Shown here: piece after piece, positions 1-64,000 of the stretch
Layout: every line of letters starts with the position of its first letter
Position numbering within the stretch: position 1 is the first letter of the stretch
Source of the DNA: an uncultured virus (IMG/VR IMGVR_UViG_3300031758_000043)
Lineage: Duplodnaviria; Heunggongvirae; Uroviricota; Caudoviricetes
DNA: 64,000 nucleotides
Strand: one strand, 5' to 3'
IMG/VR virus record: IMGVR_UViG_3300031758_000043
Coordinates: 1 to 64,000 of that record
The notes under the pieces: generated by a model
Databases searched by the model: none
What the model saw: only the letters and a program-made list of their open reading frames with translations
What the model was told of the DNA's origin: nothing
Translations under genes and position numbers: made by a program

Positions 1-1645
1 AGTTGTTAGCTATGGTGATCAAATCATGTTTACCGTTTGAGTCTACTCTAGTTCCGTTTGGGTGGTATATCCTAAACTCATCATAATTTGTGAGAGTTGA
101 ATTTATCTTGATCCCAATGTGAGAATAGCCAGGAACCTTTGTTGACTCTCCTTGGTCCTGTAAGAAAAGAATCCTGCTTTGTCCAAAAAAGAGGCCAAGG
201 TCTATTTTTTTATTAGAGAATCTAAATTGCCCAGTATTCAATTCTTTGACTGATGTGCTAGTAGAAGTCAACGGGTCCACTATGTTGAATGAACTAATAT
301 ATGAAAACTGATCATCATTCAACTTAACAACCAGGAATTCACCTGAATAGCCCGAGTCTGGACTAACAATAGTTATTAGATCGTCAGTCTCATACCCGTG
401 AGAGGTTAGAGAGGCAGTAACCAGGTTACCTGATCTAATAAGCTCAGTTAATCTAGGCGAGGAATAGTCTGGAGTGTACGGATCTGTTAATTTAGGTAGA
501 TAAAGCTTACCGTCCTTATCATTAATATAGGTCAAGTACATTGAATCAAGATCAGAGAATAAATCATTGAATTCTGAGATCTTAAGTTCCAAGTTCTTAT
601 ATGGAATTATTACACCGTCTGGGTTTTCTTGATAGACAGATACCTCATCTGTCTCAAGATAAGTCTTACGAAGCCTAGGAGTATTTTCCCAAGTAAGACG
701 AGTATCGTAACCTCTCTTTAAGTCAATGTCCAGCTTTGATAGCTCAATGGTATTGACGTAAAATCCTACGTATCTATTGAAATCATATTTTTCAGAAGAA
801 TCATCATTAAAGACGAATTCAAGGTTTAGGATGTTCGGAAAGATCACGCCGGTCCTAGAATAGCCATTCGTTATGTTTTCTTCAAAGAATTTTAGAGGAG
901 ATGATGTCCTATAAAAATCATAGAGTAATTCTCCCTTAGATCCAAATGATCCCTCGTTTATTATTATTCCGTTCCACGTAGTAAAATCGTCTTGACCAAA
1001 TGCCACACTGAGCGGGCTTGTAGGAAAATTGATGTCAGTTACGTAATCTCTAATATATTTCCCAGCCTTAGTTTCAGGACGTAAATCAAAGGTTTTAATT
1101 ATCGTTGACTTCTTGAATAGGTCCAGCATGTATTCTCCATTGCTCTGACCTGATTCATAATTCTGACGGATATCATCAAGAGGAAAGTTCGCAGGATCGT
1201 TTATCTTTAAGATCACGAAAAAATTAGGTATCTTATCCCTAAGATATAAGGGAGCTAGATATGAAAGCCTCTCAGTATATTTCTTAGATGCAAGATATTT
1301 TGCTCCACTAAAATAGTGAGAAAAATCAAATTGGTCCTTGAAATTCTTTGAAGTTTTTGTCGTGTCTACGTTTTCAGAAAGATCAAAGATTATTTCGTTA
1401 GGCGTAGTTCCTCCCTTGAAGAAACGAAAGATGTTTAATGGGTGAGAGATGTTAGAATCAATAGGAAACTTTGAATATGAATCCTTTGATAGCTCTTGAT
1501 TTGCTTTTATTGATTCTAACCATAATTCACCAGCCTCGTCTATCGCTATCTTTATGTTTCCTGTTAATTTTGGATTAGTCCTAACTAATCCAAAGCTAGA
1601 GTCATCAGTTAAAAGCTTAGTATAGAGTAAATTGCGATCTCTCAT
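1..1645 (-). CDS. Large putative virion structural protein, partial (runs off the window start)
   Basis: Not in the ORF track. Read manually from ATG at 1645 (MRDRNLLYTKLLTDDSSFGLVRTNPKLTGNIK...) and open to the window edge; co-oriented with the adjacent large late genes. Confidence 0.75.
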   Translation of the reverse strand, partial: MRDRNLLYTKLLTDDSSFGLVRTNPKLTGNIKIAIDEAGELWLESIKANQELSKDSYSKFPIDSNISHPLNIFRFFKGGTTPNEIIFDLSENVDTTKTSKNFKDQFDFSHYFSGAKYLASKKYTERLSYLAPLYLRDKIPNFFVILKINDPANFPLDDIRQNYESGQSNGEYMLDLFKKSTIIKTFDLRPETKAGKYIRDYVTDINFPTSPLSVAFGQDDFTTWNGIIINEGSFGSKGELLYDFYRTSSPLKFFEENITNGYSRTGVIFPNILNLEFVFNDDSSEKYDFNRYVGFYVNTIELSKLDIDLKRGYDTRLTWENTPRLRKTYLETDEVSVYQENPDGVIIPYKNLELKISEFNDLFSDLDSMYLTYINDKDGKLYLPKLTDPYTPDYSSPRLTELIRSGNLVTASLTSHGYETDDLITIVSPDSGYSGEFLVVKLNDDQFSYISSFNIVDPLTSTSTSVKELNTGQFRFSNKKIDLGLFFGQSRILFLQDQGESTKVPGYSHIGIKINSTLTNYDEFRIYHPNGTRVDSNGKHDLITIANN

Positions 1646-1663
1646 GAATCATGTAAATTTTTA

Positions 1664-4600
1664 TTAGAAGCTAGATCGAACTCCTCTACTTTGAACTAAT
1701 GGCGAGTCTAATGATGTCTCTTTGATGTATTGAGCATCCACCTTAAGGTCAAAGGAAAAAGGAGACTCATCTTTAATGATGATGTCGATTCCAATCTTCT
1801 TAGAATATTTTATATTAGTTAAAGTAGATGTGGTTCTATATCCACCAACATATCCTAACTTGTCCGACGCTCTAAACTGAAAGAGCACAGGAATGTTTAT
1901 TGAGTTTTCTTCGCCAAACTTGATGATTTTACTTGATCTTGCTGGAAAATTACCCTCAACTGATACTGATTCATAGTTTGTAGGATACATGTAAAGATAT
2001 GCTCCACATGTATACTTTCCTACCAAGTACTTATCATTGTTTTTAAATCCTAGTTTGATTGGATAATGAGAATCGTCTTTATCTGTTACGTTATTTGTAG
2101 GAATGACTGGTGTTGTTCTACTTGCTTGCTTGTAATATTCTACACCAAAGGCATTTGTATTCTCTGAAGTAGAGGTCTCAAAGTGTAGTGCATGAGAAAA
2201 AGGTAAGTATTCCTGGTTAGCGGTTAATGGAATTGCTAAACTCGATCCAAAATCAGGTCTAAACACTTCTGCAATATTACCTATCGCAAAAGAGGGTCCA
2301 CACAATGTTGGAATCTCAGGATGATCTTTACTTACGCAAAACTCAGTAAGATATCCACCGCCGTTTGCTGTGACCGGAATCGCACTAGTCGTTCCATTCC
2401 AAATTCTAGAGTCAGTAGATGTTCCTGTTACACCAGAATATTGTGGATTGAATGGAAGGTAGTGTCCCCAGTTAACCGGCACAAAGTTAGTAGTGTTAAC
2501 TGTTTGTCCCTGATAAGTATAGGCAGCTGTAAAATAAGTACCAAAACCAGTCGAAGGATCGCCTGGAGAATATACTTCTTCAGAAAGTCCATAGTCTCTT
2601 ACTCTTGAATGAATAAACTGACTCATTACCTGACCTGATTGAGCGCCTGCTCTCTGCTTAAAGTTTCCTAGTTGAGGAGTCGGATTTGAGTTTACTCCGA
2701 TAGGAACGATATCGTATCTTCTATTGACATGATAGTCATTGTCTGGGTTACCGCTTGGGTTAGACGTAGTCGAAAGTTGGCCTATTCCTCCAAAGAGAAG
2801 AGAAACTAGTTCTAAGTTAGTAGCAGAAGTGTTTTGTATTGAAACTGCGTACTGTTTAGTAATTATATCTCCCTCATTGTAAATCACAGTCCCACCGGTC
2901 GTGTCCTTAATTAAGTCTTTATAGAATCCTCCAAATAGAGATATTGTATCTCCATTAGAAACGTCTAAGGAGTTTCCTTCAGAATCTATCACCCGAACCT
3001 TTATTGCTCCACGATCAGTAGTGATAGACTGTTGAATTCCATCCAGCGTTGCCTGTAGAGACTTTAGCTTTTGATATAGATCAACGACATTTCCTTCACT
3101 TGTGAAAAAGCCGCTTGATATGTCTTCTGCAATGTGAGAATAAAACTTATCTCCCTGAGTAAATTGATTTGCAGTATGAATATCAAGACCCTTAGAATTC
3201 AAATTATTTTCAAAGTCTATCCTAACCTTTTCAGCAAAAGCTTTTTGTGAGACTAACGTAGCCTCTTCTTCAGATTGAATTGAAGCTGGAAACTGTATTT
3301 GAACTGAATTTGACCATACTGATTCCACTGGATTAGTCGGCCATCCTGCCTCAGAAAGAGACTTTACTTGGATCTCAACTATCTCTCCTTTACGAATAGG
3401 TATGCTTAACTGATTTGTGTTTACTGCGTCTGCGTCATTTAAGATCTCATCTACCCAAACATATAAACCTGTTTCAGGATCCAACTCTTTTACTCGAGGT
3501 CTAGTAAGTTCCTCTGTCCATGGAGAAAAAGTAGCAGTCTTGGTAGCTCCATCGCTATCAATGAATGGCTGCTGAGTAGCATTAGGTTGAGTGCCGCTTA
3601 GACTTAAGTAACGATATCTATACTTGAATTGAACGACTTGTTGAGGTCCATACTTTGTGACCTTTGCGTCTGGAATCTGCCAAAATCCTCGAACTCTATA
3701 TTTTTTCTTTACGATAAATTGAGGAGTCGTTGAAAGTTGTAAACTAATATTATTAACTAGTGTAGAAAGAGCGGTGACTTTTTCATTCCTAGAATTTAGT
3801 GACTGAGTTAACTGTTTTTGTAAACGCTTGGCTTCCTTGTCAGTTTTAGCAACTGTTGTGATGGTTGATTTAATTGAATCAATTTTCTTATTTAATTCAT
3901 CAACTTCTTGCTGTAAAGCCGCTTTTTCTTTTATGTTGTTATTTAACTCTGTGACGTTTTTATCATCTTGAATGTGAGCATCTACCTGTATTACTGAGAA
4001 ATTACTCTCAAATAAGTTTGGAGAAGAAGGAATCTCACCAATGATCGTAGGAACAGTTTTTTCCTTAGCTAAGTTCAATAGAATCAGTCCAAAGTCAGAA
4101 ACAAAATTATTGTAATAGTCCTCTAAAGTAGATGAGCTATTGTCTACTAACGGAATTGTAAGCTCGTTTGTGTATACTCCAAAACCTTTTGAAAAGCCAT
4201 CAATCGTTAAGTTCTTTGCTTTACTTACTGGCTTTACAAATATCACCTCACGTTCGTTGAATCCAACGTTTACTGGAAGCTCAGGAACCCTATATGGAGA
4301 AGGTTTTACTCGTAAAATGCTTGCACCTATCGTGATCGCGTCTGTTCCAAAGATCTTTTCAAGAACGACTTCAGTATCAGTAGTGCTGATTGATGCGACT
4401 CTATATTCAGAATCACCAGTGGTGATTAGTACATCACCAATTGATAGAAACTTTGTGTTTTGTACTCCAGCGACGATATCAGTATAGTTTAGAGTACTAA
4501 GCTTATATCTTCTTCTTACTGTAGAAACAGTCTGTCCACTAGTAAGAGTCTGATTTCCCTCTTCCTCAAGTATCTTTATCACATCGAATGATCCTTGATA

Positions 4601-5242
4601 TCTATTGACTGCTACCGCTAGGTCAACAACAGTATCATCCTCAAAATAATCGATTGCATTTTCATCTAAATCTAGCTTTAACGCATCGACATTGATGTTG
4701 TTACTTCCTTTGTAATTAGTATCAAAGAAAGCAGCTGCATCATCATCATTTGCTGCGTTGATTATGATTCTTTTGACTACGAATTGATCGATATCATCAG
4801 TTAAGATTGAAGTGATATCTACATTCACATAGAGAAGAGGATTCAGGAAAGATTCAAAGAACCAGTTGTTCTTTACTTTAAATGAGTTAGGAACGGTGAA
4901 CGTTGAATTTTGAACCTGCTCTAGGTCTTGTATCAGCTGTGAAGTCTTTTTTAATTCAAACTTACGAACGTCTCCGTTTGAAGACTTGATACCGATCACA
5001 TCACTGTTTGCTGAGATTAAGACATCAAACTTAGAGTTAATGTCTTCGATCTTTCCTTTTAGGTAGCCAAATGATGGAACAGTTATATTCACAGCACTGC
5101 CGTCTGACTTAGTTTGAGAGACCGTTACGTTTTCTGATTGTGACTCAAGGATGTTCTGTAAGCTATACAAGAATGAGTTCATGTTGTCGATGTCAACAAC
5201 AAGTCTCTGTAAAACGTCAGATAGAGTATGTTTAGTATCCAT
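1664..5242 (-). CDS. Large putative virion (baseplate/tail) protein with central coiled coil
   Basis: 1192 aa, beta-rich, with a heptad segment (ELNNNIKEKAALQQEVDELNKKIDSIK); lies in the late minus-strand block. Confidence 0.6.
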   Translation of the reverse strand: MDTKHTLSDVLQRLVVDIDNMNSFLYSLQNILESQSENVTVSQTKSDGSAVNITVPSFGYLKGKIEDINSKFDVLISANSDVIGIKSSNGDVRKFELKKTSQLIQDLEQVQNSTFTVPNSFKVKNNWFFESFLNPLLYVNVDITSILTDDIDQFVVKRIIINAANDDDAAAFFDTNYKGSNNINVDALKLDLDENAIDYFEDDTVVDLAVAVNRYQGSFDVIKILEEEGNQTLTSGQTVSTVRRRYKLSTLNYTDIVAGVQNTKFLSIGDVLITTGDSEYRVASISTTDTEVVLEKIFGTDAITIGASILRVKPSPYRVPELPVNVGFNEREVIFVKPVSKAKNLTIDGFSKGFGVYTNELTIPLVDNSSSTLEDYYNNFVSDFGLILLNLAKEKTVPTIIGEIPSSPNLFESNFSVIQVDAHIQDDKNVTELNNNIKEKAALQQEVDELNKKIDSIKSTITTVAKTDKEAKRLQKQLTQSLNSRNEKVTALSTLVNNISLQLSTTPQFIVKKKYRVRGFWQIPDAKVTKYGPQQVVQFKYRYRYLSLSGTQPNATQQPFIDSDGATKTATFSPWTEELTRPRVKELDPETGLYVWVDEILNDADAVNTNQLSIPIRKGEIVEIQVKSLSEAGWPTNPVESVWSNSVQIQFPASIQSEEEATLVSQKAFAEKVRIDFENNLNSKGLDIHTANQFTQGDKFYSHIAEDISSGFFTSEGNVVDLYQKLKSLQATLDGIQQSITTDRGAIKVRVIDSEGNSLDVSNGDTISLFGGFYKDLIKDTTGGTVIYNEGDIITKQYAVSIQNTSATNLELVSLLFGGIGQLSTTSNPSGNPDNDYHVNRRYDIVPIGVNSNPTPQLGNFKQRAGAQSGQVMSQFIHSRVRDYGLSEEVYSPGDPSTGFGTYFTAAYTYQGQTVNTTNFVPVNWGHYLPFNPQYSGVTGTSTDSRIWNGTTSAIPVTANGGGYLTEFCVSKDHPEIPTLCGPSFAIGNIAEVFRPDFGSSLAIPLTANQEYLPFSHALHFETSTSENTNAFGVEYYKQASRTTPVIPTNNVTDKDDSHYPIKLGFKNNDKYLVGKYTCGAYLYMYPTNYESVSVEGNFPARSSKIIKFGEENSINIPVLFQFRASDKLGYVGGYRTTSTLTNIKYSKKIGIDIIIKDESPFSFDLKVDAQYIKETSLDSPLVQSRGVRSSF

Positions 5243-5250
5243 TTATCTTC

Positions 5251-7353
5251 TTATCTTATTTTGTCCACTCTAAAGGTGAATAGTGTGCTGTCCAAACAGA
5301 TTATGTCAAAAATAGGGGCATTTTGAGAAGGGGTGAAATCAAGATCAGTAAGGACTGATATTAGGACACCATATTCTCCGTTATTGCTCCTATTTAGAGC
5401 ATCTGTGTATATCTTAACGTCATAGACGCTAGGTTCTAATTGATCTTCAAAGACTAGTCTTAATATCTGACCTTTTCTCCATTCAAACTTAGTATCGTCT
5501 ATGAATATCTGAAGATCTCTTGAAAGAACTATCGGCGTTCCTGAGTTCTGATGAACATAATAGTTCGTGAAAGTAGATAACTCAAGAACATTGTTTGTGA
5601 ACACGTTTCTCAATGAGGTATCAGATATGTTATAGTATTGTGTCGAATTGATTATTCTAGCAATATTTGGAGTTCGACGGTCGACTGATATGCCCAATCC
5701 TGGTCGAATTGCATCTAGATCATATGACACAGTAACATTAGTGTCTCCATTTAAGATAGAATCAAGCTTAGTATTAGTATTGTCTATCATGTTCATGATC
5801 ACACCAGTGTTATCAAATATCGCTTGATTTTCGATTAATGAAGTCTCCAAATCAGTTATCCTAGCTGAAAGTTCAGCTGAATTAGTATCATTGAGCATGA
5901 GATCTTTAAGATTATTGACCTCCTGTTGTAATGACTCTATCTCTAAGAGCTTGTCGTTAAATCTAGTCTGTAACTGTTTAAACTCAGTCAAAACATCAGT
6001 GAATAGCTCTAGAGAAAAGGTAGAGTAATCGTTTATTGACTTCTCTATCTTAGTATCCTCAGCCGACGTGTCAAGCTTGAGATTTAACTTAAATGAAAAG
6101 GCATTACCGTTTGTCTTATTTAGAGGGTCCGGTTTGTACTTAGAAATAGGCGGAATCTCAAATTCTAATCCAGACTGTTGTATTCTATCTAAGAATAGTA
6201 CACCATATAGGTTGGTTCGTATGTCTATTGGAACCCCTGAAGCATCTACGTTATTTGGATCGTATACATCATAGTACACTAAGATCGCATTGAATTCAAA
6301 GTCACGATTTGCTACGTAATCATTGAATTGTGAAAATACTTTTATCTCAGGATTTTCACTGGCTAGTTTGTAATTAGCTAAATCAAAGTCTAGAGATATT
6401 CCGTCTAATGTGGTTCTAGGATATTCGACGGATGTTATTCCTAACTGTTTTAGAACGTATTGATCAGTCGCAACATCGTATACACCAGTGTTATTGTAAT
6501 TATCTGTGTAGTAGGCGTTATTGATCGTCTTATTGAACCAATTACCTGGAGCGTATGCACCAGTATATGAATTTTTAATTTGAGTAAACACGCTCTGATC
6601 GTCAAGATCGTAAAAGGCCTTTATTGAAAGCCCAAATGGGTGAGTCTCATTGTATCTTCTTCCAGAGAGATACTCAATGTTTAGAGGATCAATTGGAGAA
6701 TTAGCAATCGTCATGTTTGGAAAGTAATTGAAATCACTAACTGATTTAAACAGGACGTGAGGCGTTGTACCAACATTCGTTGGCACGTGAATATAGACCT
6801 CAGTGTAAGAGTTGGCAGCCGATGCTAGTGAGTTAACAACGTCAATGTCCCCGATGTATTTTACTACACGGTTATAGGTAGAAGTCGTCTCAGGTTTTTC
6901 AACGAATCTCTTCTCTGTTCCAAGAACATTTATGTTCTTTTCTAAGGTATTTGCATCTTGAAAGCGAACTGCTCCTAATTCTTTTAACCACTTCCAAAAG
7001 ACTCTTTCAGAAACAGTCAGTCTCTCGTTTCTTTTGTATTGTGGCCTACTTAATAATAATGCCTCAAGGTTAAGGGCATAGTTTTGAAAACTCTCAGCTA
7101 AGTTAACGTTATTATCGGGATTTAATCCCTCAATCAGTGGAGTTTCTCCTGGGGCAGCAAACTGTATCTTGTTGTCAGTCGCTAGAGAATTTGGTTCGCC
7201 GATCTCAGGTATTCTTAATAGGGCAAACTTGGAAAAACGTACAGCACCCTCACTGTTACTTAAGGTGATATTAATATCCTCAAGCGCGCTTTGAAAGTTG
7301 TAAAATATTCCCTTTTTATTCTGAACTGGCTTTATTAAAGGAGTTACTGCCAT
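5251..7353 (-). CDS. Putative virion structural protein
   Basis: 700 aa with a coiled coil near the C-terminus; tightly packed in the late operon. Confidence 0.55.
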   Translation of the reverse strand: MAVTPLIKPVQNKKGIFYNFQSALEDINITLSNSEGAVRFSKFALLRIPEIGEPNSLATDNKIQFAAPGETPLIEGLNPDNNVNLAESFQNYALNLEALLLSRPQYKRNERLTVSERVFWKWLKELGAVRFQDANTLEKNINVLGTEKRFVEKPETTSTYNRVVKYIGDIDVVNSLASAANSYTEVYIHVPTNVGTTPHVLFKSVSDFNYFPNMTIANSPIDPLNIEYLSGRRYNETHPFGLSIKAFYDLDDQSVFTQIKNSYTGAYAPGNWFNKTINNAYYTDNYNNTGVYDVATDQYVLKQLGITSVEYPRTTLDGISLDFDLANYKLASENPEIKVFSQFNDYVANRDFEFNAILVYYDVYDPNNVDASGVPIDIRTNLYGVLFLDRIQQSGLEFEIPPISKYKPDPLNKTNGNAFSFKLNLKLDTSAEDTKIEKSINDYSTFSLELFTDVLTEFKQLQTRFNDKLLEIESLQQEVNNLKDLMLNDTNSAELSARITDLETSLIENQAIFDNTGVIMNMIDNTNTKLDSILNGDTNVTVSYDLDAIRPGLGISVDRRTPNIARIINSTQYYNISDTSLRNVFTNNVLELSTFTNYYVHQNSGTPIVLSRDLQIFIDDTKFEWRKGQILRLVFEDQLEPSVYDVKIYTDALNRSNNGEYGVLISVLTDLDFTPSQNAPIFDIICLDSTLFTFRVDKIR

Positions 7354-7372
7354 TTACTTTTTTTTATTTTTA

Positions 7373-8329
7373 TTAGAATTGCTCCATTCCTACCGCGCCG
7401 GTGATCAAGAGACGATCGTTTGTTAATTCATCTAGGATATAAAGCAGTGAAGCATTACTTCCATACGCAGATAAAGTGGTATTAGGAATCACTGTACTTG
7501 CAGGATTTACTCCCAATGAGAAGCTTCCATCATGTAAGATGATTGGAGAGCTAGTATTTTGATTCGTTCCAGCCTTTATGTAAACCGGTAAGGATGCACC
7601 GTTTACTGCGGTAAGGATTGATGTGAGGTTAACGTCCTCAACAACATCGACGATGTGAATAGTATACCTAGCATTTGGTGCTGGTGGGTTAGTCGCATCG
7701 AAATCAATATAGAGCGCGATATTAGTGATTGTTCCAATGATGTTACCAACTCCATCGTATACTGGAGGTATGTTCGGTGAAGTCACCGCTTTCAACTTAA
7801 CAAATATGTTCTGTCTAGAAGTATTAGTTAATGTGATTGTCGCTTTAGCTTCGGAACCATTTGCAGCAAGGTCCAATACAACAGATTCTTTTGATTCAAT
7901 CACGCTTGACTTAAAGTTCACAGTTGAATTAAACTCAGATGGGCCGTTAAATGATGAAGCGTCTGTCACTATCATGTCGTTAACGTTCAACTCATTTAAG
8001 CTAGTTATCGCATTAACATTAAGCAAGTCAACAGTAAAGATAGATTCGTTTAGACCGTTTTTTTCCAATTTTGCGATAATTTGGTTTGGAGTACCGGTCT
8101 GATAGATGATTCCCTGATCCTGTAGAATGACTGATTGCGTCTTGATAAAATTTATCGCGTTATCAGTTCCTATTGAGAGAGAATTCACGTCTATCTCCAA
8201 GTTATTGATAAGATCCTCTAATTTAGCCTGTAGAAGTAGGTCATTTGCGTTACTGATGGTTGCGATGTCCGTCACAAAATTAGTAAGCAAGATCTCTTGG
8301 ATCGGTAAAGAAACTGGTGTAAATGCCAT
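7373..8329 (-). CDS. Putative virion structural protein
   Basis: 318 aa, Asn/Thr/Ile-rich; preceded by the ATAAATAA late-promoter-like motif. Confidence 0.55.
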   Translation of the reverse strand: MAFTPVSLPIQEILLTNFVTDIATISNANDLLLQAKLEDLINNLEIDVNSLSIGTDNAINFIKTQSVILQDQGIIYQTGTPNQIIAKLEKNGLNESIFTVDLLNVNAITSLNELNVNDMIVTDASSFNGPSEFNSTVNFKSSVIESKESVVLDLAANGSEAKATITLTNTSRQNIFVKLKAVTSPNIPPVYDGVGNIIGTITNIALYIDFDATNPPAPNARYTIHIVDVVEDVNLTSILTAVNGASLPVYIKAGTNQNTSSPIILHDGSFSLGVNPASTVIPNTTLSAYGSNASLLYILDELTNDRLLITGAVGMEQF

Positions 8330-8358
8330 TTCAATTAATTATTTTTAGTTATTTATTA

Positions 8359-11300
8359 TTAGTAAGGCTTGTTCTTTAATAATTGAACTTTCCTTTCGTT
8401 TAATCTTGTTTCTATCTCATTCACGTAACTAGTCTTATTCAAGACTCTAATAAAGTTTTGTACTACAGTCTCGTATTTTGTTTTACGATTGTCGTACACT
8501 TCAACGCTTAATGTAAAATTACCTAAGTCTTTGAACTTCCAAACAAAGAATGGAACTGATCTTACTTTTATTACTTCTTCGCCTGTGATGTCATTTTTTA
8601 AGGTCCATACGAAATCGGATTTTCCGTCTAAGTTATTCACAACAAAGAAGCATATGGCATTCTTAGGAGCAGCAAAGGTGCCGTTAAAAAGTTTTATGTC
8701 GGTTATGTTAAAGACATTTTGGTCTATTGTGGTAGGCAAGTATCCTATCTGCTCATCGTTTACATATTTCCAATATTTCTCGTCCCTCCAAAAGACTGGA
8801 TCCTGTACTGCTCCATTGATCACGTCGCTAGTTTTAGCAAATAGGAATAGGGTTTCCACATCAAAGACTGGTGAGATGGATTGTAAAAAGCTTATTAACG
8901 ACGCTGAGAATACCTTTTTAGGTAGGAAAAAGGTGTACTCATCGTTTTTTCCACCAGCTCCATTACCTCCGCCTCCTGGGCTTGGGCTAAATCCTGGGCT
9001 TGGGCTAAACTGTCCTGGAGAATAGAGCATGTGATACATGATACGGCTTAAGTATTCTGCCTGTGCATGAATGCGACCGTTTATGATCTCATAATTGAAT
9101 AATCTGATGGCTGGATGATTGCTCTCATTGAGTATCGTGATTAGCTCATCAACGGTTGAATAGTTTGGAACAACGTAATCTGAATAAAGAGAGATCTTTA
9201 TTATGCTTCCTGGAGGTGGAACTTTGATGTAAAATCCTGCGTTAAAATCATCAACATAAACTAGATCAGTAAGTCGCATCCAATACATGTCACCGACTCT
9301 AACGTCTCTAAAATCCTTTAGTGTTATGGGTATGTCGTTTTCACCTAATCCCCAAGAAAGCTTTTCTGGATGGGATTGTGCTGGATCTAGGTATGGAACG
9401 AATTGACCTGTGTCTGAATTATATAGCTCTGCCAGATAAAGGTTTTGTCCCAATCCATAGCTATTCTTGTAGAATGAGATCCACTCTAATAGGTTCTTGT
9501 AAACGTTGATCTCCACTGCAGAGTCCTCATTATTGAGAACATTGACCTTTGGATAGTAAATCGGCGATGCTCCAAAATCCTGTAATCTAACGTTACTTAG
9601 GTTTTGTACACTGTACTCAAACTTGTCCTCAAGTCTAGAAAACGCGATGATTTCAGGTTTCATCTGGTCGGAAACAGTCACAAACTTTGAGAATGTGCTC
9701 ACGTTGCCGCAAAAGTCAAAGAGCTCAATGATGACTCTATACTCTCCAGCATAGGGTAAAAAATGAGGTAATATATGCAGGTCAACAAGCTTACCCCTAT
9801 ACTCAAAGTTATAGGGATTTGGAGAGGCTTTTACTATTCTCCAGTTTATCTCATAATAGTTCTTAAAATCTATGTTCTCTAGGGTCCAATATGGATCCAG
9901 TCCAGGAGCGATTGCATCTAGATCGTCTATTCTTACTCCTCGAAGATCGGCTATTGTGAATCGACCAACATCTGCGGTAAGAACCACTGGGGCACCTATC
10001 ACCCTTTGAGGATCGTCACCAAACTCCCAACTTAACCTAGCGTTAAGATCTGGAATTCTTTGGTCACGAATCTCAACATAATATTTTTCTATATAGTCAA
10101 CTATTCCTGGTATCTCTTCCCTAGTGTAAAATTGAAAGGATTCAAATGGATTTTTGCTTGACTCATTGAGTTGAACCACTCCAAAGTCTATTCCATTAGG
10201 CTCGGCCGTTCTGTACAGAGGATCTAGTGATCTTAAAACAAGGTTAGTATCGTTCCCAGGATATAGTGTCACCTTGGCAGGCTCATTGATATCGTAATCT
10301 CTGATCTTAGTAGAATCGCTCCAATAATTGATCGTTAGTTTTTGAAAGTAGATGAACTCCCCTATGATGTCCCTGATCTTTACGTTGATTGGAATGAATT
10401 CATTCTTTAGTTTCTTGCGAAGCAGATCCAACTTATAGAAGATCTCATTAACACTAAAGTCAGTGGTCTCCTGTACGAGAGGAATCCCATCATCGTCAAA
10501 CTCGTCAGTCATTTGAGTAAACTCATAAACTAATGCTAAGAACTCTGTCTTTTTAAACTGACTCCCTTCCTTTAATCCTCTATTTGCATCGACTAGATCT
10601 AGAGTGTCGATCTTGCCGTCATCTAAGTAATCGGTGAGATCCACCATAGTAAGAGTATTAAAGTATGGAGACCTGGGATTTGAATTTATCCAATATTCCT
10701 TTACTCGAAGAACGTCTTTGTATCCAAGAAGATTCACGATATTTGCGAGTCCCCTGTAAGTACCGATGTATGGAAAAACTTCTTCCTTGTTTACTAATAG
10801 GTTCTTTCTTGCGGCATTCAACGCCTCAAGGTCTGGATATGCCTCCTTGATGTCGTAGTCCTTAAGCACGTTTGCGTCCTCGCGTAGGAACTTGATTCCA
10901 AAGTTCTGACACCATACCTTAAATCGATCTTCTTCCTCCTCGCCTTCACCATAGAAGGATATCTCAACTATGAGTTCAGTCACCGCTCCTATCTTTCTAT
11001 GTACAAGCAAGGTCCTTTCGTACCTAGCTTCAGTGTAGGGATTAAATGCGATGTTTGCCTGTAAAGGAAACCTTAAGTCTAGCGGAGAAGAGAGATTTGA
11101 GTAGTCTGAGTGAGCGAATGTCTTGGTCTCTATCTTATTGATAAAGTTTTCCTGTAGTTCTAAATCCCTAATCACATCATAGAGAAAGAACTCATCTGAG
11201 TTTTTAGAATCCTTCCATGAAAATATCAGTGACTCGTTTTGAACTAGAGTCGGAAACTTATAAGCATTACCAACTTTCTCAAGAATAAAGAGGTTCTCAT

Positions 11301-11427
11301 TCTCAAATAGGTATGCTGAAATTGGTTCAAAGTAGATAGCCCCTTTCCAGACTTCGTTAATAGCATCGTACTCTAGGTTCAGGTTCTTTCCGAACTTATC
11401 AAAGAAGTTGAGATTTTGAACATTCAT
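8359..11427 (-). CDS. Putative baseplate wedge-like protein with two PKD/Ig-like segments
   Basis: 1022 aa; contains an IGTYRGLANIVNLLGY segment reminiscent of baseplate proteins and two W...GxYxVxxExxD-type segments; late motif upstream. Confidence 0.5.
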   Translation of the reverse strand: MNVQNLNFFDKFGKNLNLEYDAINEVWKGAIYFEPISAYLFENENLFILEKVGNAYKFPTLVQNESLIFSWKDSKNSDEFFLYDVIRDLELQENFINKIETKTFAHSDYSNLSSPLDLRFPLQANIAFNPYTEARYERTLLVHRKIGAVTELIVEISFYGEGEEEEDRFKVWCQNFGIKFLREDANVLKDYDIKEAYPDLEALNAARKNLLVNKEEVFPYIGTYRGLANIVNLLGYKDVLRVKEYWINSNPRSPYFNTLTMVDLTDYLDDGKIDTLDLVDANRGLKEGSQFKKTEFLALVYEFTQMTDEFDDDGIPLVQETTDFSVNEIFYKLDLLRKKLKNEFIPINVKIRDIIGEFIYFQKLTINYWSDSTKIRDYDINEPAKVTLYPGNDTNLVLRSLDPLYRTAEPNGIDFGVVQLNESSKNPFESFQFYTREEIPGIVDYIEKYYVEIRDQRIPDLNARLSWEFGDDPQRVIGAPVVLTADVGRFTIADLRGVRIDDLDAIAPGLDPYWTLENIDFKNYYEINWRIVKASPNPYNFEYRGKLVDLHILPHFLPYAGEYRVIIELFDFCGNVSTFSKFVTVSDQMKPEIIAFSRLEDKFEYSVQNLSNVRLQDFGASPIYYPKVNVLNNEDSAVEINVYKNLLEWISFYKNSYGLGQNLYLAELYNSDTGQFVPYLDPAQSHPEKLSWGLGENDIPITLKDFRDVRVGDMYWMRLTDLVYVDDFNAGFYIKVPPPGSIIKISLYSDYVVPNYSTVDELITILNESNHPAIRLFNYEIINGRIHAQAEYLSRIMYHMLYSPGQFSPSPGFSPSPGGGGNGAGGKNDEYTFFLPKKVFSASLISFLQSISPVFDVETLFLFAKTSDVINGAVQDPVFWRDEKYWKYVNDEQIGYLPTTIDQNVFNITDIKLFNGTFAAPKNAICFFVVNNLDGKSDFVWTLKNDITGEEVIKVRSVPFFVWKFKDLGNFTLSVEVYDNRKTKYETVVQNFIRVLNKTSYVNEIETRLNERKVQLLKNKPY
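8974..9009. repeat. Perfect 18-bp tandem repeat (2 copies) encoding FSPSPG
   Basis: TCCTGGGCTTGGGCTAAA at 8974-8991 and 8992-9009. Confidence 0.9.
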
Positions 11428-11468
11428 TCGCTTTTTCTTGCCTTTATGTTATTTATTAAGATTTAGAG

Positions 11469-11867
11469 CTAGATGCTGTAAACTGAACTTTCTCCATTAG
11501 AATTGATAGAGATGAAATCTAGGCTCTCGTCAGAGTCTAAGCCAGTTTTACGGTGTATGCTCTTCCACTGTTTTGCGTAACCGTTTTTACAGATCTGAGT
11601 AAAATAAGCAAAGGCGTTTGGTGTCGCCATTTTGCTCTCGTCAAAGCTCTTCCAATATTTTAGGCAGTCTAATATGGCAGACTGTACGCAGTCTTCCTTG
11701 TCTCGATAGTCCTTAAAGTATAGTCGATCTACTGCTCGGTTTGCGAGTGAGATAAAACAGTTTACTGAGAACTCCGAGAGCTCTCCGTTATTTTTACATT
11801 TAATGATGTCAGCTGTGAATTCCTTATTATTGATATAGTGGGTGTCCCCTCTTCTTTTTCTTGCCAT
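11469..11867 (-). CDS. T4 gp55-like late transcription sigma factor
   Basis: Motifs HYINNKEF and NAFAYFTQI are characteristic of gp55-like proteins. Confidence 0.8.
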   Translation of the reverse strand: MARKRRGDTHYINNKEFTADIIKCKNNGELSEFSVNCFISLANRAVDRLYFKDYRDKEDCVQSAILDCLKYWKSFDESKMATPNAFAYFTQICKNGYAKQWKSIHRKTGLDSDESLDFISINSNGESSVYSI

Positions 11868-11877
11868 TTATCCAAGA

Positions 11878-12537
11878 TTATTTTGAAAGCTGGTAGACCT
11901 TCGCTATTCCTAGATAAGAGTCCACCATGTCAATGATTGGGGAGACTATTCGTTCCCCATCGACTATCCATTTCTCTTGGTTAACGGCTTGAAAAAGATC
12001 AGAGTTCTTTACTGCTTCCATGCCAGGATCCTCTTTAAAACGTTCAAAGATGTCCTTTTTGTTAGCGTTTCCCTTGCAGCCTATCGCGTTCTTTAGCTCG
12101 CTAGGGCTAAAGATAAAGAGTCGGTCGGCTTGACCTTTTAGTACCTTTGTTAAGAGTTCGTGCTTTAAGATTCCTGTTGATTGTGAAATATCGACCAGTG
12201 AGTTTCCTTTAGATCCAAATGAGATGCCTTCTAGAGCAACGATTACTTCATCGTCGCCTACTTCAGATAAGAGTTCAGAGATAATTAAATTGATGAGTTC
12301 TTGGTAGTTTATCAGTTTCGTCCTTTCGGTGATGTGATACTCTGGATGAGTCTTTCGGATAGTGCTAGTCTTTAGGATCTTTATGGCTGGATACTTTTGA
12401 GTAAGGTAGTCCAAGTTAGCTTGATCGGCTTTCTTTAGCTTAGTGTTTACTACAGAAAACCACTTAAACTCTTTTAGGTCCTTACAGACACAGATTCCAG
12501 GATAAAGAATAGAAAAGTCTATGCTGACTATCGTCAT
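11878..12537 (-). CDS. RuvC-like Holliday junction resolvase
   Basis: N-terminal SIDFSxxxPG, ALEGISFGS, PSELK...GNANK and C-terminal DMVDSY form the RuvC-like acidic catalytic pattern. Confidence 0.75.
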   Translation of the reverse strand: MTIVSIDFSILYPGICVCKDLKEFKWFSVVNTKLKKADQANLDYLTQKYPAIKILKTSTIRKTHPEYHITERTKLINYQELINLIISELLSEVGDDEVIVALEGISFGSKGNSLVDISQSTGILKHELLTKVLKGQADRLFIFSPSELKNAIGCKGNANKKDIFERFKEDPGMEAVKNSDLFQAVNQEKWIVDGERIVSPIIDMVDSYLGIAKVYQLSK

Positions 12538-12608
12538 TCATAACTGATATTTTTTAGATGCTCTAGTTATACTATGCAGCTTTAAAAAAGTTCTTGATTT
12601 CAAAAATA

Positions 12609-12617
12609 TTATTTATC
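12609..12617 (-). promoter_or_regulatory. Late-promoter-like motif (G/A)ATAAATAA, representative copy
   Basis: Same motif at 8349, 11449, 29262, 33297, 47468, 49104, 49632, 50911, 52915, 62576 (minus) and 18703, 19996, 23186, 23902 (plus); resembles the T4 late promoter TATAAATA. Confidence 0.7.
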
Positions 12618-12650
12618 TTTGAAAACCTTTGCTATTTTCCCTAGTACAAT

Positions 12651-12725
12651 GGGATGGCGGGTGGGTTACTAGTAGTATTACTTTAATCTTACTTTAATCT
12701 TACTAGATAGTACTCTAGTATACTC
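12651..12725. repeat. G-rich tract plus tandem 11-mers and TAGTA/TACTA motifs in a divergent intergenic region (possible origin)
   Basis: GGGATGGCGGGTGGG (12651-12665); TTACTTTAATC x2 (12678-12699) plus TTACT; several ACTAGT/AGTACT/GTATAC palindromes. Confidence 0.6.
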
Positions 12726-12782
12726 GTGCACACGGAAAAAGCGAAATTTTAAGAATTCCCCTAAATTTAGTATAATATCTCT

Positions 12783-13748
12783 ATGAGATTAGGATACTGT
12801 TGCATCAACCTTAGCCTTAGAGATAAAGGCATTACCGCTAACCGCGGCATGATCAAAAAGACTTGGCAGGAGCAGGGCATGGCCCGAGCCAGCGAGCTTG
12901 CGATCCTTAACTTGACCGATCTGTATGAGATCATCAAGTGGAATATCGAACATGATATCCAAGTCTATCGCATGTCTAGCGATATCTTTCCCTGGATGAG
13001 CGAGTATAGGTTTGAGGAATTACCAAAATACGAAGAGATATGCTCTCTCCTCAAGCGAATAGGCTCGCTAGCCATGCAAAACAATATACGTCTATCCTTT
13101 CATCCTGGCCAGTTTGACGTGCTTGCTTCTCCTAATCCTGACGTGGTTAGTAAGACCATTTATGACTTGGACCAACACGCTAGGATCATGGATCTCATGG
13201 GTCTACCTCAAGACTATCGTTCTCCCATCAACATTCACATCGGTGGATCGTATGGAGACAAGGAAAGCGCTTTGTCTAGGTTCTGTGAAAACTTCAAGCG
13301 ACTCGCCCCCTCCACGCAAGCTAGGCTGGTGGTTGAAAACGACGATAAAGCGAGCCAGTTCTCAGTCAAGGATCTCTACTATGGCGTCTACCGTGTAGTG
13401 GGTTGCCCAGTCACATTCGATCACCTACACCACAGGTTCTGTACAGGTGATCTCTCTGCCAGCGAGGCCGCTCACTTGGCTGCTTCTACCTGGCACGGCT
13501 TTACTCCCATGCAGCACTACTCCAGTTCCAAGTCACTGTATGAGGACTCTTCAGCGATCAACCGTTCCCATGCTGATTACGTCTATGATCTTATTCCAAG
13601 CTATGGTCTTGATGTAGACGTTGAGGTCGAAGCCAAAGCCAAGGACCTAGCCGTTTTAAAATATCGTCAAGATTTAGTATCTAATGACCCAGTATTACAA
13701 AACCCAATTTTATTCGAATTTGAAAGTTATGAAAATGTACAAGATTGA
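12783..13748 (+). CDS. uvsE: UV DNA damage endonuclease
   Basis: Motifs RLGYCCIN, YRMSSDIFPW, HPGQF, ENDDK, FDHLHH, HYS, HADY and EAKAKD. Confidence 0.93.
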   Translation: MRLGYCCINLSLRDKGITANRGMIKKTWQEQGMARASELAILNLTDLYEIIKWNIEHDIQVYRMSSDIFPWMSEYRFEELPKYEEICSLLKRIGSLAMQNNIRLSFHPGQFDVLASPNPDVVSKTIYDLDQHARIMDLMGLPQDYRSPINIHIGGSYGDKESALSRFCENFKRLAPSTQARLVVENDDKASQFSVKDLYYGVYRVVGCPVTFDHLHHRFCTGDLSASEAAHLAASTWHGFTPMQHYSSSKSLYEDSSAINRSHADYVYDLIPSYGLDVDVEVEAKAKDLAVLKYRQDLVSNDPVLQNPILFEFESYENVQD

Positions 13749-14184
13749 GCTTAATGAGACACAACTAGTAGTGATGCAAGAGGCACTAGAATTCTATTCA
13801 AGGTTCCTACATGGACAGGTCGACCGAATTCCCTTTTCTCTAGACTTTAGGCTAAAGAACGAACATCGTCCTTGCTACAACAACCAGATACTTGATGATG
13901 CCTTTTGGGTCATTAAAAGAGAGATGTTTGGACTTAAGAATCGAGGAGCGTCATATCCGATTGGTGCTAGAACAATAAACACTTTAGAGGAGGACAAGGA
14001 GTTACCTGAACCTCAAATCGCTTACGAAATGTACAAGATGATACTTTACTTATGGCGCCAGGAATCAATCACCAAGGCAATCACAGAGGGCAAGGATCCA
14101 GGCTGGACCGTTCATGATGATCTGCCCTTGCACTATTCGGATCAGCCCTTCATAAAAATCAAAAAAATAGAGCAAAATGGATAA
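13729..14184 (+). CDS. Hypothetical protein
   Basis: ORF track frame; start moved to the in-frame ATG at 13729 to reduce overlap with uvsE. Confidence 0.65.
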   Translation: MKMYKIELNETQLVVMQEALEFYSRFLHGQVDRIPFSLDFRLKNEHRPCYNNQILDDAFWVIKREMFGLKNRGASYPIGARTINTLEEDKELPEPQIAYEMYKMILYLWRQESITKAITEGKDPGWTVHDDLPLHYSDQPFIKIKKIEQNG

Positions 14185-14770
14185 AATCTTTTTACCCAAG
14201 AACCTAATGAGCCTAGTATCAAAAGGCAGAGAAAGGTTTCTTAGTTTTTCATCAGACTACATGAAGAAGTATGATAGTCGAGAGAAATTTAGAGTAGGAG
14301 TTTCGTGGCACGTTCCCACACAGTTCCTTATCGATCTCATGAAGAAACACTCACCGCTAGTTTCCGTAGGAAGCGGTTTTGCATACACTGAGAGCCTTGC
14401 AATAGAACAGGGAGTCGACATCATACCTACTGATTTATCTCCAAACGTAAATAATAGTTGGTGCAGAGAGGGAAAGTTCTTTTGTGAGGTCGAGGAGATA
14501 GACGCAGTGTTTGCGGTTGACAAGTATAAAGACCGAAATGTGTTTATGGCATGGCCCCCTTACGATACTTCAATGGCATACGATGTTGCCTTTACAATGC
14601 TCCCAGGTCAGTGCTTGATATACATCGGTGAGGGTTACGGAGGATGTAACGGAGACGACCAGTTTTTTGATTACTTAGAGAATCATTTTGAAGAGGTCGA
14701 TCGTTTGACCATTCCTCAATGGTTTGGTCTACATGATTACTGTTCAGTTCACATAAAAAAATCTAAATGA
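14177..14770 (+). CDS. Putative SAM-dependent methyltransferase-fold protein
   Basis: LVSVGSGFAY (glycine-rich motif I-like), FMAWPPYD and LIYIGEGYGGC. Confidence 0.5.
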   Translation: MDKIFLPKNLMSLVSKGRERFLSFSSDYMKKYDSREKFRVGVSWHVPTQFLIDLMKKHSPLVSVGSGFAYTESLAIEQGVDIIPTDLSPNVNNSWCREGKFFCEVEEIDAVFAVDKYKDRNVFMAWPPYDTSMAYDVAFTMLPGQCLIYIGEGYGGCNGDDQFFDYLENHFEEVDRLTIPQWFGLHDYCSVHIKKSK

Positions 14771-15339
14771 TGAAAAGTATCAGACTTTGGTGGAAGTTCG
14801 ATGGTCAGTACTATCACAAGGACTTTGCAAACGGCATACTAAACCTATGGAGGTGGTTTCCAACAATTTGGAAAGATCGTAACTGGGATCAGTCCTACAT
14901 ATACAAGATAATAGCTAAAAAGCTAGAGCTTCAAGCGGATTACATCGGTAGTCGCGATTTTCACGTTGACGCTAAACGCGACGCTGAGCGTATGCGGCTA
15001 GTCATTAGACTCATTGAACACCAATTGGAAGACACGTATGAAATCGAATACATGGATTATCATGATATTAAATACGATTTTATTCCAACTGACGAGACTG
15101 AAAAGTGGTATGAGATGAAGGACACTCATATATCTGAAAAGTACGATGAATTTTTTGCAAAGTATCCCCGTCAATATAAAAGAGCTCTTAGTGGAGAGAT
15201 TAGTCGATTCAATAGGAGTGAAGATCCGATTGAGAATAAAAAACTAATAGCAATGGACATATCTCATGAAAACCAAGAGAGGTCTCGTGAGTTATTATTT
15301 AAGATAATGAGCGATCACATCGAGAGATGGTGGGACTAA
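14767..15339 (+). CDS. Hypothetical phage protein
   Basis: 190 aa, ATGA-coupled to the upstream gene; Trp-rich ends (W...WKDRNWD, ERWWD). Confidence 0.7.
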   Translation: MMKSIRLWWKFDGQYYHKDFANGILNLWRWFPTIWKDRNWDQSYIYKIIAKKLELQADYIGSRDFHVDAKRDAERMRLVIRLIEHQLEDTYEIEYMDYHDIKYDFIPTDETEKWYEMKDTHISEKYDEFFAKYPRQYKRALSGEISRFNRSEDPIENKKLIAMDISHENQERSRELLFKIMSDHIERWWD

Positions 15340-15349
15340 ATAAATCAGC

Positions 15350-15598
15350 ATGGCTTTAAAAATCATAAAATTTGTATTCATTCCAATCATATTGATTCAG
15401 ATACTTGTAGTGATCTATTTTTCTTATAAAAAGAATAATACGTGTGCCACTAGGATCCTAATGAAAGACGGTACCGAATATCTTGTAGTAAGAACCTTTC
15501 ACACAAATGATGGCATGACATGGATGAAGGACTGTGCAGGAAGTGAAAAAAGTTTTCCGACAGTCGATATCAAAACAATTGAACAAATAAATCAATAA
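15350..15598 (+). CDS. Small membrane-anchored hypothetical protein
   Basis: N-terminal hydrophobic stretch FVFIPIILIQILVVIYF. Confidence 0.65.
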   Translation: MALKIIKFVFIPIILIQILVVIYFSYKKNNTCATRILMKDGTEYLVVRTFHTNDGMTWMKDCAGSEKSFPTVDIKTIEQINQ

Positions 15599-15599
15599 T

Positions 15600-16333
15600 A
15601 TGTACACACCTAATGAACTATCAAAGATGGTCTTTTTTGACCTAGAAACCGCACCGGAATTTGAATCACTAGATTCTCTCGCGATTCATAAACCCAAGAT
15701 GGCTGAGCTCTGGTCAAAGCGTTGTGAATACCTACGCTCTAGATTTGAGGAGAACAAGGACCTTACTGACGAGGAACTTTACACGACAAAAGCTGCCTTG
15801 ACTCCCGAGTTTGCACGTATCGTTTGTGCGTCATTCGGTCGAGTGGGTTATAAAGATGGAGAGGCGTCAGTCATCATCAAAAGTTATAGCTCAACTTCTG
15901 AATCTGAAATACTTGACGGTATTGAAAAAGTCTTTACTAATTTCGCAACAATGAAATTTGTAGGACACAACATCAAGCGATTTGATGTGCCGATGATGTG
16001 TAAGAGACTCTTAATCAACAGTCGATCTCTACCGAAAGGGCTACAGATTCAAAACCTAAAACCTTGGGAGATGCCATTCATCGATACTTCAGAGTTATGG
16101 AGTTTTGGCGCTTGGCAAGAAAGCTTTGCTTCCCTTGAGTTACTCGTAACATCAATCGGTCTTGATACTCCAAAGAGCGATATTCGAGGAGAAGAAGTAG
16201 GTCGAGTTTTTTGGGAAGAAATGAATGTTCAACGAATCACGGAATACTGTCAACGCGATGTGCTGGCAACAATTCAAGCTCTTTTAAAACTTTCCGGTCA
16301 ACCGGTAGTAGAAGAGTTTGAATTACAAGCATA

Positions 16334-16334
<1 letters not shown>
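15600..16334 (+). CDS. Stand-alone DnaQ-like 3'-5' exonuclease (PolB exo2-like)
   Basis: ExoI FFDLET, ExoII GHNIKRFDVP, ExoIII YCQRDV. Confidence 0.85.
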
Positions 16335-18702
<2,368 letters not shown>

Positions 18703-18726
18703 GATAAATAAACAAGGTTTAATAAG

Positions 18727-18755
18727 AAAGGAGATAGCTAAACTATCTCCTTTTT
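18727..18755 (+). terminator. Rho-independent terminator after groEL
   Basis: AAAGGAGATAG-CTAAA-CTATCTCCTTTTT. Confidence 0.85.
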
Positions 18756-18803
18756 GTCTAAAACTATTTTAACTACCTGTGTATAAGCTTTAAAAATAAA
18801 AAA

Positions 18804-19961
18804 ATGTCAAACCAAGACCCATTTAAAATTACCGGAAAATACAACACTTCCGTAAAACTAACAGACGATGACAAGAAGAGTGGAGTAAAAATATTTTGCC
18901 ATGAACCGTATGCTCAAGAGCTATATGATGCAATGGTCAAGTATGAAAAATCAAACTCTAGAATTTCAAAGGACCTTCAAGAAGGAGCCGTCTGTAAAGT
19001 AATAGCAAAAACCATCTCATACGACGATAAGACTATCTATGCAGAAGATATTTCTTCTAGCATGCCAGTCGCGATTCCATTTAGAGAATTCTCAAAGGAC
19101 ATGAGCGCTCTTGCAAACGGAGAAGACCGTGAGTTTTTTGTGATGATTTACAAGTCTACAAAGTTTGGTGAAAACTTCGGGTCAGAGAAGAAAGCCCTTT
19201 CAATATCCTATAAGCAAGAGCTATTTGATCACTTGAATGAGGATCAGTGGTTTGACGTTACAATCACAAAGCTAATTAAAGGAGGATACCTTGCTCTCTA
19301 CAAGAAAGAGATCGAATGTTTTATTCCAGGTTCACACGCAGCAGCCAATATCATTCATAACTTTAATGACATGCTGAATAAGACACTGACTGTCATGGTA
19401 GATAACTATGATCAAGCAAATGACCTATTCATCCTTTCATACAAGAAGTACGTCACTCAATCGATGCCTACTATGATTGAGAATCTAGAGTTCAATAGAG
19501 AATATACTGGTGTACTAACCAGTAAACCTTATGACTTTGGAGTCTTTGTTGAGATTGACGGTTACTTCACAGGTCTTATACATCAGTCTGAATTTGAAGA
19601 CTATGAGATCACTAAGAGAACCTTGAAAACGGGAGACACTCTTCCTGTTTACGTTAAAGATATCACTACAAAAGGTTCGCAGTTTAGAATCGTTCTTACT
19701 CTTAAGTCTGACAACGTTAATTCTGAAAAATTAGCTTGGCAGAACCTAAAAGAGAAGACTCAAAATAAGTGTTTCCCATACGACGTCAATTCTAAAAAGA
19801 ATTCCATTTCTATTGAGATTGACGGTGAAAACTTTGAAGTGTCTCTAAAGCGTAGAGACTTGGACAAGAACCTAAGTCGATACCCATTCGTTAAGGTTTC
19901 TAAGGTAGATTTGATCAATAAGAGCCTAAAATTTGAGTTCGTTGAAGAATCTTCAAATTAA
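18804..19961 (+). CDS. Ribosomal protein S1-like multi-S1-domain RNA-binding protein
   Basis: S1-repeat-like segments ITKLIKGGY...CFIPGSH and DFGVFVEIDGYFTGLIHQSEF. Confidence 0.75.
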   Translation: MSNQDPFKITGKYNTSVKLTDDDKKSGVKIFCHEPYAQELYDAMVKYEKSNSRISKDLQEGAVCKVIAKTISYDDKTIYAEDISSSMPVAIPFREFSKDMSALANGEDREFFVMIYKSTKFGENFGSEKKALSISYKQELFDHLNEDQWFDVTITKLIKGGYLALYKKEIECFIPGSHAAANIIHNFNDMLNKTLTVMVDNYDQANDLFILSYKKYVTQSMPTMIENLEFNREYTGVLTSKPYDFGVFVEIDGYFTGLIHQSEFEDYEITKRTLKTGDTLPVYVKDITTKGSQFRIVLTLKSDNVNSEKLAWQNLKEKTQNKCFPYDVNSKKNSISIEIDGENFEVSLKRRDLDKNLSRYPFVKVSKVDLINKSLKFEFVEESSN

Positions 19962-20110
19962 TTTTACAAGGATGGCTCTCATCAATTCTTGACCTGATAA
20001 ATAAATTAGAATCTTAAACGATTTAATCTGGATTAAGCATACAAATAAAAAAATCTAACAATTAGCGATGCTGATAGTATAGCCTCGCTGTCTAAAAAAA
20101 CAAGAAGAAA

Positions 20111-21118
20111 ATGGCAAACTCACTCTTTACTGAACGCGTAGAATACAAACCATTCGAATACCCTATCTATTACACTGAAGGCTGGTTAAAGCAAGCTCAA
20201 GCCTTTTGGCTTCACACTGAGATCTCAATGCAGGGAGACATTAAGGACTGGAATGAGCACTTGAGTAAAGCTGAAAAGAATCTAGTAGGTAATATCCTTT
20301 TGGGGTTTGCTCAGACTGAGTGTGCAGTCTCAGACTATTGGACTGGAATGGTATCTAAGTGGTTTCCTAAGCATGAAATAAAGCAGATGGCCATGATCTT
20401 CGGTTCTCAAGAAACCATACACGCGACCGCTTATTCATATTTGAATGAATCACTAGGTTTGGAAGATTTTAAAGCATTTTTACATGAGCCAGCAATCGCT
20501 CAAAAATTTGAATACTTACTAGAGACGAATTACGATTACTCATACACTGATCTTGCTGAATCATCAGATGCCCGTAGAGACGTTGCTCGCTCTCTTGCTA
20601 TATTTTCCGCATTTGCTGAAGGAGTATCCCTCTACTCATCCTTTGCTGTTCTCTATTCTTTTCAAATGCGTAATCTCTTAAAAGGAATAGGCCAGCAAAT
20701 GAAATGGTCAGTTCGCGATGAGTCTTTACACTCTAAGATGGGATGTCAATTATTTAGACACATGTGCGAAGAATATCCAGAACTAAAAGAAGCGGTTCGA
20801 TCTCAAGTTGAAGAGGCCGCTGCTATCATGGTAGAGATGGAGTTGACATTTATCGATAAGATGTTTGAGATGGGAGATCTTGAGAACCTAAAATCCAACG
20901 ATCTTAAGGAATTCATCAAGAAGAGAGCTAATGAGAAACTTAATGAGTTAGGTTATGAGTCAATATTTAATTATGACGAATATCTAGCTTCTGAACTTGA
21001 CTGGTTTTATCATCTTACTGGAGGACACACTCACACAGATTTCTTTGCGATCCGACCTACTGATTATGCAAAGGCTGGCGAAAACGAAGATTGGGACGAA
21101 GACTCACTTTTTAGTTAA
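20111..21118 (+). CDS. nrdB: Class Ia ribonucleotide reductase beta subunit
   Basis: Motifs ETIHATAYS, FAEGVSLYSSFAVL, RDESLH and HTDFF. Confidence 0.95.
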   Translation: MANSLFTERVEYKPFEYPIYYTEGWLKQAQAFWLHTEISMQGDIKDWNEHLSKAEKNLVGNILLGFAQTECAVSDYWTGMVSKWFPKHEIKQMAMIFGSQETIHATAYSYLNESLGLEDFKAFLHEPAIAQKFEYLLETNYDYSYTDLAESSDARRDVARSLAIFSAFAEGVSLYSSFAVLYSFQMRNLLKGIGQQMKWSVRDESLHSKMGCQLFRHMCEEYPELKEAVRSQVEEAAAIMVEMELTFIDKMFEMGDLENLKSNDLKEFIKKRANEKLNELGYESIFNYDEYLASELDWFYHLTGGHTHTDFFAIRPTDYAKAGENEDWDEDSLFS

Positions 21119-21327
21119 TGGAAAAATCAGTATTACAACTATGGGAAGAGTATTGCGAGTCGGCTCATGCCAAGAGCATAGATTCTCCCTACATCATCGT
21201 CAGTGAAGAGTTATCAAAAAAAATAAGAGAGATAAATGGAAGAATTAGAAAAAGAGATAGAAGTTTGCTTGGGAGTGGGCACAAATCAAATATTTCCCGA
21301 GATCATAAAGATCAAAGTACCAATTAA
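21118..21327 (+). CDS. Small hypothetical protein
   Basis: TAATG-coupled to nrdB; overlaps the alternative ORF at 21236. Confidence 0.35.
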   Translation: MEKSVLQLWEEYCESAHAKSIDSPYIIVSEELSKKIREINGRIRKRDRSLLGSGHKSNISRDHKDQSTN

Positions 21328-21382
21328 CTTTAATCCGGATCACGCTTGGGAAAGAGTAGAAGAAGAATCAAATAAACAATAA
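21236..21382 (+). CDS. Small hypothetical protein (48 aa)
   Basis: Read manually: MEELEKEIEVCLGVGTNQIFPEIIKIKVPINFNPDHAWERVEEESNKQ; ends 2 nt before the nrdA start. Confidence 0.45.
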   Translation: MEELEKEIEVCLGVGTNQIFPEIIKIKVPINFNPDHAWERVEEESNKQ

Positions 21383-21384
21383 AA

Positions 21385-23190
21385 ATGGAAGAGACTGAAA
21401 TAAATCACGGAGCAGAACATGGATGGGAAGTCGGAGTTCATTTTCCAGTATGGGCAAACACTGAAGTCTATGTCAAAACTGTATCTAAAGGCTACTTATT
21501 AGAGGGTGAAACACCAAAGGACTCTTATTGGAGAGTGGCAAGCGCAGTAGCTAAAAGACTTAAACGACCTGAACTTGCTTCTAAGTTCTTTGATTATATG
21601 TGGCGCGGCTGGCTAAACTTAGCTACTCCAGTTTTTTCAAACACTGGAACTGAAAGAGGTTTACCTATTTCATGTTTTGGAATCGACGTTGCCGATTCTA
21701 TCGCAGACATTGGAGGCAAAAACCTAGAGCTAATGCTCCTTGCTAAGCACGGCGGAGGAGTCGGAATTGGAATCAATCAAGTTCGACCTGCAGGTTCAAC
21801 TATATCTCAAAACGGAACTTCTGATGGAGTCGTTCCTTTTTGTAAGATCTATGATTCATCAGTCTTGGCTACCAATCAAGGAAATGTTCGTAGGGGAGCA
21901 GCGTCAGTAAACATAGACATTGAGCATGGAGACTTTTGGGACTGGCTAGAGATCAGGGAGCCTAAAGGAGAGATCAATCGCCAGTGTCTAAACTTACACC
22001 AATGTGTAGTAGTCTCAGACGATTTCATGCAAAAACTAGAGCATGGCGACAAGGAAGCGCGTCGACGTTGGACTGCTGTGATCAGAAAAAGAAAGGCCAC
22101 TGGCGAACCTTACATCATGTACAAAGGAAACGTTAATCGTCAAAGTCCAGAAGCATACAAAAAGAACGGTCTTAAAGTGTATATGACCAATATTTGTTCG
22201 GAGATCACCTTGCATACTGATGAGAACCATTCATTCGTTTGCTGTCTTTCTTCGCTAAACCTTGCAAAATATGAGGAGTGGAAGGATACTGACTTGATCT
22301 ATACTGCTACTTGGTTTTTGGATGGAGTCCTAGAAGAGTTTATTCATCGTTCTAAATACATGAGAGGTTTTGAAAACTCAGTACGTTCAGCAGAAAAGGG
22401 TAGAGCTTTAGGTTTGGGAGTATTGGGCTGGCACACTTATTTACAAAACAAAAATATTCCATTCGATTCCCTAACTGCTCAGTTTGAGACTCGAAAGATA
22501 TTCTCACAACTTAAGATTGAGAGCGAGAGAGCGAGTCGAGACCTTGCTAAAGAGTTCGGCGAGCCGTTATGGTGTGTTGGTACTGGAATGAGAAACTCTC
22601 ACCTTAGAGCCATTGCTCCTACTGTTTCTAACTCTAAATTAGCAGGAAATGTTTCAGCTGGAATTGAGCCATGGGCAGCAAACGTATTCACTGAACAGAC
22701 AGCTAAAGGTACATTCATTCGTAAAAATCCTTCGCTAGAGAAAGTACTAGACAAGATCGGTCATAATACTAAAGAGGTTTGGGATCAGATATTAGCAGAC
22801 GGTGGATCAGTTCAAGGACTCGATTTTATGGATAACTATCGAGTAAAATTAGGAGAAGTTAGCTTTCCTATAACTTTAACTAAGTGGTCAAAGCTTCCTG
22901 ATGTAGAGCAAGCCAATTATCTCCCTCTTAAGGAGGTTTACTTGACCTTCAAGGAGATAAATCAGTTAGAATTAGTAAGACAGGCTGGAGTTCGTCAACA
23001 GTACATCGATCAAGCAGTCTCTCTAAACCTGGCCTTTCCTAGTGAAGCTGAACCTAAGTTTATCAATCAAGTTCACCTAGAAGCCTATAATGCTGGAATC
23101 AAGACTTTATATTACATGAGAACTGAGTCTGTTTTAAGAGGAGACATCGCGACTAGGGCAATGACAGATTGCCTAGCATGCGACGGATAA
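21385..23190 (+). CDS. nrdA: Class Ia ribonucleotide reductase alpha subunit (no N-terminal ATP cone evident)
   Basis: Motifs LPISCF, TNICSEI, CCLSSLNL, AIAPTVS, KTLYY and C-terminal CLACDG. Confidence 0.95.
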   Translation: MEETEINHGAEHGWEVGVHFPVWANTEVYVKTVSKGYLLEGETPKDSYWRVASAVAKRLKRPELASKFFDYMWRGWLNLATPVFSNTGTERGLPISCFGIDVADSIADIGGKNLELMLLAKHGGGVGIGINQVRPAGSTISQNGTSDGVVPFCKIYDSSVLATNQGNVRRGAASVNIDIEHGDFWDWLEIREPKGEINRQCLNLHQCVVVSDDFMQKLEHGDKEARRRWTAVIRKRKATGEPYIMYKGNVNRQSPEAYKKNGLKVYMTNICSEITLHTDENHSFVCCLSSLNLAKYEEWKDTDLIYTATWFLDGVLEEFIHRSKYMRGFENSVRSAEKGRALGLGVLGWHTYLQNKNIPFDSLTAQFETRKIFSQLKIESERASRDLAKEFGEPLWCVGTGMRNSHLRAIAPTVSNSKLAGNVSAGIEPWAANVFTEQTAKGTFIRKNPSLEKVLDKIGHNTKEVWDQILADGGSVQGLDFMDNYRVKLGEVSFPITLTKWSKLPDVEQANYLPLKEVYLTFKEINQLELVRQAGVRQQYIDQAVSLNLAFPSEAEPKFINQVHLEAYNAGIKTLYYMRTESVLRGDIATRAMTDCLACDG

Positions 23191-23200
23191 ATAAAGATAT

Positions 23201-23425
23201 ATGAAATACATCATGACATACACAGAATTATTTGAAGACGTTAGAAAGGTCGGAAACAGATATTGTGTGTATATCGATGATAAGGTATTAAAAAAGAACA
23301 AGAAGCCTGGTGAGAGACTTGGAGCTACTCGTAAGACCAAATCTGGAAAGATTAAAATGAAGAGTGCTGCATGTCATCCGACTCGTAAAAAAGCCAATAA
23401 TCACATGGCAGCCGTAATGCAATAA
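23201..23425 (+). CDS. Small basic protein, putative head-internal
   Basis: Late motif at 23186; N-terminus MKYIMTYTELFED resembles a capsid-targeting sequence (CTS). Confidence 0.6.
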   Translation: MKYIMTYTELFEDVRKVGNRYCVYIDDKVLKKNKKPGERLGATRKTKSGKIKMKSAACHPTRKKANNHMAAVMQ

Positions 23426-23428
23426 GAT

Positions 23429-23848
23429 ATGATACTAAATGACTTTAACCAATTCGTAAATGAGGCCAACTCAGCCGACTCTTGTCCAAGAGCAGCAAAA
23501 GATTTAAAGCTAAATACTAAAAATCGTAATCATGCGATCAAAGCTGAACACATCGAGTACGGTCCACTAAACCTTTCTGATGAGGGATATTGGGAGCACA
23601 TCGCTGAACACTGGAAGACCACAGTAAAAGTTGCTAAGAAATCAACTTGTGGAAATTGTGCCGCCTTTGACGTCTCACCTAGAATGGATAAATGTATGCC
23701 TGGAAAGCTAGAAGATAAAGACGGTAGGCTTGGGTATTGTTGGATGCATGACTTCAAATGTCACTCAGCTAGAACCTGTTATACTTGGGCGGCAGGCGGG
23801 CCAATCAAAAAAGATTCTACTTCCTTAAGCTGGCAGAAGAAAAAATAA
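23429..23848 (+). CDS. Cys-rich putative metal-binding protein with CTS-like N-terminus
   Basis: CGNC...C...GYCWMHDFKCHSARTC; N-terminus MILNDFNQFVNEA. Confidence 0.7.
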   Translation: MILNDFNQFVNEANSADSCPRAAKDLKLNTKNRNHAIKAEHIEYGPLNLSDEGYWEHIAEHWKTTVKVAKKSTCGNCAAFDVSPRMDKCMPGKLEDKDGRLGYCWMHDFKCHSARTCYTWAAGGPIKKDSTSLSWQKKK

Positions 23849-23869
23849 AAGAGACCTACTCTTAATTAC

Positions 23870-23896
23870 GAGCAATAGGAAACTATTGCTCTTTTT
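23870..23896 (+). terminator. Rho-independent terminator
   Basis: GAGCAATAG-GAAA-CTATTGCTC-TTTTT. Confidence 0.85.
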
Positions 23897-23926
23897 ATTT
23901 AGATAAATAATAAAAAATCCATTTTC

Positions 23927-24196
23927 ATGCTGAATAATTTCAACCAGTTCATAAACGAAAGCAAAGAGGATGAATTTAATTCCATAGTAAAAGGTGATAT
24001 CGTATTACATAGAGGACACCGATGTAAAGTTTTATCCGTCATGAAAGACAAAGAAGGAATCGTTTATTCTATTAAAATAGATCCTATTGAAAGGAAGGAA
24101 GCTTCAAAATTTGATAGATCATTAAATCTTTCTCAATTTAAACAACAGGTATCTGGAGTAATTAAAAAAGAAAAAACTGAGGAAGATGAGGACTAA
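23927..24196 (+). CDS. Hypothetical protein with CTS-like N-terminus
   Basis: N-terminus MLNNFNQFINES; GATAAATAA at 23902. Confidence 0.7.
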   Translation: MLNNFNQFINESKEDEFNSIVKGDIVLHRGHRCKVLSVMKDKEGIVYSIKIDPIERKEASKFDRSLNLSQFKQQVSGVIKKEKTEEDED

Positions 24197-24683
24197 GCAC
24201 ATCAAGCAATATTATGACTTTCTCTTAGAACAAGACATGATGGCTGGCGTTCCGGGTGCTCCAGGAGGAGCCCCTGCTCCTAAGCTTGAGAAGTATAAAT
24301 TCATTTTTCTAGTAAAACCTGAAGATCCTTCAGTTCCAAGCAGAAAATATCCAGATGGAAGCATTATAGCAAAATACCCATGTTACTCCATAACTCTTCC
24401 TGACTTGGAAAAATGGGTTAATTCTAATGTGATTTCAACCGATAAATTAGAACTTAATCCTTCCGAATTAGAACTAAAAAGAAAGAACATAGTACAGATA
24501 GTAAAAGGAGATAAAACGAACGTGACAAAAGACGATAAGTCATTTATTGAAAAGCTTAAAAACTCAATAGCTAGTGATATAATAGGAAAGAGAGAAGTAG
24601 ATATTGAAGTTGTCTATGCAACTGATCGTAATCCGACTACTGAACACATTGATGTTACTTTCATAAAACTTCCAGAAAAATGA
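24186..24683 (+). CDS. Hypothetical protein with CTS-like N-terminus
   Basis: MRTKHIKQYYDFLLEQ followed by a Gly/Pro/Ala linker. Confidence 0.7.
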   Translation: MRTKHIKQYYDFLLEQDMMAGVPGAPGGAPAPKLEKYKFIFLVKPEDPSVPSRKYPDGSIIAKYPCYSITLPDLEKWVNSNVISTDKLELNPSELELKRKNIVQIVKGDKTNVTKDDKSFIEKLKNSIASDIIGKREVDIEVVYATDRNPTTEHIDVTFIKLPEK

Positions 24684-25429
24684 TAAAATCGTTCTTAGAA
24701 TTTATAAATGAAAGCATGGAAAACAACGTAGAGTTTCTTAAAAAGCTTACTATCGACATCATAGCAAAGCTTAGGGAATCTTCTAAGGAAGAAAGTTCCA
24801 GCTATGCGACATTCTCTGGGATGGAATTCACGGAACCGTTCATGTTTGATCTCATATTAAAGGTTCGTAGAGAAACTGATCCTGATCTTAGACGAGACCC
24901 TCACTTCAATGATCTTTCTTGGGAAAAATTAAATTATGACAACCTTGGATATTCAATAGATGCGAATACTCGAATGAGTAAATCAAAAGCGGCTGTGCCA
25001 AAGATAACAATGCACTTAATCTTAAATCCAAAAAAGGAGCCAATCCTTTATGAAAAGCTCTACGCTAGGCTATTAGATATTTTAGTGCATGAGACGAATC
25101 ACCTAGACCAGTTAGGAATAAACCGTGATCCATTCAACGTAAAAGTCTCAGATCCAAGAGAAAGAGCAAAGGCTAAAAAGAGCCACAAATACTTTCTTTT
25201 ATCTGATGAAGTTGAATCCATGATAGAGGGAATGTACGTTAGATCAAAGGAACAGAGAATTCCACTAGATAAAGTCTTTCTAGAATATTTAACTCCTTTT
25301 CTTGAGACTAGATACATCAGTAGTTCAGAATTTCAAAAAGTAATGTTCACATGGATAACCAGATCCTTAGAGCTTTATCCTGATGCTGAATTTTCACCCT
25401 CTGCTAAAAAAATAATAGACTCAATCTAA
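24680..25429 (+). CDS. Putative zincin metallopeptidase-like protein with CTS-like N-terminus
   Basis: HExxH (LVHETNHLDQ) with a downstream Glu-containing helix (DEVES); N-terminus MIKSFLEFINES. Confidence 0.6.
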   Translation: MIKSFLEFINESMENNVEFLKKLTIDIIAKLRESSKEESSSYATFSGMEFTEPFMFDLILKVRRETDPDLRRDPHFNDLSWEKLNYDNLGYSIDANTRMSKSKAAVPKITMHLILNPKKEPILYEKLYARLLDILVHETNHLDQLGINRDPFNVKVSDPRERAKAKKSHKYFLLSDEVESMIEGMYVRSKEQRIPLDKVFLEYLTPFLETRYISSSEFQKVMFTWITRSLELYPDAEFSPSAKKIIDSI

Positions 25430-25475
25430 AACTTTTATCTAATTCTTAGTAGAAGATTAGAAAAATTTTAGAATA

Positions 25476-25754
25476 ATGAATCAATTCGAAGAACTTAAAG
25501 CAGAGATTGCTGCCGCTCAAGAGGCAATTTTTGGACCTCTTAACTCGCTGATTACTGCAGCGGAAGACGACGCTTCAAAATACTATGATAAAGGCGTAAA
25601 AAGTGCTGGTAACAGACTAAAGAAAAAAATGCAAGAGATTCGTAAGGTGATCAAGCATCCAGTGACTAAGGCTCACATGACAAAAATCCAAAACATGGCA
25701 AAGGACGCTCGTCAAGCTCTTACTGATGAGATTTCAGCTAAAGCTACCGCTTAA
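25476..25754 (+). CDS. Histone H1-like (Hc1-type) small DNA-binding protein
   Basis: DASKYYDKGVKSAGNRLKKKMQEIRK resembles the Bacteroidota Hc1-like core. Confidence 0.6.
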   Translation: MNQFEELKAEIAAAQEAIFGPLNSLITAAEDDASKYYDKGVKSAGNRLKKKMQEIRKVIKHPVTKAHMTKIQNMAKDARQALTDEISAKATA

Positions 25755-25774
25755 TTAAACTTATAATTCATTTG

Positions 25775-25804
25775 AAAAATGCCTCTTTTTGAGGCATTTT
25801 TTTT
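25775..25804 (+). terminator. Rho-independent terminator
   Basis: AAAAATGCCTC-TTTTT-GAGGCATTTTTTTT. Confidence 0.85.
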
Positions 25805-25814
25805 GTTTTCTAAA

Positions 25815-25840
25815 AACTTTTAACTTTAAAGAAGTATAAT
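25815..25840 (+). promoter_or_regulatory. Early/middle promoter-like bipartite motif AACTTT-N13/14-GTATAA, representative copy
   Basis: Same spacing at 18762, 25430, 37296, 43929, 12624 (plus) and about 12567-12592 (minus). Confidence 0.65.
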
Positions 25841-25863
25841 ATTATAAAAAATAACTATTTATT

Positions 25864-26874
25864 ATGACAGATTTTTTCGATTTACCGGAAGATGGTTTTT
25901 CAAAACAAAAATCATCCTCCTTAGGTAAAAAAGTGGATCCAAACGTTTACGATCCAGATCCTAATGCTTACAACGGTTCTTACAAATCGGTTTTTCGATT
26001 TATTCCGTATGTGTTCGATAAGAGCAAGAGCAAGTACATCAAGTACACAGCAAAATTTTGGAATCCTCTAACTAAGGAATCTCTTTTTGTTGATTGTCCA
26101 TCAAATGTTGAAAAACCTTCGATTCTTTGGACGATCGAATCTACATTAAGAGGTCTTAGGAAAGAAGAACCTGAATTAGTTGGTGAAATTGATAAGCAAT
26201 TCTCTCGATGGAGCACATATCATTCAGCCGTTTACATTAAGAAGGATCCACAACGTCCTGACTTAGAAGGATCAATCAAGATCTTTAAGTTTAGAAATCA
26301 GATTGACATGTTGATTGATCAACTTGTAAATCCTGAAGAGGTTGATGGAATCTCTCTAAGTAAAAAAGTCAATCCTTATCACCTATTAGAAGGAAAAGAT
26401 TTCCTATGTGTAGTAGGTAAGAAGACTCAGCAATTTAGAGACTGGTCAAAATGTAAGTTTATGGATGAAGTAACTCCTTTAATCTTTAAGATTGGCGACA
26501 CACAAGTAGCCGTTGAGAACAGTGAAAAATCAGTAAAACTTGTGAATGAGTTCTTGACTAAGAACACTCCAAAAATGGATGAGTATTATCATCAAGAGTG
26601 GACTGATGATACTTTTAATAAAGTTGCTGAAGCAATCGTTGCTGCAATTCCTCAAAAGGAAATCTTAGAGATGATCTTAGGTCGAAGCAAAGACACTCGA
26701 ATGAATGAGCTTGTTCGTGCTAGAATGGGAGGAGCTTCAAGAGCGGCTAGACCTGCTCAAAAAGTTGATGAGGATCTAGAATTCACATCATCTAAAACAG
26801 CAAGTGAGCCAGTTACTGAATCTACTTCTTCTGACTCAGATGATGAATACGATTCACTATTTTCTGATCTATAA
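25864..26874 (+). CDS. T4 gp32-like single-stranded DNA-binding protein
   Basis: SVFRFIP, KDPQRPDLEGSIKIFKF, NPYHLLEGKDF and an acidic tail (DSDDEYDSLFSDL). Confidence 0.85.
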   Translation: MTDFFDLPEDGFSKQKSSSLGKKVDPNVYDPDPNAYNGSYKSVFRFIPYVFDKSKSKYIKYTAKFWNPLTKESLFVDCPSNVEKPSILWTIESTLRGLRKEEPELVGEIDKQFSRWSTYHSAVYIKKDPQRPDLEGSIKIFKFRNQIDMLIDQLVNPEEVDGISLSKKVNPYHLLEGKDFLCVVGKKTQQFRDWSKCKFMDEVTPLIFKIGDTQVAVENSEKSVKLVNEFLTKNTPKMDEYYHQEWTDDTFNKVAEAIVAAIPQKEILEMILGRSKDTRMNELVRARMGGASRAARPAQKVDEDLEFTSSKTASEPVTESTSSDSDDEYDSLFSDL

Positions 26875-26888
26875 AAAAATAAAGTAAT

Positions 26889-27167
26889 ATGGAAAACAAC
26901 GAATCTGAAGTATCAGTAGAAAAAAACGACGTGTCTGCTGAGAATCCAAAAAATGTTCTTTTTGGAACTATAACGTATGCTGATGACGATGCATATGAGA
27001 ACTTTATTGCTAACTTGGACATAAATCAATCAATATTCATCCTAGTCGCTTCTGCTAATTTTGCACAAGCTAAAGGAGCTTTCAATATTCTTGAATCAGA
27101 AGTCCTATCGTCAGCAATAAGAGTCATTAGAAAAAACTCTAAGCCTTCTCAAAAAGACGGCGAATAA
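26889..27167 (+). CDS. Hypothetical protein
   Basis: 92-aa ORF in the replication operon. Confidence 0.7.
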   Translation: MENNESEVSVEKNDVSAENPKNVLFGTITYADDDAYENFIANLDINQSIFILVASANFAQAKGAFNILESEVLSSAIRVIRKNSKPSQKDGE

Positions 27168-27176
27168 AACAACGGT

Positions 27177-28316
27177 ATGGACTTAATAATAGATGGAAAT
27201 GCCTTTATCAACATTGCGATAAGTGTCACCAAGTCTCTTTCTCAAAAGGATAAGAGAGTGGGTGAAGCTTATTACGTTAATGATCTGTTCAGCGACGGCG
27301 GATTCATCTTAAAGGATCAAGTTAAAGTAGCTTTTAAGAATTTTTGTTTTACTTACTTGAATTCTCTGATTGCGCCAATCTCATCAAGTCCAGAAAAGAT
27401 ACACATCGTCTTTGATTCTACGAGTTGGAGAAAAGATTACACTGATCGATTCTTCAGAAATTCTGAATTCAAGACTAGCTCAGCACCAACTGAATTTAAG
27501 TATAAGGGTAATCGCAAATATGATGACCACCAATACTTATTCTTTGACTATTTTCAACAAGTGATCATGTCAGCTCTAACTCAAAGGGCTGGCATAAATC
27601 ACTACAAATTCAAAGGCACTGAAGGTGATGACATAATAGCTTACTTGTGTGACGTTATTGAGGGTGATATCCTGATCTACTCAGTCGATCAGGATCTAAA
27701 ACAATTGACTGGGCACTCTAAAAAGAATGTCCTATTGATAACTCCAAAACAAATGGCCAAGACCAAGAGACTCTTTGTACCTGCTCAATTGGTTCCAACC
27801 GCCGCCGATGACGAAGTAGATAATTTCTTTTCTTTGAATGATGTTCACATAACTGGAGCAACCATTGAAAAGACTATATCTAATCTCACAAGTAAAGATT
27901 ATGTAGAGCATAAAGTAGACTTCGTGGATGATATCTTAAGCAAGATCCTTTTAGGAGACAAGTCGGATAACATTCCAAAGATCACAAATATTTCTCCATC
28001 TAAAGCAAAAAAAGTAATATCTTCGATTCAGGAAAGATTTGGAGAAAATCTTATCGAGCAATTAGATGATCTAAATGAGGAACTGATCTTAGGAATAGTG
28101 AATGAGATCAAGATAGTAAATAAGATAAAGGACCAGGATAAATTAGATGAGGTTAGAGAGCATCTTCTCTTTAATACTAAGCTAATACGTCTTTCAGTTA
28201 AAGTGTTTCCTAAGGAAATCAGAGATCTCCTAGATGAATTCTTTAGCACATACGAAAGCACAACCTTTAATCAAAAAGAATTTAACAATTTAAAAAATAA
28301 CTTATCGCTCTTATGA
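27177..28316 (+). CDS. rnh: T4 RNase H-like 5'-3' exonuclease / flap endonuclease
   Basis: Motifs LIIDGN, VFDSTSWRK, YKGNR, EGDDIIA, SVDQDLKQL and GDKSDNIP. Confidence 0.88.
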   Translation: MDLIIDGNAFINIAISVTKSLSQKDKRVGEAYYVNDLFSDGGFILKDQVKVAFKNFCFTYLNSLIAPISSSPEKIHIVFDSTSWRKDYTDRFFRNSEFKTSSAPTEFKYKGNRKYDDHQYLFFDYFQQVIMSALTQRAGINHYKFKGTEGDDIIAYLCDVIEGDILIYSVDQDLKQLTGHSKKNVLLITPKQMAKTKRLFVPAQLVPTAADDEVDNFFSLNDVHITGATIEKTISNLTSKDYVEHKVDFVDDILSKILLGDKSDNIPKITNISPSKAKKVISSIQERFGENLIEQLDDLNEELILGIVNEIKIVNKIKDQDKLDEVREHLLFNTKLIRLSVKVFPKEIRDLLDEFFSTYESTTFNQKEFNNLKNNLSLL

Positions 28317-28612
28317 AGCCATTATATGAAAGAATTCTGGTAAAACCCAGAGAAAAAGAGATCAGAACTAAGCAAGGAATACTTCTTCCTGAAAAAGCCG
28401 TAAAGAAACCAAATATCGGTGTTGTTATCTCATGCGGAGACGGAACTCCTAATAATCCAATGAAAGTTTCTCCAGGAGACAAAGTTCTATTCAATCGATA
28501 TGCTGGAGTAGAATTAAACTTTAGAGGAGAAAAACACTATGTGATACTCTCAAATGAAGTAATTGGAGTCTTAGAAGACTTTGATGATATCTCTTTAGAG
28601 GATTTTGAATAA
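28313..28612 (+). CDS. groES: Co-chaperonin GroES
   Basis: MKPLYERILVK, TKQGILLP and GDKVLFNRYAG. Confidence 0.93.
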   Translation: MKPLYERILVKPREKEIRTKQGILLPEKAVKKPNIGVVISCGDGTPNNPMKVSPGDKVLFNRYAGVELNFRGEKHYVILSNEVIGVLEDFDDISLEDFE

Positions 28613-28640
28613 AAAAAAGGAGCTTTAAAGCTCCTTTTTT
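28613..28640. terminator. Bidirectional terminator between convergent genes
   Basis: AAAAAAGGAGCTTTAAAGCTCCTTTTTT. Confidence 0.85.
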
Positions 28641-29247
28641 ATTTAATATCAGTTGATTCCAATAGTGTATATGAAAAAGCATTTCCATGAATCTTAGAGG
28701 CTTTTCTACAAATAGCCATAAAAGCATCAAAATCCTTCACTCTTTTAAATACTTGACACCCTTCTGACCAGTTTTCTACCCAAGTAGAATCTTGTCCAGC
28801 CTTATGGATGTTTATTCCAAACATTCCAGTATCAGTCGTATTTTCCTCAAACACTAAATCGCGATTAGCGTCTCTCCAAACAGTCACGTTTCCGTTTCTT
28901 TGACAAAGAGCATCATACTTTCCTTGATGTTTGTCAATCTTCCATACTCCTCGATACTGTCCAGGAACAAGCCTAGCGACTCCTTTTTTATTATGGAACT
29001 CCTGAACTCCCTTTTTTCCAGGATCACAAGTTGCCATCCAACAGAAAAACTGCTTTACTCCATTTTCATCTTTATATGAAATCGTCAAGTGATCATCAAA
29101 TACGTTAGTTACCTTTTTGTATACTGCTGGAGAGGTGTTTCTTACTCCAATAATGTTCACGTCATAAGTCTTGTTTGAAGCATCCTCAAACCACTTATAG
29201 CCTTTTGCTTTGACTGCGGCCTCGACCTGTTCTCTTGTATAGCACAT
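28639..29247 (-). CDS. Putative cell-wall enzyme (YkuD/L,D-transpeptidase-like His...SxGC motif); endolysin candidate
   Basis: GINIHKAG...NWSEGCQV; late motif upstream. Confidence 0.5.
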   Translation of the reverse strand: MCYTREQVEAAVKAKGYKWFEDASNKTYDVNIIGVRNTSPAVYKKVTNVFDDHLTISYKDENGVKQFFCWMATCDPGKKGVQEFHNKKGVARLVPGQYRGVWKIDKHQGKYDALCQRNGNVTVWRDANRDLVFEENTTDTGMFGINIHKAGQDSTWVENWSEGCQVFKRVKDFDAFMAICRKASKIHGNAFSYTLLESTDIK

Positions 29248-29276
29248 AATTTAATTGCGTTTTATTTATTTATTTG

Positions 29277-30209
29277 TTAAAGAGCGGTGATTCCAGCAGC
29301 AGACTCAGCTCTACCTGTACCAGCATCCCTAGAATTGATTATTCTATTGGGTTTTACCCAATCTTTTAGCCCAATGTAAAATCCATCCTTAAGCGAATCG
29401 GTGACTTCAAATTTATTTAAGATTTCTTCTGTATTTGAGTACCCTGCCTCTTCTAACTTAGATTTAATCTCGTCACTGGTGTATTTCTTATCATCAAGGT
29501 CAGGTTCGTCTACCGCCTGGTACCAGTCAAGATATTGATAGATGCCTGACTCCTGATCAGATGTATCTATGTGTTCTGTAGTATTTTCACTATTGTTACG
29601 GGAGATGATGTTTTCTAAGTATTTATCAAGAGGTGTAAAGATGAGTACGTCCTTGATTTTATCTGAGTCGTAATAGTTTTTAATAGCATCACCTACATCA
29701 TCAAAAAGAATGGTCTTGGCAGAGAGTAATGCTGCTGCCCATGCCATTGCGCTAACTCGACCGTCTCCCTGTCTGCCACCCATTTTTCTTATGGTTGACT
29801 TGCACTTTTCTGGATCGTATCCTGCGATCCTCTCGATCTCCTCATACTTTGATTTTTCTTCTGGGCTTGCCTCTTCTTCCCATTCCTTAAACTTATCATC
29901 GTATAATTTTATCACGTGAGGAGAGTCTGTCTCAGCTGCGATTTTAGCAAGAGTCGGCATTCCGGCTTCTTCTACCAGTTTGATGAAGGCTGGTCCTACT
30001 TCAGGATTATTAAAGTTATCAGTTCCGACTAATACTGTTTCAGCATCAAGATCATCATACCAGTGCTTCGCACCCAATTGATTCATTGCAAAATAAGTCT
30101 TGCCTGATGCACTTGGACCTGAGAGCAATATAAGATCCTTTTGATCTAAATTAAACTCACGAGCTTCATATAATGCTACCCACCTAGTGTAATTTAATAA
30201 GTACTTCAT
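29277..30209 (-). CDS. P-loop NTPase/kinase-like protein with CTS-like N-terminus
   Basis: Walker A GPSASGKT, Walker B-like ILFDD; N-terminus MKYLLNYTRWVALYEA. Confidence 0.7.
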   Translation of the reverse strand: MKYLLNYTRWVALYEAREFNLDQKDLILLSGPSASGKTYFAMNQLGAKHWYDDLDAETVLVGTDNFNNPEVGPAFIKLVEEAGMPTLAKIAAETDSPHVIKLYDDKFKEWEEEASPEEKSKYEEIERIAGYDPEKCKSTIRKMGGRQGDGRVSAMAWAAALLSAKTILFDDVGDAIKNYYDSDKIKDVLIFTPLDKYLENIISRNNSENTTEHIDTSDQESGIYQYLDWYQAVDEPDLDDKKYTSDEIKSKLEEAGYSNTEEILNKFEVTDSLKDGFYIGLKDWVKPNRIINSRDAGTGRAESAAGITAL

Positions 30210-30227
30210 TTTCTAGTCAATTTTAAT

Positions 30228-30254
30228 AAAAAAGGAGACCCAAAGATCTCCTTT
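30228..30254 (-). terminator. Terminator after tail sheath gene
   Basis: AAAGGAGA/TCTCCTTT inverted repeat with a U-tract on the minus strand. Confidence 0.65.
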
Positions 30255-30275
30255 CATATTTATAAGCAATAGTCA

Positions 30276-33275
30276 TTAGAAGCTCGGTATAAATCCAGTA
30301 GAATCTGAACTTAACGTTCCTCCAACTCTTGTGATAGTGATTCGGTTGATGAACTTTTGAATTCCTCTTGGGAAGTCTACTCGAATATCAATGATTGCTG
30401 CATTTGCAGAGATCACCTCGTTCGTATTATTTGAAGAATCAAATATCACTTCAAAAGAGTTGACTCCTCGGGCATTCAATACTGCCGTCATGTAGTTTTC
30501 AACGATAGTTCTTACTCTTAGTCTTGTGATCTCATCATTGAAATCAAACAAGAAGTTGAACAAGATCTTCTCAATGTCTCTCTCGATAGTCGATAAGTTA
30601 TCTCTAACGTGAGCGTTGTTAAGAGCTGAATTGATTCTTTGGTATGCAGTGTTATTAGAGAATAGGATGATTCCAAATCCTCTACGTTTAACTGTCAAGT
30701 TGAATCCAGCTGGCTCCAAGTAATCTCTGTCCTCGTCAGTAAGATCGTATTCTAATCCTACTACTTCAGGATCTGTGATTGCTCCACGTTTTCCTCCAGC
30801 TACGATCAAGAAAGGAGTTCCGTTCTTGAATTTTCTAACGTATAAGTTAGAGATGTAACCAGCTTGTGGAACCGAGATGTTCTTGCTTCCACTTCTAACT
30901 ATCAAGTTAGGGAAGTGATAAGAAGCATAAGAAGATAGAGGAACTCCCTTAACATCCTCTTCAGCAAACTTAAACGTGAAGCTTGGATTTAAAGAAAGAT
31001 CTCCACCTTGAGAGATATACTCAGTTGAAACCAATTTAGTAGTTCTATTGATGAAGCTAGGATCTACTGATTTCTCAAACTGCTGAACAGATGGAGCGTT
31101 TAGTAGAGCCATTGCTTGGCCGTTAAGAGCAGCTAACTTAGCTAAGTGATACTTAGAAGATGCAGAGATTGTTCCAGCATAAGAGTCAACCACGTATCTA
31201 AAGTCTACAACTTCTCCGTTTGCTAAGGTCTGTGGAATTGAAGTCGAAGTGAAAAGGTAATCTAAGATTCCGCCTGTTCCTTCAAGTCTTTCAGCAGTTC
31301 CATTAGGAAGAAGATCATTACGAAGAGCAAAAGGTTTCAAGTTTTGTCCCTTTAAGCTTGTCGCAAAGTTATAGATTCCTTTGTAAACTGAAACCTCATT
31401 TCCAGTTGTGTCTAGTCCTTGAACCTCATCTACACTAGGTGCCATTGTAGTCACAGTGTAAGTCAAAGTATAAGGGCTAAGCTCCTCAGCTTGAGAGACT
31501 GAGATGATTTTTAGCAATCGTGGACGAACTGATCCGGTGATCTTTGCTTTGATAAAGTTATTCACCTTAATGAATTCGTCGATCTTAGCTTTGTTTGCTG
31601 TGTTCGCAGTATTGATTCCCAAAATCAGCTTATTAGGCTGTATGATATCGTAGCTAGTAAAGAAGTTAGTATCAGTAAGATCAAAAATGTGCTTGAATTC
31701 TTCACCAGAATCTAAAATGATCTTTACATAGTCTTCTGTGTCAGGTCCAGTGTAATAGTTAACACTCACTTGATTCAATAAAGAAATGTCTTGGAAGATA
31801 AGAATCTTAATATAAGGAATGGTTCCATTCAAGAAGTTATCAAGCACTTTAACATAATAAGTGTTAGATCCATCGACCATTTCATCACCAGTCTGAATGA
31901 ATCCCATCATGTACGACTCATATAACTTACTTCCTTTAGTCGCAACTAAGTAAGAATCACCAACGAGTGGAGTCACTTCATAAAGGTCTCCTTCTTGGAT
32001 AGGAAGAGTGTTTCCGTTATCCTGGAATCCAGCGTTGAATGAAGATTCATTTAATACTCCGACTACCGATGGATTATTTGATAACATAAAGATAAGCTCT
32101 CCATCAGAAGGCTTAGCGTAACTTAATGTGTTAATCAATGGAGTTGAAAGCTGAGTAGTTAAGTCAGTATCGTATCCAAAATCATCAGCTGCATAAGAAT
32201 CTAGTGAATCTAATTCATCAAATCCGTGTCCAACTAAGTCAATTCTATGAGTAGTGACGTCTTGATCAGCGAATGACGTGTTAGTCAAGTCAATCAAGTC
32301 TAGTTTTTCAATGTCTAATGCACAAAGAATTCCAGTAGTAGGATATGCACGATTTACTAATCTATCGATAGAAACAGTAACTCCGCTCTGGTCTCTAAAA
32401 TCAGGAATTAAACATCCGATTGTTCTTGTAATTACTTTGATCTCTCTTAATGCAAAGAAATCAGATGCTTTAGCAGATTTTAGTCCTACTGAATCAAAAA
32501 ACTGGCTGTATACTGGGTCTTTTGAAAGTTTCAAATAATTAGACCAGTCACCGCTAATCATGATTACTTCAACGAAATAATCAGCGATAAAATCATCAGG
32601 GTGAACAAATTCAGGAAATTCTGTTCCTGCGCCAGCAACATTTGAATACCATTCTTTTGCAGTTACGTCATATCCTGTAATAGCTGCTTTTCTTACCCAA
32701 ATCGTAGCATTATTGTATCCTAAGTTAGCAAAGGAAAGAATTTTATTCGCATCAATTGAAGTTATTCCAAATCCTCCAGGGTTAGTGATGTAATCATCAC
32801 CTAAGGAAATATTCTTTGACTTGTTTAACTCATCAGCAGATGCAAACCATAATCTTTGACGATTAAAGAAGTTAACCGCTGGCCATGCATCAGGTACAGC
32901 ATCCGAGTTATTTGAAGAAGCTTCAGTATTGAACGTAGTGTAATACGCTAGGTCCAAGTTTAACGCAGGATCTTCCTCAATGTCTAAAGGCATAACGTTT
33001 AGAGCAAAAACAGGTCCTTCTCTAAGAGCGACTTCAATCGTTCTATGGAAGTAACTTCCTGCTTTTTCTAGTTTTGGATCGATCTCTCCAAATACTGCTT
33101 TTAGGGTTCTAACGTCGTTAATTAACACAACAGTATTGTAGGGTCCTACTCGGCTAGATCCGACAACAAGTCGGCCGGTCGTAAGAGGCAAGACGATGTT
33201 CTCGCTCGCGTCTATCTCAACCGTGTAAACACCGCTTGACTTGTAATTGTTCAGGTTTATCCTTGGTTCAGCCAT
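30276..33275 (-). CDS. Contractile tail sheath protein (gp18-like)
   Basis: N-terminal SSGVYTVEIDAS; C-terminal LFDFNDEITR...IFDSSNNTNEVI...IDIRV sheath signature. Confidence 0.9.
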   Translation of the reverse strand: MAEPRINLNNYKSSGVYTVEIDASENIVLPLTTGRLVVGSSRVGPYNTVVLINDVRTLKAVFGEIDPKLEKAGSYFHRTIEVALREGPVFALNVMPLDIEEDPALNLDLAYYTTFNTEASSNNSDAVPDAWPAVNFFNRQRLWFASADELNKSKNISLGDDYITNPGGFGITSIDANKILSFANLGYNNATIWVRKAAITGYDVTAKEWYSNVAGAGTEFPEFVHPDDFIADYFVEVIMISGDWSNYLKLSKDPVYSQFFDSVGLKSAKASDFFALREIKVITRTIGCLIPDFRDQSGVTVSIDRLVNRAYPTTGILCALDIEKLDLIDLTNTSFADQDVTTHRIDLVGHGFDELDSLDSYAADDFGYDTDLTTQLSTPLINTLSYAKPSDGELIFMLSNNPSVVGVLNESSFNAGFQDNGNTLPIQEGDLYEVTPLVGDSYLVATKGSKLYESYMMGFIQTGDEMVDGSNTYYVKVLDNFLNGTIPYIKILIFQDISLLNQVSVNYYTGPDTEDYVKIILDSGEEFKHIFDLTDTNFFTSYDIIQPNKLILGINTANTANKAKIDEFIKVNNFIKAKITGSVRPRLLKIISVSQAEELSPYTLTYTVTTMAPSVDEVQGLDTTGNEVSVYKGIYNFATSLKGQNLKPFALRNDLLPNGTAERLEGTGGILDYLFTSTSIPQTLANGEVVDFRYVVDSYAGTISASSKYHLAKLAALNGQAMALLNAPSVQQFEKSVDPSFINRTTKLVSTEYISQGGDLSLNPSFTFKFAEEDVKGVPLSSYASYHFPNLIVRSGSKNISVPQAGYISNLYVRKFKNGTPFLIVAGGKRGAITDPEVVGLEYDLTDEDRDYLEPAGFNLTVKRRGFGIILFSNNTAYQRINSALNNAHVRDNLSTIERDIEKILFNFLFDFNDEITRLRVRTIVENYMTAVLNARGVNSFEVIFDSSNNTNEVISANAAIIDIRVDFPRGIQKFINRITITRVGGTLSSDSTGFIPSF

Positions 33276-33391
33276 TTCTGTGTAGATATTTTTAGTTTAT
33301 TTATCTAAATTTATAGCAACAAATCCAAAAAATTTGAAAAATTAAGATCCTCTGGCCCGTTTCTAGTATAATATAACAAATACTGTGTATA

Positions 33392-33859
33392 ATGGCAAAC
33401 GTAGACAACACTTGTGCTGACTTAGAGATTGAAGATCTTTACTCAAAAAGCACCGATACTTTAGGCGACATCATGGCTCTCCAAAAGGACACTCAAAACA
33501 ACGTTTATGGATGGGATTTTGAGGGCATGACTCTTCGAGAGATCATGTCATTTTGGCACGCAAATACTCACGCAATGGTCGATGAGATTCATGAAGCGAC
33601 TGATGCATTGGGAGGAATCAAAGACGGAAGCGGAAACGCCATTTGGAAATATTGGAAGAAGGACTTTGAAAAGTACAGTTTCATGAAATTCTCAGATCTT
33701 TCCGAGACTGATCAGCTTGAAGCAAAATTTGAAATCATTGACATGCTTCATTTTTTTATGAATTACGCAATCTCAATCGGAATGACTCCTCAGGAGATGT
33801 ACAACATGTACATGTCTAAGAATAAGGAGAACAGAGATCGTCAATCTAGAGGCTATTAA
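33392..33859 (+). CDS. T4 gp56-like dCTP/dUTP pyrophosphatase (all-alpha NTP-PPase)
   Basis: DEIHE, WKYWK, EIIDMLHFFMN and C-terminal KNKENRDRQSRGY. Confidence 0.85.
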   Translation: MANVDNTCADLEIEDLYSKSTDTLGDIMALQKDTQNNVYGWDFEGMTLREIMSFWHANTHAMVDEIHEATDALGGIKDGSGNAIWKYWKKDFEKYSFMKFSDLSETDQLEAKFEIIDMLHFFMNYAISIGMTPQEMYNMYMSKNKENRDRQSRGY

Positions 33860-33901
33860 TTTTAATAGTTACCATAAATTTAGTAAAATAACCCCAATAC
33901 A

Positions 33902-34132
33902 ATGGATACAATCCCAGGCGGAGGTGGACAACCTCAATTAAACATTAACTTAGCTGATGCTCCATACATGGAGTGTGAAGAGTGTCAAGGAAAGCTTTTT
34001 GAAGAAAAGATGATGATCAAAAAGGTTTCTAAATTCATGACTGGCTCCGATCAGGACTCAATCGTCCCAATTCCAGTCATCGCTTGCGCTAAGTGTGGAC
34101 ACGTAAACGAATTATTTAAACCAAAAGTATGA
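33902..34132 (+). CDS. Small zinc-ribbon protein
   Basis: CEEC...CAKCGH. Confidence 0.75.
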   Translation: MDTIPGGGGQPQLNINLADAPYMECEECQGKLFEEKMMIKKVSKFMTGSDQDSIVPIPVIACAKCGHVNELFKPKV

Positions 34133-35547
34133 TAGTAGGATCTGAAGTATTGAATGATGGAACTTTTCTAGTCTCTTATTATGATGAGAACGGTAAAACC
34201 GCTTTCATGAAGAAGAGGTTAGCTGACCATGAGCTCTATAACTGGGTCGAATCTTCTAATCCAACTGCTACTCGCAATTGGGATGGGAAGTTCGTCAAAC
34301 GTGGAATGAGCGCCGGCCAATACATCAATCAATTTAGGATCCAAGAACTAATTCGTGAAAAACTCACAGCCGAGGAGATCGCAGCAGTCTATAACCAAGA
34401 TAACTTTCCTAAAAAGACTTACCTCGATATCGAGATCAAGCTAATAGACGATAGCTTTCCAGAACCAGATAAAGCTCGAATGCCAGTAGGTCTTATCTCC
34501 TTTTGTAATGAGGATAACGTCACCTACATTCTTTCTATTCTTAACTCTGAAGATCAGCCTGACGGTTTGACTCAAGATCAGATAACTCAGATGGAAAAGG
34601 ACGTGAACGATTACTTTAGAAAGACCGTTCCTCTTAGAGAAGCCGACCGTGCACTATTTGAGCAAGATTTTAAGATCAAATACAAGTTCTTCAAGACTGA
34701 GGAAGAGTTAATGGAATTCTATTTTCATCGAATCATGCCGCATTTCTCATTTGTTACTGGATGGAATGTGACTGAATTTGACTGGAAGTATCTCATGAAT
34801 CGAGCCAAAAACATCAAAGTCGATGCAATGGCAACCATGCCGACTAAATCTACTTTCTCAAAGGTAAAGATACCAACTCACCTAGGAGTTCTCGATTACA
34901 TGCAAGTCTTTGAAAAGCTCAAGCCTTATAAAGTCGTTGAGAATTACAAGTTAGACTATATTGCAGAACTCGTCCTAGGTACCGCCAAATTGAAGCACGA
35001 TTACTCATCATTCATAGAGTTTCAAAAAGATACTTATCTCTTTACTATGTATAACGTGATTGACGTCATCCTAGTAAAACTAATTGAAGATAAGCTTTCA
35101 ATCCTAGATGTTGCCTTTGAGATGTCTAACGTTGCCCAAGTCGATGTGAATAAAGTATTTAGTCCAGTACACATTGCAGAGCTTCTAATGTGTCGTGAAT
35201 TTCTAAATAAGAATCTTAAAATGATGAAGCTCCCTTGGGGAGAAGAGGTACTCGATGCGACCTATGCTGGTGCATACGTTAAGGATCCTATTCCAGGTTA
35301 CTATAACGCGATCGCATGTTATGACTTCTCTTCAATGTATCCAAACATTCAGATTCAATTCAATATCTCACCAGACACTTATTTAGGCAAGATTGATAAA
35401 GTAAAGAAGGATGGAACCGAGATCCATACTAAAAACGATACCATGTTTTCAAGCAAATCAGACTCTGTTGCTCGAACAATACTGACTCGACTCTATGATG
35501 AAAGAATCAAGACACAAGGGGAGATCAAAAAACTTAAAAACTCATAA
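34129..35547 (+). CDS. Family B DNA polymerase, N-terminal subunit of a split enzyme (exonuclease + motif A)
   Basis: YLDIEI, GWNVTEFDWKYL, YNVIDV, YAGAYV and DFSSMYPN are present; the ORF stops before motifs B and C. Confidence 0.85.
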   Translation: MIVGSEVLNDGTFLVSYYDENGKTAFMKKRLADHELYNWVESSNPTATRNWDGKFVKRGMSAGQYINQFRIQELIREKLTAEEIAAVYNQDNFPKKTYLDIEIKLIDDSFPEPDKARMPVGLISFCNEDNVTYILSILNSEDQPDGLTQDQITQMEKDVNDYFRKTVPLREADRALFEQDFKIKYKFFKTEEELMEFYFHRIMPHFSFVTGWNVTEFDWKYLMNRAKNIKVDAMATMPTKSTFSKVKIPTHLGVLDYMQVFEKLKPYKVVENYKLDYIAELVLGTAKLKHDYSSFIEFQKDTYLFTMYNVIDVILVKLIEDKLSILDVAFEMSNVAQVDVNKVFSPVHIAELLMCREFLNKNLKMMKLPWGEEVLDATYAGAYVKDPIPGYYNAIACYDFSSMYPNIQIQFNISPDTYLGKIDKVKKDGTEIHTKNDTMFSSKSDSVARTILTRLYDERIKTQGEIKKLKNS

Positions 35548-35548
35548 A

Positions 35549-35776
35549 ATGGCAAAACCTATACTAGTAGTTGCATTTCCAGTACAAGTAGAGCTAGATG
35601 AAATATCTGCAGTAATCATACCTCTTGAACGTAGGCTCACTGATTACCACGTCATCGCATATCGAGCATCAGACATAACTGAATTAAATCTTAAAGTTCT
35701 CAATCCTGGAGAGTCTTCTGATCTTGATATTGAGGCTCTTAAAAAACAAATCAAAGAAAAAATCTTTAAACAATAA
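35549..35776 (+). CDS. Hypothetical protein
   Basis: Likely start MAKPILVVAFP, 1 nt after the polymerase stop. Confidence 0.65.
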   Translation: MAKPILVVAFPVQVELDEISAVIIPLERRLTDYHVIAYRASDITELNLKVLNPGESSDLDIEALKKQIKEKIFKQ

Positions 35777-35778
35777 AT

Positions 35779-36084
35779 ATGAACACACCAGAAAATTTTA
35801 TCAATTGGCTTGAGGGATTCCTCGATGCATGTAAAAACAAACCAACTGCTCCTCAAATCAAGGAGATCAGAAAGAAGATATCAGATATCAAACCCTCAAG
35901 TGGTGATACTTATCAAGCTCTTTGGAATCCAAATGTTGAACCCATGCCTATGAATAGTTTCCCAACTATAGGACTAGTTCAACCAGACAGTATTGAACCA
36001 AATAATGGCCCACTAGATGAAGCGTTTATGGCAGAAATTGAAAAAAGAAAGTCCGCTACTACAATGGACGAGCTTTTTGACTAA
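35779..36084 (+). CDS. Hypothetical protein
   Basis: MNTPENFINWLEGFLD, a common phage small-protein N-terminus. Confidence 0.7.
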   Translation: MNTPENFINWLEGFLDACKNKPTAPQIKEIRKKISDIKPSSGDTYQALWNPNVEPMPMNSFPTIGLVQPDSIEPNNGPLDEAFMAEIEKRKSATTMDELFD

Positions 36085-36100
36085 AAAAAATAAGAAGAAG

Positions 36101-36748
36101 ATGAATGAGGATAAGTTGATTTCTCTTATGGAGAACTTCACTGGTCAGAAATTCCAGTGGATCAAAACAAATAGACCTGAACTTTTAGGTAAGGTCGTGA
36201 CTTGTAGAAATATTGAGCCTAGAGGAGATCGCTTTTTTGCTCAATTTGATGATGGGTCATCAGTGGACACCGCTCAATTAAACTCTAATCTTTTAATGAT
36301 TAGCGGTGACATGCATCCTTTAACTAAAGCGGAAGTCGAGGCGATTTCAGGTCCACGTCGACCCACTACTTCTCCTGCCCAACAAAGACATTCTGCCGCA
36401 CAACCTGCATCACAACAGACTTCTCCACACATGGGAGCTCAGCCTGCGAATCAGCCAGTCTCTCATGCAGGCCCTAAAGCCAATATGTTTGACATGTTTA
36501 GTTCAGAAAACAGTCAGATCAGTCTAAGCCTTCTAGTAAAGCTTCCAGACAAGAAGCTATTAAAGCTTATGTACACTAACGCTGAAGACAAGGAGAAGTT
36601 TTTAGAAGAACTTTCTGAGTACGTTTTTCGTGAGATAAATAAAACTGTAGTGAAGGAAGCCGTTTCTTCTATAGTAGTTCCTCCTGGACAGACTAAAAGA
36701 GAACGCACTGGACCTACTATAACAGTGAACGAGATCCATGAAACTTGA
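36101..36748 (+). CDS. Hypothetical protein with central Pro/Gln linker
   Basis: Likely start MNEDKLISL (in frame with track ORF 36017). Confidence 0.7.
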   Translation: MNEDKLISLMENFTGQKFQWIKTNRPELLGKVVTCRNIEPRGDRFFAQFDDGSSVDTAQLNSNLLMISGDMHPLTKAEVEAISGPRRPTTSPAQQRHSAAQPASQQTSPHMGAQPANQPVSHAGPKANMFDMFSSENSQISLSLLVKLPDKKLLKLMYTNAEDKEKFLEELSEYVFREINKTVVKEAVSSIVVPPGQTKRERTGPTITVNEIHET

Positions 36749-37295
36749 TGCTTTTAACCAGACTGAAGAATACTCTGACGGAACCTATAAGGTTTTAAAC
36801 TTTACCGGAGATAAGGGAAAATTCAAAAGAATTTCTTGTTCAAAGGAAGCAATATGTTTGCTTCCTTTTGACGTTAATGAAGACGGTAAGATCAAGAATG
36901 TGTATCTTGCTAAATACCATGACTATGTCCTAGATGGACAGAACCACCGGTGTATCACAACTAGCCTGGAGCCTGATGATTTTGAGACCTATCATGATTC
37001 TTTGATCAGCTGTATTGACCGTGAGTTAGGATTAGATGACGTTGAAGTCAATGACTTATATTATTTAGGCCAAGTTAGACACACTATCCCATTTACTAAG
37101 AATTATAAGTGTTACGCAGTAAATGTGACTAATTATTCAGAAGATCCTACTGGATTTACTCCTAAGCTATCGGATCCAACTGATAAGCTTCACTCTATCG
37201 ATAAGGTACGATTTAGCAGAGTCATTAATGGAGAGATCTGTGATTCTTTAACTTTGTCCTGTGCGATTTTACTCATTTCTTACCTTTCTGAGTAG
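36738..37295 (+). CDS. Degenerate Nudix-fold protein
   Basis: AICLLPF strand, a degenerate box (SLEPDDFETYHDSLISCIDRELGL) and GEICDSLTL resemble the ADP-ribose pyrophosphatase layout. Confidence 0.45.
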   Translation: MKLDAFNQTEEYSDGTYKVLNFTGDKGKFKRISCSKEAICLLPFDVNEDGKIKNVYLAKYHDYVLDGQNHRCITTSLEPDDFETYHDSLISCIDRELGLDDVEVNDLYYLGQVRHTIPFTKNYKCYAVNVTNYSEDPTGFTPKLSDPTDKLHSIDKVRFSRVINGEICDSLTLSCAILLISYLSE

Positions 37296-37339
37296 AACTT
37301 TTATCCTTTTTTAAGTAAAAGATAAAAAAATAGATAAAC

Positions 37340-38536
37340 ATGGCAAAAGTGAATGACGCTATCTCAGCGTTCAACAAATTCAATGACCTCCTTGAAAAGA
37401 AAGTAAAATCGAAAGTTTCCTTAATGGGATTTTCGGACATCGATGAGTACATTCCTACTGGAAACTATTTACTAAATGCTCAAATCTCAGGTTCAGTATT
37501 TGGCGGTTATCCAAACACACGTAGCATAGGCATTGCTGGTGATTCTGGCGCAGGAAAGACTTTCTTGTGTCTAAACGCTGTACGAGAGCTTCAAAAGAAA
37601 GATTATTTCGTCTTTTATATAGATACTGAGGGAGCAATCGACAGATCAGACTACATCAAGTTTGGAGTAGACCTAGAGAAATTAAAGTATCTTCGTATGG
37701 GTCTAATCAGCGACGTCAAGTTCTTTATCAATGACTTTATTGATACGATGAAGGAGAACCCTGGACTTAAAGCAGCAATCTTTGTTGATTCAGTTGGAAT
37801 GCTTGATACTGATAAAAGCAAGAGAGACATGGACGCTGGTAAAAATGCAGCAGACATGGGACTAAGATCTAAGGAGCTTCGTGCGATGTTTAAGTCATTT
37901 ACCCTAGATCTTTCAAACTTGAAAGTTCCATTCCTGTTTACCAATCATACGTATGCCTCAATGGATCAGTATACTCCTAAAGGAATGTCTGGAGGAGGCG
38001 GTCCTGAGTTTTCAGCCTCAATCATCTTGATGTTAAGTAAAGGAACTTTGCGTGATGAGACCAAGACTACTACTGGAATCATTGTTAGATCCAAGACTAG
38101 AAAGAATCGATTAGCTAAGCCTATCGATATCGAGTTTCACATCTCCTTTCATAAGGGAATGAATCAATTTGTCGGCCTTGAGCAATTCGTGAGTTGGGAA
38201 AACTGTGGAGTAGGTAGAGGAAATAAACTTACTGAAAAGGAGTTCTCAAAACTTAAACCTGATGAGCAGTCTCTCTGTTCAGAGTTCGACGTCGATGGAG
38301 AAAAGTTTTATTTTCTTCCTAAGAAGCTAGGAAAGAACTATGTGATTCGACACAATGGTGACTTAGTACCAGTAAAAGATTTCTTTTCAGCTCGTCTCTT
38401 TACTCAAGAGGTCTTACAGGAATTAGATGAAAAAGTAATCAAGCCAACTTTTAAGTTTCCTGAATCTCAAGACGAAATAGATCTTTTAGAGAATGATGAA
38501 CTTGGAAATTTGACCGACGATGAGGACTCGCTCTAA
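37340..38536 (+). CDS. uvsX: UvsX/RecA-like recombinase
   Basis: IPTGNYLLN, GDSGAGKT, YIDTEGA, FVDSVG, FTNHTY and MSGGGG. Confidence 0.9.
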   Translation: MAKVNDAISAFNKFNDLLEKKVKSKVSLMGFSDIDEYIPTGNYLLNAQISGSVFGGYPNTRSIGIAGDSGAGKTFLCLNAVRELQKKDYFVFYIDTEGAIDRSDYIKFGVDLEKLKYLRMGLISDVKFFINDFIDTMKENPGLKAAIFVDSVGMLDTDKSKRDMDAGKNAADMGLRSKELRAMFKSFTLDLSNLKVPFLFTNHTYASMDQYTPKGMSGGGGPEFSASIILMLSKGTLRDETKTTTGIIVRSKTRKNRLAKPIDIEFHISFHKGMNQFVGLEQFVSWENCGVGRGNKLTEKEFSKLKPDEQSLCSEFDVDGEKFYFLPKKLGKNYVIRHNGDLVPVKDFFSARLFTQEVLQELDEKVIKPTFKFPESQDEIDLLENDELGNLTDDEDSL

Positions 38537-38852
38537 TCTTCCTATAAAGTACTATTTAGGGCTTCATAATGAGGAAGGACTAAGTGATAAGTTTTCCATT
38601 CTTTTTGAGATCTCACAATACTTAATTAGGGTCCATGAATCCAAAGGAAAGACTCTTGATATAGAATCAATGAAGTTCTCGTCTAAATCTCTAAAATATG
38701 TTTTTGGAGATAGGATAAAAGATGAAACCTTTAAGTTAACTCTAGTTAAATCATTAAAGGAACTTATTTCTGACGAGTATATTAGACCTCAGGGAGATTT
38801 CATGTTCTTTACTAAAAAAAGCATAACACATTTTTACATCATAAATGATTGA
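38520..38852 (+). CDS. Hypothetical protein
   Basis: 110-aa ORF coupled between uvsX and the helicase. Confidence 0.65.
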   Translation: MRTRSNLPIKYYLGLHNEEGLSDKFSILFEISQYLIRVHESKGKTLDIESMKFSSKSLKYVFGDRIKDETFKLTLVKSLKELISDEYIRPQGDFMFFTKKSITHFYIIND

Positions 38853-40326
38853 TTTTACCGAAAATATCGACTCTTTAGAGCTAATGGTTTGGAACTTTGT
38901 CCTGAATCCCAATAACGATTCAAGTGAGCTTCGTCCATCTAACCATGATTCTCTAAGAAGAGAGGAACTGATCACAATGATCAAGCCAAACTATTTTAAT
39001 GATGACGATCGGTTAGAATCATTCAAAGCAGCGTTAAAGTTTTTTAGGGAATATGAAAAGATTCCAAATCGAAAAGAACTAAGAAGCTATTTAGACTTGA
39101 TCCATGTGAACCTAACAGAGGATGAGTTTGAAAACCTGTACTCATTCAACCTAAAAGAATACAATTATGACTATCTATATAGTTACGTCAGAGCCTTTAT
39201 TCTTCTGAGGAATCTAAATCTTACTGTTCAGGATCTATTTACTTATTTAAAGACGACTGTGATCGATCCTAAAAACATCGATAAAGTATCAGAAAAAGTT
39301 AGGAATGATATTTCAAACAAGCTAGCGCTAAACTTTTCTAGTGCAGATACTGGCCTAAACTTCTTTAATCCAGACTCTCACATTCAAATCTCAAAAGAAG
39401 GAAGCCCTACCGGTTTTCCTTTTCTAGACAAGGTGCAAGGTGGTGGCTGGAATTCAAAGTCGCTAGTCGTTTTCCAGGGAAGACCAAAGGTTGGTAAGTC
39501 AATGGTATTAGGAAACATCGCAGCACGATCCTTTCTTTCAGGCAATGTTACTGGCTTGGTGACAGTGGAATTAGCTGACCGTGCCTACATGAAAAGAATC
39601 GGCTCAAACATCCTAAGTATCAAATCTGAGGATTATGCAAAGGTGACTGACTCTCAAGCGGCCGTCTTAATTCAACAAAAGATCGAAGAACTTCGTCTTT
39701 CTGGTAGACATGTTGGTGAACTGATAGTAAAGGAATTTCCTACTGGAGGAGCGACTGCTATTGACATTGAGAATTACTTTATTAGACTTGAACAAAAACT
39801 AAATAAGAAATTTAAGGTCATAGTGGTCGATTACTTGAATCTACTTAAACCCATCAACAATCAGAATGGTCTCTATGAAAAGATCAAAGCAATCTCCGAG
39901 GAACTTAGAGGAGTCGCGATGAGAAACGAATGGTGTATAATCAGTGCCACTCAAATTCGTAGAGAGGACATTGATAACTTTGACTTAGGCATGGATTCAG
40001 TCGCAGAGTCCTTTGGATTGATCCACACAGTGGACGCCCTATTTGGTCTAATGCGAAGCCCTCTTGAGAGCAGGATGAAGATCAAAGTAATAGCGAATAG
40101 AGATAACGGCTATGAAGAAAGCTATAAGTTCTATACGATGCACAAAGATTACTTTAGGCTTTCTGAAGAGAATGGAGTAAATAGTGAATTCTACAGCGAC
40201 GACGAAGAAGTTAGTCGACTTGCTGATGAATTAAGAAATGAATATTCTGAATTGAATACAAACTCAACGTCACCAGTCAATACCCCATCGGATGATGACT
40301 ATGACTCCCTATTCAATTCAATCTAA
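38845..40326 (+). CDS. T4 gp41-like DnaB-family replicative helicase
   Basis: PTGFPFLD, GRPKVGKS, VKEFPTG, VVDYLNL, SATQIRR and AESFGL. Confidence 0.92.
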   Translation: MIDFTENIDSLELMVWNFVLNPNNDSSELRPSNHDSLRREELITMIKPNYFNDDDRLESFKAALKFFREYEKIPNRKELRSYLDLIHVNLTEDEFENLYSFNLKEYNYDYLYSYVRAFILLRNLNLTVQDLFTYLKTTVIDPKNIDKVSEKVRNDISNKLALNFSSADTGLNFFNPDSHIQISKEGSPTGFPFLDKVQGGGWNSKSLVVFQGRPKVGKSMVLGNIAARSFLSGNVTGLVTVELADRAYMKRIGSNILSIKSEDYAKVTDSQAAVLIQQKIEELRLSGRHVGELIVKEFPTGGATAIDIENYFIRLEQKLNKKFKVIVVDYLNLLKPINNQNGLYEKIKAISEELRGVAMRNEWCIISATQIRREDIDNFDLGMDSVAESFGLIHTVDALFGLMRSPLESRMKIKVIANRDNGYEESYKFYTMHKDYFRLSEENGVNSEFYSDDEEVSRLADELRNEYSELNTNSTSPVNTPSDDDYDSLFNSI

Positions 40327-40342
40327 AAATAATCGAACATGA

Positions 40343-40900
40343 ATGACGATAGACGATTTTACAGAAGAATTTGAAAACGAAGAGACCCAGAGTTTTGAGA
40401 TTCGCGAAGATAAAATATTTAACAATAGCTATTATAACGGCGATAAACTAAAGGATTCTGATGAATATGAGTTTTCAAAAAAGATATCAGTCGCATCGGA
40501 CTACTCAGATAACTACTTAAAGGACCTTTATGATTATGAAGAGCAGCTAGAATCAAAGTTCATACTTGATGCGATCTTTGATCTATTTCAAACGGACGAG
40601 ATATTATTAACCTATACCTCTGCCCTTTCTAAGGACAAGAACTTGCCGAAGGTGAAACTCTCAAAAGAGGACATCAATCTCATCTTCAATACAGTTCATG
40701 AAAACTTGGATTTGGCTGCACATGGAATAAGTTTCTACAGTCCAATTTACATATTGGAAGCAATCTCATCAATCTCTTCAATGGAATATAAAAAGATATT
40801 TGATGCCTTGGAAACAGACACTCAAGAAATCCTAATAATTGAACTAAATAAGAAATACCGATTCCTAGACGGAAAGATGAACAAAAAAAAGATACACTAA
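40343..40900 (+). CDS. Acidic hypothetical protein; C-terminus possibly gp33-like
   Basis: YILEAISSISSMEYKKIFDALETDTQEILIIEL loosely resembles the gp33 late co-activator helices. Confidence 0.4.
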   Translation: MTIDDFTEEFENEETQSFEIREDKIFNNSYYNGDKLKDSDEYEFSKKISVASDYSDNYLKDLYDYEEQLESKFILDAIFDLFQTDEILLTYTSALSKDKNLPKVKLSKEDINLIFNTVHENLDLAAHGISFYSPIYILEAISSISSMEYKKIFDALETDTQEILIIELNKKYRFLDGKMNKKKIH

Positions 40901-41127
40901 TGACTTGGATAAAATTTACTCACACTGGTGGAACTTCATATCTTAATCTTGACCAGTACTATACTTTTGAGGAGACTGCACCCGCAGTTTTGACTTTCTA
41001 TGATGCTGGTTCAGGATCGGCCACTAACTACACTTTCTCTTCAGCTTCTGCTTTGGCAACATTTGTTAAGAAACTTGAGAGCCTTTCTAGAGTAATTGAT
41101 ATTGATCAGTTATCTATACAAGCATGA
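40900..41127 (+). CDS. Hypothetical protein
   Basis: 75 aa, translationally coupled on both sides. Confidence 0.65.
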   Translation: MTWIKFTHTGGTSYLNLDQYYTFEETAPAVLTFYDAGSGSATNYTFSSASALATFVKKLESLSRVIDIDQLSIQA

Positions 41128-42230
41128 CATTAAAAGGAGTTCGCAAAATATTTGTCTTGGGTGATCTTCACCTAGGCGTAAGAAATAACTCGTTAGAGTG
41201 GTCGGAAATACAAAGCGATTTTCTTCTGGACTTTTTCTTAAAGAAAGTAGATGAAGAAGGATTTGATCCTGAACAGGACATACTCGTACAGGTAGGGGAT
41301 TGGAATCACGTCAGAGAATCTACTAATACTAGAATCTATAAGCTTTCCTTGAAGATTGCTGAAAAGTTGACCTCCAAGTTCAAGAGAGGCGTTTTTGTGA
41401 TCTTGGGAAATCATGATGTGTATTATAAAGATCGAACTGATACTCACTCACTAGAGGGATTTGATAAGATTTATGAAAACTTTCACGTATTCGAAGAGCC
41501 TGAGACACTGACGATAAACTCCCATCGATTCTTAATGATGCCTTGGGTGGAAAACTTGGAAGATCTCAAGAAAAAGGTTTCATCTAGACCAGCAGACTTT
41601 GTTTTTTGTCATGCTGACATCAAGGGATTTAGCTTGAATTCCTTTCAAAAGCTTGAACACGGCCTAGAGGGAAAGGACTTGAGTCCATTCAAGAGAATTT
41701 ATTCAGGTCACATCCACATTCGACAAGAGAAGGGTAACGTGCTCTATGTCGGCACTCCATACGAGATGGACAGGGGAGATCGAGGAAACACTAAAGGCTT
41801 CTACGTACTAGACGTTAGCGGAAAAGAGGTTTCTGAAAAGTTCATTGAGAATACAGTATCCCCTAGACACGTAAAACACGACGTGTATGATCTTCTAAAC
41901 TTAAACTTGGAAGAGATCGCTGAACTATTTAAGAACAACTTTGTGGATCTTACTATCGAGTCCTCTTTTTCTCAAAGATTTCCAATGTCTCAGTTTACTG
42001 AGATGATCAAGGATCTTGGGCATCGTCGAGCTGAATTTTTCTCCTATTCTAGAGAACAGCTTAAAAAGAACAGTGAGGTTGAGATAGATTCAAGCTATGA
42101 GTATAACATCTTTACAATACTAGATGAGAATCTTCGTGAAATGAACCTACCTGACAGTCAGGCATCTCTGATAAGCTCCACATTCAAGGAGATCTATGAT
42201 TCTTTAAAAAACACTAAACAATACGATTAA
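41124..42230 (+). CDS. gp47/SbcD/Mre11-like nuclease
   Basis: GDLHLG, QVGDW, ILGNHD and YSGHIH. Confidence 0.92.
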   Translation: MTLKGVRKIFVLGDLHLGVRNNSLEWSEIQSDFLLDFFLKKVDEEGFDPEQDILVQVGDWNHVRESTNTRIYKLSLKIAEKLTSKFKRGVFVILGNHDVYYKDRTDTHSLEGFDKIYENFHVFEEPETLTINSHRFLMMPWVENLEDLKKKVSSRPADFVFCHADIKGFSLNSFQKLEHGLEGKDLSPFKRIYSGHIHIRQEKGNVLYVGTPYEMDRGDRGNTKGFYVLDVSGKEVSEKFIENTVSPRHVKHDVYDLLNLNLEEIAELFKNNFVDLTIESSFSQRFPMSQFTEMIKDLGHRRAEFFSYSREQLKKNSEVEIDSSYEYNIFTILDENLREMNLPDSQASLISSTFKEIYDSLKNTKQYD

Positions 42231-43897
42231 TGAGGTTACAGGAATTTTCTTATAAGAACATCATATCCTATGGAAACAAGCTTCAGACTTTTAAGTTTGA
42301 TGACGGTCCTCGCCTCATTCTAGTGGAGGGAGAAAACGGTGCTGGAAAGTCTTCTATCAAAGAAGCTCTGACCGTTTCAATATACGGCAGATCAGCTATT
42401 CGAAAGATGAAGGATATTCCAAACTGGATAAATCGAAACGCTTACACTAACGTAAAATTCGTCACTAATTCAGGAGAATCTATCGAAATAGACAGAGGAA
42501 TCGATCCAAATTTTAGTGACATCAAGATAAACGGTGCTCACTTCAATCTTCCAGACAAGAGAAAGGTCGATGAATTCATTGAGGAAGAACTAGTAAAGAT
42601 CCCATTTACAGTCTTTTGTAATACAATCTCTCTTTCCTTTGATGACTTTAAGTCCTTTGCTAACTTAAGCAAGGACGATAAGAGAAAGATCATAGACCGA
42701 ATATTTGGGATAGACATCCTAAGCGATATGCGAGCTAAGGTCAAGGACAAGCTTAGGGAAAACAAGTCAGAGCTTGACCTTCTTGAACTTGCGACTTCAC
42801 GAAACGAATCAAATCTTTCTAATTATCGGGACCAGCTGGATTCCCTAAAGAATAGGCTTGCTAAAAAGAAAGAAGAACTCACTGAGAAGCTTCAAGCAGA
42901 GATTAAATCAAAAAAGAAAGAGGTAGACTCTGCACTACAAAAAAAGAACGATCACCAAACCAAGATAAAAGACAATGCTGCTCTGCTTACCAGTGCAAAA
43001 CAGGACAGAGATAAGATGAAATCTTCTATTTCTGATCTTTCCTCTAAGTTAAATCTCTACTCAAAGAATAGGTGCCCTCATTGTCTAAATGACCTTCACT
43101 CTGACTCCTCAGTTGAGATAAAAGAAAAGATTGAACAGAAATTAGACGCTCTAAAAAAGAGTCTTCCTGATGCTCAGAAGAAGGTGGAAGATCTAGATGA
43201 GCTTGCGACTTCTCTTCTTTTTGATAAAGGCGATATCGATTCAGACTACTTCAATCGAAAGGCTGAACTGAGCGGATTGGAGAACTCACTCGAGGCTGCT
43301 CAGGAGACAGACAATCCGGAAGAAGTGTCTTCAATCACCAAGATCATAACTGATCTAGAGACTCAAATGAAGACTGATCAGAACTCCTCTTACTCTTTGA
43401 CTGAATCTCGTAATCTTTATCTTAGGCTAGACGATCTCCTCTCTGATTCCGGAATAAAGAAATCAATGATCGACAAGATCATCCCTACCCTAAATAGTAG
43501 GATACTTGAGATTTCAGAAAAATTAGAATTTAAGTTTCAATTTGAGTTCAATAATGAGTTTGATCCGGTCATCACCTATTTAGGAATGCAGGTCTCACCA
43601 GACAGCCTCTCTAGCGGTCAGCGAAAAAAGATGAATCTAATCATCCTACTCGCTTTTATTGAGATCATCAAAATGAAACACAATCACATGAACGTGATGT
43701 TTTTAGATGAAATCTTTAGTTCTTTAGACAAGATCAATGTGTATAAAGCGATCGAGATCCTTAAAGAATACGCGATAAAATACAACATGACCATTTTTGT
43801 TGTGTCGCATGAAGCTTTACCTGAAGAGTTCTTTGATTATAAAATCATGGTGAATCAAGTAGATCATTTTTCTGAGATGGAAATAATTAAAATCTAA
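42230..43897 (+). CDS. gp46/SbcC/Rad50-like ATPase
   Basis: GENGAGKS, coiled coil with CPHC hook, LSSGQ signature, FLDEIFSSLD and VVSH. Confidence 0.93.
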   Translation: MRLQEFSYKNIISYGNKLQTFKFDDGPRLILVEGENGAGKSSIKEALTVSIYGRSAIRKMKDIPNWINRNAYTNVKFVTNSGESIEIDRGIDPNFSDIKINGAHFNLPDKRKVDEFIEEELVKIPFTVFCNTISLSFDDFKSFANLSKDDKRKIIDRIFGIDILSDMRAKVKDKLRENKSELDLLELATSRNESNLSNYRDQLDSLKNRLAKKKEELTEKLQAEIKSKKKEVDSALQKKNDHQTKIKDNAALLTSAKQDRDKMKSSISDLSSKLNLYSKNRCPHCLNDLHSDSSVEIKEKIEQKLDALKKSLPDAQKKVEDLDELATSLLFDKGDIDSDYFNRKAELSGLENSLEAAQETDNPEEVSSITKIITDLETQMKTDQNSSYSLTESRNLYLRLDDLLSDSGIKKSMIDKIIPTLNSRILEISEKLEFKFQFEFNNEFDPVITYLGMQVSPDSLSSGQRKKMNLIILLAFIEIIKMKHNHMNVMFLDEIFSSLDKINVYKAIEILKEYAIKYNMTIFVVSHEALPEEFFDYKIMVNQVDHFSEMEIIKI

Positions 43898-43962
43898 TCG
43901 AATCTTTGTATATTTATTCAAATCGTGAAACTTTTTTACGATCACTGAATATAATATATAGC

Positions 43963-44199
43963 ATGAAGACAAAGATTCACATCAATCAACATCATATTAG
44001 ATCTAATAAGACCAGCGGTACTGATCTTCCTGTTGTGACTATAAAGCAGGGAAAGAAGAACACCTACTGCAATGAAGTGGAGATCATGGGACCTAGTAAA
44101 ATAGTCTATGGTGGTCATGGGTGTGATGCAAAAGCTTTACTTAGTTGTGGAGCTAGAGTAATTATTGAGACTGAAAGCGAAATTAAAATACTAAGATAA
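43963..44199 (+). CDS. Hypothetical phage protein
   Basis: Likely start MKTKIHINQH downstream of the promoter motif at 43929-43955. Confidence 0.7.
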   Translation: MKTKIHINQHHIRSNKTSGTDLPVVTIKQGKKNTYCNEVEIMGPSKIVYGGHGCDAKALLSCGARVIIETESEIKILR

Positions 44200-44200
44200 C

Positions 44201-45073
44201 ATGATAATCTATCAATCAAGAGGATTTGCAGAAGTATATGAGGAAGCTCTTTACGATCTAATCAAGCATCCTGAGTATACTACTCAACCTAGAGACATGA
44301 AGATCAAGGAGAACTGTGACGTTGCTCTAGTAATTGAGGATCCTCTCTCTTGTCTATACACAAATCCAGAAAGGTCTTCCCAATCTAAATACATCGCTGC
44401 CGAGCTCCTATGGTATTTTATGGGCAGAAATGATGTTGAGTACATCTCAAAGTTTGCCAAGTTTTGGGAATCGATCAAAAACGATGATGATACTGTAAAC
44501 TCATCGTATGGAAACCTTCTCTTTACTAACAAGAATGAGCATGGGTTAACTCAATATCAATGGGCATTAGAATCATTAGTTAAGGACAAGGATTCACGAC
44601 AAGCGATCCTGCACTTTAACTTGCCTATCCATCAGAGATACGGTAATAAGGATTTTGTTTGCACAGTATATGGGATCTTTCAGATTAGGAACAATAAGCT
44701 AAACTTTACCGTTCACATGCGCAGCAATGACGTGATCTTAGGTCTTCCGACTGATGTTGCTTTCTTTGCGACTCTGCAGAGTCAGATGTTAAAACATCTA
44801 AGACACGAAGGTGGATATACTAATTTAGAGTTAGGCATATACACTCACATCGCGAACTCATTCCACGTTTACGAGAGACACTTTGATCTTGTTGAGCGAA
44901 TGATCAAGCATAAGTTTGAGCCGGACTCAATTCCAAAAGTTGAGTGTAACTTAATTAAAACAGATGGCGCTCCGACATCAGCATTCAGTTACCTGTTTGA
45001 TGTACAGGACAGGATCGTTGCAGCAACCGGCGATGACCTATTTGATTGGATCCTAACTAATTTGAACTCATGA
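44201..45073 (+). CDS. Thymidylate-synthase-fold enzyme of T4 gp42 (dCMP hydroxymethylase) type
   Basis: DFVCT (catalytic Cys) and MRSNDVILGLPTD, with Asp at the base-specificity position where ThyA has Asn. Confidence 0.75.
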   Translation: MIIYQSRGFAEVYEEALYDLIKHPEYTTQPRDMKIKENCDVALVIEDPLSCLYTNPERSSQSKYIAAELLWYFMGRNDVEYISKFAKFWESIKNDDDTVNSSYGNLLFTNKNEHGLTQYQWALESLVKDKDSRQAILHFNLPIHQRYGNKDFVCTVYGIFQIRNNKLNFTVHMRSNDVILGLPTDVAFFATLQSQMLKHLRHEGGYTNLELGIYTHIANSFHVYERHFDLVERMIKHKFEPDSIPKVECNLIKTDGAPTSAFSYLFDVQDRIVAATGDDLFDWILTNLNS

Positions 45074-45327
45074 AGAATCACATTAAAAGAATACTGATCA
45101 CGATAGCTACGCTATCTTTAATCGCCTTAATATGTAACCTAACCTATGATTGGTCGGGACTGGACAAAAAGTTTGGAATGGAGTTCTCTTTCTTTCAATG
45201 GTATGCGATGGTGATACTCGCGAATCTACTCTTTCCAGGCAAAGACATTTTTAAACAACAAGAAGAAAAAAAAGATGACAACAAAGGACCTAAAATACCA
45301 CGTGACATACCTTCGCATGGCCTCTGA
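45070..45327 (+). CDS. Small membrane protein (2 TM)
   Basis: Two hydrophobic segments. Confidence 0.6.
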   Translation: MKNHIKRILITIATLSLIALICNLTYDWSGLDKKFGMEFSFFQWYAMVILANLLFPGKDIFKQQEEKKDDNKGPKIPRDIPSHGL

Positions 45328-45694
45328 GTGGGCATCACTCTCTTGCTGTAAGCGAAAAAAGGTAGGCGCACTAATCGTTAAGGACGGTACGATAATCTCA
45401 GACGGATTTAATGGAACTCCTAAGGGGTTTCCAAATGACTGTGAAGACGCAGACGGCAACACTCATTGGTATGTTCTACACGCTGAGGCGAATGCCATGC
45501 TAAAGGTTGCTCGCTCTACTCAAAGCACGGAAGGTGCGACCTTATATGTTACCTACTCTCCTTGTAAAGAGTGTTCAAAGATGATAGTCCAGTCTGGAAT
45601 CAAGCGAGTGATCTATCGAGAGGAATACCGGGACCTTTCAGGAGTAAAGATATTAAGAGAGGCAGGAATAGATGTCGTTCAACTTTCAGTGTAA
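45275..45694 (+). CDS. dCMP deaminase
   Basis: HAEANA and SPCKEC zinc motifs; KVGALIV; GFNG. Confidence 0.92.
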   Translation: MTTKDLKYHVTYLRMASEWASLSCCKRKKVGALIVKDGTIISDGFNGTPKGFPNDCEDADGNTHWYVLHAEANAMLKVARSTQSTEGATLYVTYSPCKECSKMIVQSGIKRVIYREEYRDLSGVKILREAGIDVVQLSV

Positions 45695-46116
45695 TGGAAA
45701 AGAGAAACATGGACATAATATTTGTTAAAGACTATAAGAGCTTCATTCAGAACTTTGGACAGAAAGAAAAGGATAACTACGTTCTAAATGTGAGCAAGTT
45801 GATCAAAGATAAATTTAGCACAAAATTCATAGTCCCAAACAAAGTACAGTCATTTCTCTTAAATTATGAGATAAAAAAGCTGCTAGACAAGGCAATCACG
45901 CTAAAGAATGATAAGTACACAAAGATAGTTTACTTGAATTCAAACTTATCCGCTGCTACCATCCTAAACACAATAGATTTTATTGAGGATGAGTACTCAG
46001 ATTTTAAGTTTTCTTACTTCTTAGTGAATTCAGAAGAGTTAGGAATTGAAGACCTTGGAGAGTCAGTCAAGATAATAAATGGAGATCAATCGTCTCCCCA
46101 CTCGTCTCCTAAGTAG
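45694..46116 (+). CDS. Hypothetical protein
   Basis: Likely start MEKRNMDIIF, TAATG-coupled to the deaminase. Confidence 0.65.
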   Translation: MEKRNMDIIFVKDYKSFIQNFGQKEKDNYVLNVSKLIKDKFSTKFIVPNKVQSFLLNYEIKKLLDKAITLKNDKYTKIVYLNSNLSAATILNTIDFIEDEYSDFKFSYFLVNSEELGIEDLGESVKIINGDQSSPHSSPK

Positions 46117-46853
46117 TCAACAACGTCTTCTACTTTGTCCTTCCAGCTTTCTGGAAAAAATCCAGCTTCAAACTCATCCCAATTAGGTTCTTCAGAATCC
46201 TCTTCTTCATCGTATTCATCTTCAGAATAACTCTCTTCGGGATACATTCCTGCATCCATCATGGCCGGTTCTTCGCTTGGATTCATTCCATACCCAAAAT
46301 AGTCATCGCTAGGATTTGCACCGGCTTGAATGTTCTTTAACCATTTAAGGTCTTCTTTACTAGGCTGCCCAAACTCAGTAGGAAGCTCGGCAAGCATGGC
46401 TTTCATCTCCGCGTCCTCTTCTCCCTCTTCACCTGGGTTTGCGCCAGCCTCGTAAGATCTTAATTCGTCCTCAATCTCAGATAGAGACTTTTCCTCGTTG
46501 ACGAATCTTTTGAATGATTCATATGATTTACCCTCACTAGTTGGATCGTATTCGATCACAGGAACAGCTGTCCTGTATGGGTCTGTATACTTAAATGGTT
46601 TCTTGTTCTCCTGCTTGTAGACCAAATCGTGAGTCATTGCCTTGTAAGTAGGATTGTACACCTGGTTAGAGAATGCAGGATCCCTTTCAACAGTTCGTTG
46701 ATAATCTGCTAATTTAGGATTCTTGTTGATCTTTCTTCCTCTTTCGTCCCTTAGGGCGATCGCAGAAGAAGGACCTCCGAATCCAGGTTTCTTTAGATCC
46801 ATGTAGTTATCAAAATCCATGATGTCTCTACGATGAGCGTTGAACATTTCCAT
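46086..46853 (-). CDS. Acidic late protein (possible head core/scaffold-type)
   Basis: Likely start MEMFNAHRR; very acidic C-terminal half, AGANP twice, internal SFKRFVNEE motif. Confidence 0.6.
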   Translation of the reverse strand: MEMFNAHRRDIMDFDNYMDLKKPGFGGPSSAIALRDERGRKINKNPKLADYQRTVERDPAFSNQVYNPTYKAMTHDLVYKQENKKPFKYTDPYRTAVPVIEYDPTSEGKSYESFKRFVNEEKSLSEIEDELRSYEAGANPGEEGEEDAEMKAMLAELPTEFGQPSKEDLKWLKNIQAGANPSDDYFGYGMNPSEEPAMMDAGMYPEESYSEDEYDEEEDSEEPNWDEFEAGFFPESWKDKVEDVVDYLGDEWGDD

Positions 46854-46869
46854 CCTCAATCTTAATTTT

Positions 46870-47448
46870 TTATACGATAATCTCGCCGATTCTAGTTTCT
46901 CGCCAGTAGTCAGCTCGATATGTTGCACTAACTCCAAAAAGAGTGGTTCCTCCAGCATAATCTAGAGAAAGCTCACTCAGCTTAGTCGTCGGAAACACGG
47001 ATGGAAACTTCCATTCTCTAAAGATGTCTCCTCGTTTGTTGAATACCACACATGCGATCTCACCAACATACTCTCTCTTGAGTCCTTGTGAACCCGTTTG
47101 AGGGTTGTACATGATATCGTTCCATGCTCTAAGGATGTTGTAAACGTATGCGTCGTTCTCCTCGTTCAAGTTGACTGTGAAGTCTATCACTAGATCAGCA
47201 GTCGTCTTGTCAGGAACTGCTCCAGCGTAGCTTCTACTAGCGAACTTATACTTTTGTTCAACCACTGTACCTGATGACTGGATCTCAGGCAAACCTGTGA
47301 TCTTGGTCACGTGTTCTACTAAAAGAGCAACATTCGGCCCTCCGATCACTGCCGGCGGAGTTATTACCACCTCAAATTGGTTCTGATATATGGGTTCGTA
47401 GTAGTTAACTGCTGCTACTGAATTGGTCCAATACGGTAAACCTGCCAT
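46870..47448 (-). CDS. Tail tube protein (gp19-like)
   Basis: YEPIYQNQFEV, LRAWNDIMYNPQTG and ELSLDY; late motif upstream. Confidence 0.85.
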   Translation of the reverse strand: MAGLPYWTNSVAAVNYYEPIYQNQFEVVITPPAVIGGPNVALLVEHVTKITGLPEIQSSGTVVEQKYKFASRSYAGAVPDKTTADLVIDFTVNLNEENDAYVYNILRAWNDIMYNPQTGSQGLKREYVGEIACVVFNKRGDIFREWKFPSVFPTTKLSELSLDYAGGTTLFGVSATYRADYWRETRIGEIIV

Positions 47449-47463
47449 TTCGTAATGATTATT

Positions 47464-48585
47464 TTAGTTATTTATTCGCGGAGAAGGCGGATTCTCATCA
47501 GCATCCTCTTCTTCCTGTTTAGTCTCTAGCTCTTCTCCCTCTTCTGGTTCTTCTACTGGAGTCGTCTTATTTAGATCAGGCTCAAATAGAGAATCAAAGT
47601 TGATGGTTGACTTGATTGCCACCTGAGACGAACGATTTGAATAAGTGTCGATCTGCACGGCGTCTCCTTTGAATTCCAATGATAAGGAAGGTAGAATAGT
47701 CTTGAATATCTGCTCATTCACGTTCTCAATCGGATCGTACACGATGATCTTAGAGATCGGTGGCTCACTCTTTTCGTCAATGATAAAGTTGTTAGTGAGT
47801 CCGCCAGACACAGCCACACTGAAGCCCTCCCAGCTGTTTATCTCAGCTCCATCCAAGGTTGTCACCATTCCAGTAGAAAGCTTAAGAGTCACTCTAGGAT
47901 TACCTGAATCTATACCGCTAGTCGAGACCTCACGTAAGACAGTTCGATTTGTGGTGAACCTCACGCTGAATCTAGTTCCACTAAAGTATCGATCATTTAA
48001 TTCCTTTCTTTGGGCTGCAGTCAGGTAAGTTGTTCTTGCGGATTCTCCTATAGGTTTAGGTAATCCTTTTTGTCCAGGATTTAGTTGGTCTTGGCCCTTG
48101 TCTAATTGAGGCTGACCTTGATCCAATTGACCTTGACCGGCATCCAATCCTTCTTGTCCTTTACCCAATCCTTTTTGAGGTTCAGGCAAACCTGGTACTT
48201 CAGGATTCTTAGGTTCTTCGGGTTCTTCGGTTTTTTCAGGTTCAGTCTCCGGAGGCAAAGGTTCTCCTGCAATCACTGCTTCGAAAGCCGCAGCATAATC
48301 AGGATTGATCCTTTTCTTGATCTCCTCGTTTGCCAAGTCAATCTTTCTCTTTAGGAGATTTACCTCGCTTAGGATAACATAGGTCAGGGTAGCATAGCCT
48401 TCTTGAAATTTCATGTCAGGAAAGGCGTCCACTTGATGTAGCCTAGCCGAAACATCCTTCTGGTCAAAGACGGTTTCTCCGTCAACTATTGCCCACAAAA
48501 GGTCATAGCTTAGGATTGCCTGGAAGATGAATCCTCCGTCCCTAAGTCTGATTTCGTCTGATTCTGCCTCAAATATGCTATCCAT
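47464..48585 (-). CDS. Hypothetical late protein with GQxxLxx heptad repeats
   Basis: GQEGLDA GQGQLDQ GQPQLDK GQDQLNP GQKGLPK. Confidence 0.7.
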   Translation of the reverse strand: MDSIFEAESDEIRLRDGGFIFQAILSYDLLWAIVDGETVFDQKDVSARLHQVDAFPDMKFQEGYATLTYVILSEVNLLKRKIDLANEEIKKRINPDYAAAFEAVIAGEPLPPETEPEKTEEPEEPKNPEVPGLPEPQKGLGKGQEGLDAGQGQLDQGQPQLDKGQDQLNPGQKGLPKPIGESARTTYLTAAQRKELNDRYFSGTRFSVRFTTNRTVLREVSTSGIDSGNPRVTLKLSTGMVTTLDGAEINSWEGFSVAVSGGLTNNFIIDEKSEPPISKIIVYDPIENVNEQIFKTILPSLSLEFKGDAVQIDTYSNRSSQVAIKSTINFDSLFEPDLNKTTPVEEPEEGEELETKQEEEDADENPPSPRINN

Positions 48586-48836
48586 TACTTGCGATCTCTG
48601 ACTCGTTTATAGTTTTTCCAAAGCTCATTATAGATATTACATGAGGCGCCTAAGAAGTTGATGATTCCAACAAACTTCTTTTTTTCTTCGCCCTCCATGT
48701 TAGCGACCTTTACTCCAATCTTCTTGGCGTCATTAACTGTGAGTTCCTCGTCCTCGTCCTTACCTACTAACTTCTTTAGATCGCCCTTCTTTTCTAATAG
48801 AGCATATCTTTGAAAGCTTGTGATTGCTCTCTTCAT
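48585..48836 (-). CDS. Small protein with CTS-like N-terminus
   Basis: N-terminus MKRAITSFQRYALLEK. Confidence 0.65.
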   Translation of the reverse strand: MKRAITSFQRYALLEKKGDLKKLVGKDEDEELTVNDAKKIGVKVANMEGEEKKKFVGIINFLGASCNIYNELWKNYKRVRDRK

Positions 48837-48845
48837 CGGTTTAGA

Positions 48846-49085
48846 TTATTTACGTTTTCCTCCGCCTACGATGTTCTTGTTCTTAGCCGTAGTCATGTAC
48901 TGCTTAGTGTACTTATCGATGTGTGGAGTTCCTTTACCTTTAACTGGTCCTTCAATCAATCCTTGGTTGATCTTCATAGATCCATTCTTATCGTTTGCAG
49001 AAACGTTTGCTTTTCCACGGTACCCGCTTTCAGCCTTTTTGAATGCTGCCATAAACTGGTTGTAGTTCATAACTGGATTTGCCAT
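48846..49085 (-). CDS. Small basic late protein
   Basis: N-terminus MANPVMNYNQFM; late motif at 49104-49112. Confidence 0.7.
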   Translation of the reverse strand: MANPVMNYNQFMAAFKKAESGYRGKANVSANDKNGSMKINQGLIEGPVKGKGTPHIDKYTKQYMTTAKNKNIVGGGKRK

Positions 49086-49172
49086 TGTTACTTAATTTTT
49101 TTATTATTTATCTTACTTTAAAAGAAAAAACCGAAAATGTCTTGACATAATCTAATCAGATATTCTAAAAAT

Positions 49173-49202
49173 AAAAAACCCCACTTTATCAGCGGGGTTT
49201 TT
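49173..49202 (-). terminator. Terminator
   Basis: AAAAAACCCC...GGGGTTTTT inverted repeat. Confidence 0.75.
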
Positions 49203-49219
49203 ATACTTTATTTAAAAAT

Positions 49220-49612
49220 TTATCCCTTAGGAAAAAATTGCTTTTTTAATTTAACTGCATACGCAACAGCGTCTGTCGCGGCCTTTTTAACTTCTGCATC
49301 TGTTCCATTTGGCCATCCAAATTCCTTCTTGTTTTTATTGCCATCTGAGTAAACAACATATTTCCAAGGATCAGTTAACTTTGAGTTAAGAAAAAGATTG
49401 ACTCCTGTATTATGATCAGGATAACAAAAGTATCCCTTACCATATGATGAAAATCCAGACACATTTGGTTCATCAATGTATTTGAATCCAGCTGCAGCCA
49501 TTCCTGGTTTTACAATTTGACCAAAGTGATCAAAATCCTTAACTCGCTCCATTTCAGCTTCTTCAGATTCATGAAGCTTACGCCAATTACTAAAATTTAA
49601 AACATTTCCCAT
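49220..49612 (-). CDS. Putative capsid-packaged protein (cassette 1)
   Basis: N-terminus MGNVLNFSNWRKLHES; late motif at 49632-49640. Confidence 0.75.
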   Translation of the reverse strand: MGNVLNFSNWRKLHESEEAEMERVKDFDHFGQIVKPGMAAAGFKYIDEPNVSGFSSYGKGYFCYPDHNTGVNLFLNSKLTDPWKYVVYSDGNKNKKEFGWPNGTDAEVKKAATDAVAYAVKLKKQFFPKG

Positions 49613-49661
49613 ATTTTAAAAATATTTTTTATTATTTATCTTTTTAAAGGAGAGATTTTTA

Positions 49662-49709
49662 TAGTATAATAGACTTAACTACATAAATTAAACGCCATGA
49701 AAAAGTTAG
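49662..49709 (+). repeat. Conserved promoter/leader block, copy 1
   Basis: 46/48 identical to 50941-50988; includes TAGTATAAT and ATGAAAAAGTTAG. Confidence 0.9.
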
Positions 49710-50149
49710 TAATTCTTTTAGTTCTATTGGTTTTAGCCGCTAAAGCCTTCTCTCAAACGATCACAATCGATGTTAAAGAAGCACAGTCTTACATTGATAT
49801 AGGTCAGACCGACTTCCAAAGCGTTCTTGATGAACCTGATTGGGAAGACTTTCCTAGAACAACTAACTGTCGATATGTGATCGATTTACAGGACAGCACT
49901 TCAACCTTTTACCGAGATGGAAAATTCGTAAGTGAGGTAAAGATTGACTATACTGAAGTATCTCCAGGTAAATACGTGATGACTACATACGACACTGCTG
50001 TTGAGTCTCACCGCTCATCAATATCAGCACAAATGGTATTGGATACTAACGAGAAAACCGAAGAGTTTTTGTACAGCTACTATGACTTTATGGACGATAA
50101 GACGTATGTCGACATCCTAACTAAGTTCACGATAGTTCGACCTGTATAA
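49697..50149 (+). CDS. Secreted protein with Sec signal peptide (cassette 1)
   Basis: MKKLVILLVLLVLAAKAFS|Q; beta-rich acidic mature part. Confidence 0.8.
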   Translation: MKKLVILLVLLVLAAKAFSQTITIDVKEAQSYIDIGQTDFQSVLDEPDWEDFPRTTNCRYVIDLQDSTSTFYRDGKFVSEVKIDYTEVSPGKYVMTTYDTAVESHRSSISAQMVLDTNEKTEEFLYSYYDFMDDKTYVDILTKFTIVRPV

Positions 50150-50165
50150 TATCTCTAAAGACAAG

Positions 50166-50193
50166 AAAAGCTCCTCAATTGAGGAGCTTTTTT
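50166..50193. terminator. Bidirectional terminator
   Basis: AAAAGCTCCTC-AATT-GAGGAGCTTTTTT. Confidence 0.9.
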
Positions 50194-50212
50194 AGTTTTA
50201 TAAGGAAAGTAA

Positions 50213-50893
50213 TTAAGGCTTTTGAGTAGGAGTTGCCTTAGCTCTTTCCGTAGCAAGAAAATTACTTAGGAGAGAATGATCCTTTGAATACTTAACGTTG
50301 CCGTCTCCTCTAGGAACTCCGAAAGCTGCCGCAGCGTTACCGCCAGCCTCTCCAAGTTCTTTTTGTGAGATGATCGTCGCGATCCCTGCTGCAATCTGAG
50401 CCGCGTCACCATCGTTTGAAGGTTCTGCTCCAGATTGCACATCTAATTCATAATTTTTATCAGGTCCAATAGACATGATTTGTGACCATGAGCCATGACC
50501 TTTTAACACAACATCTCCGGCTAAATACTGAACACCATTCTTATAAACCAACGCTCTTAATACTCCGTTTTCTGCAGAGAATATCGCTTTTATGGTATTC
50601 ACCTTTTTAGATTTATCAGCAGGGTCGAGTGAAGTCTTAAAGCTAATCACCTTGTAAGGTTGTCCAGTCTGTAGACCCATTTGTGTTGTGGTACCGGTAG
50701 TGGTTCCTACCATAGTCGTTAGTGTTTCAGCCTTTCCAGAATTTGTTCCAATTCGATTGAACGCTTTTGCGCTTTGTTCAGCTACAAATTGAATCTTATC
50801 AAGAGCTGCAAGATCAGCTGGAGTCGAACCTGTACCGGTCTCATCAGACTCGTATACTCTATACCAATTTCTAAAATTTAAAACGTGTGACAT
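50213..50893 (-). CDS. Putative capsid-packaged protein (cassette 2)
   Basis: N-terminus MSHVLNFRNWYRVYES; late motif at 50911-50919. Confidence 0.75.
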   Translation of the reverse strand: MSHVLNFRNWYRVYESDETGTGSTPADLAALDKIQFVAEQSAKAFNRIGTNSGKAETLTTMVGTTTGTTTQMGLQTGQPYKVISFKTSLDPADKSKKVNTIKAIFSAENGVLRALVYKNGVQYLAGDVVLKGHGSWSQIMSIGPDKNYELDVQSGAEPSNDGDAAQIAAGIATIISQKELGEAGGNAAAAFGVPRGDGNVKYSKDHSLLSNFLATERAKATPTQKP

Positions 50894-50940
50894 ACTAAAA
50901 ATCTTTTTTGTTATTTATCTTTAAAAGTTAGCAACTTTTT

Positions 50941-50988
50941 TAGTATAATAGACTTAACCACATAAATTAAACACCATGAAAAAGTTAG
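50941..50988 (+). repeat. Conserved promoter/leader block, copy 2
   Basis: 46/48 identical to 49662-49709. Confidence 0.9.
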
Positions 50989-51515
50989 CAATCATCTTGA
51001 TCTTATTAGTAGTAGCATTCGAGTCTTTCTCTCAAGTTCAATATGTAGAATCTTCAAAGTTAGATTCCCTAGTTTGGCATCGAATCAACTCTTACCTAGT
51101 CTCACTGGGCAAGACTCCAATCAAACACTTTGAGGACAGTCTCTCTCGAGAATACAGTTATGAAGTCACTAGAGTAAATGCTGACGCTGAGATGATCGCC
51201 CACAGCAAGAACGTAGGATTGGTGACCACTGCTGAGTGCATCTATCAAGAGACTCACCGAGGCATGAATAGCGAGTTACAAGTGATGATTGATAAAAAAG
51301 AATATGATAAGATAGCAAAGCTTATCGTTGACTCTTGGATCGCTTCTGAGACCCATCGAAACCTGATCTCAATAAACAATTATGCTGCGACTACTGTGAC
51401 TACTGTCCTGAAATACGATAAGACCGGAAAGATCGCATCAGTCACCGCATCATGGCACGCAATCGACGATCCTAAGATCTGGACCACACGCAGCGGATAT
51501 GTTTTTCGACCATAA
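50976..51515 (+). CDS. Secreted CAP/SCP-like domain protein (cassette 2)
   Basis: Signal peptide MKKLAIILILLVVAFESFS|Q; IAHS, AECI and VDSWIASETHRNLI resemble CAP motifs. Confidence 0.7.
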   Translation: MKKLAIILILLVVAFESFSQVQYVESSKLDSLVWHRINSYLVSLGKTPIKHFEDSLSREYSYEVTRVNADAEMIAHSKNVGLVTTAECIYQETHRGMNSELQVMIDKKEYDKIAKLIVDSWIASETHRNLISINNYAATTVTTVLKYDKTGKIASVTASWHAIDDPKIWTTRSGYVFRP

Positions 51516-51516
51516 C

Positions 51517-51545
51517 AAAAAAGGAGAGCAATTGCTCTCCTTTTT
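51517..51545. terminator. Bidirectional terminator
   Basis: AAAAAAGGAGAGC-AATT-GCTCTCCTTTTT. Confidence 0.9.
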
Positions 51546-51564
51546 CTATTTTAATAAGTAAGTA

Positions 51565-52896
51565 TTATTTCTTACCTACTGGCCTCTTTGCGCTAAAGTA
51601 ATAAACTAGACATTCCATTGCTTCTTTACCTCCTCTAGTAGAACCTGCAGTAGCAGTACTTCCAACTTTAGTTCCAACCTTTTCGATCTTAGGTTTTTGC
51701 TCGTTTGTTGCCAAGTTCAAGTCAACGAATCGACCGTTATTGTTAGGTCCTCCGGTAGATGCGATCTTCCACGTGATGGTGTAATCTTGGAAACCTGCAT
51801 GACCTTGACCTGCCAATTGAGTGTTTAGCTCAGTCATGAAAGAGACTCCTCTGTCGTATGCTAATTTCTTGTTTTTAGCAGAGTCAGTTGTTCCTACTCC
51901 AGGATCAGTTGTTCCAGTAGTTACATCGTAACTCTTTTCCCAACCCGTAACGTTTTTGATCGCGCCGTATTCTGGGCTTGCTGAAGATATCAAATTAAAT
52001 CCTGTAACAGTCTGGCCTTTAAACTTCTCAAGAATAGTCTTAGCAAGTTCTGCTACTTGCGTCTTACCTGCAGCAGTTAGGATAGATGATCCTACTTCAA
52101 ATCCTACGTCTGCTTGAGTCTTATCTGCACTCACTCCTGCTGTAACTTTAGTCACATCAGTCTCAGTTCTAGTTGTAGTTGATCCTGAAGTGAGCTGAGG
52201 AATAAAGAAGATCACAGGATCATCGACTCCTCCTGCTCCTGGAGTCAAGCTAATATCGAAAAATCCATCTGTGAAGTTATCTTCCTTCCCATTATACTGA
52301 CCTGTGCTTGATCCAAATGCCTTTGATTTTATGTTATATGAATTCATCGCTCTGATTGCATGTTCATATGACATGAATGCGTCATCGCCAACATTTCTTG
52401 CACTAATTACGCTGCCGCCAAAATACCAATCGCCTTTAGATGCGACATAACCTTCGTCTGGAGTAAATTTTACAGTATATCCAGCATCAGTGAATGATAT
52501 TGAATTTGGGTCAAGCATTTCAAATTCTTTTTCAGTAAACTGACCGGTAGCCGCTGTTAATAGCGTGGTTAGCAGAGTTGCTCCTACTTTTTCTATACTG
52601 CCGGCTTCAAGATTACCTCCATATTCTGTTACTGTTGATCCGCCGAGCAAACCAGAATGGCCTCCATTTTGATTAGAGATGCTCTTTAGTGAATTTGCAA
52701 TTTTAACAATATTTTGATTCTTATCATTAGCTGCAATAAATCCTCTTGCAAAGCCCCCATCAAAGATGATGTCCCTTAGATCAAGTTTATTAGCAATAGT
52801 AAGCTCTTGCTTAGGTAGCATCGGGTCGTTCTTTCCCTCAAAGATGGCAGCTTCATGTACAGCTCTCCACTTCTTGTAATTTAAAATGTATCCCAT
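51565..52896 (-). CDS. Putative capsid-packaged protein with C-terminal OmpA-like domain
   Basis: N-terminus MGYILNYKKWRAVHEA; VGFEVGSSIL, ISSASPE, NKKLAYDRG and GRFVDL match the OmpA_C-like layout. Confidence 0.7.
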   Translation of the reverse strand: MGYILNYKKWRAVHEAAIFEGKNDPMLPKQELTIANKLDLRDIIFDGGFARGFIAANDKNQNIVKIANSLKSISNQNGGHSGLLGGSTVTEYGGNLEAGSIEKVGATLLTTLLTAATGQFTEKEFEMLDPNSISFTDAGYTVKFTPDEGYVASKGDWYFGGSVISARNVGDDAFMSYEHAIRAMNSYNIKSKAFGSSTGQYNGKEDNFTDGFFDISLTPGAGGVDDPVIFFIPQLTSGSTTTRTETDVTKVTAGVSADKTQADVGFEVGSSILTAAGKTQVAELAKTILEKFKGQTVTGFNLISSASPEYGAIKNVTGWEKSYDVTTGTTDPGVGTTDSAKNKKLAYDRGVSFMTELNTQLAGQGHAGFQDYTITWKIASTGGPNNNGRFVDLNLATNEQKPKIEKVGTKVGSTATAGSTRGGKEAMECLVYYFSAKRPVGKK

Positions 52897-52960
52897 TTTT
52901 TAGTTAGTTTTTAGTTATTTATTCTTTAAAGCGGTCAAATTTTTTAGTATTTTATCTAAT

Positions 52961-53755
52961 ATGCCAGAATTAGCAGAGATAAAGATAATGGCGGACTACA
53001 TCAATAAAGTCTGTCAGGAGAAGGATTTTACGAGCATCTCTTTCTCGGAGAGCGCACAGAGTAGAAAGTTAGGAATCACTCAACCCACTGACCTACAGAT
53101 ATTTAGGATTTCAGCTGAGTCTAGGGGCAAGGAGCTCATGCTCAGTCTCATTCAAGGAGGCGAAGTCTTTATGAAGATCTCCTTCTCAATGGGAATGTCG
53201 GGTCACTGGAGAGAGGTTCCTCCAGGATTTGAGCCTCCTAAGCACACGCATCTCCTATTTAATTACATAGGATTCGGATCCTTGTGCCTAGTTGACGTAC
53301 GTCGATTCGCCAGATGGAAAGTAGTTGAAGACTGGTCCCAAAACCGTGGGCCCTGTCCAGTACACGATTTTACTGAGTTCAAGCACAACATCCTAGGAAA
53401 CTTAGAGAAGCGAGAGTTTAATAAACCAATCCATCTTGTGCTCATGAATCAAAAGTATTTTAATGGAATAGGAAACTATCTCCGAGCCGAGATCCTCTTT
53501 CACGCCGATCAGGACCCTTTCATGGACGCTCGTACCGCTCTCTCAACAAATCCCGCAATCATTGAGCTTTGCGAAAGGCTTCCTAAAGAAGCATACGTTC
53601 TTGGAGGAGGTCAGCTAAAGGACTGGGAAAACCCATTTGAGGCCCCAGCTGGAGGATTTAATGAGTGGATGCAATGCTACGGTCGATCCAACCATATTGT
53701 GGACAAGAACGGTCGAACCTTATGGTATCATGATTCCCAAGTCAAAACCAGTTAG
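52961..53755 (+). CDS. Fpg/Nei family DNA glycosylase/AP lyase, NEIL1-like
   Basis: N-terminal PE, RGKEL, GMSG, VDVRRFARW, H2TH NQKYFNGIGNYLRAEIL and zincless-finger-like DKNGRTLWY. Confidence 0.9.
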   Translation: MPELAEIKIMADYINKVCQEKDFTSISFSESAQSRKLGITQPTDLQIFRISAESRGKELMLSLIQGGEVFMKISFSMGMSGHWREVPPGFEPPKHTHLLFNYIGFGSLCLVDVRRFARWKVVEDWSQNRGPCPVHDFTEFKHNILGNLEKREFNKPIHLVLMNQKYFNGIGNYLRAEILFHADQDPFMDARTALSTNPAIIELCERLPKEAYVLGGGQLKDWENPFEAPAGGFNEWMQCYGRSNHIVDKNGRTLWYHDSQVKTS

Positions 53756-53792
53756 GATTCTAGAGTTCTATACTATGTCTTAAACTTTTACC

Positions 53793-53966
53793 ATGATTAA
53801 ACGATTGATTAGGAAGAGATTGACTCGAAGAGAAAAGATCATCACACAAGTATGTTGTATTCAGATCTTAGATGCAATGAAAAAGAGGGAAGCTGAGCTT
53901 AGTGATATCGAAAGAGAAGTCCTTCCTGAGATAGAGATGATAATCAAAAAACTCGAAGTAAAATAA
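53793..53966 (+). CDS. Small hypothetical protein (57 aa)
   Basis: Read manually: MIKRLIRKRLTRREKII...; its stop overlaps the helicase start (TAATG). Confidence 0.55.
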   Translation: MIKRLIRKRLTRREKIITQVCCIQILDAMKKREAELSDIEREVLPEIEMIIKKLEVK

Positions 53967-55561
53967 TGAGTGAAATCACACTGGGCTTTGAGCCTCGCCC
54001 ACAACAGGTTCAGATCCTGGACTTTGTGAAAGAATCCATCAAGGATAAGAAAAAATTCATCATGATTGACGCTCCCACTGGAGTAGGCAAGTCATATGCG
54101 GCCATCATGATCGCGGACTGGTACCGAAAGGAAATCACCAAAAAGGCCAAGGTAGACATAGTCACAAATACTAAGATCTTACAGGATCAGTATATTAAAG
54201 ACTTTGAGTTTGCTGCAAACCTAAAGGGTAAGAACAATTATTGGTGTCGTCGTCAGGGTATGGGCTGCGGAGATGCACAGATCATAAATAAAGCAAACGA
54301 GAACAAGTGCGAGCCCTGTCCACACAGGATGGCCCAGTCCAAGTTTCTACGCAGCCCCTTGAGTCTCACTAACTTTCACCTCATCACTACCTACTCGATG
54401 TACTCGCCTGAGATGATGATCCAACGCAAGTCTAGGTTACTCATAATCGACGAGGCACACGCCTTTGAGGAGACCTATTGTGACTTCATCTCTTCAGTCT
54501 ATTCTGAACGTAGCATCAGGTTACTAGACGTCTGGAGAGACTGGATGGAAAAGGACTTAGATGGAATCACCTCTCTCAACGAGCTTTCAGAGTGGACTAG
54601 AACAGTCCTGGTTCCATTACTCGCACAGAAGGCTGAAGAGTTACTAAGCGAGGCTAAGGAAACTCGAATAAAGAAGAAAAAGATAGACTTGATCAAGAAA
54701 GCCGACCATGTCGACAAGTCGATGTGTAAGTATAACAGGTTCGTCAATGATAAGGAAAACTACAAGACTAACTGGACTTTTGAAAAGGACTTAGATCAGC
54801 ATGGCAAGACTAGAATCTTAGTCGAACCTATCTGGGGAAACATCTACCTAAAGGACATGTTTTGGAACCAGTACGATCATGTGATATTCATGTCAGGTAC
54901 GCTACTTGATAGGGAACTTATCTCATTCATCATGGGAGTCAATGAAGAAGAATCATCTTACATGGCTCTTCCATGTCCGTTCAAGGCTGAGAAGAGACCT
55001 GTGATCTACTTAAAATTCGGCAAGATGTCCTATTACCATAAGAAAGAGACCTTTGCTAGAGCAGTGCCGGTGATCTCTAGGATACTTGAGAAAAACCATG
55101 AGGTAAAGGGAATCATCCACACTGCAAACTACGAGTTTAGTAACTGGATCAAGGCCTCAATCAAGGACAAACGACTCATATTTCACGACTCGGCCACTAG
55201 AGAGAAGTCATTAGAGAATCACCTTACTTCCAAGTTAGAGACTGTCCTAGTCTCTCCGTCAATGATAAATGGAGTCGACTTGAAGGATGAACTCTCCCGT
55301 TTTCAGGTGATCCTAAAGGTTCCCTTTCCTAACCTAGTGAGCACCAAGATCAAGAAGAGGCTTGAATCCAAGCCAGAATGGTACAATTGGAAGACTCTAG
55401 TCGACCTCTTACAGGCATATGGTAGATCAATTAGAAACGACGAGGACTGGGCAGAAACGTTCATCTTAGACGAATGCTTCGATCAGGTGTTAAATAATAA
55501 AACGGTGCCCAAATATTTTTTAGAGGCACTAAAAATTAAAAAGCTAGGAAACAAGGCATGA
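53966..55561 (+). CDS. DinG/Rad3(XPD)-like SF2 helicase with Fe-S cluster cysteines
   Basis: PRPQQ, APTGVGKS, KGKNNYWC plus Cys cluster, IIDEAH, MSGTL and QAYGRSIR. Confidence 0.88.
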   Translation: MSEITLGFEPRPQQVQILDFVKESIKDKKKFIMIDAPTGVGKSYAAIMIADWYRKEITKKAKVDIVTNTKILQDQYIKDFEFAANLKGKNNYWCRRQGMGCGDAQIINKANENKCEPCPHRMAQSKFLRSPLSLTNFHLITTYSMYSPEMMIQRKSRLLIIDEAHAFEETYCDFISSVYSERSIRLLDVWRDWMEKDLDGITSLNELSEWTRTVLVPLLAQKAEELLSEAKETRIKKKKIDLIKKADHVDKSMCKYNRFVNDKENYKTNWTFEKDLDQHGKTRILVEPIWGNIYLKDMFWNQYDHVIFMSGTLLDRELISFIMGVNEEESSYMALPCPFKAEKRPVIYLKFGKMSYYHKKETFARAVPVISRILEKNHEVKGIIHTANYEFSNWIKASIKDKRLIFHDSATREKSLENHLTSKLETVLVSPSMINGVDLKDELSRFQVILKVPFPNLVSTKIKKRLESKPEWYNWKTLVDLLQAYGRSIRNDEDWAETFILDECFDQVLNNKTVPKYFLEALKIKKLGNKA

Positions 55562-56733
55562 AATACTTAAGAATAAGTTATCCACAGCTTAGAACAGAGG
55601 TCTTGTCTGGGCTTACTATCTCAACTGCGCTGGTTCCTGAAGCAATCTCATTTGCTCTACTCATTGGAGTGTCTCCAACTGCTGGTATATGGGCAGCCTT
55701 CTTCATGGCATTATCCACTTCCCTTTTTGGAGGCAGGCCTGCCATAATAAGCGGTGCGACTGGCGCGACTGCAGTCATACTAGCGGCCCTTGTTTCTCTT
55801 CATGGAGAAGATAATCTATACCTTGCTGTGATTTTAGCTGGAGTGATCCAGTTAATCTTGTGGATTAGCGGAGGTTGGAAAGTATTCAAGACGGTTCCTA
55901 AGATCGTAATTTCCGGATTCCTAATTTCACTATCGATACTAATACTTCAAAGTCAATTCAAGTATTTTAAGATAGGTGGACTTTCGAGTATCCAACAGGT
56001 AATAATGGTAGGGATAGTTGTAGTATCAGCCGGCTCAATGTATGTTTCCAGTAAAAGATTCAAATTTCCTCCAGCAATCGCCGCAATATTGATGGGATCA
56101 GTTCTTAGTTCTTTCTTTGCTCTTCCTCTAATACAGGATCTTTCTGCTATATCAAATCGTTTACCTGAATTAGTCACTCCATCAGTTTCATTAGAGTCTT
56201 TATTACTAGTCTTGCCGTATTCATTAGGTATGGCAATTTCCGGTCTTACTGAATCTCTAATCGCAGTAGATGAAGTCTGTCATAAACTAGGAACCCCAAA
56301 GGGAAAAGATCCAAAGTCTAAAGAAACCTTTGCTCAAGGCATAGGTAATATAGTGAGCGGCTTTTTTACTTCAATTGGAGGCTGTGTCCTCGTAGGTCAG
56401 ACTAATTTAAACGTCGCAGCTGGCGCAAAATATCGAGTATCATCCCTAATTGCGAGCCTAGGTCTCTTATTGATCATACTCATTTTTGGAAAGTATATTC
56501 AGCTAATTCCTTTAGCTGGACTCATAGGAGTAATGATAATTGTAGTCTATGAAACTGGCGATTGGTCAAAACTTAAGGATAAAAATAGAGTAAATATAGC
56601 AACTCTTATCGTGACGATAGCCGCTTCGCTAATCACTCACAATCTTGCGGTAGGAGTCTTGTTTGGAAGTATCACATACTACGCAATAAAAAAGTTAGTA
56701 AAGAATAATGGCAAAGAAAAAGATCGAGGATAA
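55558..56733 (+). CDS. SulP/SLC26 family anion permease lacking a STAS domain
   Basis: ALVPEAISFALL, FGGRPAIISGATGA, QGIGNIVSGFF and GGCVLVGQT; many TM helices. Confidence 0.88.
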   Translation: MKYLRISYPQLRTEVLSGLTISTALVPEAISFALLIGVSPTAGIWAAFFMALSTSLFGGRPAIISGATGATAVILAALVSLHGEDNLYLAVILAGVIQLILWISGGWKVFKTVPKIVISGFLISLSILILQSQFKYFKIGGLSSIQQVIMVGIVVVSAGSMYVSSKRFKFPPAIAAILMGSVLSSFFALPLIQDLSAISNRLPELVTPSVSLESLLLVLPYSLGMAISGLTESLIAVDEVCHKLGTPKGKDPKSKETFAQGIGNIVSGFFTSIGGCVLVGQTNLNVAAGAKYRVSSLIASLGLLLIILIFGKYIQLIPLAGLIGVMIIVVYETGDWSKLKDKNRVNIATLIVTIAASLITHNLAVGVLFGSITYYAIKKLVKNNGKEKDRG

Positions 56734-58579
56734 GTATCAAAAGCTAACAGATACTGAACACGTTCTTCTTAGACCCTCAATGTATATCGGATCAGTTGCG
56801 ATCCACACCGGTGAGCAGCACTTATATGACGGTGAAAAGGTCTGGATAGAAGAAGTCAATTACAATCCAGGTTTCATAAAGATATTTGATGAGATCGTCT
56901 CAAACTCAGTTGACGAACACAGAAGAAATCCAAAACTAAACGAGATTAGAGTCACAATCGACCTAGATAAGGCCCATATCTCTATTTGGGACAACGGTGG
57001 AATCCCAGTTGAGAAACATAAGGTCCACAAGGAATGGATCCCAGAGATGATCTTCTCAAACCTTAAGGCAGGATCCAATTTTGATGACTCAGAGCAGCGC
57101 ACAGTCGCTGGAACCAATGGAGTAGGGTCGACTTTAACTAACATATTCAGTAAAAAGTTCACGGTTTCAACCTGTGACGGCAAGAATCGCTTCGATCAGG
57201 TCTTTACTGATAACATGGGTAAGAGGACTGTTGCCAAAGTATCCCCAGCCAAGCGAGGATTCACAGAAATCTCATTCTTTCCCGACCTAGAGCGTTTTAA
57301 GATGAGAAGGATCGACGAAAAGTCCTTTGGAATACTCTTTAAACGTTGTTTGGACCTAGTTGCATGTAACAATAAGCTTACCCTAAAGCTAACTAAGATT
57401 CTGGACGGAAAAAAGAGCGATTTTGTGCTTAAATTTAAGAGCTTTGAGGAATATATTGCTCTCTACTCGCAAGATTACTTCTTTGAGGAGACTAAAGATT
57501 GGAAAATAGGTTTTGCAAGGTCAGAAAACGGCTTTCAAAACGTAAGTTTCGTCAATTCTGTTCATACTAAGGACGGCGGAACTCACGTTGAGTACATAAC
57601 CAATCAGCTCATAGCCCAACTGAGGGAAATGATCAAGAAGAAACATAAAGTAGACGTAAAACCTAGCGATATTCGTAATCATCTCTATGTTTTTATCGAT
57701 TCTACGATAGTAAACTCATTTTTTAGCTCCCAGACCAAGGAAAAGCTCATCACTGAGGTCAAGGATTTCGGAACCAAGCATGAAGTTACTGATAAGTTAG
57801 CAAAATTAGTGTTTAAGTCCGAAATAATCCAATCTGTGCTAGACTGGGTGGAGAAAAAGGCCCTAGCTCAAGAAAGAGCTGAGCTTCGAAAGCTAAATAA
57901 GGACTTAGACAAGACAAAAATCCCAAAACTGATCGACGCACAGAAAAAAGGTGATCGTGGACCTTGTATTTTAGGAATCTACGAAGGATTAAGTGCAGTA
58001 TCAGCAGTTCGTAAGTTTAGGGACACTCAGACAATAGGTGCTTTCCCTCTAAAGGGTAAATTCATCAACGTAAGTGAGATGAAGAGCTCCGAAATCATTA
58101 AAAACGACGAAGCTGTGCAACTAATGGCCTCACTTGGACTAAAACTAGGAGAAGAGCCTAAAGGATTACGATACGGTCGCATCTATATCTATACTGATGC
58201 GGATCCAGACGGTAGCCACATCGCTGCAACCCTAATAAACTTCTTCGATCGCTTCTGGCCGGAGCTTTTTGAGCAAGGTAGGGTCTACAAGGTGATGACT
58301 CCTCTTGTAGTGGCTAAAAAGGGTAAAGATTCCCTAAACTTCTACACCAATGAGGAGTTTGACGCTTGGGAGAAGAAAACCAAGACCTCAGGTTGGGAGA
58401 TTGAGTACAAGAAGGGACTTGGAGCCCTTGAGGACGCAGAATACGAAGAAATAATAAAGAATCCTTACTTAGTACAGATAAAGAACGATAAGGATTACAA
58501 GGGATCGCTAGAATCTTGGTTTGGGAGAGATTCTCAACCTAGGAAGGAAAAGATCCTCGGAAATAACGAAGAGAGATGA
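56708..58579 (+). CDS. Type IIA topoisomerase large (ATPase+TOPRIM) subunit, gp39/gp60-like in one ORF
   Basis: EHVLLRPSMYIG, DEIVSNSVD, GTNGVG, EGLSA, PLKGK, DADPDGSHI and YKKGLG. Confidence 0.95.
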   Translation: MAKKKIEDKYQKLTDTEHVLLRPSMYIGSVAIHTGEQHLYDGEKVWIEEVNYNPGFIKIFDEIVSNSVDEHRRNPKLNEIRVTIDLDKAHISIWDNGGIPVEKHKVHKEWIPEMIFSNLKAGSNFDDSEQRTVAGTNGVGSTLTNIFSKKFTVSTCDGKNRFDQVFTDNMGKRTVAKVSPAKRGFTEISFFPDLERFKMRRIDEKSFGILFKRCLDLVACNNKLTLKLTKILDGKKSDFVLKFKSFEEYIALYSQDYFFEETKDWKIGFARSENGFQNVSFVNSVHTKDGGTHVEYITNQLIAQLREMIKKKHKVDVKPSDIRNHLYVFIDSTIVNSFFSSQTKEKLITEVKDFGTKHEVTDKLAKLVFKSEIIQSVLDWVEKKALAQERAELRKLNKDLDKTKIPKLIDAQKKGDRGPCILGIYEGLSAVSAVRKFRDTQTIGAFPLKGKFINVSEMKSSEIIKNDEAVQLMASLGLKLGEEPKGLRYGRIYIYTDADPDGSHIAATLINFFDRFWPELFEQGRVYKVMTPLVVAKKGKDSLNFYTNEEFDAWEKKTKTSGWEIEYKKGLGALEDAEYEEIIKNPYLVQIKNDKDYKGSLESWFGRDSQPRKEKILGNNEER

Positions 58580-58689
58580 AATATCATAATGAACACCAAA
58601 GAGCTCCCAAATTTATCCTTATTTGGGTCATAATCCTAGTTGGATTCTTCGCTGGAATGACAGCAATCATCTCAACCGCAATAAAATAG
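58576..58689 (+). CDS. Small single-TM protein (37 aa)
   Basis: Read manually: MKYHNEHQRAPKFILIWVIILVGFFAGMTAIISTAIK; ATGA-coupled to the topoisomerase gene. Confidence 0.55.
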   Translation: MKYHNEHQRAPKFILIWVIILVGFFAGMTAIISTAIK

Positions 58690-58695
58690 AGAAGA

Positions 58696-60069
58696 ATGGC
58701 AAAACCCATCATAAAAACAGTAACTGACTACTTAGACAACGATTATAAGGAATATGCAGTCTATGTTGTCGAAGAGAGAGCAATACCTTCAGTGATTGAC
58801 GGGTTCAAGCCCACTCAACGTAAGGTGATATTCATTGCCAATAAGGTATGGAGAAACGGGAGTGAGAAACCACTAAAGATATTTCAGTTAGCCGGTAGAG
58901 TCGCAGCAGACGCCTTTTATCACCATGGAGACGGATCCTTAAACTCTGCGATCATTGGAATGGCTCAAAGATTCAAAAACTCTATGCCTGTCCTAGAAGA
59001 TATTGGACAGTTCGGTTCTTTGCGATCGCCGGAGGCGGCCGCTCCTCGATATATCGCAACTAGATTACATAAGAACTTTAGACTTCTATACAAGGACTTT
59101 GAGCTTCTTGAATCTAGACACGAGGAGGGCAATGAGATCGAACCTAAATACTTTTTACCCATAATTCCTACTGTTCTCCTAAATGGAGGTAGCGGAATCG
59201 CAGTCGGCTTCTCAACCAACATCCTAAATAGAAACCCTTTGCACCTAATTGATGCCTGCTTAAAGTCGCTGGAAGGTAAAAAATATACTGAGCCTGCACC
59301 ATGGTATCAGGAATTTAGAGGAACATGTCAGCTATTAGATACTCCTGATGCTAAGTTCTCATGGCTATTTTCAGGCAAGTATGAGGTAAGGAACACATCC
59401 ACTGTCACGATCAGCGATCTTCCTCCTTCCGTTACCTATGAGAAGTTTGATCAATATCTAATAGATCTTGAGGATTCTCGTAGGATTGTGAGCTATGAAA
59501 ACAACTGTAAGTCGAACATAAGTTATACTATAAAGTTCAGAAGAGAGGACCTAAAAGCTCTTTCTGATTCTTCCAGGCTAAACCGATTCCTAAAGATGGA
59601 GGAGAAGCAGACTGAAAACTTCACAGTATTAGATGAGTTCGGCAAGCTTAAAGTATTTACTTCAGCCAGTGAGATCATTGAGTATTTCGTCAGCTTTAGG
59701 CTCTCTTTCTACGATAAGCGTAAGCAGTACCTAATAGACAAAGCAGAACAAGAATTATTAGTCCTTTCAAACAAGGCCAGGTTCATCAAGGATATTATTG
59801 ATGGCAAACTAAAGGTGAACAATGTTCCTCGTAAGGAGATAGTTCTGTATTTACAGACTGCTGATTTTGATGAGGTAAACGGATCGTATCAGTATCTACT
59901 TTCTCTTCCTATCTATACTCTTACTAAGGAGACGTATGAGGAATTGATCGAAGCTGAAAAGCAAAAAATTGAGGAAATCACTAGGCTAAAAGCGATGGAA
60001 CCTAAACAAATGTATAGGGAAGATTTACAAGAATTGAAAAAAGCCCTACAAAAGGAGTATAATAACTAA
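58696..60069 (+). CDS. Type IIA topoisomerase DNA-cleavage subunit (gp52-like)
   Basis: RAIPSVIDGFKPTQRK, YHHGD, AAPRY (catalytic Tyr) and LLNGGSGIAVGF. Confidence 0.95.
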   Translation: MAKPIIKTVTDYLDNDYKEYAVYVVEERAIPSVIDGFKPTQRKVIFIANKVWRNGSEKPLKIFQLAGRVAADAFYHHGDGSLNSAIIGMAQRFKNSMPVLEDIGQFGSLRSPEAAAPRYIATRLHKNFRLLYKDFELLESRHEEGNEIEPKYFLPIIPTVLLNGGSGIAVGFSTNILNRNPLHLIDACLKSLEGKKYTEPAPWYQEFRGTCQLLDTPDAKFSWLFSGKYEVRNTSTVTISDLPPSVTYEKFDQYLIDLEDSRRIVSYENNCKSNISYTIKFRREDLKALSDSSRLNRFLKMEEKQTENFTVLDEFGKLKVFTSASEIIEYFVSFRLSFYDKRKQYLIDKAEQELLVLSNKARFIKDIIDGKLKVNNVPRKEIVLYLQTADFDEVNGSYQYLLSLPIYTLTKETYEELIEAEKQKIEEITRLKAMEPKQMYREDLQELKKALQKEYNN

Positions 60070-60072
60070 AAT

Positions 60073-60312
60073 ATGGCAGAATTCTCAAAACAATACTGTG
60101 AAAGAAAGTTTCCTGAGATGCCAGGAGACTTTGATATCCTGGAAATGGCTAAGGATCTTTCTAACGGCAACTATGTTCCCATGATCTGTGAGGGTTATGG
60201 ATTCATCGCTATAGGTAAGGACGAGACTGGATCGATAGTGCTCGCATTTCCTGAAGATTCTAACCCGACTCCATCAGCGATTTGGAAACCTTATGAGGAA
60301 GTCGTAGTTTAA
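60073..60312 (+). CDS. Hypothetical protein
   Basis: 79 aa, MAEFSKQY...ICEGYG. Confidence 0.7.
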   Translation: MAEFSKQYCERKFPEMPGDFDILEMAKDLSNGNYVPMICEGYGFIAIGKDETGSIVLAFPEDSNPTPSAIWKPYEEVVV

Positions 60313-60328
60313 TAGAAAAACTTAAACG

Positions 60329-60595
60329 ATGAAGCTTCTTACTTTACTTACTTTTTTCACAAGCATGGGTATAGCCTTATCCCAGGAACCCATCATAAAT
60401 GATTATGTCGTGGCTACGCCAGACAGATCTAAAGTCTGGATAATAAACAATCCGACTGGTCAATTAATATACGACAACTGGCAACAGAATCCAGAATACA
60501 ATGGAATTAGGCCAAGTGTTGCCCTAGTTGAGGACCTGGAACCATATCGTAGGAGGGTAAAAAAGATGACTAAAAATTCTAAAAAAAGCAAATAA
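60329..60595 (+). CDS. Small secreted protein
   Basis: Signal-peptide-like MKLLTLLTFFTSMGIALS|Q. Confidence 0.65.
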   Translation: MKLLTLLTFFTSMGIALSQEPIINDYVVATPDRSKVWIINNPTGQLIYDNWQQNPEYNGIRPSVALVEDLEPYRRRVKKMTKNSKKSK

Positions 60596-60596
60596 T

Positions 60597-61025
60597 ATGA
60601 CTATTGCACAAGCATTAAAAGAAAAGAACAAAAAGGTGACTAAGTTATCTAGTATGTGGGACAGACTTCAGCGTTACAACGTGGTGAATGAGGGAGAGGC
60701 TAAACCGTATACTAGCGAAAATACTTGGGAGGAGATCAATCGATTAACTAGCGAACTGATAGAATTAAAGACTAGAATTCATGCGGCGTCTGAGCCTGTT
60801 CGAGCTAAGATCTTTATGCTTTCTGAACTAAAGAGCAAGGCACAACGACTAAAGGGTATGAACACAAACAATGGAACCTATAGAGATCGTTATTCTGAAA
60901 CAACTATCTCACAAGTAGCAGAGTTTGATGTGCTTTGGAAGGACGGAATGGTTGAACTTATCGAAATGGAAATAGAAACTATTCAGGAAGAACTAGATAA
61001 GTTTAACCATACAACGAACATCTAG
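60597..61025 (+). CDS. Helical coiled-coil protein resembling the DIP1984/DUF6847 family
   Basis: N-terminal MTIAQALKEKNK, LIELKTRIHAAS and C-terminal IQEELDKFNHTTNI. Confidence 0.6.
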   Translation: MTIAQALKEKNKKVTKLSSMWDRLQRYNVVNEGEAKPYTSENTWEEINRLTSELIELKTRIHAASEPVRAKIFMLSELKSKAQRLKGMNTNNGTYRDRYSETTISQVAEFDVLWKDGMVELIEMEIETIQEELDKFNHTTNI

Positions 61026-61218
61026 GGCGGGCCCAAGACTAGGGAGCGGACTATTAGTATGTGAAGCAGCAAAGCTTTGTACAACTTCTAGACTTTAAAG
61101 GATGTTAGATGGTGATTGTGAGGGTCAAGATTCAAGATTCATAATGGTTCAACACTCTTCTGTCAAACATCAAAACTCTGGATTACTTTTAGACCATCAC
61201 TTTTCACGGGCTTGCCCT
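61024..61218 (+). ncRNA. Candidate structured RNA with 7-nt periodic repeat loop
   Basis: 11-bp closing stem 61024-61034/61208-61218, nested stems, TC-initiated heptamers at 61125-61183, followed by a terminator. Confidence 0.6.
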
Positions 61219-61230
61219 CCTATATATAGA

Positions 61231-61258
61231 AGAAGAGGATCTTTCGATCCTCTTCTTT
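61231..61258. terminator. Terminator between convergent units
   Basis: AGAAGAGGATC-TTTC-GATCCTCTTCTTT. Confidence 0.85.
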
Positions 61259-61259
61259 G

Positions 61260-62189
61260 TTATAATATGATTTCTAAGATCTTTTCAGCGACGCTAATAA
61301 ATTGATCACTAGTTAATACTGGTTCTCCAGGCTGAGTCGAAACTAATGCATACACGATTCTGCTTCTATCTGAGATTCCTATTACTGCATGATCATCGTT
61401 ATCGTTACTATCTCCTCCATCGTCGTCTTCAAATTCGTGAGTTATGCCATCCGAACTTCCTGGAATCAAGATCAGGTGATTTATCGTAGGGTCTGTGTCC
61501 AATGGATCTTCCAAATTAGTCTTATAGAAAAGGGTCCAGCCAGGTATGACTTCTTCAATTGATCCGCCATTAACCGTGTCTTCATCTGAACCTACATTAC
61601 CTGTTATCGAAAATTCTGATACTGATGTATTGTCAGCAACCATCACAAAGAGTCCAGGATACATGTTTGTGAAGTACTTTGATCCTGGTCCAAAGTAAGA
61701 GTTTCCGTCGCTTACTATACCATCCATTGGAGGACTTGTGTATTCGTTCTCATCATCTTCATTATCAGCCTGAGTGTGAGTGTACGGTATGCTGGTTGCT
61801 GCTAATGGATTATCCTCGTCTATCCCACCTTCTTTAATGATATCATACAGATTAGTCAAGTTAGTGTTCAAGTAGTTTCCACCGTCGTACATATCGTCTC
61901 CTCCGTCGTTTATTCCTGGCAAAGGATCGCCAGTCTCCCCGCTCGTAGTGTAATCGTCCCAAAAAAGATAGATGTTCGGCACAAGAGCAGTGATTTCAGA
62001 ATACTTAGCATTCAATTTACTTAAAGCTAGATCTATCCACTCGCTAGTTTGGATTCTGCTGCCGCCTCCTACTCCTCCTTGAGCTTGAAGTCTCATGCGC
62101 ATTGCTTGCTCATATAGAGCCTGTTGTTCAAAGAAAGATCGCAAGTCCTTTTGTTCTCTGCTCTCTTCTCCCCAATTTATAAATGACAT
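61260..62189 (-). CDS. Acidic hypothetical late protein
   Basis: 309 aa; short N-terminal module, then a GGVGGG linker, then an Asp-rich domain. Confidence 0.7.
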   Translation of the reverse strand: MSFINWGEESREQKDLRSFFEQQALYEQAMRMRLQAQGGVGGGSRIQTSEWIDLALSKLNAKYSEITALVPNIYLFWDDYTTSGETGDPLPGINDGGDDMYDGGNYLNTNLTNLYDIIKEGGIDEDNPLAATSIPYTHTQADNEDDENEYTSPPMDGIVSDGNSYFGPGSKYFTNMYPGLFVMVADNTSVSEFSITGNVGSDEDTVNGGSIEEVIPGWTLFYKTNLEDPLDTDPTINHLILIPGSSDGITHEFEDDDGGDSNDNDDHAVIGISDRSRIVYALVSTQPGEPVLTSDQFISVAEKILEIIL

Positions 62190-62198
62190 AATAAAAGA

Positions 62199-62561
62199 TT
62201 ATTTTAGTGTAAGCAAGTATTTTAGCTTATTTACTGCAGCAAGCAGCTCATCTCTCAGGTTTAAGAGATCACTATCTCGTTGAGGATTTAACTGATTATT
62301 AAGAGACAATAGGAAATCTGTAATAGTCTCTAAGAACTCATCCTGGTTCATCTCGCCGATGTTTGATAAGATAATTTGATCATCCTTTTCTACTGCAAGA
62401 CGTCCATATTTTCCCATGTATATCTCTACGAAATCATCAGTCAGAGCGCTAAATGTATCGTATGCTTCTCCATATGCTTGGTGTCGTGCGTAGGATTGGG
62501 TCTGCCAGTGTAGTACTTTAAACTGTGACTGTATGCCCAAGAACATTGATATGATTGTCAT
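62199..62561 (-). CDS. Ferritin/Dps-like four-helix protein (DUF5856-like)
   Basis: LHWQTQSYARHQA, DDFVEIYMGKYGR and LLNLRDELLAAVNKLKYLLTL. Confidence 0.8.
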   Translation of the reverse strand: MTIISMFLGIQSQFKVLHWQTQSYARHQAYGEAYDTFSALTDDFVEIYMGKYGRLAVEKDDQIILSNIGEMNQDEFLETITDFLLSLNNQLNPQRDSDLLNLRDELLAAVNKLKYLLTLK

Positions 62562-62593
62562 CTTGTGAGTTTTTATTATTTATCTCTATAAAC

Positions 62594-62623
62594 AAAAAAA
62601 GAGGACTCTTACGAATCCTCTTT
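62594..62623 (-). terminator. Terminator after major capsid gene
   Basis: Minus strand reads AAAGAGGATTC-GTAA-GAGTCCTCTTTTTTT. Confidence 0.85.
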
Positions 62624-62644
62624 CTATATTTGCTTTTATTCAGA

Positions 62645-64000
62645 TTAGCTGAATGAAGGAGCAACACCACCAGTAAGAACTGCGATATCACCTTGGATAT
62701 CCATGTTCACATACTGAGTTTCAGGATGCCATCCACCCTCTGTGATCGCGTAACGAGATTTCATACCGATCTTAGGAGAGAATGTTCCTTCAGAGATAGT
62801 CTGAAGAGATTCAGCCATGATGTACGGCATGAATTTAACTCCAGGCTCCTCGTCTGCACCTTTACGTCCGATACAGATTCTTGGATCTCCCCAAGATAAG
62901 TTAGGATCAACGTAAACTTGTACACCGTAAACTTTACCAGCTGGGTAAAGGTTACCTGCAACACCGCCCATATCAGTAGGTACAGTTGCAATAGAGTAAC
63001 CAGCAACGTCAGCCAAAGCAGAAGCAAGGCGACCGTTGGTTACCATGAATGTACCAGCACCGAAACGACCTCTGTGGTAGATTAGGTTAGCAAGTTCAAG
63101 AACTTTAGTAACCAATCTTCTTTGCAATGTAGAAACGTTTTCGAATCCACCTGCACCAGCAGCTAGGTCAAGAGTAGTGATTCCAGCACCCTCAACTAGC
63201 GCGATCTCACCGTTGTGATAATCAGCCAATTGGAATACTCGGTCAACCAATCTCTTATTGATAGATTGAGCAAGCTCGTTAACTGCTACGTTCTCTAACA
63301 TAGAGATAACGTCGTAGTTCCAAACTCTGTTCAAGTCTTGGATCTGCTCAACAGTTGCAGAGATTGATACTTGATCAGTCTCAGCTTCAACGAACTTAGT
63401 GAACATTCTAAGACCCATTTGACGGAACTTAGAGTTCTCACCAGCTTCTCTCTTCATTGATCCAGGAACGTTTCCTGTACCAGGAAGGTAAGAACCATTG
63501 AATTGGCTGCTAGTTGAAGATGTACCAGCATCCCAGTAATCAGCATCAGAAACTGATGTGAAACCAGAAATGTGGTTCTCTAAAGCAGAAACCAACTGAA
63601 CGTTAGCTGGAACAATTGCAGCAGAAGTATCACCAGCAATAGTGAAAGTAACACCATTCAACTGAGTTGCAAGAGAATCACTAGTTCCATCGTCTTCAAG
63701 GATACGAACAATTGCCGTTCCGTCTACACGAGAGAATCCAACGAAATCTGCAGATCCACCCCAACCTGCACCACCGGGAGTAACAGCGTCACCCGCAACA
63801 GCACTGTTGAAAGTAGAGTAGTCAAAACCTACAAGTTTAACCAAGTAAGGTTCGAACTCAGAACCAGAAGTACGACCTCCAGCATATAGATAATCCAAGT
63901 AAGGAAGGAATCCAACTGGAGAATCCATAGGGATAACTGGAACTAGGTCGAAACCAATAGTTTTTGCTGCTACTTGAATAGCAACTGGTAAAAGTGATGG
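62645..64000 (-). CDS. Major capsid protein (T4 gp23-like), partial; 5' end lies beyond the window
   Basis: Frame stays open to the edge (PSLLPVAIQVAAKTIGFDLVPVIPMDSP); motifs EQIQDL, INKR, RGRFGAGTFMV, VYVDP, FMPY and PKIGMKSRY. Confidence 0.92.
   Translation of the reverse strand, partial: PSLLPVAIQVAAKTIGFDLVPVIPMDSPVGFLPYLDYLYAGGRTSGSEFEPYLVKLVGFDYSTFNSAVAGDAVTPGGAGWGGSADFVGFSRVDGTAIVRILEDDGTSDSLATQLNGVTFTIAGDTSAAIVPANVQLVSALENHISGFTSVSDADYWDAGTSSTSSQFNGSYLPGTGNVPGSMKREAGENSKFRQMGLRMFTKFVEAETDQVSISATVEQIQDLNRVWNYDVISMLENVAVNELAQSINKRLVDRVFQLADYHNGEIALVEGAGITTLDLAAGAGGFENVSTLQRRLVTKVLELANLIYHRGRFGAGTFMVTNGRLASALADVAGYSIATVPTDMGGVAGNLYPAGKVYGVQVYVDPNLSWGDPRICIGRKGADEEPGVKFMPYIMAESLQTISEGTFSPKIGMKSRYAITEGGWHPETQYVNMDIQGDIAVLTGGVAPSFS

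Follow-up and report, generated by a model that had tools for sequence, protein, structure and literature searches.

The window, a 64,000-nt stretch of viral DNA, carries a 142-aa gene that is followed directly on the + strand by a non-coding RNA element and a likely terminator (Table 1). The gene product aligned over nearly its full length to two models of the DIP1984/DUF6847 family, scoring 26.4 bits with PF20935 (cut-off 27) and 35.2 bits with NF038048 (cut-off 70). An AlphaFold model of the protein reached a pLDDT of 89, and a Foldseek search returned 3kdq_A (E 1e-3, TM 0.71) and 3kdq_C (TM 0.78), the next matches having E > 0.5. Judged from this model, the protein shares the 3kdq fold, a helical bundle plus a beta hairpin, and its predicted fold is unlike those of TRAP, Hfq or HutP. 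The crystal structure of the family dates from 2009, and we know of no function for it. In the literature searched, no paper was found with the family as its subject, and a single paper named DIP1984, once.

Table 1. Positions of the protein gene, the RNA element and its parts in the window
Feature	Position	Strand	Basis or remark
142-aa helical DIP1984/DUF6847-like protein gene	60597..61025	+	PF20935 and NF038048 matches below cut-off; fold match 3kdq
Non-coding RNA	61020..61229	+	R1 match 61022-61225 plus RNA contigs at 61020-61233
204-nt RNA unit	61020-61223, or frame shifted by at most 6 nt	+	RNA contigs, head-to-tail forms included
Outer clamp P1, 5' strand	61024..61034	+	overlaps stop codon of the 142-aa gene; covaries
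Outer clamp P1, 3' strand	61208..61218	+	sequence; covariation; duplex-energy comparison
Small conserved hairpin	61063..61078	+	stem GAAGC/GCUUU, loop AGCAAA, then UAC; aligned to the R1 hairpin
GAU block	61101..61121	+	3-4 GAU motifs at 6-7 nt spacing; kept in the 73-sequence core alignment A6
Heptad array	61125..61183	+	U-Y-A-A each 7 nt; R2 core match 61096-61179, E 3e-12
UCAAAACUC	61170-61178	+	most conserved motif; closes the heptad array
GC-rich hairpin and T-rich tail, likely terminator	61229..61258	+	RNA folds; outside the 204-nt unit
67-aa ORF within the RNA	61102..61305	+	chance ORF, no gene

Homologs of the 142-aa protein numbered 159 at E <= 0.001, and at least 25 carried PF20935 in a precomputed table. 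Because PF20935 misses divergent homologs adjoining rtcB, such as the one in genome G001, alignment A2 was used for the genome sample. Matches to PF20935 and to RtcB were present in Deinococcus radiodurans in the control sets. One Atlas cluster is named 'putative Septicolysin'.

To describe the RNA element, covariance model R1 was built from 10 relatives with the window left out. On the 64-kb window, R1 gave one significant match, at 61022-61225 on the + strand (32.7 bits, E 9e-6), and the next-best match had an E of 1.6. Across 89 sources, R1 gave 45 matches at E <= 1, and each of them lay 3' of the gene on the + strand. The sequence-only core model R2 gave 85 matches in 84/99 representative loci at E <= 0.01, again all on the + strand and directly downstream of the gene (22/33 non-seed and 62/66 seed loci), and the element was detected after homologous genes down to about 26% protein identity. 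The initial annotation had proposed a structured non-coding RNA on the + strand linked to the upstream gene, and both parts were borne out by these matches and by the G-U pairs and covariation described below, which fit one strand.

The specificity of the models was examined with decoys. A scan for heptad-like DNA patterns in viral contigs was unspecific, since 70 of the 80 loci that it collected were unrelated and many of these were coding. Among the same 80 loci, R1 matched precisely the 10 that encode a DIP1984-like protein. In four whole bacterial genomes, R2 found one site each, adjoining the homolog. Over 101 genomes, R2 also gave many weak partial matches (in 15 genomes, 17 of them in G015); these were not counted as family, for which strong full-length matches only were used. 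The protein-RNA pair was found again in more than 100 phages and bacteria. The locus almost certainly encodes a real and conserved RNA that is linked to the DIP1984/DUF6847-like gene, and this conservation is stronger evidence for an RNA than the statistics of periodicity and fold energy.

The RNA family is uncatalogued. Rfam 15 gave 0 matches at gathering thresholds over the whole window, noise alone on 60900-61350 (E 2.4-10) and on the relative L001 (E >= 4.2), and at E <= 0.1 the element was unmatched on four bacterial loci. A blastn search of 60300-61600 against 50,697 phage records matched nothing. A hammerhead or other self-cleaving ribozyme was without Rfam support and was rejected. A tRNA-like CCA end was also discarded as a family feature, since GCCC-ACCA occurred in one clade and was missing from the window and from the remaining clades.

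The outer clamp P1 pairs A61024-C61034 with G61208-T61218 in 11 bp, including two G-U pairs (61029/61213 and 61030/61212) that would be C-A mismatches on the minus strand. This clamp had been noted from the letters of the window and is also kept in the relatives. On the MAFFT alignment A4, 95% of P1 cells were paired compared to at most 57% for slid partners, with changes on both sides in 7/26 pairs. On the 45-sequence alignment A5, 86.5% were paired compared to 65.3% in shuffles, with double changes in 23/26 pairs in an alignment that was itself fitted to the model. Alignment-free duplexes gave a mean of -28.8 kcal/mol for cognate P1 strands and -17.3 for non-cognate ones, and the cognate duplex was better than its own non-cognate median in 93/101 cases.

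Inside P1, the small hairpin varied its pair types among relatives (AU, CG, UA and GC). Two nested stems had been suggested earlier. The strands GTGAAG (61061-66) and TTTCAC (61202-07) are complementary, but this stem competes with the conserved covarying hairpin at 61063-61078. GATGGT (61108-13) and ACCATC (61193-98) are likewise complementary, but their pairing was not conserved. Between the GAU block and the 3' heptads, pairing was clear in some clades and weak overall. Against shuffles, the mean z of pairing between the block and the heptads was -0.47 in the 3' half and -0.04 in the 5' half. In the proposed fold, the heptads would be mostly single-stranded. RNAalifold returned no pairs on a MAFFT alignment of 15 diverse sequences, nor on the 45-row alignment, because both were too heterogeneous. 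The fold energy of 61020-61222 by itself was modestly unusual (z -2.04). Downstream of the array, the strong terminator that had been called was found as a 13-bp hairpin with a T-rich tail after it, situated between convergent genes. Comparable hairpins lie 3' of the element in many relatives, and a simple consensus terminator scan did not list this one.

The heptads reported from 61125 onward are present, and their spacing was compared with 2000 dinucleotide-preserving shuffles. Inside the clamp (61035-61207), seven TC pairs lay at exactly +7 compared to 0.74 +/- 0.83 in the shuffles, 0/2000 of which reached seven, and the longest +7 chain was 5 compared to a shuffle mean of 1.58. The cruder pattern TCA-N4-TCA-N4-TCA was not rare by itself, since it occurred twice in 64 kb where 1.35 matches were expected. 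Among 90 cores, 401 UYAA motifs were counted, and their 356 intervals peaked at 7 nt (160), followed by 8 nt (58) and 14-15 nt (53). The flanking positions were Y in 66%, R in 77% and A in 66%, giving the heptad consensus Y-U-Y-A-A-R-A. When chains of U[ACU]AA were counted strictly, long runs appeared in some sequences only, and the spacing histogram was used in its place. Downstream of homologous genes, P1 covaried and motifs with a 7-nt period recurred; this periodicity is conserved in the family.

Short direct repeats can also serve as DNA sites, and the 67-aa ORF is open from 61102 to 61305, so the locus was considered as a DNA-level feature (iterons or an array of binding sites) or as a coding sequence. 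The initial annotation had stated that its proposal would fail if this ORF proved to be a conserved protein that explains the pattern. It had no Pfam or PHROG family, and stops occurred in all three + frames of 101/101 related elements, so the coding ORF was rejected. Together with the G-U pairs and covariation, which fit one strand, and with the existence of RNA contigs, these data make a DNA-level or coding explanation hardly credible.

The element was then looked for in river metatranscriptomes. Assembled contigs, which report presence rather than strand, ends or level and in which a circle and a tandem repeat look the same, covered 61020-61233 in 4/4 runs. In 3/4 runs nothing else was covered within 60300-61600 (1.3 kb), and in run X19 a second short phage piece was assembled as well (60300-60410). 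The element is therefore seen as a discrete RNA in nature, in environmental RNA data. In run X22, one contig joined 61223 to 61020 and consisted of the permuted unit alone, with no flanking gene sequence. In run X19, a loose end past 61229 resumed at 61026-61040, an equivalent joint, so that the same 204-nt unit was delimited in two separate samples. Some molecules thus carry a head-to-tail junction of the 204-nt unit.

These contigs bear on a simpler explanation, in which the element acts only in cis, as a structure within the 3' UTR of the DIP1984-like mRNA (a stabiliser, terminator or autorepression site), and no separate RNA exists. The layout agrees with this, since the element begins at the stop codon, finishes at the terminator hairpin with no space for its own promoter, and lies invariably on the strand of the gene, directly downstream. 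However, contigs without the gene in 3/4 runs and the head-to-tail joints argue against it, as does the retention of the element in L030-L032 despite a small ORF between gene and element. In L040 the element has tRNA genes on both sides, and tRNAs are excised from their transcripts. A stabiliser would also need far less than some 200 nt of conserved sequence and periodic motifs. A pure 3' UTR role is therefore improbable.

Since the 3' end was joined back to the 5' end in two contigs, the RNA should be circular or tandem. An imperfect direct repeat of 6 nt (ATCTAG at 61020-25 and ATATAG at 61224-29) contains the joint, so tandem DNA in a strain variant or template switching by reverse transcriptase at this repeat could have joined the ends of a linear RNA. 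Such a linear RNA would also agree with the number of joints, which was two contigs, with a contig of run X20 that continued linearly to 61233, and with the inability of De Bruijn contigs to separate a circle from a tandem repeat. On the other side, both joints gave the same 204-nt unit in two samples, the X22 contig was a permuted unit without flanking gene sequence, and two adjacent copies of the element were found in 0/89 sources searched. The ends would lie at the foot of P1, side by side for a ligase, and bacterial loci have a gene for an RNA ligase after the RNA. We regard a linear RNA as a serious explanation of lower probability, and the chance that the RNA is a circle as about even. 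A related idea, an endless ORF running round the 204-nt circle, was dropped because all three + frames hold stops.

The genomic context differed between bacteria and phages. In bacteria the gene order was RtcR, DIP1984-like gene, RNA and RtcB, with Ro60 present or absent. RtcB immediately followed the RNA in 6/16 genome_contigs loci, and 8/13 loci from the 401-genome sample were flanked by RtcB, RtcR or Ro60. The Rtc link is not universal, since no rtcB lay nearby in 5/13 sampled loci and in two Bacteroidota genomes with canonical DUF6847. Among the 16 and 13 loci, Ro60 stood beside the module only in L154 and L298, which belong to one genome (G004), and none was present in the 64-kb window. 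Ro60 and the module occur together in one genome at L285, and the module is therefore an addition rather than a replacement. RtcB was absent from the 78-kb record of the window, which is 26% complete, and from five larger related phage records. The ligase families PF09414 and PF09511 were not detected in the same 26%-complete record, PF09511 being silent in controls too.

In phage or metagenome loci, tRNA or tmRNA genes lay in the flanks of 13/57, and a tRNA-Leu(UAA) or tRNA-Leu(CAA) gene stood beside the module in L052, L068 and L121. The module was plentiful in freshwater and rumen data. Further freshwater DNA runs held small shares of words and were not counted as habitat evidence. Neighbouring genes by themselves are no proof of contact between protein and RNA. 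Neither these rtcB/rtcR/Ro60 and tRNA-cluster contexts nor the head-to-tail junction had featured in the initial annotation.

From these results, we propose that a stable RNA of about 204 nt and the upstream DIP1984/DUF6847-like protein form a conserved two-gene module. The RNA would derive from the 3' end of the transcript of the protein and end ahead of the terminator hairpin. P1 would hold both ends together and enclose the small hairpin, the GAU block and about 5-8 heptads. Several copies of the protein may bind along the regularly spaced heptads and so build an RNA-protein particle, and the RNA ends may be cut and joined into a circle by host RtcB or by a phage ATP-dependent ligase. The particle would act in response to RNA damage, in particular that of tRNA, a role suggested by the bacterial copies between rtcR/Ro60 and rtcB (the Y RNA slot in rsr-yrlBA-rtcBA) and by the frequent location of phage copies within tRNA/tmRNA clusters. 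The available text of one study describes rsr-yrlBA-rtcBA operons as having a divergent rtcR and names tRNA halves, produced by cuts in the anticodon loop, as their inducer (PMC7790460). In phages, the particle might protect or repair the RNAs of translation or blunt RNA-cutting defences of the host during infection. Taken as a whole, with the particle, the circle and the damage role included, this proposal is moderately probable.

The heptads themselves could be read in another way, as tandem copies of an anticodon loop. The heptad consensus and its 7-nt unit fit the anticodon-loop consensus (Y32-U33-Y34-A35-A36-R37-A38, as in tRNA-Leu CAA/UAA), and by this analogy the RNA would be a decoy or sentinel substrate for enzymes that cleave or modify this loop, coated or presented by the protein. 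A decoy was among the roles named in the initial annotation and may apply. The module also occurs in Rtc operons, which according to the available text of PMC7790460 answer tRNAs cut in the anticodon loop, and in phage tRNA clusters, with the tRNA-Leu genes mentioned above beside three loci. However, no stems flank the heptads as they do the loop of a true anticodon arm, the CUCA-type heptads of canonical DUF6847 loci fit the consensus less well, and no nuclease or modification enzyme was linked to the module. The motif may merely be an A/U-rich protein-binding site. Mimicry of the anticodon loop is thus doubtful. We consider equally doubtful its extended form, in which a circular phage or bacterial RNA with a DIP1984-like coat would be a decoy or sentinel for anticodon-loop cutters, buffering RtcR/RtcB and being resealed by RtcB in bacteria and acting in phages as a sponge for host anticodon nucleases, which would otherwise halt translation.

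The initial annotation had also offered an RNA-antitoxin pair, which in its type III-like form would have the repeat RNA neutralise the protein. A small protein does adjoin a repeat-bearing RNA here. No toxin or nuclease family was found for the module in Pfam, PHROGs, NCBIfam or PADLOC, however, and the protein is predicted to fold like 3kdq, into a bundle of helices plus a beta hairpin. The RNA lies downstream and has 7-nt repeats rather than whole pseudoknot units or repeats of about 36 nt. Phages also retain the pair within gene blocks that look essential, and bacteria within RNA-repair operons. This claim was therefore abandoned as very unlikely, and the RNA-protein module that may respond to RNA damage is retained.

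The RNA family is undescribed, and its presence in river RNA, the head-to-tail junction and the Rtc and tRNA contexts are new. An RNA partner and an RNA-repair context make the function of the DIP1984/DUF6847 family testable. Rtc operons carry Ro60 and Y RNAs, and a second, unrelated protein-RNA pair in the Rtc slot would broaden what is known of how bacteria repair RNA and regulate that repair. If the proposal is true, phages would possess a novel type of RNA-protein particle, built from a ring-shaped, DNA-encoded RNA and a protein dedicated to it, and the module may offer them a new way to counter defences that cut tRNA. Since freshwater and rumen data are rich in the module and PF20935 is present in D. 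radiodurans, a cultured model, experiments are within reach.

The module was compared to several known systems. Its partner protein shares the fold of DIP1984 of Corynebacterium diphtheriae (PDB 3kdq; Pfam DUF6847, often annotated 'septicolysin') with a TM of 0.71-0.78 in the structural model, and it matched the models of this family over the full length with scores under both curated cut-offs. In ToxIN, a type III system, an endoribonuclease toxin is preceded by tandem antitoxin RNA repeats of about 36 nt. The element resembles ToxIN in placing a repeat RNA next to a small protein gene, and differs from it in having 7-nt repeats, a downstream RNA, no nuclease family, and another fold and genomic context.

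TRAP and HutP are ring oligomers that read evenly spaced triplets, the HutP target being UAG-N4 at 7-nt spacing. The short motifs of the element at fixed 7-nt spacing are like HutP targets, an analogy that suggests one subunit per repeat. In contrast, the RNAs of TRAP and HutP are 5' leaders that control attenuation, whereas the element is separate, clamped, possibly circular and downstream of its gene, and the folds of both proteins appear unrelated to the predicted fold of the DIP1984-like partner. The tRNA cluster of phage T4 contains species 1 and 2, small stable non-coding RNAs of unknown function. The element is like them in lying among tRNA/tmRNA genes in the 13/57 loci, while the T4 RNAs are set apart in that neither heptads nor a protein gene of their own is known for them.

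Circular RNAs made by ligases include archaeal BHB/RtcB and Rnl3 products and the bacterial DucS, according to the available text of three reports (PMC4731332, PMC9014305, PMC10504365). As far as these texts describe them, the element is like those RNAs in that its ends would be held by a terminal helix with RtcB or an ATP-dependent ligase at hand. A ring encoded by a DNA phage with a dedicated protein partner was not found in the literature searched. Bacterial Y RNAs, as given in the available text of PMC4201824, have a GNCGAAN0-1G motif in the terminal stem, which is the Ro60 site, and a tRNA-like domain. Their genes lie on the strand of a Ro60 (TROVE) gene and at most a few kb from it. The module is like Ro60 and Y RNA in rtc operons in that a small RNA, its ends paired in a long stem, lies beside the gene of its partner protein. 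Its bacterial copies occupy the same slot just upstream of rtcB with a divergent rtcR, and both systems also occur in phages and have a tRNA link. Unlike Y RNAs, the element has no CGAA or GNCGAA in 61020-61229 and no Rfam match to a Y RNA or tRNA-like RNA, and ARAGORN did not call it as a tRNA or tmRNA. Unlike Ro60, which is a TROVE ring, the partner protein is a helical DIP1984-like protein, and its RNA carries 7-nt motifs.

The element directly 3' of the 142-aa gene represents a conserved RNA family that is absent from Rfam 15 and linked to this gene. All pairings and repeats described in the initial annotation were confirmed by direct reading of the sequence. Clamp P1 includes two G-U pairs among its 11 bp, workable on the + strand only. 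TC pairs spaced exactly 7 nt apart occurred 7 times inside the clamp, compared to 0.74 +/- 0.83 in 2000 dinucleotide-preserving shuffles, so the 7-nt periodicity of the array exceeds chance. The fold energy of the element by itself was unremarkable (z -2.0, terminator left out), and the bare TCA-N4-TCA-N4-TCA pattern was not rare within the window. Therefore, the case for an RNA rests on conservation.

The first three protein relatives, at 39% identity, carried about 190 nt of non-coding sequence 3' of the stop codon, where the clamp differed yet was complementary and the TCAA-type repeats were kept. A 25-sequence protein alignment was used to collect 80 of 134 viral, 44 metagenome, and 29 genome loci; the 150 loci with at least 150 nt downstream gave 116 distinct downstream sequences. 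R1, the covariance model of the RNA family, was built from 10 relatives with the window left out and had its sole significant match in the 64 kb at the element. Among 89 sources it gave 45 matches at E <= 1, all directly 3' of the gene. R2, a sequence-only model of the RNA core, was built from 73 cores and, at E <= 0.01, recognised 84 of 99 representative sources (62/66 seed sources and 22/33 outside the seed) with 85 matches, every one on the + strand. Its 15 misses included L121 and L126, which have an ORF or tRNA gene in place of the RNA, and several diverged loci with the element visible by eye. The family extended to protein homologs of about 26% identity (L124, L125). In rumen Lentisphaerae/Victivallales genomes, the stems were GC-rich and the heptads very regular, and in other genomes a clamped RNA, its heptads of the CUCA type, likewise lay after canonical DUF6847 genes.

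Across four whole genomes, R2 matched a single place in each, beside the protein homolog. The alternative that this periodic array is a DNA repeat is contradicted by G-U pairs and covariation that suit one strand only and by the contigs in RNA samples. A coding ORF is contradicted as well. The 67-aa ORF, raised in the initial annotation as a possible conserved protein behind the pattern, had no family, and stops were present in all three + frames of 101/101 elements, so this candidate was rejected. The proposed Rfam search of Rfam 15 returned nothing for the element, neither at gathering nor at E <= 10, and ARAGORN called neither a tRNA nor a tmRNA anywhere in the window. Separately, 17 weak partial R2 matches occurred in one genome of the Lentisphaerae class (G015); these probably represent either A/U-rich repeats unrelated to the element or dispersed relatives of its heptad array.

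Clamp P1 covaries, forming across the family a long imperfect rod from the first and last ~30 nt. In a 10-sequence MAFFT alignment that had not been fitted to the model, 95% of cells were paired, double-sided changes occurred in 7/26 pairs, and slid partners reached at most 57%. In the 45-sequence alignment, whose model fitting favours P1, 86.5% of cells were paired compared to 65.3% when shuffled, with double changes in 23/26 pairs. Without alignment, each sequence's own arms averaged -28.8 kcal/mol compared to -17.3 with other sequences' arms, and 93 of 101 were stronger than their non-cognate median. The small hairpin with its trailing UAC also covaried in the 45-sequence alignment. In the window it competes with the nested stem GTGAAG/TTTCAC of the initial annotation, for which the complementary letters are present.

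The core, in a 73-sequence alignment, consisted of a block with three GAU motifs at 6-7 nt spacing, a variable hairpin that is optional, and about five U-Y-A-A motifs (range 2-8). Among 356 U-Y-A-A intervals, 160 were 7 nt, 58 were 8 nt, and 53 were 14-15 nt. Thus, both the covarying stem and the 7-nt motifs that the initial annotation proposed to seek downstream of homologs were conserved. The GAU block was clearly complementary to the 3' heptads in some clades (L142 reaches 17 bp, its changes preserving G-U), and over 90 sequences this complementarity was weak (mean z -0.47). The heptad consensus with flanks was Y-U-Y-A-A-R-A (Y 66%, R 77%, A 66%), which we take to equal the anticodon-loop consensus of tRNA-Leu CAA/UAA. 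By analogy, the heptads might mimic this loop and make the RNA a decoy or sentinel for enzymes that cleave anticodons, an idea we consider quite improbable.

Coordinates of features in the window and at related loci
Source	Position	Strand	Feature	Remarks
Window	25476-25751	+	Histone H1-like Hc1 protein gene	
Window	34129-35544	+	Family B DNA polymerase ORF	472 aa only; exonuclease domain and start of polymerase domain
Window	55558-56730	+	Sulfate-permease family membrane protein	PF00916, E 8e-37; between helicase and topoisomerase genes
Window	60597-61025	+	142-aa gene	234 non-coding bases after it
Window	61022-61225	+	R1 match	32.7 bits, E 9e-6
Window	61024-61034 with 61208-61218	+	P1	11 bp
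Window	61063-61078	+	Small hairpin then UAC	Covaries in relatives
L030-L032	about 1940-2130		Small Cys-rich ORF (two CxxC-like pairs)	Separates DIP1984-like gene from RNA; RNA intact further downstream
L040	1-3426		Module inside 17-tRNA phage array	tRNA-Ser ends 63 nt before gene; tRNA-Glu begins at RNA's end
L043	2904-3249		Phage tmRNA gene	~1 kb downstream of module, after tRNA-Ser gene; L043 and L083 tags end ALAA or AVAA
L083	2908-3282		Phage tmRNA gene	As for L043
L141 (Victivallales contig)	9-100	+	Second, weaker core-model match; may be second RNA copy	E 0.0017; 1.4 kb upstream of DIP1984-like gene
L282 (Rtc operon, G010)	5661-6296	-	Zeta-toxin/AAA_33-like kinase gene	Upstream of module
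L282 (Rtc operon, G010)	7511-8044	+	178-aa ORF	Between RNA and rtcB
L285 (G004; Ro60 / DIP1984-like / RNA / RtcB operon)	8093-8226	+	Rfam tRNA model match	134 nt right after rtcB; 45 bits, model positions 1-71
L290 (G111:C154, Bacteroidota)	4469-5500		Region of canonical DUF6847 gene	tRNA-Gly and tRNA-Val genes before it; no rtcB on 6.5-kb contig

The RNA was present in RNA samples and carried a head-to-tail joint. Six river metatranscriptome runs contained 11-14% of sampled words from a 1301-nt stretch around the element, and contigs of four of them were aligned to 60300-61600. All four had a contig over 61020-61233 with 0-1 mismatches. The remainder was uncovered in three, and run X19 had a second contig over 60300-60410. 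Since the uncovered flanks act as a silent control, they counter DNA carry-over. The element lies directly 3' of its gene, where a purely cis-acting 3' UTR structure would also lie; with the contigs confined to the element in three runs, we regard this reading as unlikely.

In run X22, a 231-nt contig consisted of 61157-61223 followed by 61020-61183; in X19, a contig reached 61229 and continued with 15 letters equal to 61026-61040. Both joints give a 204-nt unit with ends at the foot of P1. A single letter distinguishes the two joints. It lies within an imperfect direct repeat (ATCTAG 61020-25, ATATAG 61224-29), and a strain difference or a slightly shifted joint would explain it. These data are assembled contigs, and strand, true ends, level, and ring versus tandem form lie beyond their reach. 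The odds that the RNA is circular are about even; that the RNA is linear and its joint an artefact or carried by DNA is somewhat improbable, given the same unit in two runs.

The 142-aa protein scored 26.4 bits against PF20935 (DUF6847; cut-off 27) and 35 bits against NCBIfam DIP1984_fam (cut-off 70). Its predicted structure (pLDDT 89) combined a beta hairpin with four long helices and resembled only the DIP1984 structure 3kdq (TM 0.71-0.78), followed by faint prefoldin-like matches. PADLOC and PHROGs added no assignment. Atlas neighbours were mostly viral, with one bacterial cluster labelled 'putative Septicolysin'. The toxin-antitoxin pair, in which the RNA would be the antitoxin of this protein, is contradicted. 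A literature search on DUF6847, DIP1984, and PF20935 found no work on the family; Rfam 15 and this literature contained no entry for the RNA and no function assigned to its protein family.

The window belongs to a large T4-like phage; among its products are a Gp23 capsid protein, GroEL/GroES, ribonucleotide reductase, a RecA-like protein, a DnaB-like helicase, and subunits of type II topoisomerase. The record is 78 kb, with an estimated completeness of 26%. A convergent gene ends at 61260, beyond the non-coding stretch. The sulfate-permease gene is an unusual auxiliary gene for a phage, and the short DNA polymerase ORF suggests a split or interrupted gene. Binning placed some of the related contigs in genomes of Crocinitomicaceae or Flavobacteriales, which weakly hints at hosts among the Bacteroidota.

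The module occurs in Rtc and tRNA gene contexts. The bacterial order was divergent RtcR, (Ro60), DIP1984-like gene, RNA, and RtcB, an Rtc RNA-repair operon. RtcB directly followed the RNA in 6/16 bacterial genome-contig loci, with RtcR upstream in five of the six and Ro60 in one; a seventh locus had RtcR only. A 401-genome sample of one phylum gave 13 strong loci in 12 genomes. Eight were flanked within 1.5 kb by RtcB (6), RtcR (4), or Ro60 (1), and R2 matched at the expected place in eight. The Rtc link is not universal: no rtcB was nearby at 5/13 sampled loci or at the two canonical DUF6847 genes among 401 Bacteroidota genomes. The fetched flanks of phage loci contained no RtcB, RtcR, or Ro60. 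tRNA or tmRNA genes were present in the flanks of 13/57 phage or metagenome loci. Five larger related phage records had no RtcB, and all five had ATP-dependent RNA_ligase family matches at E <= 0.001, two above cut-off.

ARAGORN called no tRNA at the Rfam tRNA match of L285; candidates for this stretch are a tRNA-like Y RNA of the YrlA type and a tRNA carrying a long insert. In L290, the structured stretch after the DUF6847 gene contains a T-arm-like GGTTCGATCC.

In PMC7790460, the rsr-yrlBA-rtcBA operon places Ro60 and Y RNAs upstream of rtcB, with rtcR divergent; its inducers are 5' halves of tRNAs cleaved in the anticodon loop, which bear a cyclic phosphate end. The RNA therefore occupies the Y RNA slot. 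It shares with Y RNA the position before rtcB and the divergent rtcR, whereas it lacks the GNCGAA motif, the tRNA-like domain, and an Rfam match, and on these grounds it was rejected as a Y RNA. We consider it rather probable that protein and RNA form a particle: several protein copies would bind the evenly spaced heptads of the clamped RNA, its ends perhaps ligated by an RNA ligase. Such a particle would act in the RNA-damage response alongside Ro60 and Y RNA, as their parallel.
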